From Phycisphaerae bacterium (GTDB taxonomy: Bacteria > Planctomycetota > Phycisphaerae > UBA1845): a stretch of 64,000 nt of DNA. Location of the stretch: assembly GCA_963666835.2 (NCBI GenBank), contig CAXXGO010000003.1, positions 480,001-544,000 on the forward strand. Direction: 5' to 3'. The notes beneath the pieces were generated by a model. That model ran no database searches and had not been told where the DNA came from. It worked only from the letters and a program-made list of their open reading frames with translations. This document shows, piece by piece, positions 1 through 64,000 of the stretch; position 1 is the first letter of the stretch; each line of letters opens with the position of its first letter. Position numbers and translations under genes: made by a program.

Positions 1-509
1 CGCCACTTCGCGTTCGCCGCCTCCAGATCAGGCGGCAACTTCAGAACCCCCGCCTCGGTAAAACCGGCCACCGGCATCGCCTGCTTCCCGAAGTGAGTAC
101 TCCCCGGATAGTAGTGCTCATAGTGCAGCCCCTCCTTGAGACTATTGACCTGCACGTACTCCTCCAACCGAATACCCAGCACCCGCGCAGGCTTCGTGTA
201 AGCGGTCGCCGGAATCCGGAACACCCCATAGCTGTACACCGTTGGAGTAACTAACCTGACCACCTCGGGAAGCTGTCTCTTGACGTATGCTCCGAATTCC
301 TCGTAGTACGGGAACCCCTGCATCGATCCCCCGTCAAGCACAATCTCACTGTGCAGGCCGCGGGAACGAGTCCGAATCGTATCCAGGAACCCCCCCATCA
401 CGCTCAGAACGACAAGGACCATCGCCACGCACAGCGTAACGCTGGCCGTCCCGAAAAGGGCGATCAACTTCGTGTGCAAGTACCGCCAGACGAGGAACCA
501 CTTGTACAT
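1..509 (-). CDS. Lipoprotein-releasing ABC transporter permease LolC/E family, 5' part only (runs off the window edge)
   Basis: Not in the ORF track. Manual translation from ATG at 509 gives MYKWFLVWRYLHTKLIALFGTASVTLCVAMVLVVLSVMGGFLDTIRTR..., open to base 1. This matches the LolC/E N-terminus (RYL...SVTL.V..LVV.SVM.GF) and starts 2 nt after the lysS stop. Confidence 0.8.
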   Translation of the reverse strand, partial: MYKWFLVWRYLHTKLIALFGTASVTLCVAMVLVVLSVMGGFLDTIRTRSRGLHSEIVLDGGSMQGFPYYEEFGAYVKRQLPEVVRLVTPTVYSYGVFRIPATAYTKPARVLGIRLEEYVQVNSLKEGLHYEHYYPGSTHFGKQAMPVAGFTEAGVLKLPPDLEAANAKW

Positions 510-511
510 GG

Positions 512-2158
512 TCAGCCGCTTCCACCGGCAGACGCCGGGGCCGGCGAGCCGGTCAACACCGGTCGCTGCAACGGAAAGAGTATTACATCGCGAATGCTCG
601 GACTGTCAGTCAGCAGCATTACTAACCGGTCGATCCCCACGCCCAATCCGCCGGCCGGAGGCATGCCGTATTCCAACGCCGTAACGAAATCCTCGTCCAT
701 CACGGCCATGGTCTCGTCCCCCTCGCCAGCAACCGTCCGGCGGAGGTTTTCGGCCTGCACGTCCGGGTCGTTCAACTCGGTGTAGGCGTTCCCCAACTCC
801 ATACCTGCTACAAACGCCTCAAACCGCAAGGCAATCGAGAGGTCGTCAGGGTGGCGGCGGGTCAACGGGCAGATCGCCGCAGGGTAGTCGCATACAAAGG
901 TCGGTTGGACCAAGTGGTGCTCGACCGTTGCCTCGAATACGTCATTCACAATCACCGCGTCATCCTTGCCTGCGATGGTGATGCCCAACTCCCCGGCTTT
1001 CCGGTGGACCGCCTCCGAATCGGCGGGGTCCACACCCGCATATTCGCGTAACAGCTCATGGTATTTAACGCGAGGCCACGGCGGCGTGAAATCAAGCACC
1101 TGCCCGTTGAACACGGTCGTCAAGCGTCCGCTGTCCAATCCGGATCGAGCTTCGCGATAAGCCGCCAGATCATTCTCCTCGGCATAAGCTGCGGCCGCAT
1201 CCGCCCGGTCCTCGCCCTCCAGGCGGGCCACCTCGCTCTCGATCTCGGCCACCCGCTGCGGCACGGCCTCTCGACACGAAACTTCGAACGCCGCGGCCAC
1301 CATCTGCTCTACCCGCTCCATCATCACGCGGTAATCGGCGTACGCCTCGTACAGCTCGATCATTGTGAACTCGGGGTTGTGCTTCGTGCTGATCCCCTCA
1401 TTGCGGAAGTTCCGGGCGATCTCGAAGACCCGGTTCATCCCTCCCACCAGAAGGCGCTTCAGATAGAGCTCAGGGCTGATCCGCAAGAACAGATCGAGAT
1501 CCAGAGTGTTGTGATGGGTCGTAAACGGCCTGGCAGCCGCCCCGCCGTATATCGGCTGGAGTGCCGGAGTCTCGACCTCAATGTAGTCTTCATCGATAAG
1601 CCGTTGCCGCACGGCCTGAATAATCGCGCTACGCCGTCTGAACGTCGTCAGAACCCCGGGATTGGTGAACAAATCAACATAACGCCGTCGATACCTCAGG
1701 TCCACATCGACCAGCCCGTGCCATTTCTCCGGCGGCGGCCTCATCGACTTGCACAACAGCTTGATCTGATCAGCCCAGAGCGTCAGCTCGCCGGTCTTGG
1801 TCTTACCGATCACGCCGTCGGCCCCGATGATGTCACCGAGGTCGAGCTTCTTGACGACCTTCCACTGGTCATCCCCCAGGGCGGCTTTGCTCAATCCGAA
1901 CTGCAACGCACCGGTTCCGTCCCGGACCGTCAGAAACGCCAGTTTGCCCATGACTCGGAGCAACGCGATTCGCCCTGCGACCCGGGCGGACCGGTCACTG
2001 CGCTCGCCAGCCTCCAACCCCAGCGGCGCCGCCGCGGCGCGCACGGCGGCGGTGCTAACCACGTTATCGTATCGTTCTCCGTAGGGATCGACTCCCAATT
2101 CCGCAACCGCATCGCGTTTCGTACGACGTTGCGTCCTCAATACGTCTTCTTCACTCAT
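512..2158 (-). CDS. lysS: Lysine--tRNA ligase (class II)
   Basis: OB-fold N-terminus plus class II motifs PPPEKWHGL, YRRRYVDL, GGAAARPF.THHN, LRISPELYLKRL, FRNEGIS..HNPEFT and EYGMPPAGGLGVGIDRL. ATG at 2158 preferred over TTG at 2170. Confidence 0.98.
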   Translation of the reverse strand: MSEEDVLRTQRRTKRDAVAELGVDPYGERYDNVVSTAAVRAAAAPLGLEAGERSDRSARVAGRIALLRVMGKLAFLTVRDGTGALQFGLSKAALGDDQWKVVKKLDLGDIIGADGVIGKTKTGELTLWADQIKLLCKSMRPPPEKWHGLVDVDLRYRRRYVDLFTNPGVLTTFRRRSAIIQAVRQRLIDEDYIEVETPALQPIYGGAAARPFTTHHNTLDLDLFLRISPELYLKRLLVGGMNRVFEIARNFRNEGISTKHNPEFTMIELYEAYADYRVMMERVEQMVAAAFEVSCREAVPQRVAEIESEVARLEGEDRADAAAAYAEENDLAAYREARSGLDSGRLTTVFNGQVLDFTPPWPRVKYHELLREYAGVDPADSEAVHRKAGELGITIAGKDDAVIVNDVFEATVEHHLVQPTFVCDYPAAICPLTRRHPDDLSIALRFEAFVAGMELGNAYTELNDPDVQAENLRRTVAGEGDETMAVMDEDFVTALEYGMPPAGGLGVGIDRLVMLLTDSPSIRDVILFPLQRPVLTGSPAPASAGGSG

Positions 2159-2204
2159 AGGCCGAGCCAACTCTGGTAAGGTAATGCACGACAGTCAAAC
2201 CGCG

Positions 2205-2233
2205 ATCCTACCCGCGCGCGCGCACGCGGGCAA
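2205..2233 (-). promoter_or_regulatory. Putative sigma70 promoter for lysS-lolC/E
   Basis: Minus strand reads TTGCCC-N17-TAGGAT about 50 nt upstream of the lysS start. Confidence 0.45.
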
Positions 2234-2399
2234 ACCGCGCCGAACCACGTTTCAGAGACGCGCGGCATTTACAGCCCACATTACTGTTGCATGGGGCGCT
2301 CTATTGCGGTACGATCCAGGTGGACATCAAACGGCGTGTCCGGGAGAGACGGAGGGACGTTTCGTAGGACTCGCCGGACCAGTTCGGAGGAGGTGAAGC

Positions 2400-4505
2400 G
2401 TGCCGACCATGAGAGTGCTCATCATTCTGTCCGGCTCCTGGCTCTTTGCGGTTTCTGCCCAAGGGCAGACCGTTTGGCATGTAGACGATGACGCCGCTCC
2501 CGGCAGAGCTGGCGGGACCATCGGCGAGTATGAACAAGTCCTGAGCGTTCCGGGCCCGCAATATCCGACGATTCAATCCGCTATCGACGCGGCGGCGGAC
2601 GGGGATACGGTCTTGGTCGCCAGCGGCACCTATTTAGGGGCGGGTAACAAGAACCTGGATTTCGGGGGACGCTTAATCACGGTACGTTGTGACGGGCTTG
2701 CGGGAAGCTGCATTATTGACTGCGAGAACTTGGGGCGTGGCTTCGAATTCCGCAACGACGAGCCGGATGACTCCGTTGTGGATGGTTTCACGATCACGCG
2801 CGGCGACGCTTATGATGGCGGTGGGATGTACATATTGGATAGCAGTCCTACCGTAGTCAACTGTACGTTCACCGGGAATGCGGCGCACAACGGTGGGGGT
2901 GTATTAAGCGAGAGTCACTCGTCGAACTCCGGACCACATATAAGAGACTGCGTTTTCAACGCGAACCACGCAGATCTGCACGGCGGAGGCGGCTTCTATC
3001 AGCAAGGTGAGGGGTCTTCCACGCTGACCGACTGTCTATTCGAAAACAACACCGCAGACGGGTACGGCGGGGGTGCCTACGTGGGCGCCGGCGCCGTTGT
3101 GGATGAATGCGAGTTCAAGAATAACCGCGCGGACGATGGCGGAGGGCTAGCCAGCAGTGGTGATAACCTCGTGACAGATTGCGTGTTTCGCGACAACGTC
3201 GCCGTTGACGACGGCGGGGCGATCCGCAACTTCGACTCCGGGACGATAGCGGATTGTACGTTCCTATCCAACAGTGCCGGCGACGAGGGCGGGGCGATCT
3301 CCAACTCCAGATCCCCGACGATAACGAACTGCACGTTTCGCTACAATTCCGCGAATGACGGCGGCGCTGTGTTCAATAATGTTGAGACCGCTCCACTGAT
3401 TGCCGGTTGCACGTTCACGTCGAACTACGGACGCGATGGCGGCGCGATGCATAACCGGACCAGCAGAGTCAAAGTCATCAACAGCATATTCACCGCGAAC
3501 ACCGGGACGGGTAGCGTGATGTACAACCGGCAGGGCGCGACGCCGCTGTGCGTGAATTGCACGTTCTCGGGGAACATGAATCAAGCGGTACACAGCCGCC
3601 AAGAGAGCATCGCCACATTCGTCAACAGCGTGTTCTGGGGCAACGCGGGAGACCTCTTCAGCGGAACGGATGAACCGGCGGTCTCGTACAGTAACGTCGA
3701 AGGCGGCCACGCCGGAATAGGCAACATCTCCGTGGATCCGATGTTCGAGGATTCGAGTCTACGGCTTTCGCACTTTTCGCCGTGCATAGATGCCGGGAGC
3801 AACGCGGCCGTCTTGCTCGACACGATCGACGTGGACGGCGATGGAGATACCGGCGAATCGTGGCCTTGGGATATGGATCGAGATGTGCGGTTCGTGGACC
3901 ATCTTGGTATCGCCGATACGGGTGCAGGTACGGCTCCGATCGTCGATATGGGTGCATACGAAGTGCAATACTGCATCGAGGACGGCCAGTGCGAGGACGG
4001 GGATACATGCACTGGTACTGAGACGTGCGGCGATGACGGCGTATGCATCCACTGGCTGTCGGCGGATTGCAATAACAACGGTCTGGAGGACGATTGCGAT
4101 CTGGCGGAGAACACCAGCCGGGACTGCAACGAGAATCTCGTTCCCGATGAATGCGACATTGCCGACGGCGGGAGCGGCGACTGCAACGAAAACGGGGTAC
4201 CGGATGAATGTGACGCCGATTGCGACGAAGACGGGCTACCGGACGAGTGCGAAATCGTCGGCGGAGGCAGCGAGGACTGCAACGGCAATTGGGTGCCGGA
4301 TGAGTGCGAGGCGGACTCGGATGGCGACAACGTGATCGACGCCTGCGACGAATGCCCGGGGGTTGACGATGCGGACTTCGGGGCGGAGTGCGTAGGCGCT
4401 ATTCCGACGGTGTCAGAGTGGGGCATCGCCGTGTTGGCCTTGCTGTTGCTGGCCGCCGGTAAGATCGCGTTTAATCGGCGGATCGGACGAGGCACGCCGG
4501 TCTAA
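2400..4505 (+). CDS. Secreted right-handed parallel beta-helix protein with Cys/Asp-rich DCN repeats and a C-terminal IPTL-CTERM sorting signal
   Basis: Signal peptide, YPTIQSAIDAA..GDTVLV..GTY, repeated GGA/C.F..N.A helix turns, SPCIDAG...VDMGAYE (choice-of-anchor-like), DCN.NG.PDEC repeats and terminal AIPTVSEWGIAVLALLLLAAG..RR. GGAGG RBS upstream; start may be ATG 2409. Confidence 0.85.
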   Translation: MPTMRVLIILSGSWLFAVSAQGQTVWHVDDDAAPGRAGGTIGEYEQVLSVPGPQYPTIQSAIDAAADGDTVLVASGTYLGAGNKNLDFGGRLITVRCDGLAGSCIIDCENLGRGFEFRNDEPDDSVVDGFTITRGDAYDGGGMYILDSSPTVVNCTFTGNAAHNGGGVLSESHSSNSGPHIRDCVFNANHADLHGGGGFYQQGEGSSTLTDCLFENNTADGYGGGAYVGAGAVVDECEFKNNRADDGGGLASSGDNLVTDCVFRDNVAVDDGGAIRNFDSGTIADCTFLSNSAGDEGGAISNSRSPTITNCTFRYNSANDGGAVFNNVETAPLIAGCTFTSNYGRDGGAMHNRTSRVKVINSIFTANTGTGSVMYNRQGATPLCVNCTFSGNMNQAVHSRQESIATFVNSVFWGNAGDLFSGTDEPAVSYSNVEGGHAGIGNISVDPMFEDSSLRLSHFSPCIDAGSNAAVLLDTIDVDGDGDTGESWPWDMDRDVRFVDHLGIADTGAGTAPIVDMGAYEVQYCIEDGQCEDGDTCTGTETCGDDGVCIHWLSADCNNNGLEDDCDLAENTSRDCNENLVPDECDIADGGSGDCNENGVPDECDADCDEDGLPDECEIVGGGSEDCNGNWVPDECEADSDGDNVIDACDECPGVDDADFGAECVGAIPTVSEWGIAVLALLLLAAGKIAFNRRIGRGTPV

Positions 4506-5407
4506 AACCTGGCAGTGATCGGCAACATAAAGTCGGGCCCGTGATCGGGAAACTCGCCGCGGGCCATGAGCAGACTATCGCCATCGACTATGTGAGGCTC
4601 AGCGGTCAGCGAGGCCTCGAGCCGGTCGGGCGTGAAGTAGACCTCGACGTGCGTGGGCGAGGGGTCGATGCGGTCGATCAGCGCCTGTAGTGTCGGCATT
4701 CTCGTGGCAACCACGTCTTGAATACGGAGGGTCGAACCGACGATCTTGAAGCACAAGATCGCATCGAGATCCTCGGCGTACCACATCGGCTCCTTTGCCT
4801 GAGTGAACAGGAACACGCCGTGCTCCCGGACGACGCCAAGTTGGCGGGACACCGCGGCGCGCTGGTCCAGCAACCGGTGGAGGAGGCGCAGGTCGCTCGG
4901 TTTTCCGAGATCAAGCTGTCGTAGCCTGGGCCCGTCCGGCGTGTTCTCCGATCGCGTCACGGGAGCTACGAACCGGCTCTCCCTCACCAGCCGGAACCCG
5001 AAAGGCTCGTACAGCTCGGATCTCTCCGCAATCAGCAGAGCCGTCGCGTATCGTTCATCGCACCACGCCAACGCCTCCCCCATCGCTGCCCGGAAGAGCC
5101 CGCGACGGCGGTAGTCCGGGTGAGTGCAGACGGCATGCAAACCGCCCACCAGCCTCTCACGTCCGTCCAAGATCATCGGTACTTCGAGTACGCCGACATG
5201 CGCCAGAGGCCGGGCACCGTCGGTCACCAGGAATGGCGTCGAGACCTTATCCCACCGCAAGCCGAGCGGCTCGAGCGCGCGGGCGTGCGCTGACAGGTCC
5301 CTGAAAGCGTGATCGAGCAGCGAAAAGACCCGCTCCAGCAATCCGGGTTCATCCGCGTAGTTGTGGCGACCGAACCTGTGAGCCATCTCCGACCACCCGA
5401 CGCGCAT
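4502..5407 (-). CDS. GNAT family N-acetyltransferase
   Basis: Acetyl-CoA motif AVCTHPDYRRRGLF and LYEPFGF. Start may be the downstream MAHRF. Confidence 0.85.
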   Translation of the reverse strand: MRVGWSEMAHRFGRHNYADEPGLLERVFSLLDHAFRDLSAHARALEPLGLRWDKVSTPFLVTDGARPLAHVGVLEVPMILDGRERLVGGLHAVCTHPDYRRRGLFRAAMGEALAWCDERYATALLIAERSELYEPFGFRLVRESRFVAPVTRSENTPDGPRLRQLDLGKPSDLRLLHRLLDQRAAVSRQLGVVREHGVFLFTQAKEPMWYAEDLDAILCFKIVGSTLRIQDVVATRMPTLQALIDRIDPSPTHVEVYFTPDRLEASLTAEPHIVDGDSLLMARGEFPDHGPDFMLPITARF

Positions 5408-5471
5408 CTTCTACGAAGGGAATCGCGCGGACCTAGCACCGCCCTCCACCTTCTACGATCGAGGCGATGTC

Positions 5472-7757
5472 CTACTCGTTGCTGTAGCTGCGAATGATCT
5501 CGCTGGCTTGGTTGCTGCGCAGATTCACGGCTCCGAGCGCCTGGCTGGCTCCGGTACGAACCGTCAAGTCCGCCTCATCCCGAGCAGCTTGCACGAGCCC
5601 CGTAACCTGCTCACTCTCCAGCAGACTGCCGTGACGCTTGGCCGACTCCGCCAGAGAGTCAAAGGCCGAGATCCGCAGCTCGGCATCGTTGGACGACTCC
5701 AACGCCATGCGAGCGATCGCCTGCTGGGCACTCGGGGTCGGTACGCTGGCCAGCACGACCGCAGCGGACGTGCGCATCTTGTCATCAGGCGACTGCAGCG
5801 CGGCCACCAAGGCCGGCTCCGCAATGCGCACATCGAACACCGTCCGTCCGTCGGTCGCGATCCGCCCCAGCGTCTCGACCGCTTCCAGCGCCAGCGACAA
5901 CGCGAAGTCGTCATCGAAAGCCGTCTGCTGAGCCCGCTCGAAGACCCTGGTCAAAGCGGCCGTGATGGCCGCCCCATCCGCATCGGCGTCAACCGATCCG
6001 ACACAATCGTCTCGGCTCACCAGATCCTCAGCGAGAAGCGCCTCCGACGAATCAGTCAGCAAGATCACCGGAGTCCGTGCGTACGTGAACTCCGAACGAA
6101 GTTGCGCAAGAGCCGCCGCCGCCCCAGGGCTCGCAACCCCAGTCGAAAGCACCACCGCCCGCAAGGAAGGGAACTCCTGTCGGGCTCGGGCGAGCCCCCG
6201 GGCAAAATCCCGCTCACCGATCACGGCTCTGCCACCGGCCCGAAGAGCGTCCATAACCCGATTGAGGTTGGCCTGGTCCTCATCAACCACCAAAACCTGC
6301 TCATCACCCGTGAGGGCAACCGCCTCGGCCAACACCGGGACGACATACTGCGCGCCGGCAAACGGAGATTGGGGCAACGCCGCTCCTAAAGCCAGCGCCG
6401 CGCGAATCCGCACGATCAAGTCCGGGAAACGCATCGCCTGCACCAACGGCTGCTTGAGATCCTCAGCACCGATGAGTGACTGCGGCCCTGCCGTAACCCG
6501 CAACGCTTCGATCGCTCCCAGAGCCGTGGCGGCGTCGAGGTCTTTCGCCGCCCGACCAAGGACCATGTGTGCATAATGAGCCCCGGCCGCTTGCGTGAAA
6601 TACAACGCCCGAGGGAACGCATCCGGGCGAGTCGCGTCCGGATCACCTGCCTCGTCGGGGTCGCCGCTTTCGGTGTTCATCCCGAGCCGGCTCTCCCGGC
6701 GGATGTTAGCCGCCAGCCACAGAGCAATCGCATCAGCGTGATCGGCCTGCAGGTTCAGTACTCTCTCGCAACAACGCATCGCCATCACCGAACCGAAGAT
6801 CTGCTGGGGTACGACCACCGCCGATAGGGCCTGATTCACCTCGTCCCAATACCAGACATTCGCATTAGGCAATCTCGGATCGGCTCGAACGACATCGTTC
6901 TCGTCGAAGTAGCTCTCCCCAAGAGCAAACATCGCGCCGGCGGCGTCGGTTGGTACCGAACGTCCCGTTAGGGCTGCGATGCGGTCTACAGCCTCCTGAG
7001 CAGCGCGCTTTGTCTCCGCGGGCATCCGATCGTCACCGGCCAGCGCGAGCAGGTGCGGCACGGCATGCGGATATCCGATCTCCCCGAGAGCTTTAACCAA
7101 GTGCAGCCGCACATCATCGTCCCTAATCGCCAAAGCGGTCGCCAGCGGGGTCACTGCCGGTTTGCCCATCTTTCCGAGAGCGGTGATTACACGAGGCCAT
7201 AACTCAGCCTTGTTCGTGTCCAAGAGCGTATCGATCATCGGTGCGATCGCATACTCTCCGGCATCCGCGAGATGTCGCGTGCCGAAGTACTCCTGTTGCG
7301 GACCCTTCCCTAAGTTCTCAATGTTCGCCCGAATCCGCCCGGGATCTTGTCGCTTCTCGTGTTCCCCCCGCTCGATCAGGTCCAACACTCGGGAAGCGCC
7401 TTCGCCAATCGAGGACTTTTCTACCAGGATCAGCAGGGTATCGATGCTCTTGCTGTCCCGTTCCGCCAACTCAACGATCTCGACCGGATCCAGTTGGGGG
7501 TGGGCAAGCAGAGCGTCTGCGAACGCCTCGGCCGCCTTGAATCGCCCCATCCGGGCATAGTGAAGAAAATCACCGAACAGCGTTTCCACGGTTGCGTCAG
7601 CCGGGATATCAACCGCAGCTCCGCCCCGGCCGTCCACCTGAGCCGCACTCGGCTGAACGAACGACATCGCGCCAATGATAGCTACCAACACGAAGCGGCC
7701 GAGATTTCGTCGGCTACCCAGGCAACGTACAGTCACAGTCATCGATTCCTCCCGCAT
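5472..7757 (-). CDS. Secreted HEAT-repeat protein with an internal receiver-like segment
   Basis: Signal peptide ending SAAQ, repeated VR..A..ALG.IG HEAT units, and a VLVVDED...PVILLT segment resembling a degenerate REC fold. Confidence 0.75.
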   Translation of the reverse strand: MREESMTVTVRCLGSRRNLGRFVLVAIIGAMSFVQPSAAQVDGRGGAAVDIPADATVETLFGDFLHYARMGRFKAAEAFADALLAHPQLDPVEIVELAERDSKSIDTLLILVEKSSIGEGASRVLDLIERGEHEKRQDPGRIRANIENLGKGPQQEYFGTRHLADAGEYAIAPMIDTLLDTNKAELWPRVITALGKMGKPAVTPLATALAIRDDDVRLHLVKALGEIGYPHAVPHLLALAGDDRMPAETKRAAQEAVDRIAALTGRSVPTDAAGAMFALGESYFDENDVVRADPRLPNANVWYWDEVNQALSAVVVPQQIFGSVMAMRCCERVLNLQADHADAIALWLAANIRRESRLGMNTESGDPDEAGDPDATRPDAFPRALYFTQAAGAHYAHMVLGRAAKDLDAATALGAIEALRVTAGPQSLIGAEDLKQPLVQAMRFPDLIVRIRAALALGAALPQSPFAGAQYVVPVLAEAVALTGDEQVLVVDEDQANLNRVMDALRAGGRAVIGERDFARGLARARQEFPSLRAVVLSTGVASPGAAAALAQLRSEFTYARTPVILLTDSSEALLAEDLVSRDDCVGSVDADADGAAITAALTRVFERAQQTAFDDDFALSLALEAVETLGRIATDGRTVFDVRIAEPALVAALQSPDDKMRTSAAVVLASVPTPSAQQAIARMALESSNDAELRISAFDSLAESAKRHGSLLESEQVTGLVQAARDEADLTVRTGASQALGAVNLRSNQASEIIRSYSNE

Positions 7758-7939
7758 GACGAGGATGTCGGAAAAACCTCCCGAACGGGATCAGCCTCAA
7801 CGCCGAGAGCCGCCCCATCACGTCGTCCCCCAATCAACCACAAGGCGAGCCGCGGCACCTGCAGGGCCGGGGAACCCGCCTGGCGCGCTACCGGGTGTCC
7901 GCCCAAGACCGGCGACAATACCCCCTGATAGCGGAGGTC

Positions 7940-7967
7940 AGTATAGGGAACAGGTGCCGTGCGTCAA
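7940..7967 (-). promoter_or_regulatory. Putative sigma70 promoter for the HEAT-repeat gene
   Basis: Minus strand reads TTGACG-N16-TATACT. Confidence 0.5.
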
Positions 7968-8442
7968 CGCAGATCCACGTGTTCCACCCTCGGCCGAACG
8001 CCTTCCGGACGGTAGCCGGGACAGAGCAGCACCCGACCGTTTGGCCACCCGCGACCGCAAGGTAAGAGCCCACAGATTCCGAACAGCCGTCAAATGTTCT
8101 GTAGGATCGCCACACTCCCCGCAGCAGTTACGCCGAGGAGACCGGTCTGAACGAGAATGAGGAAGTCGTTAAACGTGCATCCCCCAGCCTGCAACAGAAT
8201 CGCTCCAGCCGCCAGAACCTGCAATGTCCGCCTGCCGCAGAGTCTCCTCATCAATATTCTCCAGTATCACAGGGGTTTACATGCGCCGCAGCCCGGCCAC
8301 TTCGCCGCCGCTGCCAATGTTTATCGGTCCGGCAGTGTAACGGTGCGGTTCTGAGCGTCAATCGCGCGACCGTTGGCCCAACGCCTCGCCTGCGTTGGAG
8401 CCGATACGCACATGACGGTATCCTTGCACGCGACCGTGTCCT

Positions 8443-9147
8443 TTGGATGGGATTATATTGGGACCCAATCAGAGTATGCCGTACGGGTTTGGAACGGTCT
8501 CGCAGACCCTGTGGGCCCGCGGGGGCAAGCGCGCTTTCGACTGCATCGTTGCTGGCCTGATCCTGCTCCTGGTCTCTCCGGTGCTGGGAATGGCGATCAT
8601 CCTGGTTCGGGTGACCAGCCCGGGACCGGCGTTCTTTGTCCAGGACCGCTCCGGACGTCACGGTAACATCTTCCGGCTCTACAAGCTCCGAACGATGCGC
8701 GGGAATCGCAAGCCGGATCCGAAGGAGCTGGTCCCCCTCGACCATCCCGAGATAACCCCACTGGGGCGGGTGCTCCGGCGATCGAAGATCGACGAGCTGC
8801 CCCAGTTAATCAACGTGCTCAAAGGCGAGATGTCCCTCATCGGCCCGCGGCCGACTCTTCCAGACCAAGTCGAGGCGTATGACGACTTCCGCCGTCAACG
8901 CACCGTGGTCAGGCCGGGGATTACAGGATTGGCCCAGGTCCGCGGGGGAACCGCCCTTTCCTGGGATGAACGGATCCTCTACGACATCGCTTATGTCCGA
9001 CGGTGCAGCCTGGGCTTGGACTTGCGAATACTCAGTTGGACGCTTCTGGTAGTTGTGGTCGGCGAGGCCTTGACCACGCGACGTTTCGCCGACAGCCCCT
9101 TCGCCAAGTACGTCGACGTCCCGGAGGGCTACTCAACGGCCGATTAG
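8443..9147 (+). CDS. Bacterial sugar transferase (priming polyprenyl-phosphate glycosylphosphotransferase)
   Basis: KRAFD, F.Q.R.G..G..F.LYKLRTM, LRRSKIDELPQL.NVLKGEMSLIGPRP and RPGITGLAQV. Confidence 0.93.
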   Translation: MDGIILGPNQSMPYGFGTVSQTLWARGGKRAFDCIVAGLILLLVSPVLGMAIILVRVTSPGPAFFVQDRSGRHGNIFRLYKLRTMRGNRKPDPKELVPLDHPEITPLGRVLRRSKIDELPQLINVLKGEMSLIGPRPTLPDQVEAYDDFRRQRTVVRPGITGLAQVRGGTALSWDERILYDIAYVRRCSLGLDLRILSWTLLVVVVGEALTTRRFADSPFAKYVDVPEGYSTAD

Positions 9148-9437
9148 TAGACCATCACCACAACATAGCAGCTAGCCGGCGTCTTCCGTCGGATAGTTGT
9201 TCCGCTTGGAAGGTCGGTTGCTGTCAGGGAATGGTATGAGCCGGCGTGCGGCCACAACGTCAGTTACCACCACACACTGGCGCAGGCCTGCACGATCACG
9301 GTACCCTTAGCCCGCCCTGCAGTATTACTGCAAGCCCAAGGGGCCAAAAAAACACTGAGCCAGTAGCCGAGAAACCGTATACTTGCGTTTGACAGATCAG
9401 CACTTGGCGCTGCTTCGCGGTGTCCAGATATTAACCC

Positions 9438-9470
9438 CTGGCGGTTGTGCGCCACCGCCAGTTTCTTTAT
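9438..9470 (+). terminator. Intrinsic terminator-like hairpin
   Basis: CTGGCGGT-N8-ACCGCCAG stem followed by TTTCTTTAT. Confidence 0.45.
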
Positions 9471-9481
9471 GTTCGCCGCCA

Positions 9482-9560
9482 ATGGACCGTGTGTGCATCT
9501 TCATTGGCGGCAGTAACTTCTACCATACCCTGAAGGGAGCCGAGCTCAGAGGACCGGACG
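9482..9560 (+). pseudogene. N-terminal remnant of a NYN/LabA-DUF88 domain gene
   Basis: ATG 9482 reads MDRVCIFIGGSNFYHTLK, resembling the NYN start RVAIFIDGSNFYH with the catalytic Asp changed to Gly. Similarity is lost after about 25 codons. Confidence 0.5.
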
Positions 9561-9758
9561 GTGCTCGCAACTGGAGTGGTCGGCGCGGGAGCCTTCATCC
9601 TCAAGGTTGTGTACGAATGTGCAACTGCAGGGATCGTCTTTGTTCAATCTGAGTCTGTGTCTTCACCAGTTCCCCTGGCACAGAATGCTGGAAGCGTGAT
9701 CGGTACGGCTATCGCGATAATGGAGCAGACAACTGAAGTGAAGATCATCAGGCACTGA
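9561..9758 (+). pseudogene. Possible C-terminal remnant of a rhomboid/rhombosortase-like gene
   Basis: FILKVVYECATAGIVFVQS...PVPLAQNAGSVIG resembles the rhombosortase K..YE...G...F......PVP.AH..G...G tail, with the catalytic His absent. Confidence 0.3.
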
Positions 9759-10081
9759 GTAAGCAGGCGTCGATGTCGGAGTCGTTGCGAATGGTCCTGA
9801 CGCCAGGAGGTTGACACCCCGGCCGGGCCGGCGAGTCGAACACGCCCATCTCCCCAGAGGGCGTGAATCGACCGCTAGACCCGGGCGGGGTGCCGTTCGA
9901 GGGAACATTGCATTCCTGGTCTCACCCCGGAATACGCTCCCCCCATTCCTCCCCTCCCGGTCTCAGTCTCCGGTTCGCTCTTGTTTGTCGCACATATCGT
10001 GCCAACGTACCCAACTAGCGGAACATCTCCCGAAAAATCGGCGCAAAGGGTTATCCCACAAGCTCTTACGTTCATAGCAAC

Positions 10082-10125
10082 GTGATAGTCACCGTACGCC
10101 GGAAGCACCCGAGATGGGGACATCA
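10082..10125 (+). mobile_element. Possible tiny transposase remnant (IS481/IS3-like)
   Basis: Peptide IVTVRRKHPRWG resembles the I..LR..HP.WG motif of IS481-type transposases. No further domain or inverted repeats seen. Confidence 0.25.
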
Positions 10126-10218
10126 GCCCGATATTCGGCCACGTTGGGCATGCGTGCCCAATGCCAGGGCAGAGGGTTGCTCGCCCAGCGGATCCACGCT
10201 GGGGAAACCGGATAGGGG

Positions 10219-12591
10219 TCAGGGTCGTCCCGGTGCTGACATGGCGCCACCGCTACGGCTCTCGCCGGGGCGCGGCTGCATCAGTTTCGAACGCCAATCA
10301 CGCCAGTGCTGCCCCCACACGGGGATGAGCTGGTCTTTGTACAGTTGGCTTCGCGTGCTGAAGAACTCGGCGGGGTCCTCTCCCCCCTCCTCGACGCTGG
10401 GCACATCTTCCGCCTGCTCGGCATCGGATTCCTGGGCTTGGAGCTGCTGAAGCCGAGCGTATGCCCAATTGAAGTTCATGTCCGTCGTCTCGCCGGCAAT
10501 CTCCATGGCCTTCTTGAAATCGGCAGCGGCTAGACCATAACGGCCGGCCATCCCGTACTGCAGGCCGCGCGCCGCAAGGGCATCTGCGTTATCTTGCTCA
10601 AGTTCAACAACCTGTGACAGGTCAACCAAGGCGCTATCGACGTCTTTCAGAGCCGCGAAGGCGGTAGCCCGGCCCAGCAACGCCACGATGAAATCCGGCG
10701 AACCGGCGAGAACCTCGTCCAAATACGCAATCGCCTCGGCCGGCTGCCCGGCTTGGATAAGAACCAAACCACCCGCCGTCTTATCCCAGGGTGATCCTCC
10801 GCCCATCGTGATGGCGGTCTGGGCGTCAGATACACCTTCGTCGGGTTCGCCGTTGAGAATGTGCGCCAATGCGCACCAGATGCGGGCGTGCGGATTCGCG
10901 CCGCTCAACTGCATAATCTTCCGGGCATCGGCTGCCGTTTCCGCATAACGCCCGAGAAGGGCAGCTACCAGCGCGCGCAACCGAAGAGCCGGCCAGCTCT
11001 CGGGCCGCTTCTCAAGGTACATGTTGACCAGGGTCAGCGCACCGGCAAGCTCGTTGTCCTCATACATCTTGCTTGCCTGGGTCAGCACAGCGCGGTACTC
11101 GTCGCCCACCGCTTCCGCGTCATCTTGTTCCTCCGCCGCAAGAGCATCGTGGAACTCTCGCATCGTGCGTTGGGCAATGCCGAAGGCGCTGCTGGCCGCA
11201 GCGGGGTTGGCCCCATCGGAACGTTCGCTGCCGGGCGCCGGCCGCGCCGCCCGGGTCTCCTGAACCAAGCCCTGAACCATTGGAACGGCGGCTCCCGCCA
11301 CAGAAAGCGGGGTCCTAATCTCGGCCGGAAGAGTCTGGAGCAATTGGAAAAGGCGATCCCGATCCTCAACCGCTTCAGCCACGTCGGCCGAGGCCTTCTC
11401 AACCTCCGCACTCCGCGTTGCCAGTTCGGTGTTCTGGGTGTAAAGCGCCCAGCTCATAACGGCTGCCACGAGCACGGCCGCGATCGCCACAGCGCTCAGG
11501 GCATGACGCGCGACGTACTTTCCGAACCGCGTCATCGAGCCCGCACGTCTCGCTTTGACCGGTCGGTTCGAGAGGAAGCGGCGCAGGTCGTCCGCGAACT
11601 CGCCGGCACTTTGGTAGCGTTGATCGCGGTCCCGCTCGGTTGCCTTCAGGCAAATCGTCTCCAACTCCAGAGGGATGTTTGGATTTCGGGTCCGCGGGGG
11701 CAACGGCTCCGAGTTGGCAATCAAACCGATGACCCGCTCGCGCGTCTCCCCAGGGTATGGCGGGCTCAAGGTCAGCCATTCGTACATGGTGGCGCCGAGC
11801 GAGTAGATGTCGGTTCGATGGTCCTGCTGTCCGGGATCCCCGAGGATCTGCTCCGGCGACATGTACAAAGGAGACCCGAGAACCTCCCCCGTCACCGTCA
11901 CACCCGGCTGCTCCGCCAGGCGCGCCAGGCCGAAGTCGGTGATCTTCATCTTCCCGTCTTCGCCAAGCATGAGATTATGCGGCTTAACGTCCCGATGAAC
12001 CACGCCCTGAGCGTGCGCGTACGCCAGGGCATCGGCAATCGTCGCTATGTACCGCGCGATCGTCGTAACTTCTTCCGACGTGGTCGGGAGTTTGCCGGCG
12101 CAACCCAGCTCAACCGTGGATCCGCTCGTCCCCGTATCTCGTACCGCGGTAGCCGTTCGGCGAACCGTGGACATCAGGCCCGAAGTCTTCGCGCCGGACC
12201 GCGTCAGTGCAACGGTCTCGTCCGTGTCAATCGGTCCCTGTTCTGCGCCCGATCCGTCCCGAGCCTCGTTGATTATCTCGTAAAGGCTCCGCCCCGCCAC
12301 GTATTCCATGGCGTAATAGAAGACCCCGTCTTGCTCACCCTGAGCGTAGACCGAAGTGATGTGTTCGTGTTGGAGCTTCGCCGCAGCGCGGGCCTCCCGG
12401 AGGAACCGCTGCACTGCAGCCGGAGAAGCACTAATCTGCGCGCTGAGCACTTTCAGGGCAACTCGGCGATCAAGCGAGCGCTGGCGAGCTTCATACACGG
12501 TCCCCATCCCGCCCCGCCCGATCTCCCGGTGGACCTCGAACTCGCCGAGCACCGAAAGATTGCGCAGGAACCGCCGACGCTGACGCGGCAA
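10219..12591 (-). CDS. Hanks-type Ser/Thr protein kinase with a TM segment and C-terminal TPR repeats
   Basis: IGRGGMGTVY, VALK, HRDVKPHN, DFGLA, GSPLYMSPEQ and DIYSLG, then a hydrophobic helix and TPR-like repeats. Confidence 0.95.
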   Translation of the reverse strand: MPRQRRRFLRNLSVLGEFEVHREIGRGGMGTVYEARQRSLDRRVALKVLSAQISASPAAVQRFLREARAAAKLQHEHITSVYAQGEQDGVFYYAMEYVAGRSLYEIINEARDGSGAEQGPIDTDETVALTRSGAKTSGLMSTVRRTATAVRDTGTSGSTVELGCAGKLPTTSEEVTTIARYIATIADALAYAHAQGVVHRDVKPHNLMLGEDGKMKITDFGLARLAEQPGVTVTGEVLGSPLYMSPEQILGDPGQQDHRTDIYSLGATMYEWLTLSPPYPGETRERVIGLIANSEPLPPRTRNPNIPLELETICLKATERDRDQRYQSAGEFADDLRRFLSNRPVKARRAGSMTRFGKYVARHALSAVAIAAVLVAAVMSWALYTQNTELATRSAEVEKASADVAEAVEDRDRLFQLLQTLPAEIRTPLSVAGAAVPMVQGLVQETRAARPAPGSERSDGANPAAASSAFGIAQRTMREFHDALAAEEQDDAEAVGDEYRAVLTQASKMYEDNELAGALTLVNMYLEKRPESWPALRLRALVAALLGRYAETAADARKIMQLSGANPHARIWCALAHILNGEPDEGVSDAQTAITMGGGSPWDKTAGGLVLIQAGQPAEAIAYLDEVLAGSPDFIVALLGRATAFAALKDVDSALVDLSQVVELEQDNADALAARGLQYGMAGRYGLAAADFKKAMEIAGETTDMNFNWAYARLQQLQAQESDAEQAEDVPSVEEGGEDPAEFFSTRSQLYKDQLIPVWGQHWRDWRSKLMQPRPGESRSGGAMSAPGRP

Positions 12592-12938
12592 GGCCCGTGT
12601 CCCGCATCGACCTTGGGGGAGTTTTCGCTACCTGAAGTCACCGCTAATCGCTTCTTTGAAACCTTCGCCCGGACACCGAGTTCGGGAACCACCCCGCGCG
12701 CACCATCACATCCTATTGTATAGACGCGCAAGCCTGCGGTTTCGAGTCACGAACCCGCAACATACGCTTCACACCGCCGTAGACATCCACCACCGCCTGA
12801 GCCGCGGATTTAATAAGCCTACAGTGTAGCCGCAGCCGCGATTGCGTCGAAGCGGCATCCCTGCGCGAAGCCTGCCCTCGCCGGCCTGCGGGCGTCCTTC
12901 ATCCCGCCCGAGGCTCCGCGCCCTGCCCCGGATCGACC

Positions 12939-13043
12939 GTAACGCAGGCTTCCAGCCTGCTCTTTCCACTCAACCCGCAGCACGGGCTGCCCCCACGGCT
13001 AAAGCCATGTGCCACCCGACCGCAACGCAGGCCTCCAGCCTGC
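12939..13043. repeat. REP cluster: two G(T/C)AACGCAGGC(T/C)TCCAGCCTGC copies flanking CACGGCTAAAGCCATGTGCCACC
   Basis: Short palindromes at 12939-12960, 12994-13016 and 13022-13043. The first family recurs at 54926-54947. Confidence 0.7.
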
Positions 13044-13227
13044 CGCCGTATAGCGTGACCCATTTCTGGATTCGGGGCAATTGGAAATTCCGTCCGGTAT
13101 TTGTAACCACCGCCACGACTGCAGAACGCTCGTCCCGAGCTGGTCCCACCCCGACCGCCGCCCGGAGGAGAGGGGAACCTCCGATAATTCCATCGGCAAA
13201 GTGCATCTTCCTTGACCGGTGATTCGC

Positions 13228-13754
13228 TCAGCGAGCGGCGATATTCGGAAAGCGCCCCGCGGAATGCAACCGGCCCATCGTCAGGTAAGCTTTGCACGAC
13301 ATGATCAATCGTCGCCAGATCGTCCTCGCTTACCTCGCGAACCACTCTCCCGGGCGCGCCCATGACAACCACGCCGTCGGGTATCACACTCTTAGGCGGG
13401 AGCAACGCGGCCGCCGCAATGATGCAGTGACTTCCGATTTCACAATCGTCGAGAACGACGGCCCCGGTGCCAATCAAAGTGCGTGACCCGATCCGCCGGC
13501 CGTGTACGACCGCTCGATGCCCCGATGCCGACATCTTCTCCGATGTCCAGAGGAGTATCGTGCGGCGTGTGGACTACCGTTCCGTCCTGGACGTTGACTC
13601 TTCGGCCGATCCGAATCGGGGCAAGATCGCCCCGGACCACGACATGATGCATCACGGTGACTTGATCGCCCAGATTGACGTCTCCTCCGACGTAGGCGGT
13701 CGGGGCGATGTACACATCGCGTCCCAGCACGGGTTGGATCTTCCGGTCGCTCAT
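13228..13754 (-). pseudogene. Gamma carbonic anhydrase / YrdA-like hexapeptide-repeat gene broken by two +1 frameshifts (pseudogene or sequencing error)
   Basis: IAPTAYVGGDV.LG...VRGD..PIRIG..VNVQDGTVVH lies in one frame, GHRAVVHG..IG..TLIG.GAVVLD...G.PGRVVR in a second, and YLTMGRLHSAGRFPNIAAR* in a third. Removing one base at 13520-13523 and one at 13287-13288 restores a 174-aa ORF. Confidence 0.85.
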
Positions 13755-13855
13755 GGTCACGATTCTAGAAGAAGCGGCGATACAGGTCGATCCCGCTCAC
13801 TCGGAACGCATCGCTCGCCGCTGCTTGCAGGCCGCGGCGCCGGGCGTTACGGTGC

Positions 13856-15721
13856 ATGGCCAATGCCACGCGAGACTCACAGAGGATATCAGCAGTGACG
13901 GGACAGGTGAAGCGACTGGCTGTCCGCGGGCAACGCCTGCGCAATAAGCTAGCCCAGTTGATTACGAAGGTCGGCTTCAAGGAGGAGTACCTTCTCGTTC
14001 TGCTGGCGATCCTCGTCGGCGGCGCCACCGGCCTGTTCGCCGACCTTTTCTACTGGCTGATTGAGTTCGCCCGAGAGGTCGCGTACGGCGACGGCGAACA
14101 TGCGGGTCTCTACGGAGGCCGGCTATGGATGCTGGTTGTCCTACCCACTATCGGGGCTCTGGCGGTTGGACATATCACCTTCTTCTTCGCCCGGGAAGCC
14201 AAAGGGCATGGCGTTCCGGAGGTCATGGACGCGTTGTACCGCAGAAGCGGGGACATTCGCGCCCGGGTGGCCGGAGCCAAAGCGATCGCCAGCGCGTTTA
14301 CCATCGGCTCGGGGGGGTCGGCCGGAACGGAAGGGCCGATCGTCCAAATCGGGGCGGCGATTGGAAGTAGCGTCGGCCGATATCTGCAGATTGAACCTCG
14401 GAGGATGAGCGTAATGGTCGCTTGCGGAGTCTCTGCGGGAATCGCGGCGATCTTCAACGCGCCGATCGCCGGAGTGCTCTTCGCGCTTGAGGTTTTCCTG
14501 AAGGACTTCTCGTTTCGCACGTTCTCTCCGGTCGTGTTCAGCAGCGTCATTAGCTGCTCGGTGATGCATGCTCTGCGCGTTCGAGATGAGGCGATTTTCG
14601 AAGTCCAGACGTTACGGGAGGCGGGGTACCTCTTCCCCGGGATGGAGTTGCCGCTCTTTCTGCTTCTGGGACTGCTGGCCGCGCTGGCTTCGGTGCTGTT
14701 CATCAAATCACTGTATTTCACCGAGGATCTGACTGACCGTATCACGTTCCCCGAAGCCCTCAAACCCGGACTGGGCGCCATCGGGTTGGGGCTTTCCGGC
14801 GCGATTTTCGTCTGGCTGACCAGTTCAAGCACCCCGCCCGAGTTCTTCGGCAACGGTTACCCGGTCATTCAGGCGGCGCTAAGCCAGGACGTCCTCACGT
14901 ACTCCATCGGGGCGTTGGTGGCGTTGTTCTTCCTCAAGATACTGGCAACCTGTCTTACGTTGGGCAGCGGGGGCTCCGGCGGGATCTTCGCTCCGTCGCT
15001 ACTGATGGGGGCGGCACTTGGTGCCGCATTCGGCATGGGGCTTCACCGGATCGGAATCATCGATGAACACAGCGTCAACGCCTACGCACTCGTAGGTATG
15101 GCCGCCTTGGTTGCCGGCACGACCCACGCCCCTTTGACCGCGATCGTCATGTTATACGAGATTACCCGCGAGCCTAAGGTGATCTTGCCGGTAATGTTCG
15201 CCGCAATCGTTGCCACGGCCGGGGCGCAGATGATGCTCCGCGACAGTATATACACCCTGAAGCTGCGCCGGCGCGGCGTGCGCGTCGGCTCGATCACGGA
15301 TCTGACGATTCTGCGGCGGATAACCGTGCGCGATGTTGACTACCAGACCGCCCAGACCGTTCATCCGGAAGATCCGCTGCAAGCGCTGATCGACCTGGCC
15401 GGCAGAACCGATGCTACGGACTTCGTGGTGATCGATGAGTCCGGCACGTACCAGGGGCTCGTTGTCGGTGCCGATGTTCGCACGGCGTTATTACAGCCGG
15501 AGGCGGTATCGCTGCTGGTTGTAGCGGAACTGCTCCGGGCGAACGTGCCGATCGTCTATCCGAACGAGACTCTGGACGTGGTCCTCGACAAATTCGCCCG
15601 TAGCGATACCGCATCGTTGCCGGTCGGCGGGCTGGACGATTCCTCCCACATTCGAGGTCTGATCTCCCGCCGGGCCGTGATGCAGCGCTACCAACAAGAA
15701 CTTGATCGACAGAGCAGGTGA
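13856..15721 (+). CDS. ClC family chloride channel / H+/Cl- antiporter with a C-terminal CBS pair
   Basis: GHGVPEV, GGSAGTEGPIVQIG, FNAPIAG..FALE, GGSGGIFAPSL and HAPLTAIVM.YE, followed by two CBS-like repeats. Confidence 0.95.
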   Translation: MANATRDSQRISAVTGQVKRLAVRGQRLRNKLAQLITKVGFKEEYLLVLLAILVGGATGLFADLFYWLIEFAREVAYGDGEHAGLYGGRLWMLVVLPTIGALAVGHITFFFAREAKGHGVPEVMDALYRRSGDIRARVAGAKAIASAFTIGSGGSAGTEGPIVQIGAAIGSSVGRYLQIEPRRMSVMVACGVSAGIAAIFNAPIAGVLFALEVFLKDFSFRTFSPVVFSSVISCSVMHALRVRDEAIFEVQTLREAGYLFPGMELPLFLLLGLLAALASVLFIKSLYFTEDLTDRITFPEALKPGLGAIGLGLSGAIFVWLTSSSTPPEFFGNGYPVIQAALSQDVLTYSIGALVALFFLKILATCLTLGSGGSGGIFAPSLLMGAALGAAFGMGLHRIGIIDEHSVNAYALVGMAALVAGTTHAPLTAIVMLYEITREPKVILPVMFAAIVATAGAQMMLRDSIYTLKLRRRGVRVGSITDLTILRRITVRDVDYQTAQTVHPEDPLQALIDLAGRTDATDFVVIDESGTYQGLVVGADVRTALLQPEAVSLLVVAELLRANVPIVYPNETLDVVLDKFARSDTASLPVGGLDDSSHIRGLISRRAVMQRYQQELDRQSR

Positions 15722-15815
15722 CCGGGCACAGGCCCCCGACCGGCGTAACGCCGCTGATGGGAACCTGTGCCCGGTGCCAGCGCTTGTTCTGCACACTTCC
15801 GGCTTCCAGTGCTTT

Positions 15816-15884
15816 GTCACACGTGAAGGTCCGGGGTCAATCCGCAACGTGCCCCGCCCCGGCACTGCTCAAGAGCAGTGGCAC
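15816..15884. repeat. About 70-bp dispersed repeat ending in the palindrome CACTGCTCAAGAGCAGTG-GCAC
   Basis: Near-identical to 25595-25663. The core is also at 19932-19953. Confidence 0.85.
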
Positions 15885-15911
15885 GCCTGAAAACCCGGGT
15901 GTCACTTACCA

Positions 15912-17327
15912 CTAGTTGCAGGTGCAGAATTCGAGGAGATCCTCGCCGCTTCGGCAGCCGGGATCGTTGCCCATGATCCTCATGTACTCACTTATCGCGA
16001 AGGCATCCTCATCATCAACATCGCAGTCGCCATCCACGTCAAGGCGCGTGGTTCCGCAGAGCGGATGGCCCGGCGTATCGATGAAGCCGCCGTACATCCC
16101 GTAGAGGACCAACGTTTGTGAACTGTAGTCGCAGACATCGTCATCATTCAGTACGCCGTCGTTGTCGATGTCCGGGTCGCACGCGTCGCCGAGCGTATCT
16201 CCGTTCCACTCATCGCAGTTGAGCTGATCCGCGTTGGGCACGTCCGGGCAGTTGTCGACGTCACCGCAGACCCCGTCCTCATCGATATCGTCGTCCGGAT
16301 CGTACGGGCAGGCATCGCAGACGTCGCCCGCGCCGTCCTCGTCGGTGTCCAGTTGGTCCGCGTTTGCATCATCAGGGCAGTTATCGCACACGTCGCCGAC
16401 CCCGTCGAGATCAGCATCCGCCTGGTCGGCGTTCGCCAATTCGGGGCAGTTATCACAAACGTCGCCCACCCCGTCGATGTCGTAATCACCCTGCATCTGG
16501 TTGGGGTCGTTCGGGCAGTTGTCACAGACGTCGCCGTAACCGTCGAAGTCTGCGTCGGCCTGATCGGGATTCGCAATCGCCGAGCAATTGTCACACAGGT
16601 CACCCCAGCCGTCGTCGTCACCGTCAATCTGCTCGATGTTAATCACTTCAACGCAATTATCGCATCCGTCACAGACGCCGTCCCCGTCGTTGTCAGGATC
16701 CAGATCGCCGTCCGAATCGCAGACCAGCCCGACGCCCATCCAATCCCCGTCGCAACAGATGTCGACGGTCTCGCGGCTCGAGATGCCGTCGCAGCAGAGT
16801 CCCTCCTCCGTCGGACAAACCGAGCCGGTTCCTGCCGGTACCCCGCCGAAAGCCGTGCAGCACCCCGGCGGAAGATCGTCGCAACTGCCGTCGGGCAGGC
16901 AGCACGCTTCCAGAACCCCACAATCCGACCCGGAACCACCCGCGGTGCCGCCCAGGTCATCACAGCAGATTCCGTCGGAGTAGATGCACGTGCCGTCAGG
17001 CATGCAGCAAGCCTGCGTCCCCTGGCACCTCGTGTTGGTTCCCTGAGAAGTGCAGGGCAGGTCGGGAATGGTCCCACCGTCCTTGAGATCTGGAAACTCG
17101 TGGTGTTGAATCAAACAGCACGAGATGCTGTGCGGAGGCGCCCAGTCCTCACAGCAGGAACCCTGGTCAAAACAGACGGCTGTCGGTATCGGCGGCGGGG
17201 TCGGGTCACCGGTAAGACTACCAGCAAAAGCAGTACCGGCGACAAACAACGCGGCCAGAGCCATCATCGCCGCCATTACACGGTACTGCCGCCGGCTTAC
17301 ACCGCTCCGGTTAGAAGCTGCAGACAT
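15912..17327 (-). CDS. Secreted Cys-rich protein with thrombospondin type-3 repeats and a terminal dockerin/EF-hand-like motif
   Basis: Signal peptide, ACC.PDG.C repeats, about 8 DNCP...N.DQ.D.D.DG.GD.C units and terminal LDVDGDCDVDDED. ATG 17327 has an AAGGGAG RBS, so the ORF-track start at 17459 is probably too long. Confidence 0.85.
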   Translation of the reverse strand: MSAASNRSGVSRRQYRVMAAMMALAALFVAGTAFAGSLTGDPTPPPIPTAVCFDQGSCCEDWAPPHSISCCLIQHHEFPDLKDGGTIPDLPCTSQGTNTRCQGTQACCMPDGTCIYSDGICCDDLGGTAGGSGSDCGVLEACCLPDGSCDDLPPGCCTAFGGVPAGTGSVCPTEEGLCCDGISSRETVDICCDGDWMGVGLVCDSDGDLDPDNDGDGVCDGCDNCVEVINIEQIDGDDDGWGDLCDNCSAIANPDQADADFDGYGDVCDNCPNDPNQMQGDYDIDGVGDVCDNCPELANADQADADLDGVGDVCDNCPDDANADQLDTDEDGAGDVCDACPYDPDDDIDEDGVCGDVDNCPDVPNADQLNCDEWNGDTLGDACDPDIDNDGVLNDDDVCDYSSQTLVLYGMYGGFIDTPGHPLCGTTRLDVDGDCDVDDEDAFAISEYMRIMGNDPGCRSGEDLLEFCTCN

Positions 17328-17765
17328 TTTGATTCTCCCTTCTCGTAACATAAGAAACTGCCTCCACGAACGTCCGAACGCCCGAGAGATTGGACTGAGA
17401 CTGAGCCGTTGAACGTGTACCCGCGACGCCACGGCACTACCCGCGGGGTATGACGCCAACGCCCTCGCTCCACCGCGCAGACTCGCCGCGATGGACGGCC
17501 GCGAACAACGGATTCGCTCGCGACGCTACTATCCAATGGGGTAAGCGAGAAAGAGCGACGAACTGGTCAAAGGAATCCACCCACGAGCACGGCAAACCTA
17601 CTCCCCGTCGCCTGGCGCTCGCCGGCATTCACCTGTCTAGCCTACAACGATTCAACGGCGGCCGAGCCTTAGGTCGGAATACGCTTTGTTCGGGATCGGC
17701 GTTCGGGTACAATGCGCTCGGAGGAGCGGCACATTGGATGAGATGCAATCTGAGAGGGGCGCCCT

Positions 17766-18335
17766 ATGAGCGGACACACGGTGGCGACCCGGAGCACGGC
17801 TGAGCAGGCGGCGGCTTTCACCAGGCAGGCGGTGGATAGCTGGTTTCCGTCCATCTACGATTGCCTCCGAGACATCGCTCGGCGGCGGTTGATGCACGAG
17901 GCGCCGGGCCACACCCTTCAGCCCACTGCCCTGGTCAATGACGCATACGTGCGGCTTGTCGAGTATGACCACGATCGCTGGAATGGCCGGGCTCATTTCC
18001 TGGCCGTGGCGGCACGAATCCTCCGCGAGGTCCTGGTCGATCACGCCCGCCGGCGAGCGGCAGCCAAGCGCGGCAAGGGTTGGTGCCGCGTCGCGCTTAG
18101 CGAAGGGATCGGCGCCGCCGACGCAGATACTGTCAGTATTATGGCACTGGATGACGCTTTGACCAGGCTGGCTCGCGATCATGGGCGTGCGGCCCGTATT
18201 GTGGAACTTCGCTTTTTCAGCGGGATGACGATCGAGGAAACCGCGCGCGTGCTCGATGTTTCCCCGGGAACGGTAAAAGCCGATTGGCGCTTCGCGCGAG
18301 CGTGGCTCAACAACGAGCTGGATCAGTTTGCGTAG
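17766..18335 (+). CDS. ECF RNA polymerase sigma factor, TIGR02999/ECF43-like
   Basis: GHTLQPTALVNDAY.RL, HF.A.AA...R.VLVDHAR...A.KRG and VELRFF.G.T.EE.A..L.VS..TVK.DW.FARAWL. Confidence 0.95.
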   Translation: MSGHTVATRSTAEQAAAFTRQAVDSWFPSIYDCLRDIARRRLMHEAPGHTLQPTALVNDAYVRLVEYDHDRWNGRAHFLAVAARILREVLVDHARRRAAAKRGKGWCRVALSEGIGAADADTVSIMALDDALTRLARDHGRAARIVELRFFSGMTIEETARVLDVSPGTVKADWRFARAWLNNELDQFA

Positions 18336-18440
18336 TGGTGTACGGGCTGTCGGGCACATAGCCCCGGGGGAAGCCAAACGGAACCCGTAATTGCGGTCAC
18401 GATCGAGGGACGAGGCCTGCCATCGCCGTCGCGCGTATGG

Positions 18441-18561
18441 GGAATAGGTGCCAGGTTGGTTTGGCGGATGGCTGGAGAGTCATTCTGATAGCTTCTTCCT
18501 CGCGTCGCGCTGTTGCGGCAGGTCTCGTACCTCGACCTGCCCTACATCCTTTGCCGTGTTT
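18441..18561. repeat. Composite repeat copy 1 (about 57-bp hairpin element + GTAG-type REP)
   Basis: Aligns over about 120 bp with 19780-19906. Contains GGCAGGTCTCGTACCTCGACCTGCCCTAC at 18517-18545. Confidence 0.85.
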
Positions 18562-18671
18562 GAATCTGAGACGGCTGTTCGGTATATTGATATGCTCATC
18601 TTCCACGCGGCTCGGTCGGGGCTTCGTTGTCCTGCCGGCTGTGCGGTGTCGACAGTCTGGGAGGTAATGAC

Positions 18672-19241
18672 ATGTTGCGTATCGGTTGTGTGCTCGTTGC
18701 GGTGGCGTCGTTCTTCTTCAGCGTGGAAGCGAATGCCGGGCTTGTTGTGGTACTCAGCGGTACCGCATCGGAGAAGATGGACCTGGGGTTCACGGTGGAG
18801 CCTATCGGATCTACCTACGGTCACGCACCGCTGGGACATGGCAAGCCTAAACCAGTCGCACGTTCCTCGGTTGCGCTATCGCCCGGGCAGAGCGCGCGCA
18901 CTGTGCGCGATGCAATGGCTGAGACTCCTCTTTCCATGTGGTTCAACCGCGTGACGGTCGGCGCACGCCCCGCCATCTACATGGAGTTAGATGGGGGCGT
19001 GTCAGAGTTCTGGATTAACATGGATGGTGGCTCTAATAGCGAGTGCGTGCTGGTCGAACCCGGCTACCCTGGTGTGACTGTCGGTGGGATCACGTTTACG
19101 ACGTGGCTCACTGATTTGGGGCCATACCCGTTCATAGCCGAACCGACTACACTCTCCGGCCTCGACATCATAATCGTGGGTCTCGCGGCTGTCGGCGGTA
19201 TCGTGTTCGGTCGGTCAAAAGATAGGGGGGTTGCGGCTTAA
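18672..19241 (+). CDS. Hypothetical secreted protein with a C-terminal membrane anchor (IPTL-like tail)
   Basis: GGAGG RBS before ATG 18672, signal peptide ending ANA, and C-terminal PTTLS + hydrophobic helix + basic tail. Confidence 0.7.
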   Translation: MLRIGCVLVAVASFFFSVEANAGLVVVLSGTASEKMDLGFTVEPIGSTYGHAPLGHGKPKPVARSSVALSPGQSARTVRDAMAETPLSMWFNRVTVGARPAIYMELDGGVSEFWINMDGGSNSECVLVEPGYPGVTVGGITFTTWLTDLGPYPFIAEPTTLSGLDIIIVGLAAVGGIVFGRSKDRGVAA

Positions 19242-19260
19242 GGATGGCAGACACAAAGGG

Positions 19261-19316
19261 AGAAGACGTCGGGATGCTCTGCTAGCCATCCGGAGAATCA
19301 TCCTGACACGTTTTCT
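19261..19316. repeat. Inverted copy of the about 57-bp hairpin element
   Basis: Its reverse complement AGAAAACGTGTCAGGATGATTCTCCGGATGGCT...CATCCCGAC matches 19781-19830 (GTGTCAGGTTGATTCTGCGGATGGCC...CATCCCGAC). Confidence 0.7.
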
Positions 19317-19327
19317 GACCTGCGCAT

Positions 19328-19702
19328 ATGAATCCCGAACAGCAGTACAAATCGCTGGTTGAAAGCCTGCGGCTGGTCGCCGCCCCGAAGGAACAGCAGG
19401 TGTCCGCATTGCCGGACTTCGTTGTTGTGACAGATGAGGTTGCCATGACCTTTGGCGATGCCTTCTTGTTGGCGCCGCAGCTTGTTCGTGGTGGGCTTGT
19501 CACGGATGAAGCCTTCCAAGCGCTTGCCCGGCTCGATGAGTGGTTGGAGAGAATGCCGACCGACGGATCAATATCGAGTCTCCACTCGCTCGAGAACCAC
19601 CCATTCTGGCGCCGGTCGAGAGAACTCGCCACAAACGCGCTGTTCCAGCTAAAGGAGTCGCTGGGGCCGCCGGACTTGAGTCACATCTTCTGGACACAGT
19701 AA
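19328..19702 (+). CDS. Small hypothetical alpha-helical protein
   Basis: Clean 124-aa ORF with protein-like composition (LPDFVVVTDEVA..F.DA, W...RELA..AL). No family recognised with certainty. Confidence 0.65.
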   Translation: MNPEQQYKSLVESLRLVAAPKEQQVSALPDFVVVTDEVAMTFGDAFLLAPQLVRGGLVTDEAFQALARLDEWLERMPTDGSISSLHSLENHPFWRRSRELATNALFQLKESLGPPDLSHIFWTQ

Positions 19703-19779
19703 TACGGCGACTTCGCTACGAAGAAACCAGACAGCCTTCTGCGAGCGAGACTTTGGGGATCGAAGTACTGCCCTGGTAA

Positions 19780-19953
19780 GGAGAAGGTGTCAGGTTGATT
19801 CTGCGGATGGCCGGAGAATCATCCCGACAGCCCTTCCCTTCCTCGCGTCGCGCGCTGTTGCGGCAGGTCTCGTACCTCGACCTGCCCTACATCGAATGCC
19901 ACGTTTGTGGCATGCGCGCGCTTCGATTCTGCACTGCTCAAGAGCAGTGGCAC
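19780..19953. repeat. Composite repeat copy 2, followed by a CACTGCTCAAGAGCAGTG palindrome
   Basis: Direct repeat of 18441-18561. REP at 19862-19890 and second-family palindrome at 19932-19949. Confidence 0.85.
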
Positions 19954-19978
19954 ACGCGAGAATACCTGTCACGTAGCG

Positions 19979-22489
19979 CTAGCCATCACGATCGCTCCGC
20001 GGATTCTCGTTCGGTCGTGCTGGAGCGAGAATGAGCCAAGCGGCCGATACGGTCTTCAGCGCCGCCAGGAAGACGGCGCAGACGACGATACCGAACACCG
20101 GCACCAGAAGGACTCCTCCAACCAACGCCCCCAGACATGCCCCGGCATGGTCCGCGACAACGACGCGCCCCGCGGCCGTGCCGCGGTGGCCGCTCAGCCC
20201 GTACTGGATGCCGCCGGCCAGCGCAAATGTCGCTCCGCCCAGAACGCCGGTCAGCGCCACCATCGCCACTATGCACGATTCCACCAACGCAAACGTGGTC
20301 GGGTTGCTCTGCAAGGCGGCAAGGGCCGGCAGGACTGCGGGCACACTCGCTGACAGCCCCACCAGGGCAAGATCCACCGCAATAAGGCGGCTCCGGTAGT
20401 TCGTAACGCCCGTGCCGTTGCGTCCGACGCGCCTTCCGGCCAACCAGCATCCAACCACCAAACCACCCATGAACACGGCCACGATCCAACCGATTCGCTG
20501 ATAGACGTATCCATAGAGAGTCTGGAACGCAAACAGCCAGACGACGCTCAGCGCCATGGTCACGAAACCCGTGGTCCCCACCGATAGGCAGACGGTCGCC
20601 CGGGCAAACCGGAGCCCGCGCCCGATCCGGTCGTCGCCCCGGCGGCCTCCTAAGCCGGGGCTGACAGACCCCTGTACCAGCGGCAGAATCCCCGCAAAGC
20701 CCAAGGCGACAAGAAGCCATCGCCAACTGACGGAGCAGAGCCCGGCAATCACGCCCTCCGTTCCTCCGGAGGCCACTTGCTCCCACAGAGCCAGTCGCTT
20801 TAAGAAGATGAGCGGCCTTAAGTCCGTGCTGACCTCGATGTCGCCCACTGCATCCAACTCCGCCCGGCGCTGCGCTACTTTGCGTTCATCAAGCCAGTCC
20901 ACGGCCCCGTCGAACCACGCGGGATCGAACAACTCCGACCGGACCGCGCGCTCGCCGTACCTGCGAGACAGCTCCCGTGGATCGGTGGTTACCAGACCGG
21001 GTCCCGTGGCAGCAAAGATGTGCGCAGGATTCCCCCAGGAGACAGTCACCTGATCGAAGTGCCTTCCCAACGACATCCGGACCATCGCCAGGTACTCGGC
21101 AGAGACCGCAAACAACTGCCCGGGACCGGCCGCGACCGTCAGGCAAAGAACCGATCGAGGGGTCATAGCCCGGCCAAGCTCACCGAAGAACTCGTCACTG
21201 AGCAGGCGAGCACGCATGGCGGAGGTTGGCTCCGGCAGGCGTGCGATTACCAGATCGAACCTGTCCCGCTGGGTCTTCACGTAATGCCGAGCATCGCGGT
21301 GGTGTACGGTCACACGCTCATCCAACAGTGCAAGGTGGTCCTGCTTGGCCAGGTATGGATCAATCAGCTCAATAAGGCGGTCATCCGCCTCCACATAGTC
21401 CACCGTAACAACCGGATGCTGAAGCACGTTGGCCAGCAGTCCCTCCGCCCCTCCTCCGAGAACCAGGACGTTCTGCGGCGCCGGATGTTGGCACATCCAG
21501 AAATGAGCCAGCGGCACAAACGTGTAGGGATCGGGGAAGTCCGCCGACACTTGCCCGTCACAGTACAACGTGTACTGCTCGGCGAGACGCCCCACGGCGA
21601 GATTCTGGTACTTCGTTTCCGCCTCGGCACACAGCTCGTATTCCGGGGCAATCTCTCGCCACCGCCGCTCAACCAGACTGCGGTTCAAACCCTCCCCGAC
21701 CATCGCCGCGGTCACCAATAGCCAGCCTGCAATCAAGGCGAGCCCTGCCGAACCAAGGGACCGGAGTTTCAGCGCCGAAAGAAAACCCGCGGAGGCGAAG
21801 AGCGTCAAAGCCGCGCAACCCATCACGGTTTGCACCGGATTGAGGTGCTCCACCGCCCAGAACGTAAAGACCGCGCCGCCGATCAAGCTGCCCAATGATT
21901 CGAGCGCGTAAACTCTCCCCAGCGCCCTCGAACCCTCCCGCAAGCTCATTCCAGTGCGATCTTCTTCAAGAGCCCCCGGCGACCCACTCCGCCCCGCGCA
22001 GCACGCCAGGGGGAAGGCCGCACCGACAAGCGCTCCCGCCGGTGACGCCAAGACAACCGCCGCGAGGGCACTGAGCGGTAGAGGCAAGAACTCCCCGGGG
22101 CCGACGCCGAACCACGCCCGCGCTCCTCGGAACAACCACAACTCGACTCCGGTCGCCACGCTCAGCGAAACAAGCACCGTAACCAGAGCGACATCAGCCC
22201 GCCGGGTATGCCGCGACACCACTCCGCCGAGCGCGCCTCCGGCCGCCACGCCAAGAAGCCACGCGAACAGAACCAGCCCCCACGCAAGCTCGCTCCCGAA
22301 CATCAGAACTAGGGCCTCACGAATGAGCAACGACTGGATCACAATCGCCTGGACGCCCCAGGCCACGACGAGCAGGCCCAACCACACCCGACATCCGGGC
22401 GTTCTTCCGGAGAGCATCTGCGATTCTGCGGCTGCGGGCACGGGGTTCCGTCCTTTATCGACACCGACAGTGTCCGCGTATACTATCAT
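19979..22489 (-). CDS. Fused membrane (MFS-like) / spermidine-synthase-like SAM-binding protein
   Basis: TM blocks at both ends (VYALESLGSLIG; YGYVY..IG...A.FM.GL..G) around ETKYQNL..., VLVLGGG, VDYVE.D and DAR.YV. Start may be ATG 22417. Confidence 0.85.
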   Translation of the reverse strand: MIVYADTVGVDKGRNPVPAAAESQMLSGRTPGCRVWLGLLVVAWGVQAIVIQSLLIREALVLMFGSELAWGLVLFAWLLGVAAGGALGGVVSRHTRRADVALVTVLVSLSVATGVELWLFRGARAWFGVGPGEFLPLPLSALAAVVLASPAGALVGAAFPLACCAGRSGSPGALEEDRTGMSLREGSRALGRVYALESLGSLIGGAVFTFWAVEHLNPVQTVMGCAALTLFASAGFLSALKLRSLGSAGLALIAGWLLVTAAMVGEGLNRSLVERRWREIAPEYELCAEAETKYQNLAVGRLAEQYTLYCDGQVSADFPDPYTFVPLAHFWMCQHPAPQNVLVLGGGAEGLLANVLQHPVVTVDYVEADDRLIELIDPYLAKQDHLALLDERVTVHHRDARHYVKTQRDRFDLVIARLPEPTSAMRARLLSDEFFGELGRAMTPRSVLCLTVAAGPGQLFAVSAEYLAMVRMSLGRHFDQVTVSWGNPAHIFAATGPGLVTTDPRELSRRYGERAVRSELFDPAWFDGAVDWLDERKVAQRRAELDAVGDIEVSTDLRPLIFLKRLALWEQVASGGTEGVIAGLCSVSWRWLLVALGFAGILPLVQGSVSPGLGGRRGDDRIGRGLRFARATVCLSVGTTGFVTMALSVVWLFAFQTLYGYVYQRIGWIVAVFMGGLVVGCWLAGRRVGRNGTGVTNYRSRLIAVDLALVGLSASVPAVLPALAALQSNPTTFALVESCIVAMVALTGVLGGATFALAGGIQYGLSGHRGTAAGRVVVADHAGACLGALVGGVLLVPVFGIVVCAVFLAALKTVSAAWLILAPARPNENPRSDRDG

Positions 22490-22604
22490 CCCCGTCCTGG
22501 AAAGACACGGCCCACCCGAGGTCCTGCCGAGACTTTGTCCCGTCGGGTGTATCCTTCACGGCAGCGGCCGGAGTGCTCGTTTCCACGGCGTAAGTGGTGA
22601 TCGG

Positions 22605-23702
22605 ATGGACGACCACACAAGTGACACAACTCTGACGCGCCGCGAACTGATCGCGCGAGGTGCCGGAGCGCTCGTGACAACCGGCGTCGCGGCCGCAGCC
22701 GGGATGTTGCTCCATGAATCCGGAGATGCCCCACAGCGTAAGCCCGACGCCGCCGCGCGTCTTCCGGATTACTTCGCAGCGATCGACTTCCCCCAATCGA
22801 ACCCGCGGATCAGCATCGCCGGCGGGACTGAGGATCGGATCGGGCAGATGGTCCGTGCGGCCGTAAACGGGCTCGCCCCGTCACAAGGGATGGGAGCGTT
22901 TGTCTCTTCCGGGGATGTGGTGCTGATCAAACCGAACGCCGGCTTCGACCGGCCGGTCCGACTGGGGGCCACGACGCATCCGGAAGTCGTCCGCGGGCTG
23001 CTGCGCATGTGCCGAGAGGCCGGGGCGCGCAGAATAATCGTAACCGACAACCCGATCGAAGATCCGCAGTCCTGTTTCGCAAGAACAGGGATCGGCGATG
23101 TTGCCCGAGAAGAAGGCGCTGAAGTCGTCCTGCCAGTCAGAAGCGGGTTCCGGGAGGTCATGGTTCGTCAGCGCCGTCCCCAGCGGGCCGCCGGCGAGAT
23201 TCTGGAACATTGGCCGATGCTGTTCGAACCGCTGGCCGCGGCAACCAAGGTCATCGGGGTCGCCCCGGTGAAGGACCACAGCCTCTGCGGCGCATCGATG
23301 AACCTCAAGAACTGGTACGGGCTGCTGGGTGGTCGCCGTCACCAGCTTCACCAGGCGATCCACGAGACGATCAGCGATCTCGCCATGCTGATCAGCCCGA
23401 CGCTGGTGGTGGCGGACGGCACTCGGGTCATGATGCAAAACGGTCCGACCGGAGGGCGAATCAGCGATGTCCAGGCCGGTGGACGGATCGGCCGGCCGGT
23501 GGTCGTAGCCGCGGTCGACCCGGTCGCCTGCGATGCATGGTGCTTCGAGAACCTGCTGGGGCGCGATCCCGGCACGTTGGCCTATCTAGAGTATGCCCAG
23601 AGGAAGATCGAAGTTGCTGTTTCCCAAGGCACGCACCGTTTCGGTCGGTGCGACTGGCGGGAATACGAGAGGCTAGGGCAAATAGCCTCCAGCGGAGTCT
23701 GA
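22605..23702 (+). CDS. DUF362 domain protein with a Tat signal
   Basis: LTRRELI twin-arginine leader, GDVVLIKPN, ATTHPEVV, KDH...G.S..LKNWYG and D.VA.D. The ORF-track start at 21954 overlaps the opposite gene, so ATG 22605 is used. Confidence 0.9.
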   Translation: MDDHTSDTTLTRRELIARGAGALVTTGVAAAAGMLLHESGDAPQRKPDAAARLPDYFAAIDFPQSNPRISIAGGTEDRIGQMVRAAVNGLAPSQGMGAFVSSGDVVLIKPNAGFDRPVRLGATTHPEVVRGLLRMCREAGARRIIVTDNPIEDPQSCFARTGIGDVAREEGAEVVLPVRSGFREVMVRQRRPQRAAGEILEHWPMLFEPLAAATKVIGVAPVKDHSLCGASMNLKNWYGLLGGRRHQLHQAIHETISDLAMLISPTLVVADGTRVMMQNGPTGGRISDVQAGGRIGRPVVVAAVDPVACDAWCFENLLGRDPGTLAYLEYAQRKIEVAVSQGTHRFGRCDWREYERLGQIASSGV

Positions 23703-23706
23703 ACAG

Positions 23707-25566
23707 ATGCCGGATACCGGTCACACCCGCAAGGGATCGGCGGTAGGAGCAAACCTCCTTCGCATCACGACCGTACGCATCATCGTCCAGACCCTGTGCT
23801 TTATCCTCTTTCTGTCGTTCGTGCTGCTCACGAGTTTCGCCAATCTCGATCGCCACCCCGGCCTGCGTATGTGGGTAAGCAAGTTCATCGAAGTCGACCC
23901 GCTAATCAGCCTTGGTACTGCCTTGACGACCCACACGGTCTATCAGGGGCTCCTGTGGTCTTTGGTAATACTGATTCCAACGCTCTTTTTCGGGCGGTTC
24001 TTCTGCAGTTGGATCTGCCCGGCCGGCTCCCTGAACCACTTCGTGGGCTGGGCGTTCAATCGGCGCAATCGCGATGAGCGGATTGCATCGAACCGATATC
24101 GCCGGGCGTATCAGTTGAAGTACCTCGTTCTCATCGCGCTATTGGCGGCGGCCGCGTGCGGTACGCTCCAAGTCGGGCTGCTGGATCCGATCTCCTTGCT
24201 GTACAGGTCTTTCACCGGCGCGGTACTGCCCGCGGCCAGCATGCCGACCGGGCGTTTCTTTGATGATCCGCGGTTCTATCAGGGAGCTCTGCTGATCGGG
24301 TCCATGCTGTTCGCGGTAGTTGCCCTGAATCTGGTGATTCCCCGGTTCTTCTGTCGGGTGCTGTGTCCGCTTGGCGCGCTCATGGGCGTCTTAAGCCGGT
24401 TTGCGTGGTGGCGGATTGAGCGCGACGAAGCGAAGTGCGTCGACTGTGGCCAGTGCCTGATCGACTGCGAGGGCGCGTGCGACCCACATCTGAGAATCCG
24501 CTCCAGTGAGTGTCTGGTCTGCCTCAACTGCATTGAACAATGCCCGCATGGCGCCCGACGTTTCGGTTTCCTGCCCGACCCGCGGGATTCCATACGCACG
24601 CCGGACGTTCCCAGGCGCCGTGCTATTCTGGCGGTGCTGGGGGGGATTCTGTTCTTCCCCTTCGCTCGGACCTCCGGAAGAACGACGCGGGCGTTCGCAT
24701 CAACGGTGATTCGACCGCCCGGTGCCGTCGAGGAACTGGACTTCCTGGAGCGCTGCACAAAGTGCGACCAGTGCATCCGGGCATGTCCGACGAATACTCT
24801 GCAACCCGCCGGTTTGCAGGCGGGGCTGGAAGGTCTGTGGACACCCATTCTCGATTTCCGCATCGGGTTCTGCCAACGGCATTGCACGGCCTGTGGCCAG
24901 GTGTGCCCGACCGGGGCCATTCAGCGTCTTTCCGTATCGCAGAAACTGGGCCTGGGTGAGTTTCGCGGCGACGGGCCGATCAGGCTGGGTACCGCGCACG
25001 TCGATCCCGGGCGATGCCTACCTATCAGCAAAGACATTCCATGCACAGTGTGCGAGGAGGTGTGTCCGACCAGCCCCAAGGCGATTCTCCCACAACGGCG
25101 GAGGCATATCGTTCGGGACGGTATCAAGACGGTGGTCAGCGCTACCGCGCGAACCGTCACCATACTCCAGCCGCTGGAAGACGGGACGGCGGACAACGCC
25201 TCCCCGGTACTTAGCCCCAACTGCTGGCAAGGCGATGGCACCACCGCATACCTGGCCGACGTACATCATCTTGACGGAGAGACGGAAACACACCGGCTCG
25301 CCGGCAACACTACCGACACTCTGCGGATCGACGGCAGCTTCGCCCGCATTCCCCAAGCCGGTTCCAGGGTGGTTGTCCACATTGAGTTAACGGCTCCGCA
25401 GGTCGACGCCGATCGCTGTGTCGGCTGTGGAATCTGCGAGACGAAATGCCCGATCGTCGGGGATCGTCGGGGAATATACGTCACCGCCGAAGATGAAACC
25501 CGATCCCGTCGACACCGCGACCCCGATCGCAACCGCTCGGTGAGGCCGGTACGCTCCGCAGAGTGA
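23707..25566 (+). CDS. Membrane polyferredoxin (NapH/MauN-like + NapG/MauM-like fusion)
   Basis: GRFFCSWICP.G, RFFCRVLCPLGA, several CxxCxxCxxxCP motifs and IRPPGA..E..F...C.KC..C. Starts 4 nt after the DUF362 gene. Confidence 0.92.
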   Translation: MPDTGHTRKGSAVGANLLRITTVRIIVQTLCFILFLSFVLLTSFANLDRHPGLRMWVSKFIEVDPLISLGTALTTHTVYQGLLWSLVILIPTLFFGRFFCSWICPAGSLNHFVGWAFNRRNRDERIASNRYRRAYQLKYLVLIALLAAAACGTLQVGLLDPISLLYRSFTGAVLPAASMPTGRFFDDPRFYQGALLIGSMLFAVVALNLVIPRFFCRVLCPLGALMGVLSRFAWWRIERDEAKCVDCGQCLIDCEGACDPHLRIRSSECLVCLNCIEQCPHGARRFGFLPDPRDSIRTPDVPRRRAILAVLGGILFFPFARTSGRTTRAFASTVIRPPGAVEELDFLERCTKCDQCIRACPTNTLQPAGLQAGLEGLWTPILDFRIGFCQRHCTACGQVCPTGAIQRLSVSQKLGLGEFRGDGPIRLGTAHVDPGRCLPISKDIPCTVCEEVCPTSPKAILPQRRRHIVRDGIKTVVSATARTVTILQPLEDGTADNASPVLSPNCWQGDGTTAYLADVHHLDGETETHRLAGNTTDTLRIDGSFARIPQAGSRVVVHIELTAPQVDADRCVGCGICETKCPIVGDRRGIYVTAEDETRSRRHRDPDRNRSVRPVRSAE

Positions 25567-25594
25567 CCAACCGCGTTGAATCCGCTATCAAGTC

Positions 25595-25663
25595 GTCACA
25601 CGTAAAAGTCCGGGGCCAATCCACACCGTGTCCCGTCCCTGCACTGCTCAAGAGCAGTGGCAC
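25595..25663. repeat. About 70-bp dispersed repeat, second copy
   Basis: GTCACACGTAAAAGTCCGGGGCCAATCC...GCACTGCTCAAGAGCAGTGGCAC matches 15816-15884. Confidence 0.85.
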
Positions 25664-25714
25664 ACCCGAGAACCCAGGCGTTATGTGGCACTAGCGTGCT
25701 ACCGCTCGCTTCGG

Positions 25715-28700
25715 TCATCGTCTCGTGGGCGGCAGCAACCCAACCGTTGCACGGGAAGCGCGCGTATTGTACTTGCGCAGGTACTCCTGGTGCTCAGGCG
25801 TGGTCGGATAGTGCTCGGTATCGGGATACGGATAACCCGACATACCGTGGAACGGCAGCGGCGTAACCCTCTCGGAGAACTTGGTATTCAGATCACCGTC
25901 TTTGACCCAGCCGTCTGCGAAGAACACGAAATCGCGGGTCCACCCGGCCGGCAGGGGCGGCAATCCCCGGGCATCAAACCGCATCGCCAGCTCATCACCG
26001 GGGCCGAAGATAACGTACATGTCGTCCGGCGTATCCAGCAGCTCGGTAACCTCCCCGTAGCGCGTGAACATCCCCGCCGGAGGACTCCACGAACCGGTCA
26101 GACTTACGTCAGCGTAGTCAAAACGCTCGAAGCCGTGTCGGTCGCGCGTCATTCTGGAGAAGCCGCGATAGTGCAGATCCGCATGCGCCACGGCCAGTTC
26201 CGTCACCCGACATCGATCCGCTTCGTCTTCTGTCGCAATAGAAACGCGGTCGAAGTAAACGCATAGATTAGTGGCAAGACGGATCTTACAGTCCGCAGAG
26301 GGGAAAAACCCGGTCAGATCGAGGGGCACGGTTATGCCCTTACTCGTTGGTAGTCCGACGGACTCTATCACGTTAGTCCAGCGTCCTTGTTCGTCTCGGA
26401 CCTCCAACGTAAGCGGAGCAAGCGCATACCGCGGATCCTGCCCGATCGCCATTCCGATACTCGATTCCGGCCAGTAGATCCATGCGTCGAGGAATAACAG
26501 GATCCTTTCCGCCTTGGACAGGTCTCCAAGGTCAATAACCAATGAATGCGGTTCGGCAAGCCCGTCGTATTGCGTGATCAGCGGAAACTCGGGGAACCGG
26601 CCGTCATGCTCCAGAATCAGTGGCAGCACGTCGGCACCGCGGTCATCCACAGCGGAAACCGGTGCATGCTGCGCGGACACGGCATAGAGCTTGTCTTCGG
26701 GTGGAGGCGAGGCGAACATCTCGTTGGGAATGACCGTAAGTTCCGCCGGGCGATCGACCACCCGTAGCGTGATCTGATCCGCGTACGTAATCTCTCGGAG
26801 CTCCTCCGTCAGACGCAGCTCGTAGAACCCGTCCCGTAGTTTCAGTTGCTCCGCTTCAATCTTCGTCAGCTCGGTGTGGTCGAGGGGATAATACACGCCC
26901 GGTGCCATCGGGACGCCCAACGGACCGATACCCAGAATCTCGTTGACCAACTCGAACCCGGAACCGTTGTAGCTATACAGGAAACCGCACGAGGCGGAGA
27001 CTTTCACGTACTCAACGACCGTCAGAACCTCGTTGATCGCAGGATGAACCACATTCTGAGAGACGCCGTTGGGCCAAGTGACTCGCACAACGTCAAGTTC
27101 CTTGAGATTCCCCAGCCCGAAATGAACCGGTCCGCGAACGTAAGTCCTCTTCTGGTAGTGACCGCCCGAGGCAATCTCGACTGTTGCGCCGTAACCACTC
27201 TTGTTGACTTTCTTGCCCACCAGATGCACGTTGATCCAGTTTTGCGGGTTGGCGTTGCGGTTCTCCAAGAAGACCAAGCCACGATCTGCGGTCCGCAGAA
27301 GCAGATCCAGATCACCGTCGCGATCGAAATCGCCATAGGCCGCGGCCATCGCCCGACGAGCAAACTCGCCCAGACCAACTTCCTTCGAGACGTCCGTAAA
27401 CCGCCCCGCACCGGCACCTGCCAGCAAGTTCACGTGTTCACCGCGTGCGGACACCAGCAGCAGATCGCTCCACCCATCGTTGTTGAAGTCCAGGACCTCG
27501 ATATCCCGTACGCCGTCTGCGGCAGGACCTTCCGGCAACGGAACTGTTTCGCCGTGGAAGACATTCCCACCTTCGTTGCGGTACAAGTACAGCTCGCGGC
27601 CCACGGCAACGAGAAAGTCGGGGCGGCCATCGCGGTTGAAGTCCCCCTGCGCCGCCACGCCGGCGTCCCTTCCTATTGGGGGAGAGAACTCTCCTCCGAC
27701 CTTGAAGGCGCCCATACGCTGATTGACGAAAAGTCGGGAGTCTCCGCCCCCGTTCACGACAAAGAGATCCATATCGTGGTCCCCGTCGAAATCGCCAAAG
27801 ACGGCATCGAGACTCTCGCTGAAGCCGACCAGTAGCCCGGCTTCGTCGGTCTGATCGGTGAAGGTACCGTTCCCGTTATTGCGGAGCAGGCTATTACCGG
27901 CTCCGCCGTCGACGGCCCAGTTGGCGGCGAAGAGGTCCAGGTCGTTATCGTGATCGTAGTCAAAGAAGACCGCCCTGCGCCCGTGATGAGGCTCATCGAC
28001 CCGAGCCGCCTCCGACACGTTCTCGAAAGTCCCGTCGCCGTTGTTACGGTAGAGCACATTCGAACCGGCATTCACGACGTACAGATCCGCATCCCCGTCG
28101 TTGTCATAGTCCCCAAAGATTGCATCGAGACCGATACCGTCATCACCGACGCCGGCGGCACTGGTAACATCGGAGAATCGTCCCGCGCCATCGTTTTGGT
28201 AGAGGCGGTTCCTCAAGGGATCCTTTCCGGAATCACATTCGGCAACATAGACATCAAGATCGCCGTCGCCGTCGTAGTCTGCCACGCTGAGACCATCACC
28301 GCGTAAGCAAACCGCAGAATCACCTCCGTCGGCGGCCCGTTCCGGAGACGTGCTTGGCTCCACCATAAGGCCGACGTTGTTTGTCACGTCAACGAAGTGA
28401 ATCCCCTCCCCAGTAAGCGGCTCCAGATCCGGCGTCAGACGCGGGGCCTCTATGATGTAAGAGTACTTACTGCGTTCCAGAGCCTCCTGGGTCTTCTCCG
28501 ACTCATCAACGGTGTCTTTGATCAAGTCGAAGATCTCCCGGTGGCGGGCGGCGTCATCCACCCGGCCCAAGCGGCGGTAGAGCGTAATCAACTGATAATG
28601 CGAGCTGGGATGCTGCGGGGCTACGCGAACCGCCCCCAGGACGGCCTCAACGGCTTGCTCGTACTTCTTCTGAAACTTGAAGCAAACACCCAGATTGTAA

Positions 28701-29128
28701 TACGCCCCCATGCACTCCGGATCATGCTCGATAACGTGCTCCAGGTTTGCCACAGCCTTGTCATATTCGCCAATGCGCTTGCAGACGATTCCATCAACGT
28801 AGTAAGCCGCGAGCAGATCCGGATCCGCCGCCCGGGCTTTCTCGAGAGCAGCCCGAGCCTCGTCATACTCCGCGGCCCGCATCAGAACGAGGCCCAGATT
28901 GAAGTAGTCCGTCGCGGACTTGTCGGTCAAAGCGATGCATCGCCGAAACTCCTCCGCCGCCTCAGTGAACTTGTCGTTCTCGTAGTGAGCCTTACCGACA
29001 AGTCGGCGCTGGTCCAACTCATTCCAATGAGCGTCGCCCACCTCGTCAGCCCCGGCCGAGCCGGCCGCCAGGCACCATGTGGCAAGAGTGAACAAAGCCG
29101 CTGCTCTTACGTTAGTATTGAATTGCAC
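25715..29128 (-). CDS. Secreted TPR + FG-GAP/VCBS propeller + ASPIC/UnbV protein with a long C-terminal extension
   Basis: Signal peptide, TPRs, many D.D.DGD.DL repeats, N.SG.GA.V...HFGLG....D...V.WP.G, then an SC.FLY..NG..FE extension. GTG 29128 follows a GAGGAG RBS. Confidence 0.9.
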   Translation of the reverse strand: MQFNTNVRAAALFTLATWCLAAGSAGADEVGDAHWNELDQRRLVGKAHYENDKFTEAAEEFRRCIALTDKSATDYFNLGLVLMRAAEYDEARAALEKARAADPDLLAAYYVDGIVCKRIGEYDKAVANLEHVIEHDPECMGAYYNLGVCFKFQKKYEQAVEAVLGAVRVAPQHPSSHYQLITLYRRLGRVDDAARHREIFDLIKDTVDESEKTQEALERSKYSYIIEAPRLTPDLEPLTGEGIHFVDVTNNVGLMVEPSTSPERAADGGDSAVCLRGDGLSVADYDGDGDLDVYVAECDSGKDPLRNRLYQNDGAGRFSDVTSAAGVGDDGIGLDAIFGDYDNDGDADLYVVNAGSNVLYRNNGDGTFENVSEAARVDEPHHGRRAVFFDYDHDNDLDLFAANWAVDGGAGNSLLRNNGNGTFTDQTDEAGLLVGFSESLDAVFGDFDGDHDMDLFVVNGGGDSRLFVNQRMGAFKVGGEFSPPIGRDAGVAAQGDFNRDGRPDFLVAVGRELYLYRNEGGNVFHGETVPLPEGPAADGVRDIEVLDFNNDGWSDLLLVSARGEHVNLLAGAGAGRFTDVSKEVGLGEFARRAMAAAYGDFDRDGDLDLLLRTADRGLVFLENRNANPQNWINVHLVGKKVNKSGYGATVEIASGGHYQKRTYVRGPVHFGLGNLKELDVVRVTWPNGVSQNVVHPAINEVLTVVEYVKVSASCGFLYSYNGSGFELVNEILGIGPLGVPMAPGVYYPLDHTELTKIEAEQLKLRDGFYELRLTEELREITYADQITLRVVDRPAELTVIPNEMFASPPPEDKLYAVSAQHAPVSAVDDRGADVLPLILEHDGRFPEFPLITQYDGLAEPHSLVIDLGDLSKAERILLFLDAWIYWPESSIGMAIGQDPRYALAPLTLEVRDEQGRWTNVIESVGLPTSKGITVPLDLTGFFPSADCKIRLATNLCVYFDRVSIATEDEADRCRVTELAVAHADLHYRGFSRMTRDRHGFERFDYADVSLTGSWSPPAGMFTRYGEVTELLDTPDDMYVIFGPGDELAMRFDARGLPPLPAGWTRDFVFFADGWVKDGDLNTKFSERVTPLPFHGMSGYPYPDTEHYPTTPEHQEYLRKYNTRASRATVGLLPPTRR

Positions 29129-29326
29129 GACAGTTTTCTCCTCTCGAATCGTGGTCAATCCCGAATTGTACAGCGCGCCGTCGAGAAAGGGGATCGGTCC
29201 GCGCCGGTTTCTTAACACCCGGCACTCCCGTGCGGTGCCTTATCCGCCCATCAACAACTATGGCGAGCCGGCGCTAATCCGACGCACAACTCGCCCGTTA
29301 ACGAAATCGAGCGCCGCCGGTCCGTA

Positions 29327-31375
29327 TCACCCGTCGTTTTGCGGGGGCGGCTTGCGCCTTCGTTCGCGCCGGCTGGAACTCGCCCGCCCAGGTCGATACC
29401 CGCCGCTCCTTTTTGCGGGTCGCCGGCCTCCGCGCCTCCGGCCATCACTCGCCGCCTCGCGTGGCGGAGTAGCCCAAATAAGAGCATCAGGCGAATCCCC
29501 GATCAAGTCGCGGCGACCGGCCAGCAACAGCGCTTCGCGCACCATGGCGTAGTTCTCCGGCTTGAAGAACTGCATCAACGCCCGGTGCATTCGGCGCTCG
29601 CGCATGCCCTTCGCCACATAGACGGGCTTCATCGTCATCGGATCGAAACCCGTGTGATACATGCAGGTTGCCAGGTCGAGCGGTGCCGGGATGAAATCCT
29701 GCACCTGTCGTGGACGGTAGCCGGTCCTCTTCAAGAAGACCGCCAACTCGATCATCGCGTCCAGATCGGTGCCGGGGTGGGCCGAGATGAAATAGGGTAC
29801 CAGGTACTGCTCCTTTCCTGACGCCCGCGAGGCCTTGTTGAACTTGTCAGTAAACTCCTCGAAGTTGCTGCACGGTGGACGGTTCATGAGCCTCAACGTT
29901 TCGGCGTGGACGTGTTCGGGAGCAACCTTGAGATGACCCCCGACATGATGGGTCGCAAGCTCTTTCAGGTACTGCGGCGAAAGCACCGCCAGGTCCATCC
30001 TAACTCCGCTGGCCACGAGAACCCGCTGGACTCCAGCTAGGCTACGGGTCTCTCTCATCAACTCGATCAGCGGCCCCGTATCGGTATCCAACAAGCGGCA
30101 CACTCGCGGGTGGAGGCAGGAGAGCCTACGGCACTTGGCGGCCACTTCGGGGCGGCTGCAATTCATGCGGTACATGTTCGCGGTCGGGCCACCGAGGTCG
30201 CTGATGACGCTCGTGCCGGCGCGGACCAGCGCCGCCACCTCGTCCCGCACCGACTCACTGCTTCGGGACTGCACGATTCGGCCTTGATGAGCCGTTATCG
30301 AACAATACGCGCATCCCCCGAAACAGCCCCGCATAATCGTTACCGAATCCTTGACGATCTCCAGCGCGGGGATCGGCTCGGTGTAGCTGGGATGCGGACG
30401 ACGGGTGAACGGCAGCCGGTAGAAGAAGTCGAGGGATCTCGTCGAGTCCGGCAGCGCGGGCGGGTTACACACCACAGCTTGGCGATCGTGGAACTGTACC
30501 AGGGTCCTGGCGTTGTGGGGATTGGTCTCCAGGTGAATCACCCGGGTTGCCCGGGCGAAGGCCGACTTGTCGGTCTTCACTTCCTCGTATGAGGGAAGCG
30601 TCACAACTGCGGCACCCGATGGAGCCGTCGCGCCGGCGCCGACGGAGTACGCTACGCCCCGCATGTCGCGCAGATCGGCCACCGACTCTCCGCCGCGGAG
30701 TCTCCGGGCGATCTCCACGATGGCCGATTCCCCCATCCCGAAAACCAGCAGATCGGCCTTGGCATCGAGGAGGATGGACCGCCGGACCGTATCGCTCCAG
30801 AAATCGTAGTGGGCCAAGCGGCGCAGGCTCGCTTCGACTCCGCCGACGATGATCGGAACGCCCTTGTACGCCTCCCGCGCCCGATGGCAGTAGGCTAAGG
30901 TAGCCCGGTCCGGACGCATTCCGATCCGGCCGCCGGGTGAATAGGCATCGTCGTTGCGCACCTTACGGCTGGCCGTGTAATGGTTGAGCATCGAGTCCAT
31001 GTTCCCCGCGCTAACGGCGAAGAAGAGCCTCGGACGCCCGAAGACCCGCCACGGCTCGCAGGTGTGCCAATCGGGCTGAGGTACGATCCCGACTCTGAAG
31101 CCCTGCGATTCCAGAACCCGGCCGAGGATTGCCATGGCGAAGCTGGGGTGATCCACATAGGCATCACCGGTAACGAACACGACATCGACTTCATCCCAGC
31201 CGCGATCCGCGGCCTCGCCGCGCGTCATCGGGAGGAAGCTGGCCCCGTCTCCTGCGGAACCGTACCGGGGAACCGACTCGGACGGTAGCAAGAATTCGAT
31301 GGGATTAAACGCTCCAGCCTCGGCTTGTGTTACCAGAGGTGAGACCTCTCCGGTTCTCCCGGCGTCTTCCGTCAC
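29327..31375 (-). CDS. YgiQ family (UPF0313) radical SAM protein
   Basis: [65 protein letters not shown] and QVQDF.P.P. Confidence 0.96.
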
Positions 31376-31798
31376 CGTGGGATGTACCTCCTATTGACGC
31401 CAATCCGGTCACGCGGCGTGACAAACCGAATCCGATCAGTCTTGTGGAGTGAATTCCGGCCAATCACTCCACCGCTTGCGGAACGGCTCTGTGGCTGTCT
31501 TCCTGAGGATCCGAAACCATGAATCCAGATCGACACGCGCGCTGATGATATCGAAAACAGCCGCGCGGCGACAGGGGCTGGACTCCGGGACTTCCAGACG
31601 GGCAACGCGGTCATCCGGACCGGGAGGGAGCGTATCCCGTGCCCCCGGGGTGGCGCTCCGCGGCTACGCCGCTTCGCCTAAACCTGGGATTCGCGGTAAA
31701 ACGCCTTTGGCTTAGGTCAGGTCACGCGAGCGGGCCCCGAGATCGCGGAGTGCTTGATTTCGTCTCTGGCTCAGCGCGGGCCACGGCCGCCGCGTCTA

Positions 31799-34606
31799 TT
31801 AATACTGAAACTCTACGTTAAGGCACATGTCCCCTCCTTCATGCCGCACGTAGTCCATATACTCGCATAATTCGTCCTCCTCCAGGACCCGATGCCCAGA
31901 GAACTCGCCGGTGCCACCTGGTCCGATCATGGTGTCGCCGCACTTTCCAGAAACGTAGTACTCCACCAGGTCGATCCAGGTCTCGCCACGGGATTCATCG
32001 ACTGGGATGTTGTGGAGGGTCAGGGTGTACGACGTGCCCTCCGAAGTGTTATATGTGGCGGTCACCTCAATGACCTTCCGACCATCCGCGGACATGAGAC
32101 CGGATATGGACTGACCCGGGTAGTTCGGGTCGGTGAGCGTGAAAGTGGCACCGGTCCAGATCGGCTCCCCGACCAGGGTCCAAGTGGGCATCCACCAGTA
32201 GTAGTCCGGACCTACGTGGCCCTCCCACTCAGCCCATTCGCAGTTTCGCGAGGCCCATATGGCCCAACCGCCGAGGTCCGCCGACACGTCGATCGAGCGG
32301 GCTTTCTTGACGTACGGGAGAATGGAATCGCCGGGGTCTTCCTCAACCGTAATAAGCACGGAAGTATCCAGGCTCGCCGTGTCGGCGCTCCCGCTGGCAA
32401 TCTGGAGGTTCAACCATGCGGAACCCTCTGAGACGCCGGTAATCGACAAAGTGCCATTGGGGTACGTGCCGAACGGGGCAAACGCGGCAACGTCCGCCTT
32501 GTCGATCGTAAACGTGCCCGGGTTGATCAACGTCAAATCCGGCTCAGTTGCGCGAGAGTCCAGCGGATTCGTGCTCATTGAAAACGTACCATAGATATGC
32601 AAATCGCTTAGGGTCTCCCCCTTCTTCAACACCAGTTCGGTAGTCGCGGTGCCACGCGAAGTGCCAACGGTTATACCGTCCACCGCATTGAACGCGAGAT
32701 TATCGATCGTAGCCGGTTCGGTGCCGGCAGCCGACCCCTCGGAGAATCCATGCACCTTGACAACCAACGACTGCGTTCCGCGCGCGGACGTGAAGCGGTA
32801 GTTCGCCCACCTTCCGTCGACCGTTACCGGTTCCAGGACGCCTGCGCCGGAGGAACCATCGCCGACGATCAAGTCGGTAATCCGCGCCCCCAGCCATGCG
32901 GTTCCTTTGTTACCCTCGGTGGTAACGGGAGCGCCCATCGCCACGGCCCGCGAATAGTAGGTGGGCGTCTCCGCTTCACGAACCGCAATCATCGTGCCGA
33001 CATCAAAGACGATATGATCGCCGCGCCGCACCGGTCCATCGTTGAGAATGGTTATGCTCTTGACGGCGTATCCCGTTCCGAACCAGTCAGTCGACAGCCC
33101 GATGTCGATACCGTCAGGGAGATCTTCCACCGACCGCAGTATCGGGTAGGACCGGTACGCAGAGAAGTCCCCGTTCTTGAGCCGCTTCAGCATTATAAGG
33201 TAGTTTTCCTTCTGCTGCTGCCAATTGTGGATTTGATCCAACGCCGCCCCAATCGCGTCGGAGGCGTGGTCGGCCCCGGGAACGATCTCGGCCGCTAGTT
33301 GAACAAAGCCCCACCCGACGGACGTCACCCCCCAGAAGGTCGACTTCGTGCGGCCGTTCTCGTAGTCGTCCGCAGTTTCCTTCGCGCTGACCACCATATC
33401 GCCCACCGTATACCACCAGGAAAGCGCGTCCCCTGTAACCGGTTTGGCTCCGATAGCGGAACCATAGGTATCCAGGGCAAGCTTGCCCGTATCCAACGTC
33501 GCCGTCATAAGCTCGCTATTGAACCGCTCGTTCACTTCCTGCCAAGTGTACATACCGCTGGCGTTTTGGACACGGGCGGTAAGAACTCCGTGCTTCTCAG
33601 CCACAGCCAGGGCGACGAGCTCATCGGGGTAAAGATTCCGGATCTTCCAGCTTCCATCGTGCAGGATCATCCAAAAAAGCGTCCCGGCCTCCTGGGTATC
33701 GGACACGCCATCTGCCGTGACCGTCATGGTGTGCCGACAGCGCACCAACGCCGACGTCCGCTCGGCATCATAGCCCGTAGCCAGATGGGTGAAGGAGTGG
33801 TCCGAGAGGGTAGCCCGATCGCGAATGACGTTCAGAGCCGCCTTCGATTCGGCAATGTCATCATCTGACATGAGGTGGAGGGCACAGAGGTCGAGCATAC
33901 CTTCCGTATCGCCCGCCACCTGCCTTTCGAAGAACTGTTCGGCAACCGCTTCCGGCGTGGATTCATCAACGTCATCCGGGTCGTCACCCCCGTCATCGTC
34001 CGCGTCGTTATCCGAATCGTCGTCCGCAAGATCGTCCGCGTCATCATTCGCGTCGTCTGCAGGATCGTCCGCGTCATCATCCGCGGTGTCGTCATCGCCG
34101 AGAGCTGACGCCATAATGCTGCAGATGCCGGCGTCACCTGAGGCGGAGTTGCAGGACCAGGTGGAGGGATCCGAATCTTCCACCGTATAGGTCCCCGCCG
34201 GAAGCTCGATGTTTGGCGTGCAGACCCAATAGAGGTTGGCGGGAGTGCCTTCCGATGGCTGGCCGGTACAGTTCCACGTGCCAACCAGGTTCCCGTTTGC
34301 GTCGCGTATGCTCACCGTACCGGGGGCGGCGGTACCCGCCCCCCCGTTCCAATGGTACGTTTCGATGGAGGCGATGCTCCGCGATTGCGTGATGGTGAAC
34401 TGCGTGGCCGCGGTGGGCCCGTTCCGCACGCCCTCAGAGTTGTTATTATCGAAGATCGAAACCGCCACGGGCCGACCACTCGAATCGTCACCGTCGTCGC
34501 CATCTTGGACAGGCGTAGTGGGTGTCGCACATCCACCTGCGAAAAGTGCCATCGACGTGCCGATCAAAACAACGACCACCGAGTGAAATGTGATTCTCTT
34601 CAACAT
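31799..34606 (-). CDS. Large hypothetical multidomain lipoprotein
   Basis: Lipobox LFAGGC, GGAGGG RBS, an N-terminal beta domain (IETYHWN...LPAGTY.V.DSDP.TWS.N), an Asp-rich linker and an NTF2-like segment (TPEAVAEQFF...DGSWKI). Confidence 0.8.
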   Translation of the reverse strand: MLKRITFHSVVVVLIGTSMALFAGGCATPTTPVQDGDDGDDSSGRPVAVSIFDNNNSEGVRNGPTAATQFTITQSRSIASIETYHWNGGAGTAAPGTVSIRDANGNLVGTWNCTGQPSEGTPANLYWVCTPNIELPAGTYTVEDSDPSTWSCNSASGDAGICSIMASALGDDDTADDDADDPADDANDDADDLADDDSDNDADDDGGDDPDDVDESTPEAVAEQFFERQVAGDTEGMLDLCALHLMSDDDIAESKAALNVIRDRATLSDHSFTHLATGYDAERTSALVRCRHTMTVTADGVSDTQEAGTLFWMILHDGSWKIRNLYPDELVALAVAEKHGVLTARVQNASGMYTWQEVNERFNSELMTATLDTGKLALDTYGSAIGAKPVTGDALSWWYTVGDMVVSAKETADDYENGRTKSTFWGVTSVGWGFVQLAAEIVPGADHASDAIGAALDQIHNWQQQKENYLIMLKRLKNGDFSAYRSYPILRSVEDLPDGIDIGLSTDWFGTGYAVKSITILNDGPVRRGDHIVFDVGTMIAVREAETPTYYSRAVAMGAPVTTEGNKGTAWLGARITDLIVGDGSSGAGVLEPVTVDGRWANYRFTSARGTQSLVVKVHGFSEGSAAGTEPATIDNLAFNAVDGITVGTSRGTATTELVLKKGETLSDLHIYGTFSMSTNPLDSRATEPDLTLINPGTFTIDKADVAAFAPFGTYPNGTLSITGVSEGSAWLNLQIASGSADTASLDTSVLITVEEDPGDSILPYVKKARSIDVSADLGGWAIWASRNCEWAEWEGHVGPDYYWWMPTWTLVGEPIWTGATFTLTDPNYPGQSISGLMSADGRKVIEVTATYNTSEGTSYTLTLHNIPVDESRGETWIDLVEYYVSGKCGDTMIGPGGTGEFSGHRVLEEDELCEYMDYVRHEGGDMCLNVEFQY
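33965..34100 (-). repeat. Low-complexity Asp-rich coding repeat
   Basis: Encodes DDDTADDDADDPADDANDDADDLADDDSDNDADDDGGDDPDD. Confidence 0.8.
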
Positions 34607-35157
34607 TATGTGCCCCTCCTATGGACTGGGGAGCCGCAAGGACGTACGTATCCCGGTGCGGCATGCCGGCAGCCCGGTCTGGCCTCAGTATATGGCGCGC
34701 CCGGTTGTGCATCAAGGTGAAATCAGTTCGTGAAGCCGAAATCTGGTCTTCACGCCCGCATCATCCAGCAACTCGCACCCGTGATCCCAGGGTCGGTAAC
34801 CGCCTCCTGGCGCAAACCTGGAAACGCGGTCTATCGAATCACAACACAGCCGCTGAATGGCGACCGCACGTCCAATGGTACTGTCCAACCTCTGCGGGGC
34901 AGCGGGCGAGAATACCCCGCGATCTTGCGAATGGGTGTGACTGTGGAAGCTCGGATCCAATACACCTCCACCATGCAGAGCAGCTCCGCAGCCGGTAACG
35001 GAACTGGTATTCGCGGACCTTAACGCCCAGACCGGAATGGTCCTTACGCAACGCCGCCCGTCCCCGTATGAAACGAGAGTATTATCGGAGGATCGTCAGA
35101 AGCGGTGACGAGCCTGCGTCGGCACACACAACCGCGCATGCAGCCTGCGCCCACGCG

Positions 35158-36105
35158 CTATGATACCGGTTTGTCATAGGGGTGGTCGTCTCTCGGGCTC
35201 CCATCATTGCCGACAATTCCAACGCCGTAGTAGGACTCGGCTCGGAACCCGGCTTGGCGGATCAGGTTGGCAATGCGGTCCACGGACGAGTCGGGTAACG
35301 CCGCTACATGCTCCTCCGCCGGTCGCCGGGCGACGGTGTACACCTGCACATGGTCGACTCGCCCGCCGTCCTGAGTTATAGCGTTCAACCGCCCAAGATA
35401 AGCGGACAACTCCGCTTTGTCCGGCTCCACGCCGTCAAGTCGCGCGAACAGTGATTGAATAACGATAGGTCTGATCCGCGCGGCGGCGGTGATATTGGCC
35501 ACGATCTCGGCCAGGGTTATTGACGCGCGATTAACCTTGCGGAAGTACTCTTCCGTTCCAGCATCGAGCTTAGCCCATATTTGTCCGTTGTTGCGGTCCA
35601 TCACCGCGAGGCCGGCAACCACTTTCGGGTCGCTCAGGTGCCCGGCATTCGTTATCAACACGATCTTCGTATCTGTCCAGCCGGCTGCGCACCGCACCTC
35701 GGCTACTACATCAACGCATTCGGCAAACCTAGGACACTTGGTGGGTTCGGCATTGCCCGAGAAAGCGAAGTCGTTGACCGATCGGCGGTTTCGAGGGACA
35801 TCCGCGAAGGCCGGGGCCTTCCACAGGGCACCACTCTGCACGGCAACTACGATATCGTAAAGCTCTCGGCGGAGCCCGTCGGGATCCACCGCATCACTTT
35901 GCGCCTTCCGCGATCTGTCGACCTGGCAGTAAACACAGTTAAAGTCGCAAACCGCGGCCGGACTGAGGTTCACCCCGATGCTGAGTCCGCCACTGCGCCG
36001 CGAAATCACCGGATAGACGTATTGATTGTCGCACCAGTCGCGCGGATGGCTGCCATAGTGGCGTAACGACGGGTCGCGTGATTCATCGGTAGGCACGTTG
36101 TCCAA
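35158..36105 (-). CDS. Radical SAM protein (COG0731-like Fe-S oxidoreductase)
   Basis: VYPVISRRSGGLSIGVNL, CDFNCVYC, FSGNAEPT and AKLDAG. Confidence 0.9.
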   Translation of the reverse strand: MDNVPTDESRDPSLRHYGSHPRDWCDNQYVYPVISRRSGGLSIGVNLSPAAVCDFNCVYCQVDRSRKAQSDAVDPDGLRRELYDIVVAVQSGALWKAPAFADVPRNRRSVNDFAFSGNAEPTKCPRFAECVDVVAEVRCAAGWTDTKIVLITNAGHLSDPKVVAGLAVMDRNNGQIWAKLDAGTEEYFRKVNRASITLAEIVANITAAARIRPIVIQSLFARLDGVEPDKAELSAYLGRLNAITQDGGRVDHVQVYTVARRPAEEHVAALPDSSVDRIANLIRQAGFRAESYYGVGIVGNDGSPRDDHPYDKPVS

Positions 36106-36133
36106 CTAGTCCCGCAAGCGGTAATGTCCGCCC

Positions 36134-37807
36134 TTACTCGGTGGTCACGACGACGTTGTCATACTCCAGCAACGTCCCCTTGGCTCTTTCGAGCGCCACA
36201 ATCGCCATGTTGTAGTTGGTCAATATCTGAAGCATGGCCCGGCGCGTCTCGGCCAGGCTCCGGCGGGCGCTCAATTCGCTGTTGAGCGTGTTGATGTCCT
36301 TCCGCTCCGCCCGCGCCACAATGGACTCGACCTCGCGTTCCCGCGCCTCGGCCGACTCCAAACTCGGAGCGATCTGCTCATGCGACGTATTCAGCGCCCG
36401 GACGGCCTGATTTACTTCGAGAATGGTCTGCTCGATCTGCGTTTTCAGGGCAACCTTGGCTTGAGCGTACTCCAGCTCGCTCCGGCGTCTTACGGCGCGC
36501 GGACTGCGATTTCCGATCGGCACTTCAAACTGAACACCCACCACGTACGTCGTATAGTTGTGCCCGGAGACCTCATCAAACGACCGATCGGCCGTCCCCG
36601 CCAGCCCGGTAATTCGGTAAGTGAGCGACAGGTCAAGCTGCGGCAACTCGGCGTTGCGACTCTGCCCCACCTGGATCTTCGCATTCGCTATCTGCAGTTC
36701 CCCCTCGCGTATCTCCGGCCGGTTGTCCAACGCGGTTTGGGCCTCGGCGACGCGGTCCACGACAATCCTGGAAAGCGAAGGAAAATCCTCCGTGATAATC
36801 TCGATGTCATCGGCCAGGTTGATCTCCGGATCGTTCATCAGGGCAATCAGGTTGTCTTCGGCGTCGAACACCGCCGCCCGGGTCTGCACGAACTCCGCCC
36901 TACTCTGCTCCAGGTTGGCCTTGGTCGCCGCGAGCTGGACCGGGGTCACGTCAAACGATTGACGGGCCACCAGGTAATCGTAGATCCCCTCGAAATCCGC
37001 CAGGAGCCTCGCCGCAATCACCACCTCTCGCCGGGCCGACATCAACTCCCAGTAGAGCCTCTCCGCCTCCACCAGTGTGTCACGTATCTGACGCTGAAAC
37101 GCCAGATCGCTGATGCTGCGGTTATTCTTGCGCACATGGATCATCGACCTGTTCACGTCAATTCCAAATCCGCGCAACAACGGCTGCCGTAACTCCAACG
37201 CCAGATTGCTGGTATAGGCCGGATTGATCTCCTGGTATGACAGCGACGATTTTTCGCGTCTGAGGTTGTAGTAGGCCGAGATCTGCGCTCCGGTCGGCAA
37301 TAACTTGCGCACGCCACCGGTCAAGTCGAAGGAGTCCGACTCGTTGGCGTAAAGCTGAGAGGCCGTGGGCTGATCCACCTTGTTCTTGGTGAAGTCGGAG
37401 AAAAGGACCGCATCAAACGCCGCCTCCGCTTCGACCACCCGCGTGGCCTCGACCGCCGGATTGAAACTCTGCACCTCGATCGCATAGCTGTTGGCCAAGG
37501 TCCGCTGCAGCACATCCTGCAGGCTCAACCGCAGTTGTTGAGGACGGCGAATGCTGTCCACCCGCTCGTCCACCCGCTTCAGGTTATCAGCGGTGACCGT
37601 ATCGCCGTCACGGCGTGCCTGCTCCAGCCGTTGGGCTCCTTCTTGGCGGTGGAGATCCGGGTCTGGCACATGCCCCTTCACTCGATCAACCGAAACCACA
37701 AGCCCTTCGTCGGCCGCCGCTTCAGCGCCGGATTGCCCGTGAGCCGAAACGGGGATTGAAACCGCCACAAAGAACGCAATTGTGCAGATCGTTCGGTATC
37801 CCAGCAT
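36134..37807 (-). CDS. TolC family outer membrane efflux protein
   Basis: Signal peptide, LSL.D....LANS, LRQPLLRG.G, A.R.YW.L, AL.NRPE, LP.LDL and a helical C-terminus with LE.A.G.LL. Confidence 0.9.
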   Translation of the reverse strand: MLGYRTICTIAFFVAVSIPVSAHGQSGAEAAADEGLVVSVDRVKGHVPDPDLHRQEGAQRLEQARRDGDTVTADNLKRVDERVDSIRRPQQLRLSLQDVLQRTLANSYAIEVQSFNPAVEATRVVEAEAAFDAVLFSDFTKNKVDQPTASQLYANESDSFDLTGGVRKLLPTGAQISAYYNLRREKSSLSYQEINPAYTSNLALELRQPLLRGFGIDVNRSMIHVRKNNRSISDLAFQRQIRDTLVEAERLYWELMSARREVVIAARLLADFEGIYDYLVARQSFDVTPVQLAATKANLEQSRAEFVQTRAAVFDAEDNLIALMNDPEINLADDIEIITEDFPSLSRIVVDRVAEAQTALDNRPEIREGELQIANAKIQVGQSRNAELPQLDLSLTYRITGLAGTADRSFDEVSGHNYTTYVVGVQFEVPIGNRSPRAVRRRSELEYAQAKVALKTQIEQTILEVNQAVRALNTSHEQIAPSLESAEAREREVESIVARAERKDINTLNSELSARRSLAETRRAMLQILTNYNMAIVALERAKGTLLEYDNVVVTTE

Positions 37808-38041
37808 GATCAGGTGGAGTCCCTATCGCGGATGATGTCCAAGACAACAAGGCCGAACAAAAGCCACCCTTGCTGCGATTGCGCTTCAACTCTTGCGGAC
37901 GCCCGCGCCGCGCCGCGCAACGCCCGTCGGAGCGGTATTATCGTACCAACGGGTCGCCGAACCCGTCAATCGGGCTAATCTCGGACCATCCCGGCACACA
38001 ACTTCCGACGGGGCTGCGAAGAGGCTGCTCACGGCACCTGG

Positions 38042-38923
38042 ATGATAAGCGGCCTGTTTGCTATCATAATCTGCGGGCTTAAACACGAAATGCGAAGAGG
38101 AACGCCCATCGTGACACGATCGAGGGAATCCCGGCCGGAGGAATCGGGTGGATTGGCAATTGTGCGCGACTTCTTCGTCCAGCCCGGAAGGGAAATCTTG
38201 GCCTGCCTCGAACCGATCATGTCCGTTCGAAACCCGTTGCGGGCGATGGGGCCCATGCTGATAGCCATGGTGGTCTGCTGGTTCGTCTATGTCCCAATCC
38301 ACGAGTTGCTCCACTGTGCCGGCTGCGAGGTAACCGGGGGAGATGTCTCGCGGCTCGAGGTGGCACCGCGCTACGGGGCTGCCTTGCTGGCTAAGATCTT
38401 CCCGTTTGTCGTGTCGGGCAGCGACTACGCCGGGCAGTTGACTGGTTTTGACACGAAAGGCAGCGATCTTATCTACCTTGCCACAGACTTCGGCCCGTTC
38501 GTGCTGACGGTTCTGCTCGGCGTGCCCCTGATTCGGCTATGCACGCATCGCCGCCGACCGATCCTCTTCGGCATTGCCGTCGTGCTCGGACTGGCTTCGT
38601 TCTACAATATCCCGGGGGATTACTTCGAGATGGGCTCGATCATCACCACTCGGGTAGCGACGTTCGTCTCCGGCGCCGGCCCGGAGCCCATCTTCGCGGG
38701 CATCCGTTCAGACGATGTGTTCACTCTGCTTTCGGATATGGTCGCCGACCCGGCCAAGGTCGGCCTCCATGGCTGGAAGCAGATATCCATTGGTTCTGCG
38801 CTTGTTCTCGTCTCGTTGGTTGTAGACGTGTTCCTGGCTTTCGCAACTTACTTCCTGGGCAGTATCGTGGCCAACGTCGTAATCCGACCAGCCACGGTCC
38901 GCACCGCCCCCGCTGCAACCTGA
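38042..38923 (+). CDS. Membrane protein with an HExxH motif (possible M50-like zinc metalloprotease)
   Basis: VPIHELLH at the end of a TM helix, downstream GP and NIPGDY, and several TM segments. The true start is probably further downstream. Confidence 0.6.
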   Translation: MISGLFAIIICGLKHEMRRGTPIVTRSRESRPEESGGLAIVRDFFVQPGREILACLEPIMSVRNPLRAMGPMLIAMVVCWFVYVPIHELLHCAGCEVTGGDVSRLEVAPRYGAALLAKIFPFVVSGSDYAGQLTGFDTKGSDLIYLATDFGPFVLTVLLGVPLIRLCTHRRRPILFGIAVVLGLASFYNIPGDYFEMGSIITTRVATFVSGAGPEPIFAGIRSDDVFTLLSDMVADPAKVGLHGWKQISIGSALVLVSLVVDVFLAFATYFLGSIVANVVIRPATVRTAPAAT

Positions 38924-39179
38924 TCGCTCCGCTCGGAGCTTTTTCGCACCAAGACTATTCCTCGCCCCTGGGTCGCCCGTCACCCGTACATACTGTCCAG
39001 CAATCAAGCCCCAATACAAATGGCTGCTCCACTGCAATCCGGACCGTCAATTCGGTTACTCTACATGGGCGTACAATTACTGTCGATCAACTATTGGCAG
39101 ACTGCGATTTACATCTAGCCACGAGCCTTCCCGGACTGTAGGATGCGGTTCTGGACCAGTCGGAACGAATAGGAGGTCG

Positions 39180-39647
39180 TTGGCCGTGCCCGAGTCCCAA
39201 CAGACAATGGATGCCATGGCGGAGGAGGTTTTCGAGCTGTACCGAGTGATCGCCCTCGCGCGCTCGCGGCGGCCGGCCGGGCCCGACGACTTATCCGAAA
39301 CCGAGTTCGTCACCCTGGACGCACTCGCCAAGGAGGAACCACTGACCATCGGTGACGTCCAGAAGCGCGTCGGCGTCGTGCCGGCCCAGATGTCCAGGGT
39401 GGTTCGGGCAATGGAGGAGCAGGGAGGCAAAGGGTACATCCGCTGCGCGATAAACGCCACGGACCGGCGGAGAATCGATCTGTCGCTGACCGAAGCCGGC
39501 CGCGAGGCTTACGAGAAGTTTCGCTCGGTGCGACTTGCGAGCATGCATCACGTCCTCAAGGTGCTGGCTCCCGAGGACAGGCTGAACTTCATGAGGATGA
39601 TGCGACAACTCCGGTCGTCATTCGAAGAGAAGCTCAGCGGGTCATAG
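39180..39647 (+). CDS. MarR family transcriptional regulator
   Basis: LS..EF..L..L, an HTH segment and DRRR..L.LTEAG. AGGAGG RBS. Confidence 0.93.
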   Translation: MAVPESQQTMDAMAEEVFELYRVIALARSRRPAGPDDLSETEFVTLDALAKEEPLTIGDVQKRVGVVPAQMSRVVRAMEEQGGKGYIRCAINATDRRRIDLSLTEAGREAYEKFRSVRLASMHHVLKVLAPEDRLNFMRMMRQLRSSFEEKLSGS

Positions 39648-39704
39648 TCCCGCACCGGCGTGTGACGCCCTTTCGCCTCTGAATATCATCCGCCGGATTC
39701 GCAG

Positions 39705-42413
39705 CTACTCAACCCACACTCTGGCCAGGTCGGTATCAACGGGATCCTCCAGCCCGCGCAGGTGCTTGATGTAATCGATCAACTCCTCTTCCGACCGCTC
39801 CGCCATCTCCAGACGCAATCGCAGATCTTCGAGGTTGGGATACTCCTTCAGACCGTTCCGCCATGTCTCGACCGCCTTGGCCATGCTCTCTTCGTAGCCA
39901 CTTTCCCGGTTCTTTACGTAAGAATCCCCCAGGCCAACAAAGCCGAATCCGAAATACTCTCGCTGCTTCTCGGCGGGTAGTGATCTTTGTAGTTCGATCA
40001 GTTCCGTGAAGTCCTTGATCGCCAGTGGAGCGTGGTTCAGCTTTCGCGGCCAGTGCAGGTGGTTCATTCCGCGGATGAACTTCGCCGTCCAACAGCCGGG
40101 GTCGAGTTCGAGAATGATATCCAGCTCCGCCAGAGACCGGTTGGATAGCTTGCCCTGGCTTACGATGCCGAGCTTGGGGTACGGCATTTTGTCTACGTAA
40201 GCCAAGGCCTTGTTGAGCCTGGGCATGGTCTTTTTCGGATGCTGTTCAACCAGATCCTCAAAGAACCGAATCGAACGATCGAAGTAACGATGGCCGTACC
40301 GGCGGACGAGCATTCGGTATGTATTGGCATACAACATTGCGTCAGGGTCCAGTTGAATCGCCTTCTCCAGCTCGCCCAGAGCAGCACTCCGCCGACCACG
40401 TTTATCCAACAACATCGCAAACTCATAACGCCGCGCCGGATCACTCGGGTCCGTAAGGACGCTCTGTTTGAGGTCCAGGTACTCCTTCTTGAAGGCGGCT
40501 TGCTCTTCCCAACTCAGGTCCGGCTCTCCGGTATCGGCGGCCGCGGTAGATTCTTTCTCGCGTTCGCGCTCGAGCTGATAGGCTTCGATTTGGGCCTCTT
40601 TAAACAGCCGCCGCTCTTCCAGGAACGCCTTAGGCGTGTTTTCGGTGTATTTGACAAGCTGATTCGGCTTGACGTTCTCGAAGCGTTCTACGAAACCGGT
40701 CGGCCATCGAATCTCAAGATAGTCGATCTTCTCGCGCTGCCCCAAGCCGAAATGCAACCGGTACGGACACTGGCTGTGATCACCGTTGCCCCCGTCGAGC
40801 TCGCGAATCTGCGAAAGACCCTCGGAGACAACCTTCACTCGGGTGCCGATCGCGTCGCGATTGCAGTTGGTCCCTTGAAGCTCAACCTGCAACCAGTGGT
40901 TCTTGTTCCCAACATCGTTCCGGTAGAACACGCTGTCTTGACCCTGGTTGGATATGTAGACATCCAGGTCACCATCATTGTCGTAATCGGCAATCGCCAA
41001 GCCCCGCCCGTCATGCGTATCCGCCAGCCCCAAGCTCTCGGCCACCTCGGTGAAGACCTCGTTTCCCTCGTTACGCCAAACCCGCGATGGCTCATAGCCG
41101 GAGAATGTGGAATCGCCCATCATCGGCCAGTTCTGAGCTTCGATCGGGTCGAAGCCGGGTTTGGTCACCGATGTGGCCAGCTTCGTGAAATACTCGTCCT
41201 TGGGGTCCCCGGAGATGTAGCCGTTTGCTACGATGATGTCGAGATCACCGTCGTTATCGTAATCCCAGAACCGCCCGGCCCAGCACCAGCCGGCGTCATA
41301 CACGTTGGCTTCAAAGGAGATGTCGCTGAAAGTGCCATCCCCCATGTTTCGATAGAGCTGATTACCTTCTTTCACGTACTCCTTCGTCCAGATGTTCGTG
41401 ACGTAAAGATCGAGCCAGCCATCGTTGTTGTAGTCGCCGAATTCGACGTTCATTCCCTTGTGAGTATCCCACCCGATAGCCTCATCGGTCACGTTCGTGA
41501 AGGTCCCGTCGGCATTCACCCGGTAGAACCGGTCTTGTCCGAAGTCGTTGGCGTTAACGAGATCCTGATCACCGTCGTTGTCGTAGTCCGCGGCCCCGCA
41601 ATCGAGGGTCCAGCCCGTATCGTCAACACCCATCTCCTTCCCGACTTCCGTGAAGGTCCCGTCCCGGTTGTTACGGTAGAGTACGTTCGGGCCGGCGTCG
41701 CGCGCCGTCTCGAAGTCCTCGTGCATCTGCCGCGAGTCTTCGAGGTTCCACAAGTCGACGTACCTAAAATAGTTCCCGATGTAGAGATCCAGATAGCCGT
41801 CATCGTTGTAGTCGAACCAGATTCCCGCGTTGCCGTTGCCCTTATCACCGACTCCGGCCTCGTTGGTAACGTCAGTAAACGTGCCGTCACCGTTGGCGCG
41901 ATACAGTATGTTCCATCCCCATTTTACGACGTAGAGGTCGAGATGACCGTCGTTGTTGTAATCGCCCCACACCAAGTCCATCGACGTTCCGTGCGTTTCG
42001 TTCGCCCGAGCGATCCCGGCCTTCTCGGCAACATCCGTGAACGTCCCGTCACCGTTGTTTCGCAGGAGGCGGTTCGGTTTCCCCAGTTGCGAGTTCGTCG
42101 CGCATATGTCGACGTTCCCATCCCGATCGTAGTCAACCGCCGTCGCGGACGCCCCGACGGAAGCCATCCACGGCATGATGCAATCGAGCTTCTTATCCAA
42201 CACAGGCTTGTAATGGCGGTGCCGAACGCCGGCTCGATCCGTAATGTCGACGAAGGCGGGACCACCGTCCTTCGCACCGGAATCCGCTTGGGCGACGCCA
42301 CAGAGCCCCCCCAATGTGACGGCCGCAAGGCACGTCGCCAAAACAGCGTAAGTGTTGCGCAATCGATGTCCGCTCATGTTACGCCCTCTCTTCATCCACG
42401 CCCCGCGGTTCAC
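39705..42413 (-). CDS. CRTAC1/ASPIC-UnbV protein with a C-terminal TPR-like domain
   Basis: Signal peptide, FG-GAP repeats (DYNNDG.LDLY), NRDAIG.RV...LHFGLG...IRWP.G and a helical TPR-like tail. Confidence 0.92.
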   Translation of the reverse strand: MNRGAWMKRGRNMSGHRLRNTYAVLATCLAAVTLGGLCGVAQADSGAKDGGPAFVDITDRAGVRHRHYKPVLDKKLDCIMPWMASVGASATAVDYDRDGNVDICATNSQLGKPNRLLRNNGDGTFTDVAEKAGIARANETHGTSMDLVWGDYNNDGHLDLYVVKWGWNILYRANGDGTFTDVTNEAGVGDKGNGNAGIWFDYNDDGYLDLYIGNYFRYVDLWNLEDSRQMHEDFETARDAGPNVLYRNNRDGTFTEVGKEMGVDDTGWTLDCGAADYDNDGDQDLVNANDFGQDRFYRVNADGTFTNVTDEAIGWDTHKGMNVEFGDYNNDGWLDLYVTNIWTKEYVKEGNQLYRNMGDGTFSDISFEANVYDAGWCWAGRFWDYDNDGDLDIIVANGYISGDPKDEYFTKLATSVTKPGFDPIEAQNWPMMGDSTFSGYEPSRVWRNEGNEVFTEVAESLGLADTHDGRGLAIADYDNDGDLDVYISNQGQDSVFYRNDVGNKNHWLQVELQGTNCNRDAIGTRVKVVSEGLSQIRELDGGNGDHSQCPYRLHFGLGQREKIDYLEIRWPTGFVERFENVKPNQLVKYTENTPKAFLEERRLFKEAQIEAYQLEREREKESTAAADTGEPDLSWEEQAAFKKEYLDLKQSVLTDPSDPARRYEFAMLLDKRGRRSAALGELEKAIQLDPDAMLYANTYRMLVRRYGHRYFDRSIRFFEDLVEQHPKKTMPRLNKALAYVDKMPYPKLGIVSQGKLSNRSLAELDIILELDPGCWTAKFIRGMNHLHWPRKLNHAPLAIKDFTELIELQRSLPAEKQREYFGFGFVGLGDSYVKNRESGYEESMAKAVETWRNGLKEYPNLEDLRLRLEMAERSEEELIDYIKHLRGLEDPVDTDLARVWVE

Positions 42414-42531
42414 CGCGCGAGGACTGCAAACTGCCTTGACCGGCCACGACCAAGATCCTAGATTGGAATGAACTTAAGGCTATTGATCCCCCTCACGGTC
42501 GTCAAGCCATTCGGGCCGGAGATGCTGTATC

Positions 42532-44916
42532 GTGGGTGTTTATTTTCGCTTCATCACATCTCGACCAATCCCCATACTTGTCATCATGGGAACCTTGGGA
42601 CTCGTTTCGAGCGCGTTCATCCTCCGTTTGAACCGTGAAACCAGCCCCGATGCTTTCATTCCGCAGAATCACCCGGCCCTGGCATTGAAGGAGAGTGTCG
42701 ACCAGCAGTTCGGACTGCGCGAACCGATCGCGATCGGGATCATCCGCGCGGAAGCAGACGGTGTTTTCAACCCCGACACTTTGAGGTTGATACGGAATCT
42801 GACGGAAGCAGTCCGGGCGCTTCCCGGGGTCCACTCCGGTGACGTCCTCAGTATCGCCACCGAGTACGGCGTCTACTTCGAGGATCGTGAACCCGGGTTC
42901 GACCGTCTCCTGCGAGAAATCCCCACGGACCACGCCGGATTGAATACCCTGCGCGAGGACATCCTAGGCTACGAGCTGTACCGCGGCACCTTGGTCGCCG
43001 AGGACGGCACCGCCGCGTGCGTCCTCCTTCGGCCGCAGGACGAAGCCCACGCGGACGCAAGGTACAAGGATCTGGTCCGTCTACTTGCGACGCCGGCGAT
43101 CTCTAAACAGACCTTACGTGGTGAGCAATTGGTCGTCGCCGGCGAAGCGGCCGTCCGCGCCTATATGGGGGCGGCGGTCTCCGACGACGCGTTGCGCATG
43201 AACTTCGTTTGCCCCGTCGTGATGGCCTTGCTGATCGTACTGGCGTATCGAACGGTTCGGGGTACCGTCCTCCCGCTGTGCGTGGTCGGCGGAGCCTCAG
43301 GCGCGGCTCTCGGTCTGATGGGCGCGACCGGGGTCCCCATCTATATCGTCACGAACGGTATTTTTGTCATCATCATGGCACTCGGAGTGGCCGACTCTTT
43401 GCACCTGCTGGGGCAGTACTACGAGGAACAGTTGGACTTGCGCGGGCGTAATCGCCGGCAAGTGGTTGTCGATGCCTGTCTCGCCCTGTGGTTCCCGTTA
43501 CTGGTCACGTCTCTGACCGACGTGGCTGGTTTCTTCGCACTCTATCTTGTGGGCGAGATGCCGCCGATCAGGTATTTCGGCCTCTTCACATGCGTAGGAG
43601 TGCTCGGTGCCCTGGCGTTTTCTTACACGGTCGTGCCGGCCGGTTTGGCGGTCCTTCCTCTCCGAACAAGCAACGCGTTCCTGCGAAGAAAAGCCGACGC
43701 AAACTCAACGGGCGGCCTGGACCCCACAAAGTCACTACTAGGCCGAGCCGGAGCATTGATATACGAGCGTCGCCGCGTCGTGCTTCTCACGGGCGCTGCC
43801 GTAACAGCCTTAGCCGGATGGGGAGCATCTCGCCTGATCGTCAACGACGCACGTATTCTGGCCTTCAAGAAACACCATCCGATTGTGAAGGCTACGAATG
43901 TCCTCAACGCCCGGTTCGACGGCACCGGACAGCTCAACATAGTCGTCACGGCCTCGGAGCAAGGGGCTATGCTCCGAAGTGACGTGCTCCGCAGAATCGA
44001 AGCTCTGGAGGCGTTTTCCGAGACGCTCCCTTTCGTCGGTGGAACACATTCTCTTGCCGGCTGGATTAAGCGCGCCCACCAGAAGATGAACGATGACGCC
44101 CCCGACTATTACGCGATCCCCGACGACCCGTTCGAAACGCAGTTCTATGTGGACGTCCTGGCCGACAAGAGAACCTCTCCTATGGCCCACCTGCTTCGCG
44201 AGGTCGTCGACGACACGTACACCCACGCGAACCTGATAGTCCGCATGAAGAGCAGCGAGTTCATTCACCAGCGCGACGTCATTCGCCAACTCGGTCAATA
44301 TCTGACCGACAGCTTCAACGACGAACTCCTGCACGCCGAGCTATCGGGGCGAGCCCACCTGGACTATCACTGGATGCGCATGATCCGGTCGAGCCATCTC
44401 CATAGCGTCGGTTTCTCGATCGGCTGTGTCCTGTTGTTAACCGGGCTGATGTTCCGCTCGGTCTTTGCCGGATTGCTTTGCACGGCAACGGTCGCCTTGG
44501 CCGTGCTGGTCAACTACGCCATCATGGGTTTTGCCGAGATCCCGCTTGGCGTCGGAACGTCCATGTTTGCCAGCATCGCCATCGGCGCAGGTGTGAACTT
44601 CCCGATCCACATTCTCGACCGCTTGCGCCATGCCTTGAACGCAACGGGGGCTGATCCAGCCCGGGTATTCTCGACGACCTTCGCTTTCACCGGGCGAGCC
44701 CTGTTCTTCACTGCCTTTGTAGTGGCAATCGGCTTCCTTCTGCTCTGCGTCTCGGAATTTCGCACTCTCATCCGCTTCGGTCTGCTGATCGGGGTAGCCA
44801 TGGTCGTCGGATTCCTGGCCAGCGTAACCGTGCTGCCCGCTGCGGTGGCCCTGTTGCGCCCCCGATTCATCTGGGGCGCTCGCCCAGACTCGTCTCCTCC
44901 GGAGAACAACACCTGA
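42532..44916 (+). CDS. MMPL/RND family transporter
   Basis: Two repeats of 1 TM + periplasmic loop + 5 TM, with ALGVADSLH, TSLT..AGF and IAIG.GV.F.IH. Confidence 0.92.
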   Translation: MGVYFRFITSRPIPILVIMGTLGLVSSAFILRLNRETSPDAFIPQNHPALALKESVDQQFGLREPIAIGIIRAEADGVFNPDTLRLIRNLTEAVRALPGVHSGDVLSIATEYGVYFEDREPGFDRLLREIPTDHAGLNTLREDILGYELYRGTLVAEDGTAACVLLRPQDEAHADARYKDLVRLLATPAISKQTLRGEQLVVAGEAAVRAYMGAAVSDDALRMNFVCPVVMALLIVLAYRTVRGTVLPLCVVGGASGAALGLMGATGVPIYIVTNGIFVIIMALGVADSLHLLGQYYEEQLDLRGRNRRQVVVDACLALWFPLLVTSLTDVAGFFALYLVGEMPPIRYFGLFTCVGVLGALAFSYTVVPAGLAVLPLRTSNAFLRRKADANSTGGLDPTKSLLGRAGALIYERRRVVLLTGAAVTALAGWGASRLIVNDARILAFKKHHPIVKATNVLNARFDGTGQLNIVVTASEQGAMLRSDVLRRIEALEAFSETLPFVGGTHSLAGWIKRAHQKMNDDAPDYYAIPDDPFETQFYVDVLADKRTSPMAHLLREVVDDTYTHANLIVRMKSSEFIHQRDVIRQLGQYLTDSFNDELLHAELSGRAHLDYHWMRMIRSSHLHSVGFSIGCVLLLTGLMFRSVFAGLLCTATVALAVLVNYAIMGFAEIPLGVGTSMFASIAIGAGVNFPIHILDRLRHALNATGADPARVFSTTFAFTGRALFFTAFVVAIGFLLLCVSEFRTLIRFGLLIGVAMVVGFLASVTVLPAAVALLRPRFIWGARPDSSPPENNT

Positions 44917-45035
44917 ACATGGACCCAGGCGATTGCCGTTCTCACTGGAACTCGTGACGGAACGCGGTCTGTGCGAATCTGACCGGCGTGCTCCCGCTCC
45001 GGTCCAGCCCGTCCTTTTGCAGAACACCTCGACGA

Positions 45036-45695
45036 TTACCCGTCGGCAATCTCGATGAACTGACTGACTGACAGGTCCGCTAGTTGGGCCACGACGAGGT
45101 CCGCGTCCCGCAGGGCATCGCGGGAGTGGTACATCAGAATGGCTATTACGTGGGCCCCCGCCGCGCGCGCCGCGGCGACTCCGACGGGCGCATCCTCAAC
45201 AACCACGCATCGCGATGGTGCCAACTCCAGCGCCTCACACGCCAACGTAAACACCTGCGGGTCCGGCTTACCCCGAGTAACATTGTCGCCACTGACGATC
45301 TTCGCGATCATGCTGCGTACACCCATCGCCTCGAGCACAAGTTCGATGTTCGCCAGCGGACCGGACGATCCGACGGCCAAAGCTACGCCGGCCTCGAAAA
45401 GGCCCCTAATCAGTTCCGGAGCTCCCGAGACAATCGGAGCATCCGCACGAATCAGATCGCGGTACAGTTCCTCCTTGCGCGCCGCCAGTTCGCAGACTTC
45501 GCTCGGCGTGGTGTTCCCAAAGATCTTCGGGATGATGTCATTATTGTGCTGGCCGAACGTCTCGGAGAACTGCGCCTCAGTAACGACGGTGTTGTTCTCC
45601 TTCGCCAGCAACTGCCAGCTTCTGAAATGCGGTGCGGCCGAGTCGACCAGCACGCCATCCATGTCAAATACCGCTCCGACCCTCTTGATGTCCAT
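45036..45695 (-). CDS. HAD family phosphatase (beta-phosphoglucomutase-like)
   Basis: FDMDGVLVDS, GKPDP.VF and VEDAP.GV.AARAAG. Confidence 0.93.
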   Translation of the reverse strand: MDIKRVGAVFDMDGVLVDSAAPHFRSWQLLAKENNTVVTEAQFSETFGQHNNDIIPKIFGNTTPSEVCELAARKEELYRDLIRADAPIVSGAPELIRGLFEAGVALAVGSSGPLANIELVLEAMGVRSMIAKIVSGDNVTRGKPDPQVFTLACEALELAPSRCVVVEDAPVGVAAARAAGAHVIAILMYHSRDALRDADLVVAQLADLSVSQFIEIADG

Positions 45696-45872
45696 GTCAT
45701 GAAACGCCTGTGTCCTGGGCTGCACAATCCCCGCCGCCGGGCGGTACACTCGGACCGCGTGCACCGCAGCCTCGAATCCCGAAAACTCGATACTACCTCA
45801 CGAGGAACACCTTCGCACCCGTAGCGACTTCTGCCGTTCCGGCCCAGAACCGCCCCGCCGGAAACGTGGCAG

Positions 45873-48251
45873 GTGTCCGCGAACCCGGCCTCGCCGAACG
45901 TTGTTGGCGGTTTGTCGCAGCCCCAATCTCGAATGACCCCATCTCTCAGGCTTTCTTTCTTGCGTCGTTGCCGTTATACAGCCATAGACAAGTTGGCAGA
46001 CCGTACAGGAAGCTTCCCCGGCTGGGCGCGCTGGAGTCTGCCCCCGCCGGGAATCGGTCCTGAAGAGGTACCGGCCGCCGAAGCGGGCGGCTTGGACGAT
46101 AGCGTAACAAGGCTAGAATCACCGGAAATGGGTGTAGGCAACAGACCTTTGGCAGCGAATCGCCGACCTCGCGGAGCGGTTACCACTTTCTGGCTCCAGG
46201 CGGAACTGGTCGCCGTAGTCATAGCCTCCTTCTGCTACTGTAATACGCTGATTAACGATTTCTGTGATGATGGCGTCCCGATTGTAAAGAACAACAGGAA
46301 AGTAAACGATCCAAACCAGTGGCTCGCCATCTGGACGACCGACTACTGGTCCGACACCAAGGACGCAACGCCCAATCGCGACCTCCTGCACCGTCCCGTC
46401 GCCCTCTCCTCGTATCGATTGGTGCGAATAATAGCGGGCACGGACCCTTTCCCCCACCTTCTCGTCAACGTTCTCCTGCACGCCATCAACAGCGCGCTGG
46501 TTGCCAGAATGTGCCGGCACATGCGTGGTTCAGAGGCCTCGGCTATGGTGGCCGGAGCGGTCTTTGCTACGCTGCCGATCCACACCGAAGTAATCAACAA
46601 CGTAGTGGGACGCGCCGACCTTCTGGTGGCGTTTGGAGTGCTGGCCGCTCTTCTGGCCCACCGCCGTTCGATGATCGCCACGACCTCCGGGGCTATCGTG
46701 CGGTGGCGGATACTCTCCGCCCTGGCAGCTTTCGTGGCTATGGGGTCCAAAGAGAACGGCGCCGCGGTCATACCGCTGATCGTCCTGCTCGACGGCTACT
46801 GGTATCAACCGTGGCGCGCCGCCAGTCGCGATCGGGCCTGGTGGAGCATCCGCTCACTCCTCCGGTTCACGTACCTCCTCATCCCGGCCGCCGTCTATTT
46901 AGGGCTGCGTTACTATGCCCTCGAAGGCGCCTTTCACCAGAAGCCCGCCCTGACCAAGACCGTAAACGTGCTGGTAGACGCCCCGCTGTGGCAACACCTT
47001 CTCGGCGTGATACAGCTCTGGGGAATGTACTGGGCCAAGACGTTCTGGCCTCAGGTGCTCTGCGTCAACTACTCGGTCAATACGATTCACCTCGCCACCG
47101 ACGTTTCGGATCCTCACGTGCTGATCGGGATCGTGATAACAGGTGGTCTATTGATCGCGTCGATTGTCGCTTGGCGGAAGAAGCGCCGGAGTGTCGCCTA
47201 CCTTTTCGGGGCAACGCTTCTTTCCTATGCCCTAACGTCCAATGCGTGGATTCTGATTCAGGTCTTCTTCGCCGAGCGCATCTGGTACCTGCCGTCGATC
47301 TGGATCGCGATTCTCGCCGCTCTTGCGGTCCTGAGAGTGGATTGGCGCCCGGTGTGGTGCCTCGTGGGTGCTGCCGTTGTTTTCGCGATGACCGAACGAT
47401 GTTGGACGCGCAATGCCGAGTGGAAAGACAATGAGACGCTTTACGCTTCAACGTACGAAGTCCACCGGCGCGCGGTGGGCGCTCTGCGTCTGTACGGTCA
47501 GACCCTGGTGGAGCAGGGTCGCCTTGCAGAGGGGATTAGCTTGCTCAAACAAGCACTCGACATTGATCTGGGCTTTACCGACGCTCATCGGTCACTTGGA
47601 CATGCGTACCTGCTGGCGCGGGATTACCAATCTGCTCTACGGCATCTTCAAATCGCAAACATGCAGGTGCCTGACCACCCCCCCACTGAACAGGCCCTCG
47701 CCTTTGTAAGCCAGAAGCTCTCGGAAAGAGATGAAACCGAACTGCAACGAATCCGGGCCGAAGCCGATGCTCACGAAGGCGATCCGGAGGCGGAGGCTGC
47801 CTTGGTCCGCATCCTCCGCGATCTTGCCCGGACGGACGAAGCGCTTGCCCGGCTCCAAGCTCACAATGGGCAGTTCGACGACAGCTTCTCATGGATGTAC
47901 GAGTACGCTGTGACTCTCGTCTATCTAAACGAGCGCGATCAGGCAATTGATCGGTATCGGCGATGCGCCGCCCTTGCCCCCGACGACGCCGACGTGATCG
48001 TGGAGTTGGCCATGTTGCTTTTTGAGCGCAGGGAGAACGACGATCTTGCCGAAGCCGAGCAGCTCGTTGACCGCGCTTCCGAGATGGCCCCCGGCGCCCC
48101 AACCGTGCTGGTATGCCGCGCCGAACTCGTCGCCTTGCAGGGCGATCTCGCTACTGCGGGCGAGCTTTACCGCCGGGCAATCGAAGCTCTGCCGCCGGGA
48201 AGTAACCAACGCCGGGTCTATCAGGAACGTGCCTCAGTACTCGGACATTAG
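45873..48251 (+). CDS. TMTC-like GT-C glycosyltransferase with C-terminal TPRs
   Basis: N.F.DD...I..N, RP...SY, NV.LH..N, F...PIHTE...NVVGRAD, SKE, AER..YLPS and RN.EW, followed by TPRs. Probable start ATG 46128. Confidence 0.88.
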   Translation: MSANPASPNVVGGLSQPQSRMTPSLRLSFLRRCRYTAIDKLADRTGSFPGWARWSLPPPGIGPEEVPAAEAGGLDDSVTRLESPEMGVGNRPLAANRRPRGAVTTFWLQAELVAVVIASFCYCNTLINDFCDDGVPIVKNNRKVNDPNQWLAIWTTDYWSDTKDATPNRDLLHRPVALSSYRLVRIIAGTDPFPHLLVNVLLHAINSALVARMCRHMRGSEASAMVAGAVFATLPIHTEVINNVVGRADLLVAFGVLAALLAHRRSMIATTSGAIVRWRILSALAAFVAMGSKENGAAVIPLIVLLDGYWYQPWRAASRDRAWWSIRSLLRFTYLLIPAAVYLGLRYYALEGAFHQKPALTKTVNVLVDAPLWQHLLGVIQLWGMYWAKTFWPQVLCVNYSVNTIHLATDVSDPHVLIGIVITGGLLIASIVAWRKKRRSVAYLFGATLLSYALTSNAWILIQVFFAERIWYLPSIWIAILAALAVLRVDWRPVWCLVGAAVVFAMTERCWTRNAEWKDNETLYASTYEVHRRAVGALRLYGQTLVEQGRLAEGISLLKQALDIDLGFTDAHRSLGHAYLLARDYQSALRHLQIANMQVPDHPPTEQALAFVSQKLSERDETELQRIRAEADAHEGDPEAEAALVRILRDLARTDEALARLQAHNGQFDDSFSWMYEYAVTLVYLNERDQAIDRYRRCAALAPDDADVIVELAMLLFERRENDDLAEAEQLVDRASEMAPGAPTVLVCRAELVALQGDLATAGELYRRAIEALPPGSNQRRVYQERASVLGH

Positions 48252-48313
48252 ACCCATTAGCCCGACAGACGGATACGCAAGGCCGCGTTTGAGAGTCCAT
48301 CAGGCAACGTAGC

Positions 48314-49384
48314 ATGCTCGCCACCGGCAAAAGTACCGGCCAAGGTCCTCACCAAACGCCCCTTATCGCGGTGCGAAACCTCACCAAACGTTTCTCCATT
48401 CGCCGAGGAGCGAGCAGCCGAGTCATCGGCACGCGGCTGGCGGTTGACGGGGTCGACTTCGACATTCCCCGCGGTACAACCCTTGCTCTTGTGGGCGAGA
48501 GCGGGTGCGGAAAGACGACGGTCGCCCGCACAATCATACGTCTGATCTCGCCAACCCGCGGCTCGGTCAAGCACGACGGGATCGATGTCCACGCTACATC
48601 CGGCGCACGGTTACGCCGTCTCCGCCGGAGCATGCAGATGGTCTTTCAAGACCCCTACGGCAGCCTCAATCCCCGGATAACCGTAGGGCGGACGGTCACC
48701 GAGCCATTGTGGATCCGTGGAGAGGTCTCTTCGAGAACGTCCGCGGACCGCGCCGCCGAGCTGCTCGACTTCGTGGGGCTGGAGCCCGGATATATCGATC
48801 GATACCCGCACGAGTTATCCGGGGGACAGCGTCAAAGGGTTGGCATTGCCCGAGCAATCGCGACGGAACCGGATTTCATTATCTGTGACGAACCGGTCAG
48901 TGCCCTTGATGTGTCCGTGCAGTCGCAAGTACTCAACCTGCTTACCGATCTGAAGCGTCGCCGCGAACTCACTTATCTGTTCATCACTCACAACCTGGCC
49001 GTGGTCAGACATGTCAGCGACATCGTCGCCGTTATGTACCAAGGCCGGATCGTCGAAACCGGCAGCACGTCCGCAATCTGCGAGACCCCGCGCCATCCCT
49101 ACACCGAGGCTCTCCTGGCCGCCGTCCTGCAACCCTGGTCCGATAGACGAACCTTCCGTACGGCCGGCCCTGGCAACGTCGTCGGCAACTCGGTCTCGCC
49201 GGCGGGATGCCCGTTCCACCCCCGTTGTCAATCGGCCACGGACGAGTGCCGTCAACTGTCACCGCCACTTCAGACAATCTCAAACGAAGCCCCACCGCAC
49301 ACGGTTGTCTGCTATCATCCCACCTTGGACCACGCCCAAGACTCGGATCGTCCGGTAACTTGCGATGGTGCGGCCGCAACCTGA
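48314..49384 (+). CDS. Oligopeptide/dipeptide ABC transporter ATP-binding subunit (OppF/AppF-like)
   Basis: GESGCGKT, MVFQDPYGSLNPR, YPHELSGGQRQR, DEPVSALDVS, HPYT.ALL and GCPFHPRC. Confidence 0.95.
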   Translation: MLATGKSTGQGPHQTPLIAVRNLTKRFSIRRGASSRVIGTRLAVDGVDFDIPRGTTLALVGESGCGKTTVARTIIRLISPTRGSVKHDGIDVHATSGARLRRLRRSMQMVFQDPYGSLNPRITVGRTVTEPLWIRGEVSSRTSADRAAELLDFVGLEPGYIDRYPHELSGGQRQRVGIARAIATEPDFIICDEPVSALDVSVQSQVLNLLTDLKRRRELTYLFITHNLAVVRHVSDIVAVMYQGRIVETGSTSAICETPRHPYTEALLAAVLQPWSDRRTFRTAGPGNVVGNSVSPAGCPFHPRCQSATDECRQLSPPLQTISNEAPPHTVVCYHPTLDHAQDSDRPVTCDGAAAT

Positions 49385-49459
49385 AATCGCAGCGGAATAA
49401 ACACAGCGTCAGCATGGCTGAAACGGGAACCCCCGCGACCATCGCGCGGCAGACGCATA

Positions 49460-49488
49460 TTGGACGTATCCGGACGGTTCGCTATAAT
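49460..49488 (+). promoter_or_regulatory. Putative sigma70 promoter of the 16-heme cytochrome gene
   Basis: TTGGAC-N17-TATAAT about 130 nt upstream of ATG 49616. Confidence 0.5.
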
Positions 49489-49615
49489 ATCGACTCAACT
49501 GGAGTTTGAGTTCCCCCGCCCATGACGGGGCTTCGGAGGGGGAACAGGAGGCACTCATTTTCGCGGTGTTCCTCCAACCGGGCAACTAGGCCGACTCCGG
49601 GCTGGGGAGAGTAGC

Positions 49616-52600
49616 ATGTTAAGGTTCTGCGCCAAATATGTCGTTCTGATGTCACTCGTCGCCATTGGTACGCCCGTCGCGACCGGCACACCCGCCGTGG
49701 ACGACCAGTGGGATTTCGATGTTAATGGTTACGTCGATTTGACGGACTTTCGTTTCTTTGAGGAGTGTTTTGCGGTATCGGGGGTTCGGGACGAGATACC
49801 GCCGGTTTGTTTAGCGTTGTTTGACGCGGACCGCGACGGGGACGTCGACTTTGCCGACTTCGCCGGGTTTCAAAACGCCCGGGGGCATACGCCGATTCCC
49901 CTCAAGGACAGCCTCGGCAGCGCCATTACGATCAACTCCTCCGTGCCGTACAGCCCCCGCCAGACTTGCGGGGACTGCCACGACCATGACGCCGACGAAG
50001 TAGCCAACGGCGAGTGGTTCCAGCAAGGCAGAACCGACTTGGCCGGCAACGTCGATATGGCCGACGACTACTACGGAGACGGAAGATACTGGATCAAGAG
50101 CGCCGGCCGGTACGGCAAGTGGGGCCAGTCCTTCCAGTTCATGCTCGCCGCCAAGGACAACCACCGCGCTTCCGACATCGACCAGTCCGCCTACGCCTGG
50201 GTCCGCGACTGCAGCGGATGCCACTCCGGAGGCGGGCCGGGCGAGTTCGATCGCGACAACCAGCCCTTCTACGACGAAGCCTCCGGGCAGTTCGGATATG
50301 AGCTGCTCGGCTACAGCGCCGGCGATGTAACCCTCGACGGCGACTACTGCGTACTCGACAGAACCAGCGGCACGGTCAGCCCCGCACCCTGGGACGAAAC
50401 GGGACTCTCCGAGCCCGACTGCCTTTTGTGCCACCGGGCGGACCGCACCAACGGCGGATCCGACACGATCCAGGCCAACCGCAGCAACACCCTCGCGGCC
50501 GGCAACAGCCTCACCGACGGCGGCGGAGCTCCGGTCCCCGCGTTTGCCGCCGCCTCGACCGCCGGGCAGGGCTGGTATTCCAGTTTCAGCAAGCCCGCCT
50601 CCGCAATCGCCGCGACCGAAGGAATGACCACCGCGGACGTAGCGTTTCTCGAAGCCCACGATCAGAGCCGCGGGGGCATAGCCGCCGCGTCCACTCTGGA
50701 CATCAACTATAACACCGGCGTAACCGACGGCAGCCTGACCGTCGGCAACAACGACGAGGTCTTCCTCTCGCCGGACTCCGTATCCCTCAAAACCGCCGAT
50801 CGGGCCTGCGTTAGTTGTCACCCCTTGGCCGTGGTCGCCGGCGAAGTCTGGTTCGACGATCGTGACATCCACTACCGCAAGTTCAACAACCTCAACGACG
50901 AGGACCCTGACAACGACATCCCGGCGGAGCGGAGCACCGTCTGCTCCGAGTGCCATCCGACCGGCTTGGACCACAATGCGGCCAAGGGCAACTCCTTCCA
51001 GCTCCAGTATCGTAACGAGCTGGACTGGGAGAACTTCCGCTCCTGTCGCGATTGCCACCTGACCGACAGTCCGGTCCGTCATCCGGACGCCCCACACGTG
51101 CCCGGCACGCAGACGATCCACAACGTGCCTCCGTTCGATATTCTCTCGTGCCAGGCCTGCCACATACCTTACGCCCTGACCGCCGGTCTGCTCTTCCGCG
51201 ACATCACCGTTCCCGGCAGCGTCGGCTGGACCCACCAGTATTACTCCGAGAACCCGCTGGATCCGACGCTCGAAGACAGCGACAGCCGCTGGTATCCGCC
51301 CCTGCAGCTCAAAGAGGACAGCGACGGCGTGAAGCGGTGGTTCCCGGCCAGCGTATGGATCATGTTCTACTTCGGTGACTGGGACGATAACGGTACTCCG
51401 GGCGATCTGAGCGACGACGTAATCGCACCGATCTACACCTGGCGAACCGCCCAGGCGACGGCGAACGTCCCGGCCGGAGTACTCCAGGACGACGACGGCG
51501 ACGGACGCGGAGAGATCAATACTCCGGCGGAGATTCTGGCTTATCTTACCGCTCTCCGCGGCAACGACTCCAACGGCGTACCGTTCGCGGCGAACCCGGT
51601 TCTGGTTCGCGGACCGCGGGTCTTCTACGAAGACCCGGCCAATCCCGGCACGGTGCTCTCGTTCGAGCATGAAGGGACCGGCATCCCAATGACGTCCTAC
51701 CCCTATATCTGGGGCATGGACCACAACGTACTTCCTCAGGAAGAAGCTTGGGGCCACGCTGCCGATCCGTTCGCCGGATGTCTGGACTGCCACCCGGCCG
51801 ACGGCGAGCTCTCCCCGGTCTTCGATCGCCTCATCCTCGTCGATCCGTTGGATGAGCACGGTCAGACGATCTACAAAACCGTCAAGGAACTCACCGACCT
51901 CAATCCTCACCCGCAAATGGTCCTCAAGGACTCTTTGGGGAACCCGATCACGGTCGACTCGACGGTGCCTTACAGCCCGCGGCAGACCTGCGGCGGCTGC
52001 CATGACCACGAGGCCGACGAGGTAGCCAACGGCGAGTGGTTCCAGCAAGGTCGCACAGATGTAGACGGCAACGTCGACATGGCCGACGACTACTACGGCG
52101 ACGGGCGGTATTGGACTAAGAGTTCCGGCCGGTACGGTCAGTGGGGTCAGACGTTCCAGTTCATGCTGGCCGCCAAGGACAACACCCGTCCGTCCGACAT
52201 TGACCAGTCGACCTTCGCGTGGATCCGCGATTGCAGCGGCTGTCACGCCGGCGGCGGTCCGGGCGAGTTCGATCGTGACGATCAGCTCCTCTACAACGAA
52301 ATCACCGGCGAGTTCGGTTACGAGCTTTTGGGCAAAAGCGCCGGCGACGTCGCCCTCGACGGGGACTATTGCGTAGTGGACGGCTCTACGGGGCAAGCCA
52401 GTCTCGCCCCCTGGGACGAGACCGGTCTCTCCGAGCCCGACTGCCTCTTGTGCCACCGCGAGGACCGCGACAACGGCGGCTCCGATACGATCCAGGCCAA
52501 ACGCAGTAATACCCTCGCGGCCGCCAACAACCTGGTCAACGGTGCGGGCGAACCGGTTCCGGGCTTCGCCGCGGCACCTACCGCCGGGCAGGGCTGGTAC

Positions 52601-53956
52601 TCCGAATACGCGTTGGCCTCCCCGGCCATAGCTTCCGCCGACGGGCTCAGTGCTGCGGATGAAGCGTTCGTCAATCCGGTTCCGGAAGAATCGGGCGGGA
52701 TCGCGGCGGCGAGCACGCTGACGATCGATTACTCGGTCGGCGTAGCGGACGGCAGTTTGATCGTCGGGGAGAACGACGTGCTCTCGCTGGCGTTGTCGTC
52801 GCTGGCCTACCCGCCGAAGGACCAGGCTTGCACCAGTTGCCACCCGATGGCGGTGGTCGCGGGGATGGTATGGTTCGACGATCGGGACGTACACTATGCC
52901 AAGTTCAACAACCTCAACGACGAGGATCCTGAGAACGACATTCCCGCCAACGAGAGCCGAGTCTGTACGGAGTGTCACGAGGGCGAACTGGACCACAACG
53001 TGGGCAAGGGTAACGCCTTCAATCTCCAGTTCCGTGACGAGTTGGACTATGCGAACGATTTCCGGTCATGCCGCGAGTGCCACCTTTCGGACAGCCCGGT
53101 GCGTCACGAAGACGCTCCGGAAGTCCCCGGTGATTTGAACATTCACGCGGTGCCGCCGTACGAGGTCCTCGCCTGCCAGGCGTGCCACGTGCCTTACGCT
53201 TTGACCGCCGGTCTGCTCTTCAGAGACAGTACCGTTCCCGGCAGCGTCGGCTGGACCCACCAGTATTACTCGGAAGATCCGCTGAATCCGGCGGCGGTGG
53301 ACGGCGACAGTCGCTGGTATCCGCCGTTTATGCTCAAGAAGGACAGCGATGGAGTCGAGCGTTGGTTCCCGGCCAGTGTCTGGATCATGCACTACTTCGG
53401 TGATTGGGACACTAACGGTACCCCGGGCGACTACACCGACGACACCGTCACTCCGCTGTATACCTGGCGAGTGGCTCAGGCCATTGCCAACGCCGCCACC
53501 GATCCGTGGCTGGCGGTAACCGACGCGGACGGTGACGGGCGCAACGAGATCAACACGCCCGAGGAGATTCTGACGTTCATCCAGGCCCTCAAGGGTAACG
53601 ACGACAACGGCGTGCAGGTCGCGGCCAACCCGGTGCTGGTCCGCGGTAAGCGGTTCTTCTATCAGGACCCGGCCGACTCGCACAATGTGCTGTCCCTCAA
53701 TTACGTCGGCAAGGGCATCGCCATGGAGGAATGGTACCCGTACATCTGGGGCATGGACCACAACGTGCTGGCCAAGGAAGAGTCGTGGGGCTACGGATCG
53801 CTTCCGGAGCGGAGTTGCAACGACTGCCACCGGGCTCTGACCCACGATTCCCCGGTCTTCGCTCGTAAGATCCTGGTCGACCCGTGCGACGAGAACGGTC
53901 AAGCCGTCTACGAGACCATGACCGACTTCACCGGCCTGGACCCGGACAACCCCTAG
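49616..53956 (+). CDS. Secreted 16-heme c-type cytochrome: N-terminal dockerin-like domain + two tandem octaheme modules
   Basis: Signal peptide, DFDVNGYVDLTDF...DADRDGDVDFADF, and 16 CxxCH motifs counted (8 per module). Confidence 0.95.
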   Translation: MLRFCAKYVVLMSLVAIGTPVATGTPAVDDQWDFDVNGYVDLTDFRFFEECFAVSGVRDEIPPVCLALFDADRDGDVDFADFAGFQNARGHTPIPLKDSLGSAITINSSVPYSPRQTCGDCHDHDADEVANGEWFQQGRTDLAGNVDMADDYYGDGRYWIKSAGRYGKWGQSFQFMLAAKDNHRASDIDQSAYAWVRDCSGCHSGGGPGEFDRDNQPFYDEASGQFGYELLGYSAGDVTLDGDYCVLDRTSGTVSPAPWDETGLSEPDCLLCHRADRTNGGSDTIQANRSNTLAAGNSLTDGGGAPVPAFAAASTAGQGWYSSFSKPASAIAATEGMTTADVAFLEAHDQSRGGIAAASTLDINYNTGVTDGSLTVGNNDEVFLSPDSVSLKTADRACVSCHPLAVVAGEVWFDDRDIHYRKFNNLNDEDPDNDIPAERSTVCSECHPTGLDHNAAKGNSFQLQYRNELDWENFRSCRDCHLTDSPVRHPDAPHVPGTQTIHNVPPFDILSCQACHIPYALTAGLLFRDITVPGSVGWTHQYYSENPLDPTLEDSDSRWYPPLQLKEDSDGVKRWFPASVWIMFYFGDWDDNGTPGDLSDDVIAPIYTWRTAQATANVPAGVLQDDDGDGRGEINTPAEILAYLTALRGNDSNGVPFAANPVLVRGPRVFYEDPANPGTVLSFEHEGTGIPMTSYPYIWGMDHNVLPQEEAWGHAADPFAGCLDCHPADGELSPVFDRLILVDPLDEHGQTIYKTVKELTDLNPHPQMVLKDSLGNPITVDSTVPYSPRQTCGGCHDHEADEVANGEWFQQGRTDVDGNVDMADDYYGDGRYWTKSSGRYGQWGQTFQFMLAAKDNTRPSDIDQSTFAWIRDCSGCHAGGGPGEFDRDDQLLYNEITGEFGYELLGKSAGDVALDGDYCVVDGSTGQASLAPWDETGLSEPDCLLCHREDRDNGGSDTIQAKRSNTLAAANNLVNGAGEPVPGFAAAPTAGQGWYSEYALASPAIASADGLSAADEAFVNPVPEESGGIAAASTLTIDYSVGVADGSLIVGENDVLSLALSSLAYPPKDQACTSCHPMAVVAGMVWFDDRDVHYAKFNNLNDEDPENDIPANESRVCTECHEGELDHNVGKGNAFNLQFRDELDYANDFRSCRECHLSDSPVRHEDAPEVPGDLNIHAVPPYEVLACQACHVPYALTAGLLFRDSTVPGSVGWTHQYYSEDPLNPAAVDGDSRWYPPFMLKKDSDGVERWFPASVWIMHYFGDWDTNGTPGDYTDDTVTPLYTWRVAQAIANAATDPWLAVTDADGDGRNEINTPEEILTFIQALKGNDDNGVQVAANPVLVRGKRFFYQDPADSHNVLSLNYVGKGIAMEEWYPYIWGMDHNVLAKEESWGYGSLPERSCNDCHRALTHDSPVFARKILVDPCDENGQAVYETMTDFTGLDPDNP
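49901..53945 (+). repeat. Intragenic tandem duplication, about 2022-nt period
   Basis: CTCAAGGAC (LKDSLG) starts at 49901 and 51923. Long identical peptides recur (PYSPRQTCG, ADEVANGEWFQQGRTD, PWDETGLSEPDCLLCHR, PYIWGMDHNVL). Confidence 0.95.
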
Positions 53957-54054
53957 ACTTCGGCCGTCGTTCCCCGGCGCGGGGCCCCTCGCCCCGCGCC
54001 GGTAACGAGGCCCGACACCAACAGCACAACCCCAAACCCGTACAACCCGCGTAC

Positions 54055-54453
54055 CGGTTGCCATGGTCCACGCTGGCGTGGCCATGCCGCCCAGGCGGCA
54101 GCCCGGTAGGGCACGGTCGAGGCACGAGACCTGCCACAACGATGCACGTCGCGCAAGGACCACGGCAGGTCTCGTTCCTCGACCATGCCCTACACCTGCC
54201 GCGTGGCTCGCGGAACCAGCCCGCCAGGGCGGCAGGTCTGCCTAGCCCGCGGCTTACGCCGCGGGGCTGGAGGACCTACCGCCCCAAGGGACTTGATGCC
54301 ACCCTGCGATCTCCCAACTACGCCGACATCGACAAGCAAGCCGGTCCGCGGAGCGGCCCCTACCTGCTACGCGTCAAGCCCCACGGGTCAACAAGTTGAC
54401 CCGTGACACCCAGGTGTCATCCCGGTAGGGCACGGTCGAGGTACGAGACCTGC
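54055..54453. repeat. Dense REP/REPIN cluster between convergent genes
   Basis: Inverted REP pair at 54106-54135 and 54164-54193, a third copy at 54425-54453, plus palindromes CATGGTCCACGCTGGCGTGGCCATG, CCGCGGCTTACGCCGCGG and CACGGGTCAACAAGTTGACCCGTG (54382-54405). Confidence 0.85.
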
Positions 54454-55771
54454 GTCGCGCAGGAACAATCCCGCCGTCTCGAATCGTCCCCAACGGCGCA
54501 ATCCGCCGGTTCTGTCCGTTCGAATCCCATTCAATCGTCCCGCCGACACCGGACCACGGACTCAATCCTCGAACGCTATCGCGAATCGCTTCACGATCGA
54601 GACCCGCGCGGCGGATCGCCGCGATGGTCAGAGTCATTGCGTCGTATGACAGCACGGCCGTGTAGTCCGGGGCAGCACCGAACCGGTCTCGAAACCGCTG
54701 TACGAAAGACGCCGCCTCGGCACCGGCGCCCGCTCCGTCCCACAACATCGGAAACACCAGGCCCCCGGCGGACTCCCCGGCCAGGCTGATGAAAAGCCGA
54801 TGCCCCATGCGCGGTCCGCCATAGACCGGCATCGAGAATCCGGCTTGGCGAAGAGTGATCAGGAACCGGGCCGCGTCTTCCGGGCCGGCGATTACTACGA
54901 GACCCTCCCAATCACGCCGCTTCGGGTAGCACAGGCTTCCAGCCTGCCCCTCTGCGCCCCCTTGACACGGGAGCAGGCTCTCAAACGACCTTGCCGAAGG
55001 CGGCACCGGTTCGGCATCCGGCGTCTGCTGCCCGATCGTCCCGCCATCGAACCCCGCGGCCGGGTCCGCTGACCCGTGAGCTTCTGCACCTCCAATACGA
55101 AGAGCCTCAAGCTGCGTACGAAAACCCGCAACCCCCGGCCTGAATTTCACATGACGAACCGGAAAGACCTTGCGATCCTGCAAAGCGGCAAGCAGCTCCG
55201 CCGTGAAGATCCGCGAGTCGTGATCGGTACAGGAAACTACGGCGACGCGGTCCGTATCATGCACAATGGCCTCGGCCAGAGCCTGTGCCAGAACATCGTC
55301 GCTGGGGGCACATGAAAACACCCACGGCACGTTGGCCAGGTTGGCGGTAGGATCAGTCGCCACCGGGCTGACGAAGGTAAGACGTGCCTTGGCCACGACC
55401 TGCTCGACCAGATGTGCCGAGGGCCCATCGGGCGCCCCGACTATGGCCCAGACCCCCTCGTCGTATGCCATCCGGGTGACCCCCACTATCCCCGAGCCCC
55501 ACGGATTCTGCGACCAGGAAGGCACAAGCCGAAACGGACGCCCTGCGAACCCCCCGCCCGCGTTAGCTTCCTCAACAGCCAGCTCGGCCGCGCCCCACAT
55601 CCCCCCTGCCAACGGGTGGTCCGCATCCGCCGGACCGTACCACCCGATCCGCACTTCGGAGTCTGCGGCCGGCCCGGCTCGCCCGGACGAGTCATCGCCG
55701 GCGCCCCCCGCCAGGAGTATTAAGACCGGCAAAGTCGCCCGCCCGTACCGGGATAGGCTCACAAAACGCAC
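54374..55771 (-). CDS. Periplasmic binding protein, Leu/Ile/Val (type I) family, with an internal insertion
   Basis: V.IGW.GP, GA.LAVEEAN..GG..G.PF.L, V.AIVG and F..RF..RFG..PD..A...YD. About 55-aa low-complexity insert. Confidence 0.85.
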   Translation of the reverse strand: MRFVSLSRYGRATLPVLILLAGGAGDDSSGRAGPAADSEVRIGWYGPADADHPLAGGMWGAAELAVEEANAGGGFAGRPFRLVPSWSQNPWGSGIVGVTRMAYDEGVWAIVGAPDGPSAHLVEQVVAKARLTFVSPVATDPTANLANVPWVFSCAPSDDVLAQALAEAIVHDTDRVAVVSCTDHDSRIFTAELLAALQDRKVFPVRHVKFRPGVAGFRTQLEALRIGGAEAHGSADPAAGFDGGTIGQQTPDAEPVPPSARSFESLLPCQGGAEGQAGSLCYPKRRDWEGLVVIAGPEDAARFLITLRQAGFSMPVYGGPRMGHRLFISLAGESAGGLVFPMLWDGAGAGAEAASFVQRFRDRFGAAPDYTAVLSYDAMTLTIAAIRRAGLDREAIRDSVRGLSPWSGVGGTIEWDSNGQNRRIAPLGTIRDGGIVPARRRSRTSTVPYRDDTWVSRVNLLTRGA

Positions 55772-55787
55772 GGGCCGGCCCCTTCTT

Positions 55788-57293
55788 CTAACGGTCCGCC
55801 GCGACTGTCTTACGATTCACCCGGTCGCGGGGGTGAATAACACCTTGAGGAACCAGCCAATCCTCGCGGGAGTAGTATTGATAGGCTCCGTTTTCTACTC
55901 TGGCGAAGAAAACCTCCCCCGCGTCATCGAGGCAAGCGCTGAGCGGAATCTCCCCCGTGACTCCGACAAACGGTGCCGGCCGGTGGGCGATGACATCCCT
56001 GATCTTGGCCCGGTTCAGCCCAGCCGTCTGTACCGCCCAGATCAGCATATTCATGCCATCGTAGCCGTGGGCGGCGTAAGTGTCGGCGTCGGCGCCGAAG
56101 CGTTCCCGGAACTTGCGGTGGAACTCCGCAAGTAGCGGATCGTCACGCTGCGGATCCCACGGGTAGCCCCCGATCACGCCTTCCGCATTCGCCCCGGCCA
56201 GTCTGATGAACTCCTGGGATACGCACCGATCACACACGAAGAACGGCTGGTTCATCCCGCGCACCCGCATCTCGTTGAGAATATATGCCCCATCCTCGGC
56301 ATCGCCCCAATGGACGATCGCTTCGAGATTACTGTTATCAAGGCGATCCAACTGCAGGGTGTAATCGCCGCCCCCCACCTGATAGGCCATCTCGAGCACG
56401 ATGGGTTGCCCGAGTCGGCGGGCGCCGTCGCGAATCTCGCGCACGCCGAACCGCCCATACCGATTGCTCGCCCGGATGATCCCAACCCGGCGAAGCCCCA
56501 GCTTGCGGTAAATATAGTCCACCAGCATGTATCCCATTCGCCGGTCATCGCCGATGCATCGGATGACCCACGGAATGTTCGTTTCGATAAACGTCGGATC
56601 GGTATCCCCGCTGTTGACCATGACAACTTCAGCCTTCAATGCCACTCGAATGGCAATATGACTGTTGGCTCCGTCGATCGTGCCGAGAATGGCCCAGACC
56701 CCATCCCGGTAGGCCATCTTGACAATCTCGTTACCCGACGCCCCCCACAACCCGTTGTCGTTCGAGATCACCAGCTCGAACGGAATGTCACGTTTGCGGT
56801 ATCCGCCGGACTCGTTGGCCTGCTCAATCGCCAGCCGCGCCCCGCGGAGCATGGCAATCCCGAGAATCTCTTCATGGCTCTTGCCTCCCGTCGCCACGGA
56901 AACCGTCGACATGATCGGCCCGATGAAGCCGATTTTTACGGTATCCACGTCATCCGGCTCGGGGATCGCCCGGCCCGGCCCCGTATACTCCATCTGCTCG
57001 AGAAAATGCTCCTTGAACGGGGTGACATGTCGGAAGGGTTCCACATCGACGGACGATCCGCCGTAGTTGTTGTCCTTCTGAAGTTCGAGCTTCGGCACTT
57101 CGTAAGGTCCGACGTCGATGACCTCCAGAAGTTTCTCTATGCCGGCGTCCGGCGATTCACTTATATCACCGGTTGTTTTCGCCACCCCGGCGTTATCGCC
57201 TTCAGACGCAGAATCCGCGAAAGCTGAAGCCGCACTCATCAAGACCGACCCGATTCCGATGACGGCCCACACTGCCATTCTATTGGTGTTCAT
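55788..57293 (-). CDS. Periplasmic binding protein, Leu/Ile/Val (type I) family
   Basis: Signal peptide, VKIGFIGP, GARLAIEQAN..GG, VWAILG and F.ERFG..AD.YAAHGYDG. ATGA overlap with the upstream gene. Confidence 0.9.
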   Translation of the reverse strand: MNTNRMAVWAVIGIGSVLMSAASAFADSASEGDNAGVAKTTGDISESPDAGIEKLLEVIDVGPYEVPKLELQKDNNYGGSSVDVEPFRHVTPFKEHFLEQMEYTGPGRAIPEPDDVDTVKIGFIGPIMSTVSVATGGKSHEEILGIAMLRGARLAIEQANESGGYRKRDIPFELVISNDNGLWGASGNEIVKMAYRDGVWAILGTIDGANSHIAIRVALKAEVVMVNSGDTDPTFIETNIPWVIRCIGDDRRMGYMLVDYIYRKLGLRRVGIIRASNRYGRFGVREIRDGARRLGQPIVLEMAYQVGGGDYTLQLDRLDNSNLEAIVHWGDAEDGAYILNEMRVRGMNQPFFVCDRCVSQEFIRLAGANAEGVIGGYPWDPQRDDPLLAEFHRKFRERFGADADTYAAHGYDGMNMLIWAVQTAGLNRAKIRDVIAHRPAPFVGVTGEIPLSACLDDAGEVFFARVENGAYQYYSREDWLVPQGVIHPRDRVNRKTVAADR

Positions 57294-58540
57294 GATCCAT
57301 GACTCCCCTCGCCCGATGAGGGCTTCTCTCGGTCGATGTGATTAGTGGCTCGCAGCCGCGGGTAGTAGCCCCGCCCTATCGCGTGCCCCAGTCCTTTGGA
57401 AGTGCCGAGCCAGGCGTCGTCGCCATCGAACTCAGCCCAGAGTACATAGTTGTGCGGCAGACTCATGCCGGTATCAACCTCGGCCAGCACTTCGGTACCG
57501 CGCTGAATGACCGCCTTCCCCCGGTGGTTGATCTGATCGCATGTATAGGTCACCCACGTGTCACTTTCGAAGTCAGCCACGACCCCGAGCCCTTTATCGG
57601 TGCAGAACCACGCCTCGTAGGCGGATCGCCCCTTGACGGCGTTGTTGAAGTCGCTGGGAAGCCCGCACTCGTGGGCGAAGTACCCGCGCCAGTGCCGCCC
57701 ATCGTACCGGCAGGCCCCGAAGTACGTGGTCACCCAGAGGATCTTCTCAACGTAGCTCACTCCCGTGGTGATTACGTGAACAACCCCGTCGTCGCGGTAC
57801 AGGTCGATCTCCATCTCACCATCCGGATCGAGATAATCCTTCCAGGTTCCCCGCTCAATGTCATATTCCAGCACCCCACTGCCCCAGATCCCCAGATAGA
57901 CCAACCCGTCCGCGTAGCAGCATCCGTAGTTCCAGATCTCTTCCATCGGAGCGTTTTTCTCGGTGAAGATCGACCATTCCCCGGTGACCGTGTTGTACCG
58001 GCTGGCCCCGGCCGTAGTAGCCGCCCAGATGTTGTCGTGCTCCACCGCAACGCCGTAGATCACATCATTAACCACCCCGCTGTTGAGCTGATGCCAGTGG
58101 TCGAAACGCCCCCCGCTAAAGCGGGCCAGCCCGCCCCCGAACATGCCGATCCAGACCTCTCCGGTACCGGGATGCACGTCAATTGCCGAGACGACCCGCC
58201 AGGGCAGCCCGTCCTCCTCGGTCCAGCTCTGTATCCTGCGGGTCTTCTTGTTGAGGCAGGCCAGCCCCCCTTCCGTACCGATCCACACCCGGTCGCCATC
58301 GACCTTAACAGCAAAAACGTGGTCGTTGGGCAGGCCGTCCTTCGTTGAGAACCGCTCCCACTCCGTGTACACGAACGGCAGGCCGAGCGCGTCCGCGGTT
58401 CCTCCCACAGCGGCGGCAGCGGCGGCCACCGGCCTCGCTTCCCCAGGCTCATCGGAATCTCCGCGCGCAGACGACACCGCAAGAAGTGCCACACAAACGC
58501 CCAATGCTCTGCTTCGGGTATGCTTAAACGAACTAATCAT
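57290..58540 (-). CDS. Secreted beta-propeller protein (two-component-regulator propeller repeats, no kinase domain)
   Basis: F...DGLP.D.V.A...DG..VWIGT.GGL repeats and a signal peptide. Confidence 0.88.
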   Translation of the reverse strand: MISSFKHTRSRALGVCVALLAVSSARGDSDEPGEARPVAAAAAAVGGTADALGLPFVYTEWERFSTKDGLPNDHVFAVKVDGDRVWIGTEGGLACLNKKTRRIQSWTEEDGLPWRVVSAIDVHPGTGEVWIGMFGGGLARFSGGRFDHWHQLNSGVVNDVIYGVAVEHDNIWAATTAGASRYNTVTGEWSIFTEKNAPMEEIWNYGCCYADGLVYLGIWGSGVLEYDIERGTWKDYLDPDGEMEIDLYRDDGVVHVITTGVSYVEKILWVTTYFGACRYDGRHWRGYFAHECGLPSDFNNAVKGRSAYEAWFCTDKGLGVVADFESDTWVTYTCDQINHRGKAVIQRGTEVLAEVDTGMSLPHNYVLWAEFDGDDAWLGTSKGLGHAIGRGYYPRLRATNHIDREKPSSGEGSHGS

Positions 58541-58608
58541 CTTACTGCCCTCCGGTTACTGCCGAGGCCGTTACCAAAAAGCGTGCTACGTTTCTTCTTC
58601 CCGAACCG

Positions 58609-61470
58609 CTAGAGTGTCTTAAGATACTCCATAAGGTCGTTCAACTGGTCCTTGGTCATATCGTTGGTTACCCCGTGTTCGTCGTACGGGTTGAACCTCG
58701 TCCAGATCTCCTCGAGAGTCTCGGCGGTTCCGTTGTGCAAATACGGCGCCGAGTCGTAAATGTTGTTAAGGTGAGGCACATCGAATTCGGCCTCGCGATC
58801 CATCATCATCTTCGTACCGACATCCCGCACCGTTCGATCCGTGAACAACGGCGCAAAGTGGCAAGTGGCACAGCGGTTCTCTTCGGGAATCACTTTCCCG
58901 TCGTTGCCGACGGTTCGCTCAAAGACGGCTTTGCCGCGCCTTTGCGCAGGAGTCAACTTCCCCCCCACCGGCCGATATCGGTTTGGCGGACGCGGGATCG
59001 TGCAGATGTAGTTGTCCAGCGCCGCCAGCTCCTCCGGGGTGAACGGGTCGATCCTGGTAAAGAACACGGCCAGTCGCGGACCGCATTGCCGTTGCAGACT
59101 CGGATTCGTCCCCTCCCATTTGAAAGGAGCGGTATCCAGGATTCCGCGCAGCGTACGGTTGTCCACGGGGCTGCTCCCGATTCCGTCCGGTTCAATGTCG
59201 TACGTCAGACCGTCAATATGCCCGTCCGGATGGCACGAATGGCAGGAGAACTGGCGGTGGAACGTCACGTCGGCACTATGAAAAAGCAGCTCACCCCAGC
59301 GCACCTTGGTAATCGTCTCCGGACCACCCAAGTCGATCCGCCCCGCCGCCTCCAAACGGGGTACGTCAATCACCGTGATGGAATCGTCCAACGCGTTGGC
59401 GACAAAGGCCAGCCGTCCGTCCTTCGAGAAGAGCACCCCTCGCGGGCTGTTCCTGGTTTCAATGTGCTTGAGAATGAACTCCGTCGGTTTTCCAAGATGG
59501 TTCGGGAGAACATGCTCCAACTCATACTGACTTGCCCCGCGGAGCATCGTAATCAGCTTATCGACATCGATAACCGCGACCCGATCGGACCCGCTGCTGG
59601 TTACGAAAGCCAGCTTACCGTCCGGGCTGATTGCCACACCGGCCGCATCCGGAAAACACAGGTGCGGCTCGTCAAGCAGAACCTGATTGACCCTCCCGTC
59701 GCGCCAGATCACGCCCATCCCATTGGTGATCGTCCAGCCCTGCAGTAGCCTAGTCATCGGAACGAGGTTCTTGGTTCGGTTCAGAGTAATCAGTGCAAAC
59801 TCCCCGGACGGGTGCCAGGCGATACCCTGCATCAAGTTAGCTCCCGGCACCGTTATCCGCTGCTCCACCGCCTCCCGCCGGGTGTTGATAATCGTGACTT
59901 CCGACAGCGACGGCTCACGGAACTCCACAAACCGCGAAAGGGTGTTGGTGCAAGCGATTCGCTCTCCGTCGGGGCTCAGTGCTGCGGCCCACGGTCCCCG
60001 ACTACCGGTCAGGCGCTTCTTTTCTGTCCCGGTATCCCCATCAATCACCGAGATGCTGTCCGCAGAGGTGTTCAATACGTAGACGACCCGACCGGCCTGG
60101 TCCATCAGAACCCCGTGCGGTTCGTCCCCAACTTCAACGGTTTTCAGAACCGTGCGGCTTTGCGTATCCACCACCACCATCGTGTCATCCAAGCGGTTCG
60201 TCACAAATGCGCGCGTCCCGTCCGGACTGAAGGCCACCCCGGTAGGCTGCCCTCCCGTTGTAATCTCCGCCACCGCTCGCCGTGACGCCACATCGACTAC
60301 CACCACGGAGTCGGACGCCTCGCATGCTACGTACAATTCAGTTCCATCTGGAGAAAGCGCGAGGTTTAGCGGCGTCTTGTAGCGTTGGGCTTGGGTCCCT
60401 TCCTTCAGTGTTTCCGCGCGCAACGGATGGCTGATCTTCTTCATCTTGGCGGTATAATCGAAAGACGATCCGTCATCTGAACCGTGGCACGGTGCGCACG
60501 TCTGCGCAGTAACGGGCAGCAGTCCGGCCTGCCGCGCGGCGGGCGGGTCGCGCATGACGGCTTCCACCGCGTAGTCACTGCCGGGTCCGTGACAGGCCTC
60601 ACACTGCACTCCGTCGAGCAGATCGAAACCGGGCAGCGCCGGGGCCGCCCCTTTGCGCACACCGGTTGCGTGGCATACCAGGCACTCCTGCAACTCCTGC
60701 GGAACGCCCCTTGCCCCGGCCTTCTCCGCCGCCTGATAGCCCGCCGGCGTGCCTAGCACCGCATAAGCTGCGGCATGCCCGCTGTCCCGCCACTTGCTGA
60801 ACTGGTAACCCATCATAGGCCCCTTGTGGCAGCCCGCGCATTTCATAACCCCGACGTATCCCCTTGTGCCTGAAGCCGGCTTATTCTCCGGGCGGGCTGT
60901 TGCCGCCGCCCCATCGTTGGGCGTCGGGTGGGCGATCTTCTTCATTCCCATCGCCACGTCCAACTGCGGCGCACTGAGCACCGCCACATGCGAGCCTTTC
61001 ACATTGTGGCACATCATGCAATCGCGCGGCCGCGGCATTCGCAGGCCCGCCATCATGGCCTTCTCCCGGTCCATCATTACTTCGTTGTTCGCATATTCGC
61101 TGCCAGGACCGTGACATGTCTCGCATTGCACCCCGTCTTCAAGAAGGAACTCGTCTTCCTTCTCCCACGCCTCCACCCTCGAGCCCGTAGCGTGGCACCC
61201 CAAGCACATGGCGGATTCCTGCGGTTCCTCGGGGATCCCGCTGAGCTCGGCGATCTTCTTGGACTGCGGGCTCCACAGGCAGGCGTAAGCTCCCGAATGG
61301 GCCGACGCCCGCCATAGACCGACCTGATGACCGGCCGCTTTTCCCGCGTGGCATTTGGCGCAGGCTCTGACACCTACGTATATGGGATGCCGGTCGTGGA
61401 CGCCGGGATCCGAAGCCGACGCCAAACTCGCCACGACCCCCACACAGACAACCAAAACGCCCAATCGCAT
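58609..61470 (-). CDS. 10-heme fusion: 2x cytochrome c554-like tetraheme + YVTN beta-propeller + diheme CCP/MauG-like domain (HzsB/HzsC-like)
   Basis: Two YVG...CxxCH...W..S.H..A...CxxCH..G....GVQCE.CHGPGS.Y...CxxCH modules, P.G.A.SPDG...YV.N..SD...VID repeats, then G..LF...SCHSCHPDG, TAPF.W.G, RG.AVF...CATCH and P.L......APYLH.G. Confidence 0.92.
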   Translation of the reverse strand: MRLGVLVVCVGVVASLASASDPGVHDRHPIYVGVRACAKCHAGKAAGHQVGLWRASAHSGAYACLWSPQSKKIAELSGIPEEPQESAMCLGCHATGSRVEAWEKEDEFLLEDGVQCETCHGPGSEYANNEVMMDREKAMMAGLRMPRPRDCMMCHNVKGSHVAVLSAPQLDVAMGMKKIAHPTPNDGAAATARPENKPASGTRGYVGVMKCAGCHKGPMMGYQFSKWRDSGHAAAYAVLGTPAGYQAAEKAGARGVPQELQECLVCHATGVRKGAAPALPGFDLLDGVQCEACHGPGSDYAVEAVMRDPPAARQAGLLPVTAQTCAPCHGSDDGSSFDYTAKMKKISHPLRAETLKEGTQAQRYKTPLNLALSPDGTELYVACEASDSVVVVDVASRRAVAEITTGGQPTGVAFSPDGTRAFVTNRLDDTMVVVDTQSRTVLKTVEVGDEPHGVLMDQAGRVVYVLNTSADSISVIDGDTGTEKKRLTGSRGPWAAALSPDGERIACTNTLSRFVEFREPSLSEVTIINTRREAVEQRITVPGANLMQGIAWHPSGEFALITLNRTKNLVPMTRLLQGWTITNGMGVIWRDGRVNQVLLDEPHLCFPDAAGVAISPDGKLAFVTSSGSDRVAVIDVDKLITMLRGASQYELEHVLPNHLGKPTEFILKHIETRNSPRGVLFSKDGRLAFVANALDDSITVIDVPRLEAAGRIDLGGPETITKVRWGELLFHSADVTFHRQFSCHSCHPDGHIDGLTYDIEPDGIGSSPVDNRTLRGILDTAPFKWEGTNPSLQRQCGPRLAVFFTRIDPFTPEELAALDNYICTIPRPPNRYRPVGGKLTPAQRRGKAVFERTVGNDGKVIPEENRCATCHFAPLFTDRTVRDVGTKMMMDREAEFDVPHLNNIYDSAPYLHNGTAETLEEIWTRFNPYDEHGVTNDMTKDQLNDLMEYLKTL

Positions 61471-61499
61471 CGTACTGCACCCTCCCGGCCGGCCGGTAG

Positions 61500-63125
61500 T
61501 CAGCCCTTCTCCTGGATTACGCTGAGAATCTGCCTGCTCGCCACGTCCTTCAGTACGGTCGTTTCGCCGTTAGGCCAGCGGATCTCGACCCGGTCGACCT
61601 TGTTTGCATCCTTGAGCCCGAAGTGGGCCCGCGGATCGCTCCGCGAAAGATACCCGGTTACCCCCGCCACTTCGCACACCCGACGACTCTCGCCCACAAT
61701 CGCGGTGACCCGTGCGCCAATGGCGTCAGCCCCGCTCCCAGCGAGCTTCGGCGCGACGGTCAGCCAGTGGTTCCGATTGCCGCCGTCATTACGCAGGAGC
61801 CTGGCCGGTCCGTTGAGGTTCATCACAAGAATGTCAATGTCCCCGTCATTATCGTAATCCGCCACGGCCGCACCTCGGCCCACGTACTTCTCACGGAAGT
61901 AACTCCCCGACCGATCCGCAACATCGACGAACACCCCGTCGCCACGGTTTCTAACCAGGACGTCCTCCTCACTGTACTCGTGGTGGGCGTTGCCGTTGGC
62001 TACGAAAATATCTAATAAGCCATCGTTGTCGTAGTCCAACAGCCCGCCGCCCCAGCCGGTGTACTGCCCGCAGATGACCGCCAGATTGCTCGGAGCAGTC
62101 ACGTCAACGAACCAATCCCCCTTCCGCAACAGCAGACAACCGTACCCCATGTCAGGAATGTAAACGTCGAGCAGGCCGTCGCGATTCACGTCCCCGACGA
62201 CCGGGCCCATTGACGATGCCCCCTGTCCGCCTTCCCCAAACGCCAGCCCCCAATCCAACGTCTCGTTTCGAAAGGTCCCCTTACCGGTGTTGACAAAGTA
62301 CGCATTTGGCGTGGCATCGTTGGTGACGTAGAGGTCGATCAGACCATCGTCGTTCAGATCAGTCGCAACCGCGCTCATCGCCCGTCCGTCCGGATAGAAG
62401 ACTCCGACCTCTTTCGAAACTTCCGAGAAACTGCCGTCACCGTTGTTGCGGTAGAGTCGGTCGGGATGCGCTCGGTAGCTCAGCGGCCCCGGATAGCCGG
62501 CGGCCGGGTAGAAATCGCGGAACTGCCCTGCGTCGTACTCAAGGTAGTTGGCCACGTAGACATCCAGATCCCCGTCACCGTCATAATCCAGCCACGGGGC
62601 GGAGAGACTCCACAGCGGATCAGCCAAGCCCGATTCCGCAGAGGCGTCGGTGAACGTACCGTCGCCGTTATTGCGGTAGAGCACGTTGGGACCGTAGTTC
62701 AACACGTACAGATCAACATCGCCGTCGTTGTCATAATCCGCCGCCGATACGCCAATCCCATACCCCTGATCGCCCACCTTGGCCTTGTCTGTAACGTCGA
62801 CGAAAGTGCCGTCACCGTTGTTACGGTAGAGCCGATTCGACAGTTGGCCGCGCAAGTCGCGTCCCAGGTTATCGTTGACCTCGCGCCGCCAGCAGGCGTT
62901 CACCAGGTAGATGTCGAGAAGACCATCCCCGTCGAAATCGAAGAACGCTCCGCCCGGACCGGTCCCTTCGACGATATTGCTGAGGTTGCGGTCTCCGAAG
63001 CTGTGTTTGAACTCAAGGCCCGCCTGCTCGGTCACATCGGTGAAGACCGGCAGCGGAGCATCCTCTCCGGCCGCCGCACATGCCGCCAACATCGTGACAC
63101 ACCATGCCTTGCCGATGGTTCTCAT
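61500..63125 (-). CDS. CRTAC1/ASPIC-UnbV family protein
   Basis: FTDVT..AGL.F.H, IVE..G.G.A.FD.DGDG, FG-GAP repeats and DAIGARV...HFGL...IRWP.G. ATG 63125 overlaps the upstream stop (ATGA). Confidence 0.93.
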   Translation of the reverse strand: MRTIGKAWCVTMLAACAAAGEDAPLPVFTDVTEQAGLEFKHSFGDRNLSNIVEGTGPGGAFFDFDGDGLLDIYLVNACWRREVNDNLGRDLRGQLSNRLYRNNGDGTFVDVTDKAKVGDQGYGIGVSAADYDNDGDVDLYVLNYGPNVLYRNNGDGTFTDASAESGLADPLWSLSAPWLDYDGDGDLDVYVANYLEYDAGQFRDFYPAAGYPGPLSYRAHPDRLYRNNGDGSFSEVSKEVGVFYPDGRAMSAVATDLNDDGLIDLYVTNDATPNAYFVNTGKGTFRNETLDWGLAFGEGGQGASSMGPVVGDVNRDGLLDVYIPDMGYGCLLLRKGDWFVDVTAPSNLAVICGQYTGWGGGLLDYDNDGLLDIFVANGNAHHEYSEEDVLVRNRGDGVFVDVADRSGSYFREKYVGRGAAVADYDNDGDIDILVMNLNGPARLLRNDGGNRNHWLTVAPKLAGSGADAIGARVTAIVGESRRVCEVAGVTGYLSRSDPRAHFGLKDANKVDRVEIRWPNGETTVLKDVASRQILSVIQEKG

Positions 63126-64000
63126 TCCGTAACTCCACGCGCTAGCCCGGCATCCGTGGCGGGCCCCACCTCTTGTTCTGGAATGCCATCCCAATGAGCA
63201 CCCAGATCAATCCACTCGATAAGTGTCGCCTTTTCGGCATTAGATAGCTGCTTGGCCTCCGCCGGCGGGCACTGCGAAACCGCTTGCCCGCTCCCCATCG
63301 CCGCATCCTCAGAACTCACGGTGTTCCGCCCGAAGAGCCGCCAGACCAGCGGACTGGTTCTGGCCTGTCCCGGGTGGATGTACTTGCCCCTGACCGGATC
63401 GCTCCCCGCTACCGAATCCTCTACACCTTCAAGAAGAGCAGCGTACACTTGATCGGCTCCCCCCGTCGGCTTTAGCTCCAGATCAAACTCACGGGCTGAA
63501 TCACCGTGGCACCCCATGCATTTCCGCTCGATAATCGGCATGACCTCGCGTCGAAAGTCAACGGTCCTTCGTTTCAGAGCCGGCAGGGTCAACCGCGTGG
63601 CCGGGCGTCGCAGAGCCGCCACGAGCCGGTTCTCCGGAGTCAGTTCCGGATCTTCGTGGCAGCCGATACAGCCCCGCGGCTCGCGATGCTTCACCCAGAT
63701 CCACCCGGAGCTTGCCAAAGCCAACCCGTCAGCATCCAACGTCTGCAACTGAACCGGCAGGTCAGCCGGTATTTCTATCTGAAAGGAGCCGTCCTCCTCA
63801 ATCGGCGCCACCCCCAACAGCCGCTTGCGCACCACCGGAGGCCACATCTGTAGCGAGTCGGAGATTCGTTCACCGGCCCGCGCGGGAACGCCCTCAATCA
63901 CGCGCAATGTTCGGGTCGTACCGGCCAGCATGCGTGGGGCAGCCGAGGGATCGGTAAGGTTTGCGTTCAGGCAATACAACTGGCCCGTCGGGTACTTCTC
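63122..64000 (-). CDS. Hydrazine synthase alpha-subunit-like protein, 3' part (middle domain + two heme c motifs)
   Basis: Frame is open to the window edge (EKYPTGQLYCLN...). LRVIEG...RLLG.AP.E.DGSF...IPAD.P.QLQTLD.DG.AL....WIWV...E.RGCIGCHE, then a second motif CMGCH. Confidence 0.8.
   Translation of the reverse strand, partial: EKYPTGQLYCLNANLTDPSAAPRMLAGTTRTLRVIEGVPARAGERISDSLQMWPPVVRKRLLGVAPIEEDGSFQIEIPADLPVQLQTLDADGLALASSGWIWVKHREPRGCIGCHEDPELTPENRLVAALRRPATRLTLPALKRRTVDFRREVMPIIERKCMGCHGDSAREFDLELKPTGGADQVYAALLEGVEDSVAGSDPVRGKYIHPGQARTSPLVWRLFGRNTVSSEDAAMGSGQAVSQCPPAEAKQLSNAEKATLIEWIDLGAHWDGIPEQEVGPATDAGLARGVTE

Follow-up and report, generated by a model that had tools for sequence, protein, structure and literature searches.

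The six co-oriented genes at positions 54374-64000 of the window (the whole 64,000-nucleotide stretch of Phycisphaerae DNA analyzed here) form a genuine, conserved operon encoding a secreted 12-heme relative of anammox hydrazine synthase (HZS), and hydrazine is almost certainly not its product. Of the functional links detected, the strongest points to a chorismate-derived aromatic acid, and we place at about one half the probability that its products form a periplasmic redox complex acting on a hydroxybenzoate-type compound made by the cell itself.

The operon is laid out in Table 1. The initial annotation had described six tightly packed genes with export-type N-termini, two ATGA overlaps and a ten-heme fusion, and all of these were recovered. 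The overlaps lie at 63122-63125 (alpha stop/CRTAC1 start) and 57290-57293 (propeller stop/binding protein 1 start), and the remaining intergenic gaps are 29, 68 and 16 bp. In a crude hydropathy scan all six proteins exhibited a hydrophobic N-terminal stretch and none a membrane-length segment beyond the N terminus; no membrane or signaling domain was found within the operon. The HzsA homolog, cut by the window edge, is complete in the contig and ends just past the window. It consists of a propeller, an HZS_alpha middle domain with the heme alphaI motif (C479/C482/H483) and a C-terminal cytochrome domain with C529/C532/H533 and a candidate distal Cys612. The fusion carries 10 CxxCH motifs, eight in two cytochrome c554 domains and the rest in an HzsC-like diheme domain (C743/C746/H747 with a third Cys796, and C867/C870/H871 with distal His932), which also holds Trp785, Gln795, Arg799 and Leu800. 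Binding protein 1 is strongly conserved, with several invariant Arg residues, and binding protein 2 is weakly conserved.

Table 1. Genes of the operon (window positions) and the linked chorismatase-like gene located outside the window.
Feature	Position	Strand	Description
HzsA homolog, 3' part	63122..64000	-	full gene 660 aa, to window-equivalent 65104 = C3:545104
CRTAC1-family FG-GAP/ASPIC-UnbV propeller	61500..63125	-	541 aa; Pfam FG-GAP + UnbV_ASPIC
c554-beta-gamma fusion	58609..61470	-	953 aa; Pfam 2x Cytochrome_C554, propeller, CCP_MauG
Stand-alone Reg_prop-type beta-propeller	57290..58540	-	416 aa; Pfam Reg_prop; core operon member
Periplasmic binding protein 1, LivJ/Peripla_BP_6 fold	55788..57293	-	501 aa; Pfam Peripla_BP_6
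Periplasmic binding protein 2	54374..55771	-	465 aa; Pfam Peripla_BP_6
Rid-fold, Hyg5-type chorismatase-like gene	C6:1467151-1467615		single domain, 154 aa

The operon encodes true homologs of all three HZS subunits, in line with the analogues first noted. Searches by phmmer against chains A, B and C of 5C2V returned E-values of 8e-48, 1e-41 and 7e-21, the alpha structure model matches 5c2v_A with a TM score of 0.74 and the beta model 5c2v_B with a Z score of 47.3, and the HZS alpha middle domain (PF18582) scores 75.9 bits in the HzsA homolog against a cut-off of 26.6. Anammox HzsABC and the window operon share the same three modules and folds, the heme motifs alphaI, alphaII, gammaI and gammaII, the third thioether Cys, the bis-His gammaII and the beta-loop insertion; the window operon differs in its 24-32% identity, replaced catalytic-site residues, reversed gene order, eight extra hemes and four extra genes. 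Its scores on the curated NCBIfam models fall below the cut-offs for alpha (NF052339, 202.5 vs 800), beta (165.7 vs 560), gamma (90.4 vs 625) and the beta-gamma fusion (NF052342, 214.6 vs 1250), which are passed by 14 of 301 genomes of the phylum, the window's genome not among them. In a quick tree a long branch separates the window's HzsA homolog from anammox HzsA; the tree groups the window's homolog with MAGs of Phycisphaerales, within a non-anammox cluster that also holds loci from Thermoguttaceae and Bryobacteraceae.

The architecture is that of the clade I HZS-homolog cluster, alpha-CRTAC1-(2x c554)beta-gamma, described by Hagglund et al. (Genome Biol Evol 2025, PMC12758564) in Syntrophobacter fumaroxidans, Thermogutta terrifontis, Aquisphaera giovannonii and Paludibaculum fermentans, and for this reason the complex cannot be called undescribed, as had been supposed. 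Common to both are an alpha gene upstream of a fused beta-gamma with CRTAC1 between, eight extra N-terminal heme motifs in two c554 domains, both alpha heme motifs, the third gamma Cys, Trp in place of His144, the loss of Tyr591, Cys303, His772 and the beta Glu, and two binding-protein genes downstream. The main text of PMC12758564 makes no mention of the stand-alone propeller, Asp168, chorismatase or DAHP synthase. Other reports of non-Brocadiales hzsA-like and fused hzsBC-like genes with export signals, as in the window, come from Suarez 2023 (PMC10732223) and Jiang 2025 (PMC11828985). In the former, Phycisphaerae UBA1845 hzsA lies immediately upstream of hzsBC, an arrangement that fits a 6-heme operon type (L110, L113, L114, L118) rather than the window operon.

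Gene order is kept in nearly all of the 80 best of 537 related loci, more than chance would give, which bears out the operon as first proposed. Counting in each case only loci with room for the gene, alpha is followed by CRTAC1 in 68/68, the fusion in 58/58, the propeller in 49/52, binding protein 1 in 42/43 and binding protein 2 in 34/40, and an NTGA overlap joins alpha to CRTAC1 in 51 of 67. The propeller is fused to a binding protein in some relatives (L034, L110, L113, L114), and in a related operon type binding protein 1 is fused to the single remaining lobe of binding protein 2. A 2-heme type (L109, L124) has the order alpha-CRTAC1-betagamma-propeller-Rid-binding protein-DAHP synthase, with a MarR regulator upstream in L109. 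Of the 33 loci reaching beyond binding protein 2, 7 carry a carbon-nitrogen hydrolase gene just after it, and a 60% homolog is present in the window's genome; among 251 genomes of the class the hydrolase is not tied to the operon, occurring in 2/7 close carriers and in 7/243 genomes without binding protein 1. No amidotransferase was detected among the recurring neighbor clusters.

Residue states were compared across 117 alpha, 53 gamma and 54 beta homologs, with seven anammox references for alpha and gamma and six for beta. In the HZS literature Tyr591 is a ligand of heme alphaI, His587 and Cys303 bind zinc, and the site is tied to N-N formation. Tyr591 is Tyr in all seven references and is replaced by Glu/Asp, next to a deletion, in the window and 117/117 homologs, and the Cys303 column is a gap throughout the window and homologs. 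The Tyr/Zn site is absent, and the window's heme alphaI would be ordinarily His-ligated. A Cys adjoins the alphaI site in 114 of the 117 homologs, with Ser in the window's own alpha. In the His772 region, Met, Cys or His precedes a PP motif in 101/117 homologs (Cys612 in the window), suggesting that heme alphaII probably has a distal ligand. The beta-loop Glu, present in five of six references, is Arg in 53 and Lys in one of the 54 homologs.

In gamma, His144 (His in 7/7 references) is Trp in the window and 53/53 homologs, and Asp168 (Asp in 7/7) is Leu in the same sequences, in a column uncertain by one place because of a one-residue insertion. No conserved acid was found between C796 and P809 in the 53 homologs. 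The third thioether Cys165 is kept as C796 and the gammaII ligand His332 as H932 in all 53, and W785, Q795, C796, R799, L800, T805, R806 and H932 are invariant. These alignments indicate strong constraint on the gamma domain, with the invariant residues clustered around heme gammaI in the manner of an active site; the structure model has pLDDT <50 over most of the domain, so the pocket assignments are taken from the alignment. Enzymes of the bCcP/MauG catalytic type have a distal Glu and a His/Met- or His/Tyr-ligated second heme. In the window gamma domain neither this Glu nor this ligation was found, and the distal position aligns with HZS His332. W785 and Q795 do align with the inter-heme Trp and distal Gln of the bCcP/MauG/MbnH superfamily (1iqc, 1zzh, 9qdt), from which the domain differs in its bis-His second heme, third thioether Cys, lack of a conserved distal acid, and fusion to propeller and c554 domains.

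The host bacterium does not belong to the anammox organisms, in agreement with the initial annotation. No PF13447 (HAO/HDH) match was found in the genome, compared with 12-14 in each of three anammox controls, and no PF03598 (acetyl-CoA synthase, Wood-Ljungdahl) match, compared with one in each of two controls; because the genome is 92% complete, these absences count as "not found". The HAO family, heme-copper oxidase/NOR and NrfA all lacked matches over cut-off, so that the genome gives no sign of a nitrogen respiratory chain. The operon's two binding proteins are the genome's sole Peripla_BP_6 matches over cut-off. A cognate ABC permease or ATPase was found neither in the operon nor among its recurring neighbors, and the genome's three PF02653 permeases sit elsewhere in sets that by eye resemble sugar ABC transporters; a branched-chain (HAAT) ABC importer was therefore rejected for want of a matching permease or ATPase.

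On a different contig from the operon, a chorismatase-like gene, an extra DAHP synthase and a second CRTAC1 gene lie together at C6:1465063-1469025. With the C6 copy as query, the chorismatase-like gene was found in 33 of 35 same-family genomes with a gamma-like domain (missing from G024 and G605) and in 0/36 without, and the extra DAHP synthase (at least 66% identity) in 18/35 and 0/36, kin genomes in such counts being non-independent so that Fisher p-values overstate the association. Within four genera (g12, g453, g454, g456) the chorismatase-like gene and the gamma domain vary in step. Class-wide, among the 251 genomes, a Rid form of one or two domains occurs in 27/33 gamma-positive and 20/218 gamma-negative genomes; of the close carriers of clade I that lie outside the family, G367, G464 and G524 gave no Rid form at the thresholds applied, and G381 has a match of 33% only. 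Of the 80 loci, 19 have a Rid-fold gene just ahead of alpha, eight of these genes being 51-62% identical to the C6 copy, and L120-L123 have a two-domain form adjoining betagamma. In the PDB this two-domain form has FkbO and Hyg5 as its only matches, and the one-domain protein directly matches RidA/YabJ proteins, not FkbO/Hyg5. The catalytic Glu334 and Gly/Gly/Cys signature of Hyg5 are given in PMC7170507. By pattern, the catalytic Glu and Hyg5-type Cys motif occur in 18 of 20 sequences (E141, C134 and G50 in the C6 copy), and the RidA Arg is replaced. The C6 protein has these motifs in common with the chorismatases Hyg5 and FkbO (5AG3, 5A3K, 4BPS), but is a single 154-aa domain rather than a ~340-aa chain and scores far below the family cut-off (TIGR04444, 36.7 bits vs 325). 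No published account of a link between this gene and the heme operon was found. This linkage suggests that the operon may work on a home-made aromatic acid. The same co-inheritance would be expected were the aromatic no more than a cofactor or signal, with some other compound as the true substrate.

From the genes, domains, residue states, conserved order, fusions and co-occurrence we infer the activities, ligands, assembly into one complex and direction of electron flow in the following scheme, in which a secreted 12-heme sister of anammox HZS would perform chemistry involving an aromatic acid made by the cell. In the cytoplasm, the extra DAHP synthase would raise flux to chorismate, which the Rid-fold Hyg5-type chorismatase would cleave to a hydroxybenzoate, most likely the 3-hydroxy form. 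Outside the inner membrane, the propeller and two binding proteins would serve as a capture module rather than as part of an ABC importer, in which binding protein 1 would hold the acid, or a compound derived from it, with binding protein 2 as structural partner. The five-coordinate, triply thioether-linked heme gammaI would carry out a multi-electron redox step on the aromatic; Trp785 would join it to bis-His gammaII, backed by the eight c554 hemes, and heme alphaI would be a second site. The likely product would be a redox-active aromatic, either cofactor or shuttle.

Several other explanations were considered. It is possible, if unlikely, that the complex is a periplasmic reductase or detoxifier of a small inorganic oxidant (NO, hydroxylamine, nitrite, peroxide or a sulfur oxyanion) acting at c554-fed gammaI, the aromatic being only a cofactor, heme ligand or inducer. 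The third Cys C796, bis-His gammaII and retained peroxidase-type Trp and distal Gln are consistent with this, as are the Cys adjoining alphaI in most homologs and the eight extra hemes, which suit multi-electron reduction; HZS gammaI has been proposed to reduce NO (bioRxiv 10.1101/2023.01.22.525020). Yet no conserved acid between C796 and P809 is available as proton source, the otherwise conserved Cys next to alphaI is Ser in the window's alpha, the genome shows none of the HAO, heme-copper oxidase/NOR and NrfA families over cut-off, and the binding proteins and extra DAHP synthase would be left unexplained. That the complex is a true HZS of a novel anammox organism, a reading that Suarez 2023 put forward for Phycisphaerae and Jiang 2025 on a broader scale, for cold-seep HzsA-like genes, is very improbable. 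Homology and fold matches to all three subunits, the third heme Cys and gamma His332 would accord with it, but anammox HZS identity was rejected on the scores far below the NCBIfam cut-offs, the replacement of Tyr591, Cys303, Asp168, His144 and the beta-loop Glu, and the failure to find HAO/HDH or acetyl-CoA synthase genes, unlike in the anammox controls; the long branch also argues against it. The possible-anammox reading of those published genes is not supported by the residue and genome tests performed here.

The initial annotation had suggested possible N-O or N-N chemistry, which is unsupported here: the residues tied to it in the HZS literature are replaced and the strongest link is to a chorismate-derived aromatic acid. 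A version on an organic substrate, in which a hydroxybenzoate-derived amide or amine is N-oxidized or N-aminated across two heme sites, as an origin of hydrazine synthesis, would draw on the retained two-site architecture and beta-loop insertion and on the downstream carbon-nitrogen hydrolase; we consider it distinctly unlikely, as that hydrolase is not tied to the operon, the alphaI Tyr/Zn site is absent and no amidotransferase recurs nearby. Slightly less probable still is a non-catalytic assembly, either a multiheme electron conduit or a redox or ligand sensor whose flytrap pair detects an aromatic acid. Four of the six subunits are propellers or flytrap domains, there is no permease, and a MarR regulator precedes one related operon, but the operon has no membrane or signaling domain and the invariant residues cluster at heme gammaI as for an active site.

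The architecture itself is already published, and the value of these results is a testable question rather than the discovery of an operon: the chorismatase-like link makes the function open to a cheap first test, a chorismate assay on a single protein, and gives the binding protein a candidate class of ligand. HZS-like operons cause false anammox calls in metagenomes, and HZS_alpha matches alone are not diagnostic; PF18582 scores over cut-off even in Bacteroides thetaiotaomicron. These operons count among the closest relatives of HZS and matter for the question of its origin. It is conceivable, although we think it unlikely, that the complex is a living sister of the HZS ancestor that builds a novel aromatic metabolite or cofactor, with the dedicated DAHP synthase and mini-chorismatase supplying hydroxybenzoate, a transporter-less flytrap/propeller module delivering it, and the two heme sites performing radical or N-N/N-O chemistry on it in the periplasm. 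Were this so, anammox would have arisen by the repurposing of a periplasmic biosynthetic enzyme.

All six genes of the operon described in the initial annotation were found, on the minus strand, in a genome of 6.0 Mb (7 contigs, 92% complete). The alpha gene, incomplete in the window, continues beyond it; between its start and the next gene upstream lie ~300 bp without coding sequence, and the region upstream of the operon yielded no sigma-70 promoter-like site. The two ATGA overlaps noted earlier lie at the alpha/CRTAC1 and propeller/binding protein 1 junctions, and the remaining intergenic gaps measure 16–68 bp. A hydropathy scan agreed with the export-type N-termini: all six products begin with a hydrophobic stretch, and none has a membrane-length segment further on. 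The predicted complex would bear 12 haem motifs. Domain assignments and the locations of related features are listed in the table.

Features of the operon and of related genes in this genome (C1, C3, C5 and C6 are contigs; L105 is a stretch of C6)
Feature	Location	Domains or content
Alpha (660 aa)	window, continuing to C3:545104	HZS_alpha (Pfam)
CRTAC1 gene		FG-GAP/UnbV (Pfam)
Fusion gene		two c554 domains, propeller, CCP_MauG (Pfam)
Stand-alone propeller		Reg_prop (Pfam)
Binding proteins 1 and 2		Peripla_BP_6 in each (Pfam)
Satellite trio	C6:1465063-1469025 (L105:10063-14025)	second CRTAC1 (45% to the operon's), one-domain chorismatase-like Rid protein, extra DAHP synthase
Rid orthologue	C6:1467151-1467615	154 aa; between second CRTAC1 gene and extra DAHP synthase
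Carbon-nitrogen hydrolase	C5:275961-276947
16-haem cytochrome (1446 aa)	window 49616-53956 (+)	exported; two similar halves
Copy of 16-haem cytochrome	C1:1836321-1841276	99.8% identical
8-haem paralogue	C1:127883-130195	half-size; 54%
Large CRTAC1-like gene (1167 aa)	window 25715-29218 (-)
Large CRTAC1-like gene (902 aa)	window 39705-42413 (-)
Cytochrome cluster	C3:705655-712232	4-, 11- and 5-haem doubled-CXXCH cytochromes
Atypical region	C5:8000-23000	sugar ABC transporter, two-component genes

The homology to hydrazine synthase (HZS) proposed from the sequence is real. The alpha protein contains the HZS_alpha domain and its sole PDB sequence match is 5C2V chain A (E 8e-48), while the fusion matches 5C2V chains B and C, which correspond to subunits beta and gamma. 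Modelled with AlphaFold (mean pLDDT 87), alpha aligns to 5c2v_A with a TM-score of 0.74, the next matches being generic propellers at ~0.34. The gamma part of the beta-gamma model was of low confidence and the fold search was restricted to the beta propeller, which matched 5c2v_B with a Z-score of 47.3 (rmsd 2.3 over 339 residues; runner-up entry 38.6). Scores against the NCBIfam HZS models reach one sixth to one third of the cut-offs or less. The suggestion that the complex was undescribed did not survive, as the cluster is already in print as clade I in Hagglund et al. 2025 (PMC12758564), where an anammox function is rejected. Syntrophobacter fumaroxidans, Thermogutta terrifontis and Paludibaculum fermentans are cultured carriers that the paper names. 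The operon is a further example of this published kind of cluster and not a hydrazine synthase. Genes of hzs-like type outside the Brocadiales were interpreted as possible anammox by Suarez 2023 (PMC10732223) and Jiang 2025 (PMC11828985), and a direct hydrazine assay is given in a 2026 preprint (10.64898/2026.02.25.707902).

Gene order was analyzed with an alignment of 93 alpha sequences, comprising that of the window and 92 of the 120 listed matches, which located 537 related places. The best 80 of these 537 loci come from Planctomycetota, Acidobacteriota and Verrucomicrobiota, plus one Anaerolineales MAG. Among these 80, counting only loci with room for the gene concerned, the expected order was present for CRTAC1 in 68/68, the fusion in 58/58, the propeller in 49/52, binding protein 1 in 42/43 and binding protein 2 in 34/40. 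Of the loci scored as lacking the propeller, L034 has it fused to a binding protein; of those scored as lacking binding protein 2, L085 does encode a second binding protein, which was labelled type 1. The operon is patchy in its distribution, with a close binding protein 1 (at least 65%) in 7 of 251 genomes of the class, this one included; as some of these genomes may be the same records as named loci, the genome counts and the locus counts are not independent of each other. The family also has two other HZS-like operon types, one with a 2-haem beta-gamma gene (L109, L115/L124) and one with 6 haems and no CRTAC1 (L110, L113, L114, L118). Several genomes hold two or three gamma-like genes. This genome encodes a carbon-nitrogen hydrolase with 60% identity to those that lie downstream of the operon in 7 loci; the hydrolase did not track the operon across the 251 genomes and was dropped as a core part.

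The 16-haem cytochrome gene, which converges on the operon, was rejected as an operon part, having no homologue in the 80 clade I loci, the best of the 537 related places; in L110, a homologue is found ~3 kb downstream of an HZS-like operon that belongs to another type. In L028 and L055, genes similar to the two other large CRTAC1-like genes of the window occur upstream of the operon and carry TPR repeats. The genome holds 17 open reading frames with at least three haem motifs, and the doubled-CXXCH cytochrome cluster is a possible electron partner. Judged by eye, the atypical region on C5 does not resemble other parts of the genome and may reflect transfer or binning contamination.

The only proteins in the genome over the Peripla_BP_6 cut-off are the two binding proteins of the operon, and no permease was found in the operon or among its recurring neighbors in the best 80 of 537 loci; the three PF02653 permease genes of the genome lie elsewhere, in sets that by eye resemble sugar ABC transporters. 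Related operon types of the same family carry the propeller fused to a binding protein (L110, L113, L114), and in L115 binding protein 1 is fused to just one of the lobes of binding protein 2, with the same Pfam pattern in L109. These features point to a module of propeller and flytrap proteins that would hold a ligand for the enzyme, and not to an importer. Positions conserved at 95% or more make up 33% of binding protein 1 and 7% of binding protein 2. A complex prediction for the two scored 0.01, which speaks neither for nor against their association.

That the operon serves anammox is very improbable. The initial annotation had taken the host to be a non-anammox organism, and a quick tree, on which this placement rests, puts the window alpha with Phycisphaerales/Phycisphaerae MAGs and distant from seven anammox HzsA sequences; among the matches listed, the nearest named homologues are such MAGs at 59–64%. 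The same view is upheld by the HAO/HDH family, with no match in this 92% complete genome versus 12–14 in anammox controls. In the same assembly acetyl-CoA synthase was not found, and neither haem-copper oxidase/NOR nor NrfA was over the cut-off. The HzsA cut-off was passed by 14 of 301 genomes, all listed in the same phylum as this one and none in its class. This genome has one HZS_alpha domain. Some relatives of the same order (G026, G031, G036) give 11–41 weak alpha matches per genome, many in open frames of 1000–1500 aa, and a plasmid search gave partial matches only, annotated as SUMF1-family fusions; HZS_alpha alone therefore over-calls anammox.

Judged from its sequences, the complex is built like a periplasmic multihaem redox enzyme with two sites. 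Active-site residues were compared with seven anammox loci, and the numbering of one of them (L010) agreed with the published positions in alpha and gamma; the roles of Tyr591, His587 and Asp168 in HZS are taken from bioRxiv 10.1101/2023.01.22.525020. In the 117 of 120 listed alpha homologues of at least 600 aa, Tyr591 is always replaced and Cys303 always falls in a gap. The residue preceding the C-terminal PP motif is Met in 45, Cys in 37, His in 19, Ile in 10 and another in 6; it is Cys612 in the window alpha, a hint that haem alphaII is ligated by His and Cys. A Cys near haem alphaI is present in 114/117 homologues, the window having Ser466; following Dietl 2015, this Cys presumably lies at the distal side. 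A TsdA/SoxA-like sulfur role for it was considered; the window has Ser at that site. Across 53 gamma homologues, Cys165 and His332 are retained, His144 is replaced by Trp785 and Asp168 by Leu800, and no acid is conserved in the loop that holds Gln795, Arg799, Thr805 and Arg806. These four residues are invariant, and Gln795 aligns with a Gln that is conserved in dihaem peroxidases. In the beta loop, the HZS Glu is replaced by Arg574, and Met572 and Trp579 are invariant. As an alternative reading, reduction of a small inorganic oxidant by the complex is tentative; N-N or N-O chemistry on an organic substrate is unlikely, and a non-catalytic role is slightly more doubtful.

The most likely role, at a probability of about one half, would involve a self-made hydroxybenzoate-type compound. 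In 19 of the best 80 of 537 loci a Rid-fold gene sits immediately upstream of alpha; the count is 14/52 if only loci that extend 2 kb upstream, and genes on the same strand, are considered. Here its orthologue belongs to the satellite trio, in which the extra DAHP synthase keeps its ferredoxin-like domain. The trio recurs in two relatives, G439 and G514; it is preceded in G514 (L116) by an MMPL transporter, a possible export partner, and in G439 (L119) by a membrane polyferredoxin, a possible electron-transfer partner. Rid and DAHP synthase genes also sit inside the 2-haem operon type. Among 71 family genomes, the Rid orthologue occurs in 33/35 with a gamma-like domain versus 0/36 without, and a close DAHP paralogue in 18/35 versus 0/36. 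The ten clade I carriers in the family have the Rid gene in 10/10 and the DAHP paralogue in 9/10, and class-wide either Rid form is found in 27/33 gamma-positive versus 20/218 gamma-negative genomes. For the two-domain form, FkbO and Hyg5 are the sole PDB matches, and by pattern match 18/20 sequences have the catalytic Glu and Cys motif of Hyg5, as defined in PMC7170507. Against a chorismatase identity, however, the direct PDB matches of the one-domain form are RidA-like, it falls far below the TIGR04444 cut-off, and neither form was found, at the thresholds used, in three close carriers outside the family. Among the matches listed, in a search that left subscription literature mostly uncovered, no publication joined hydrazine synthase or CRTAC1 with chorismatase, DAHP synthase or hydroxybenzoate. 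The terms Asp168, RidA, chorism-, DAHP and aromatic are all absent from the main text of Hagglund et al., whose Fig. 4c and Fig. S7, outside the term search, may show the propeller and neighboring genes. The architecture was already known, and it is the reaction that would bear on the origin of anammox.
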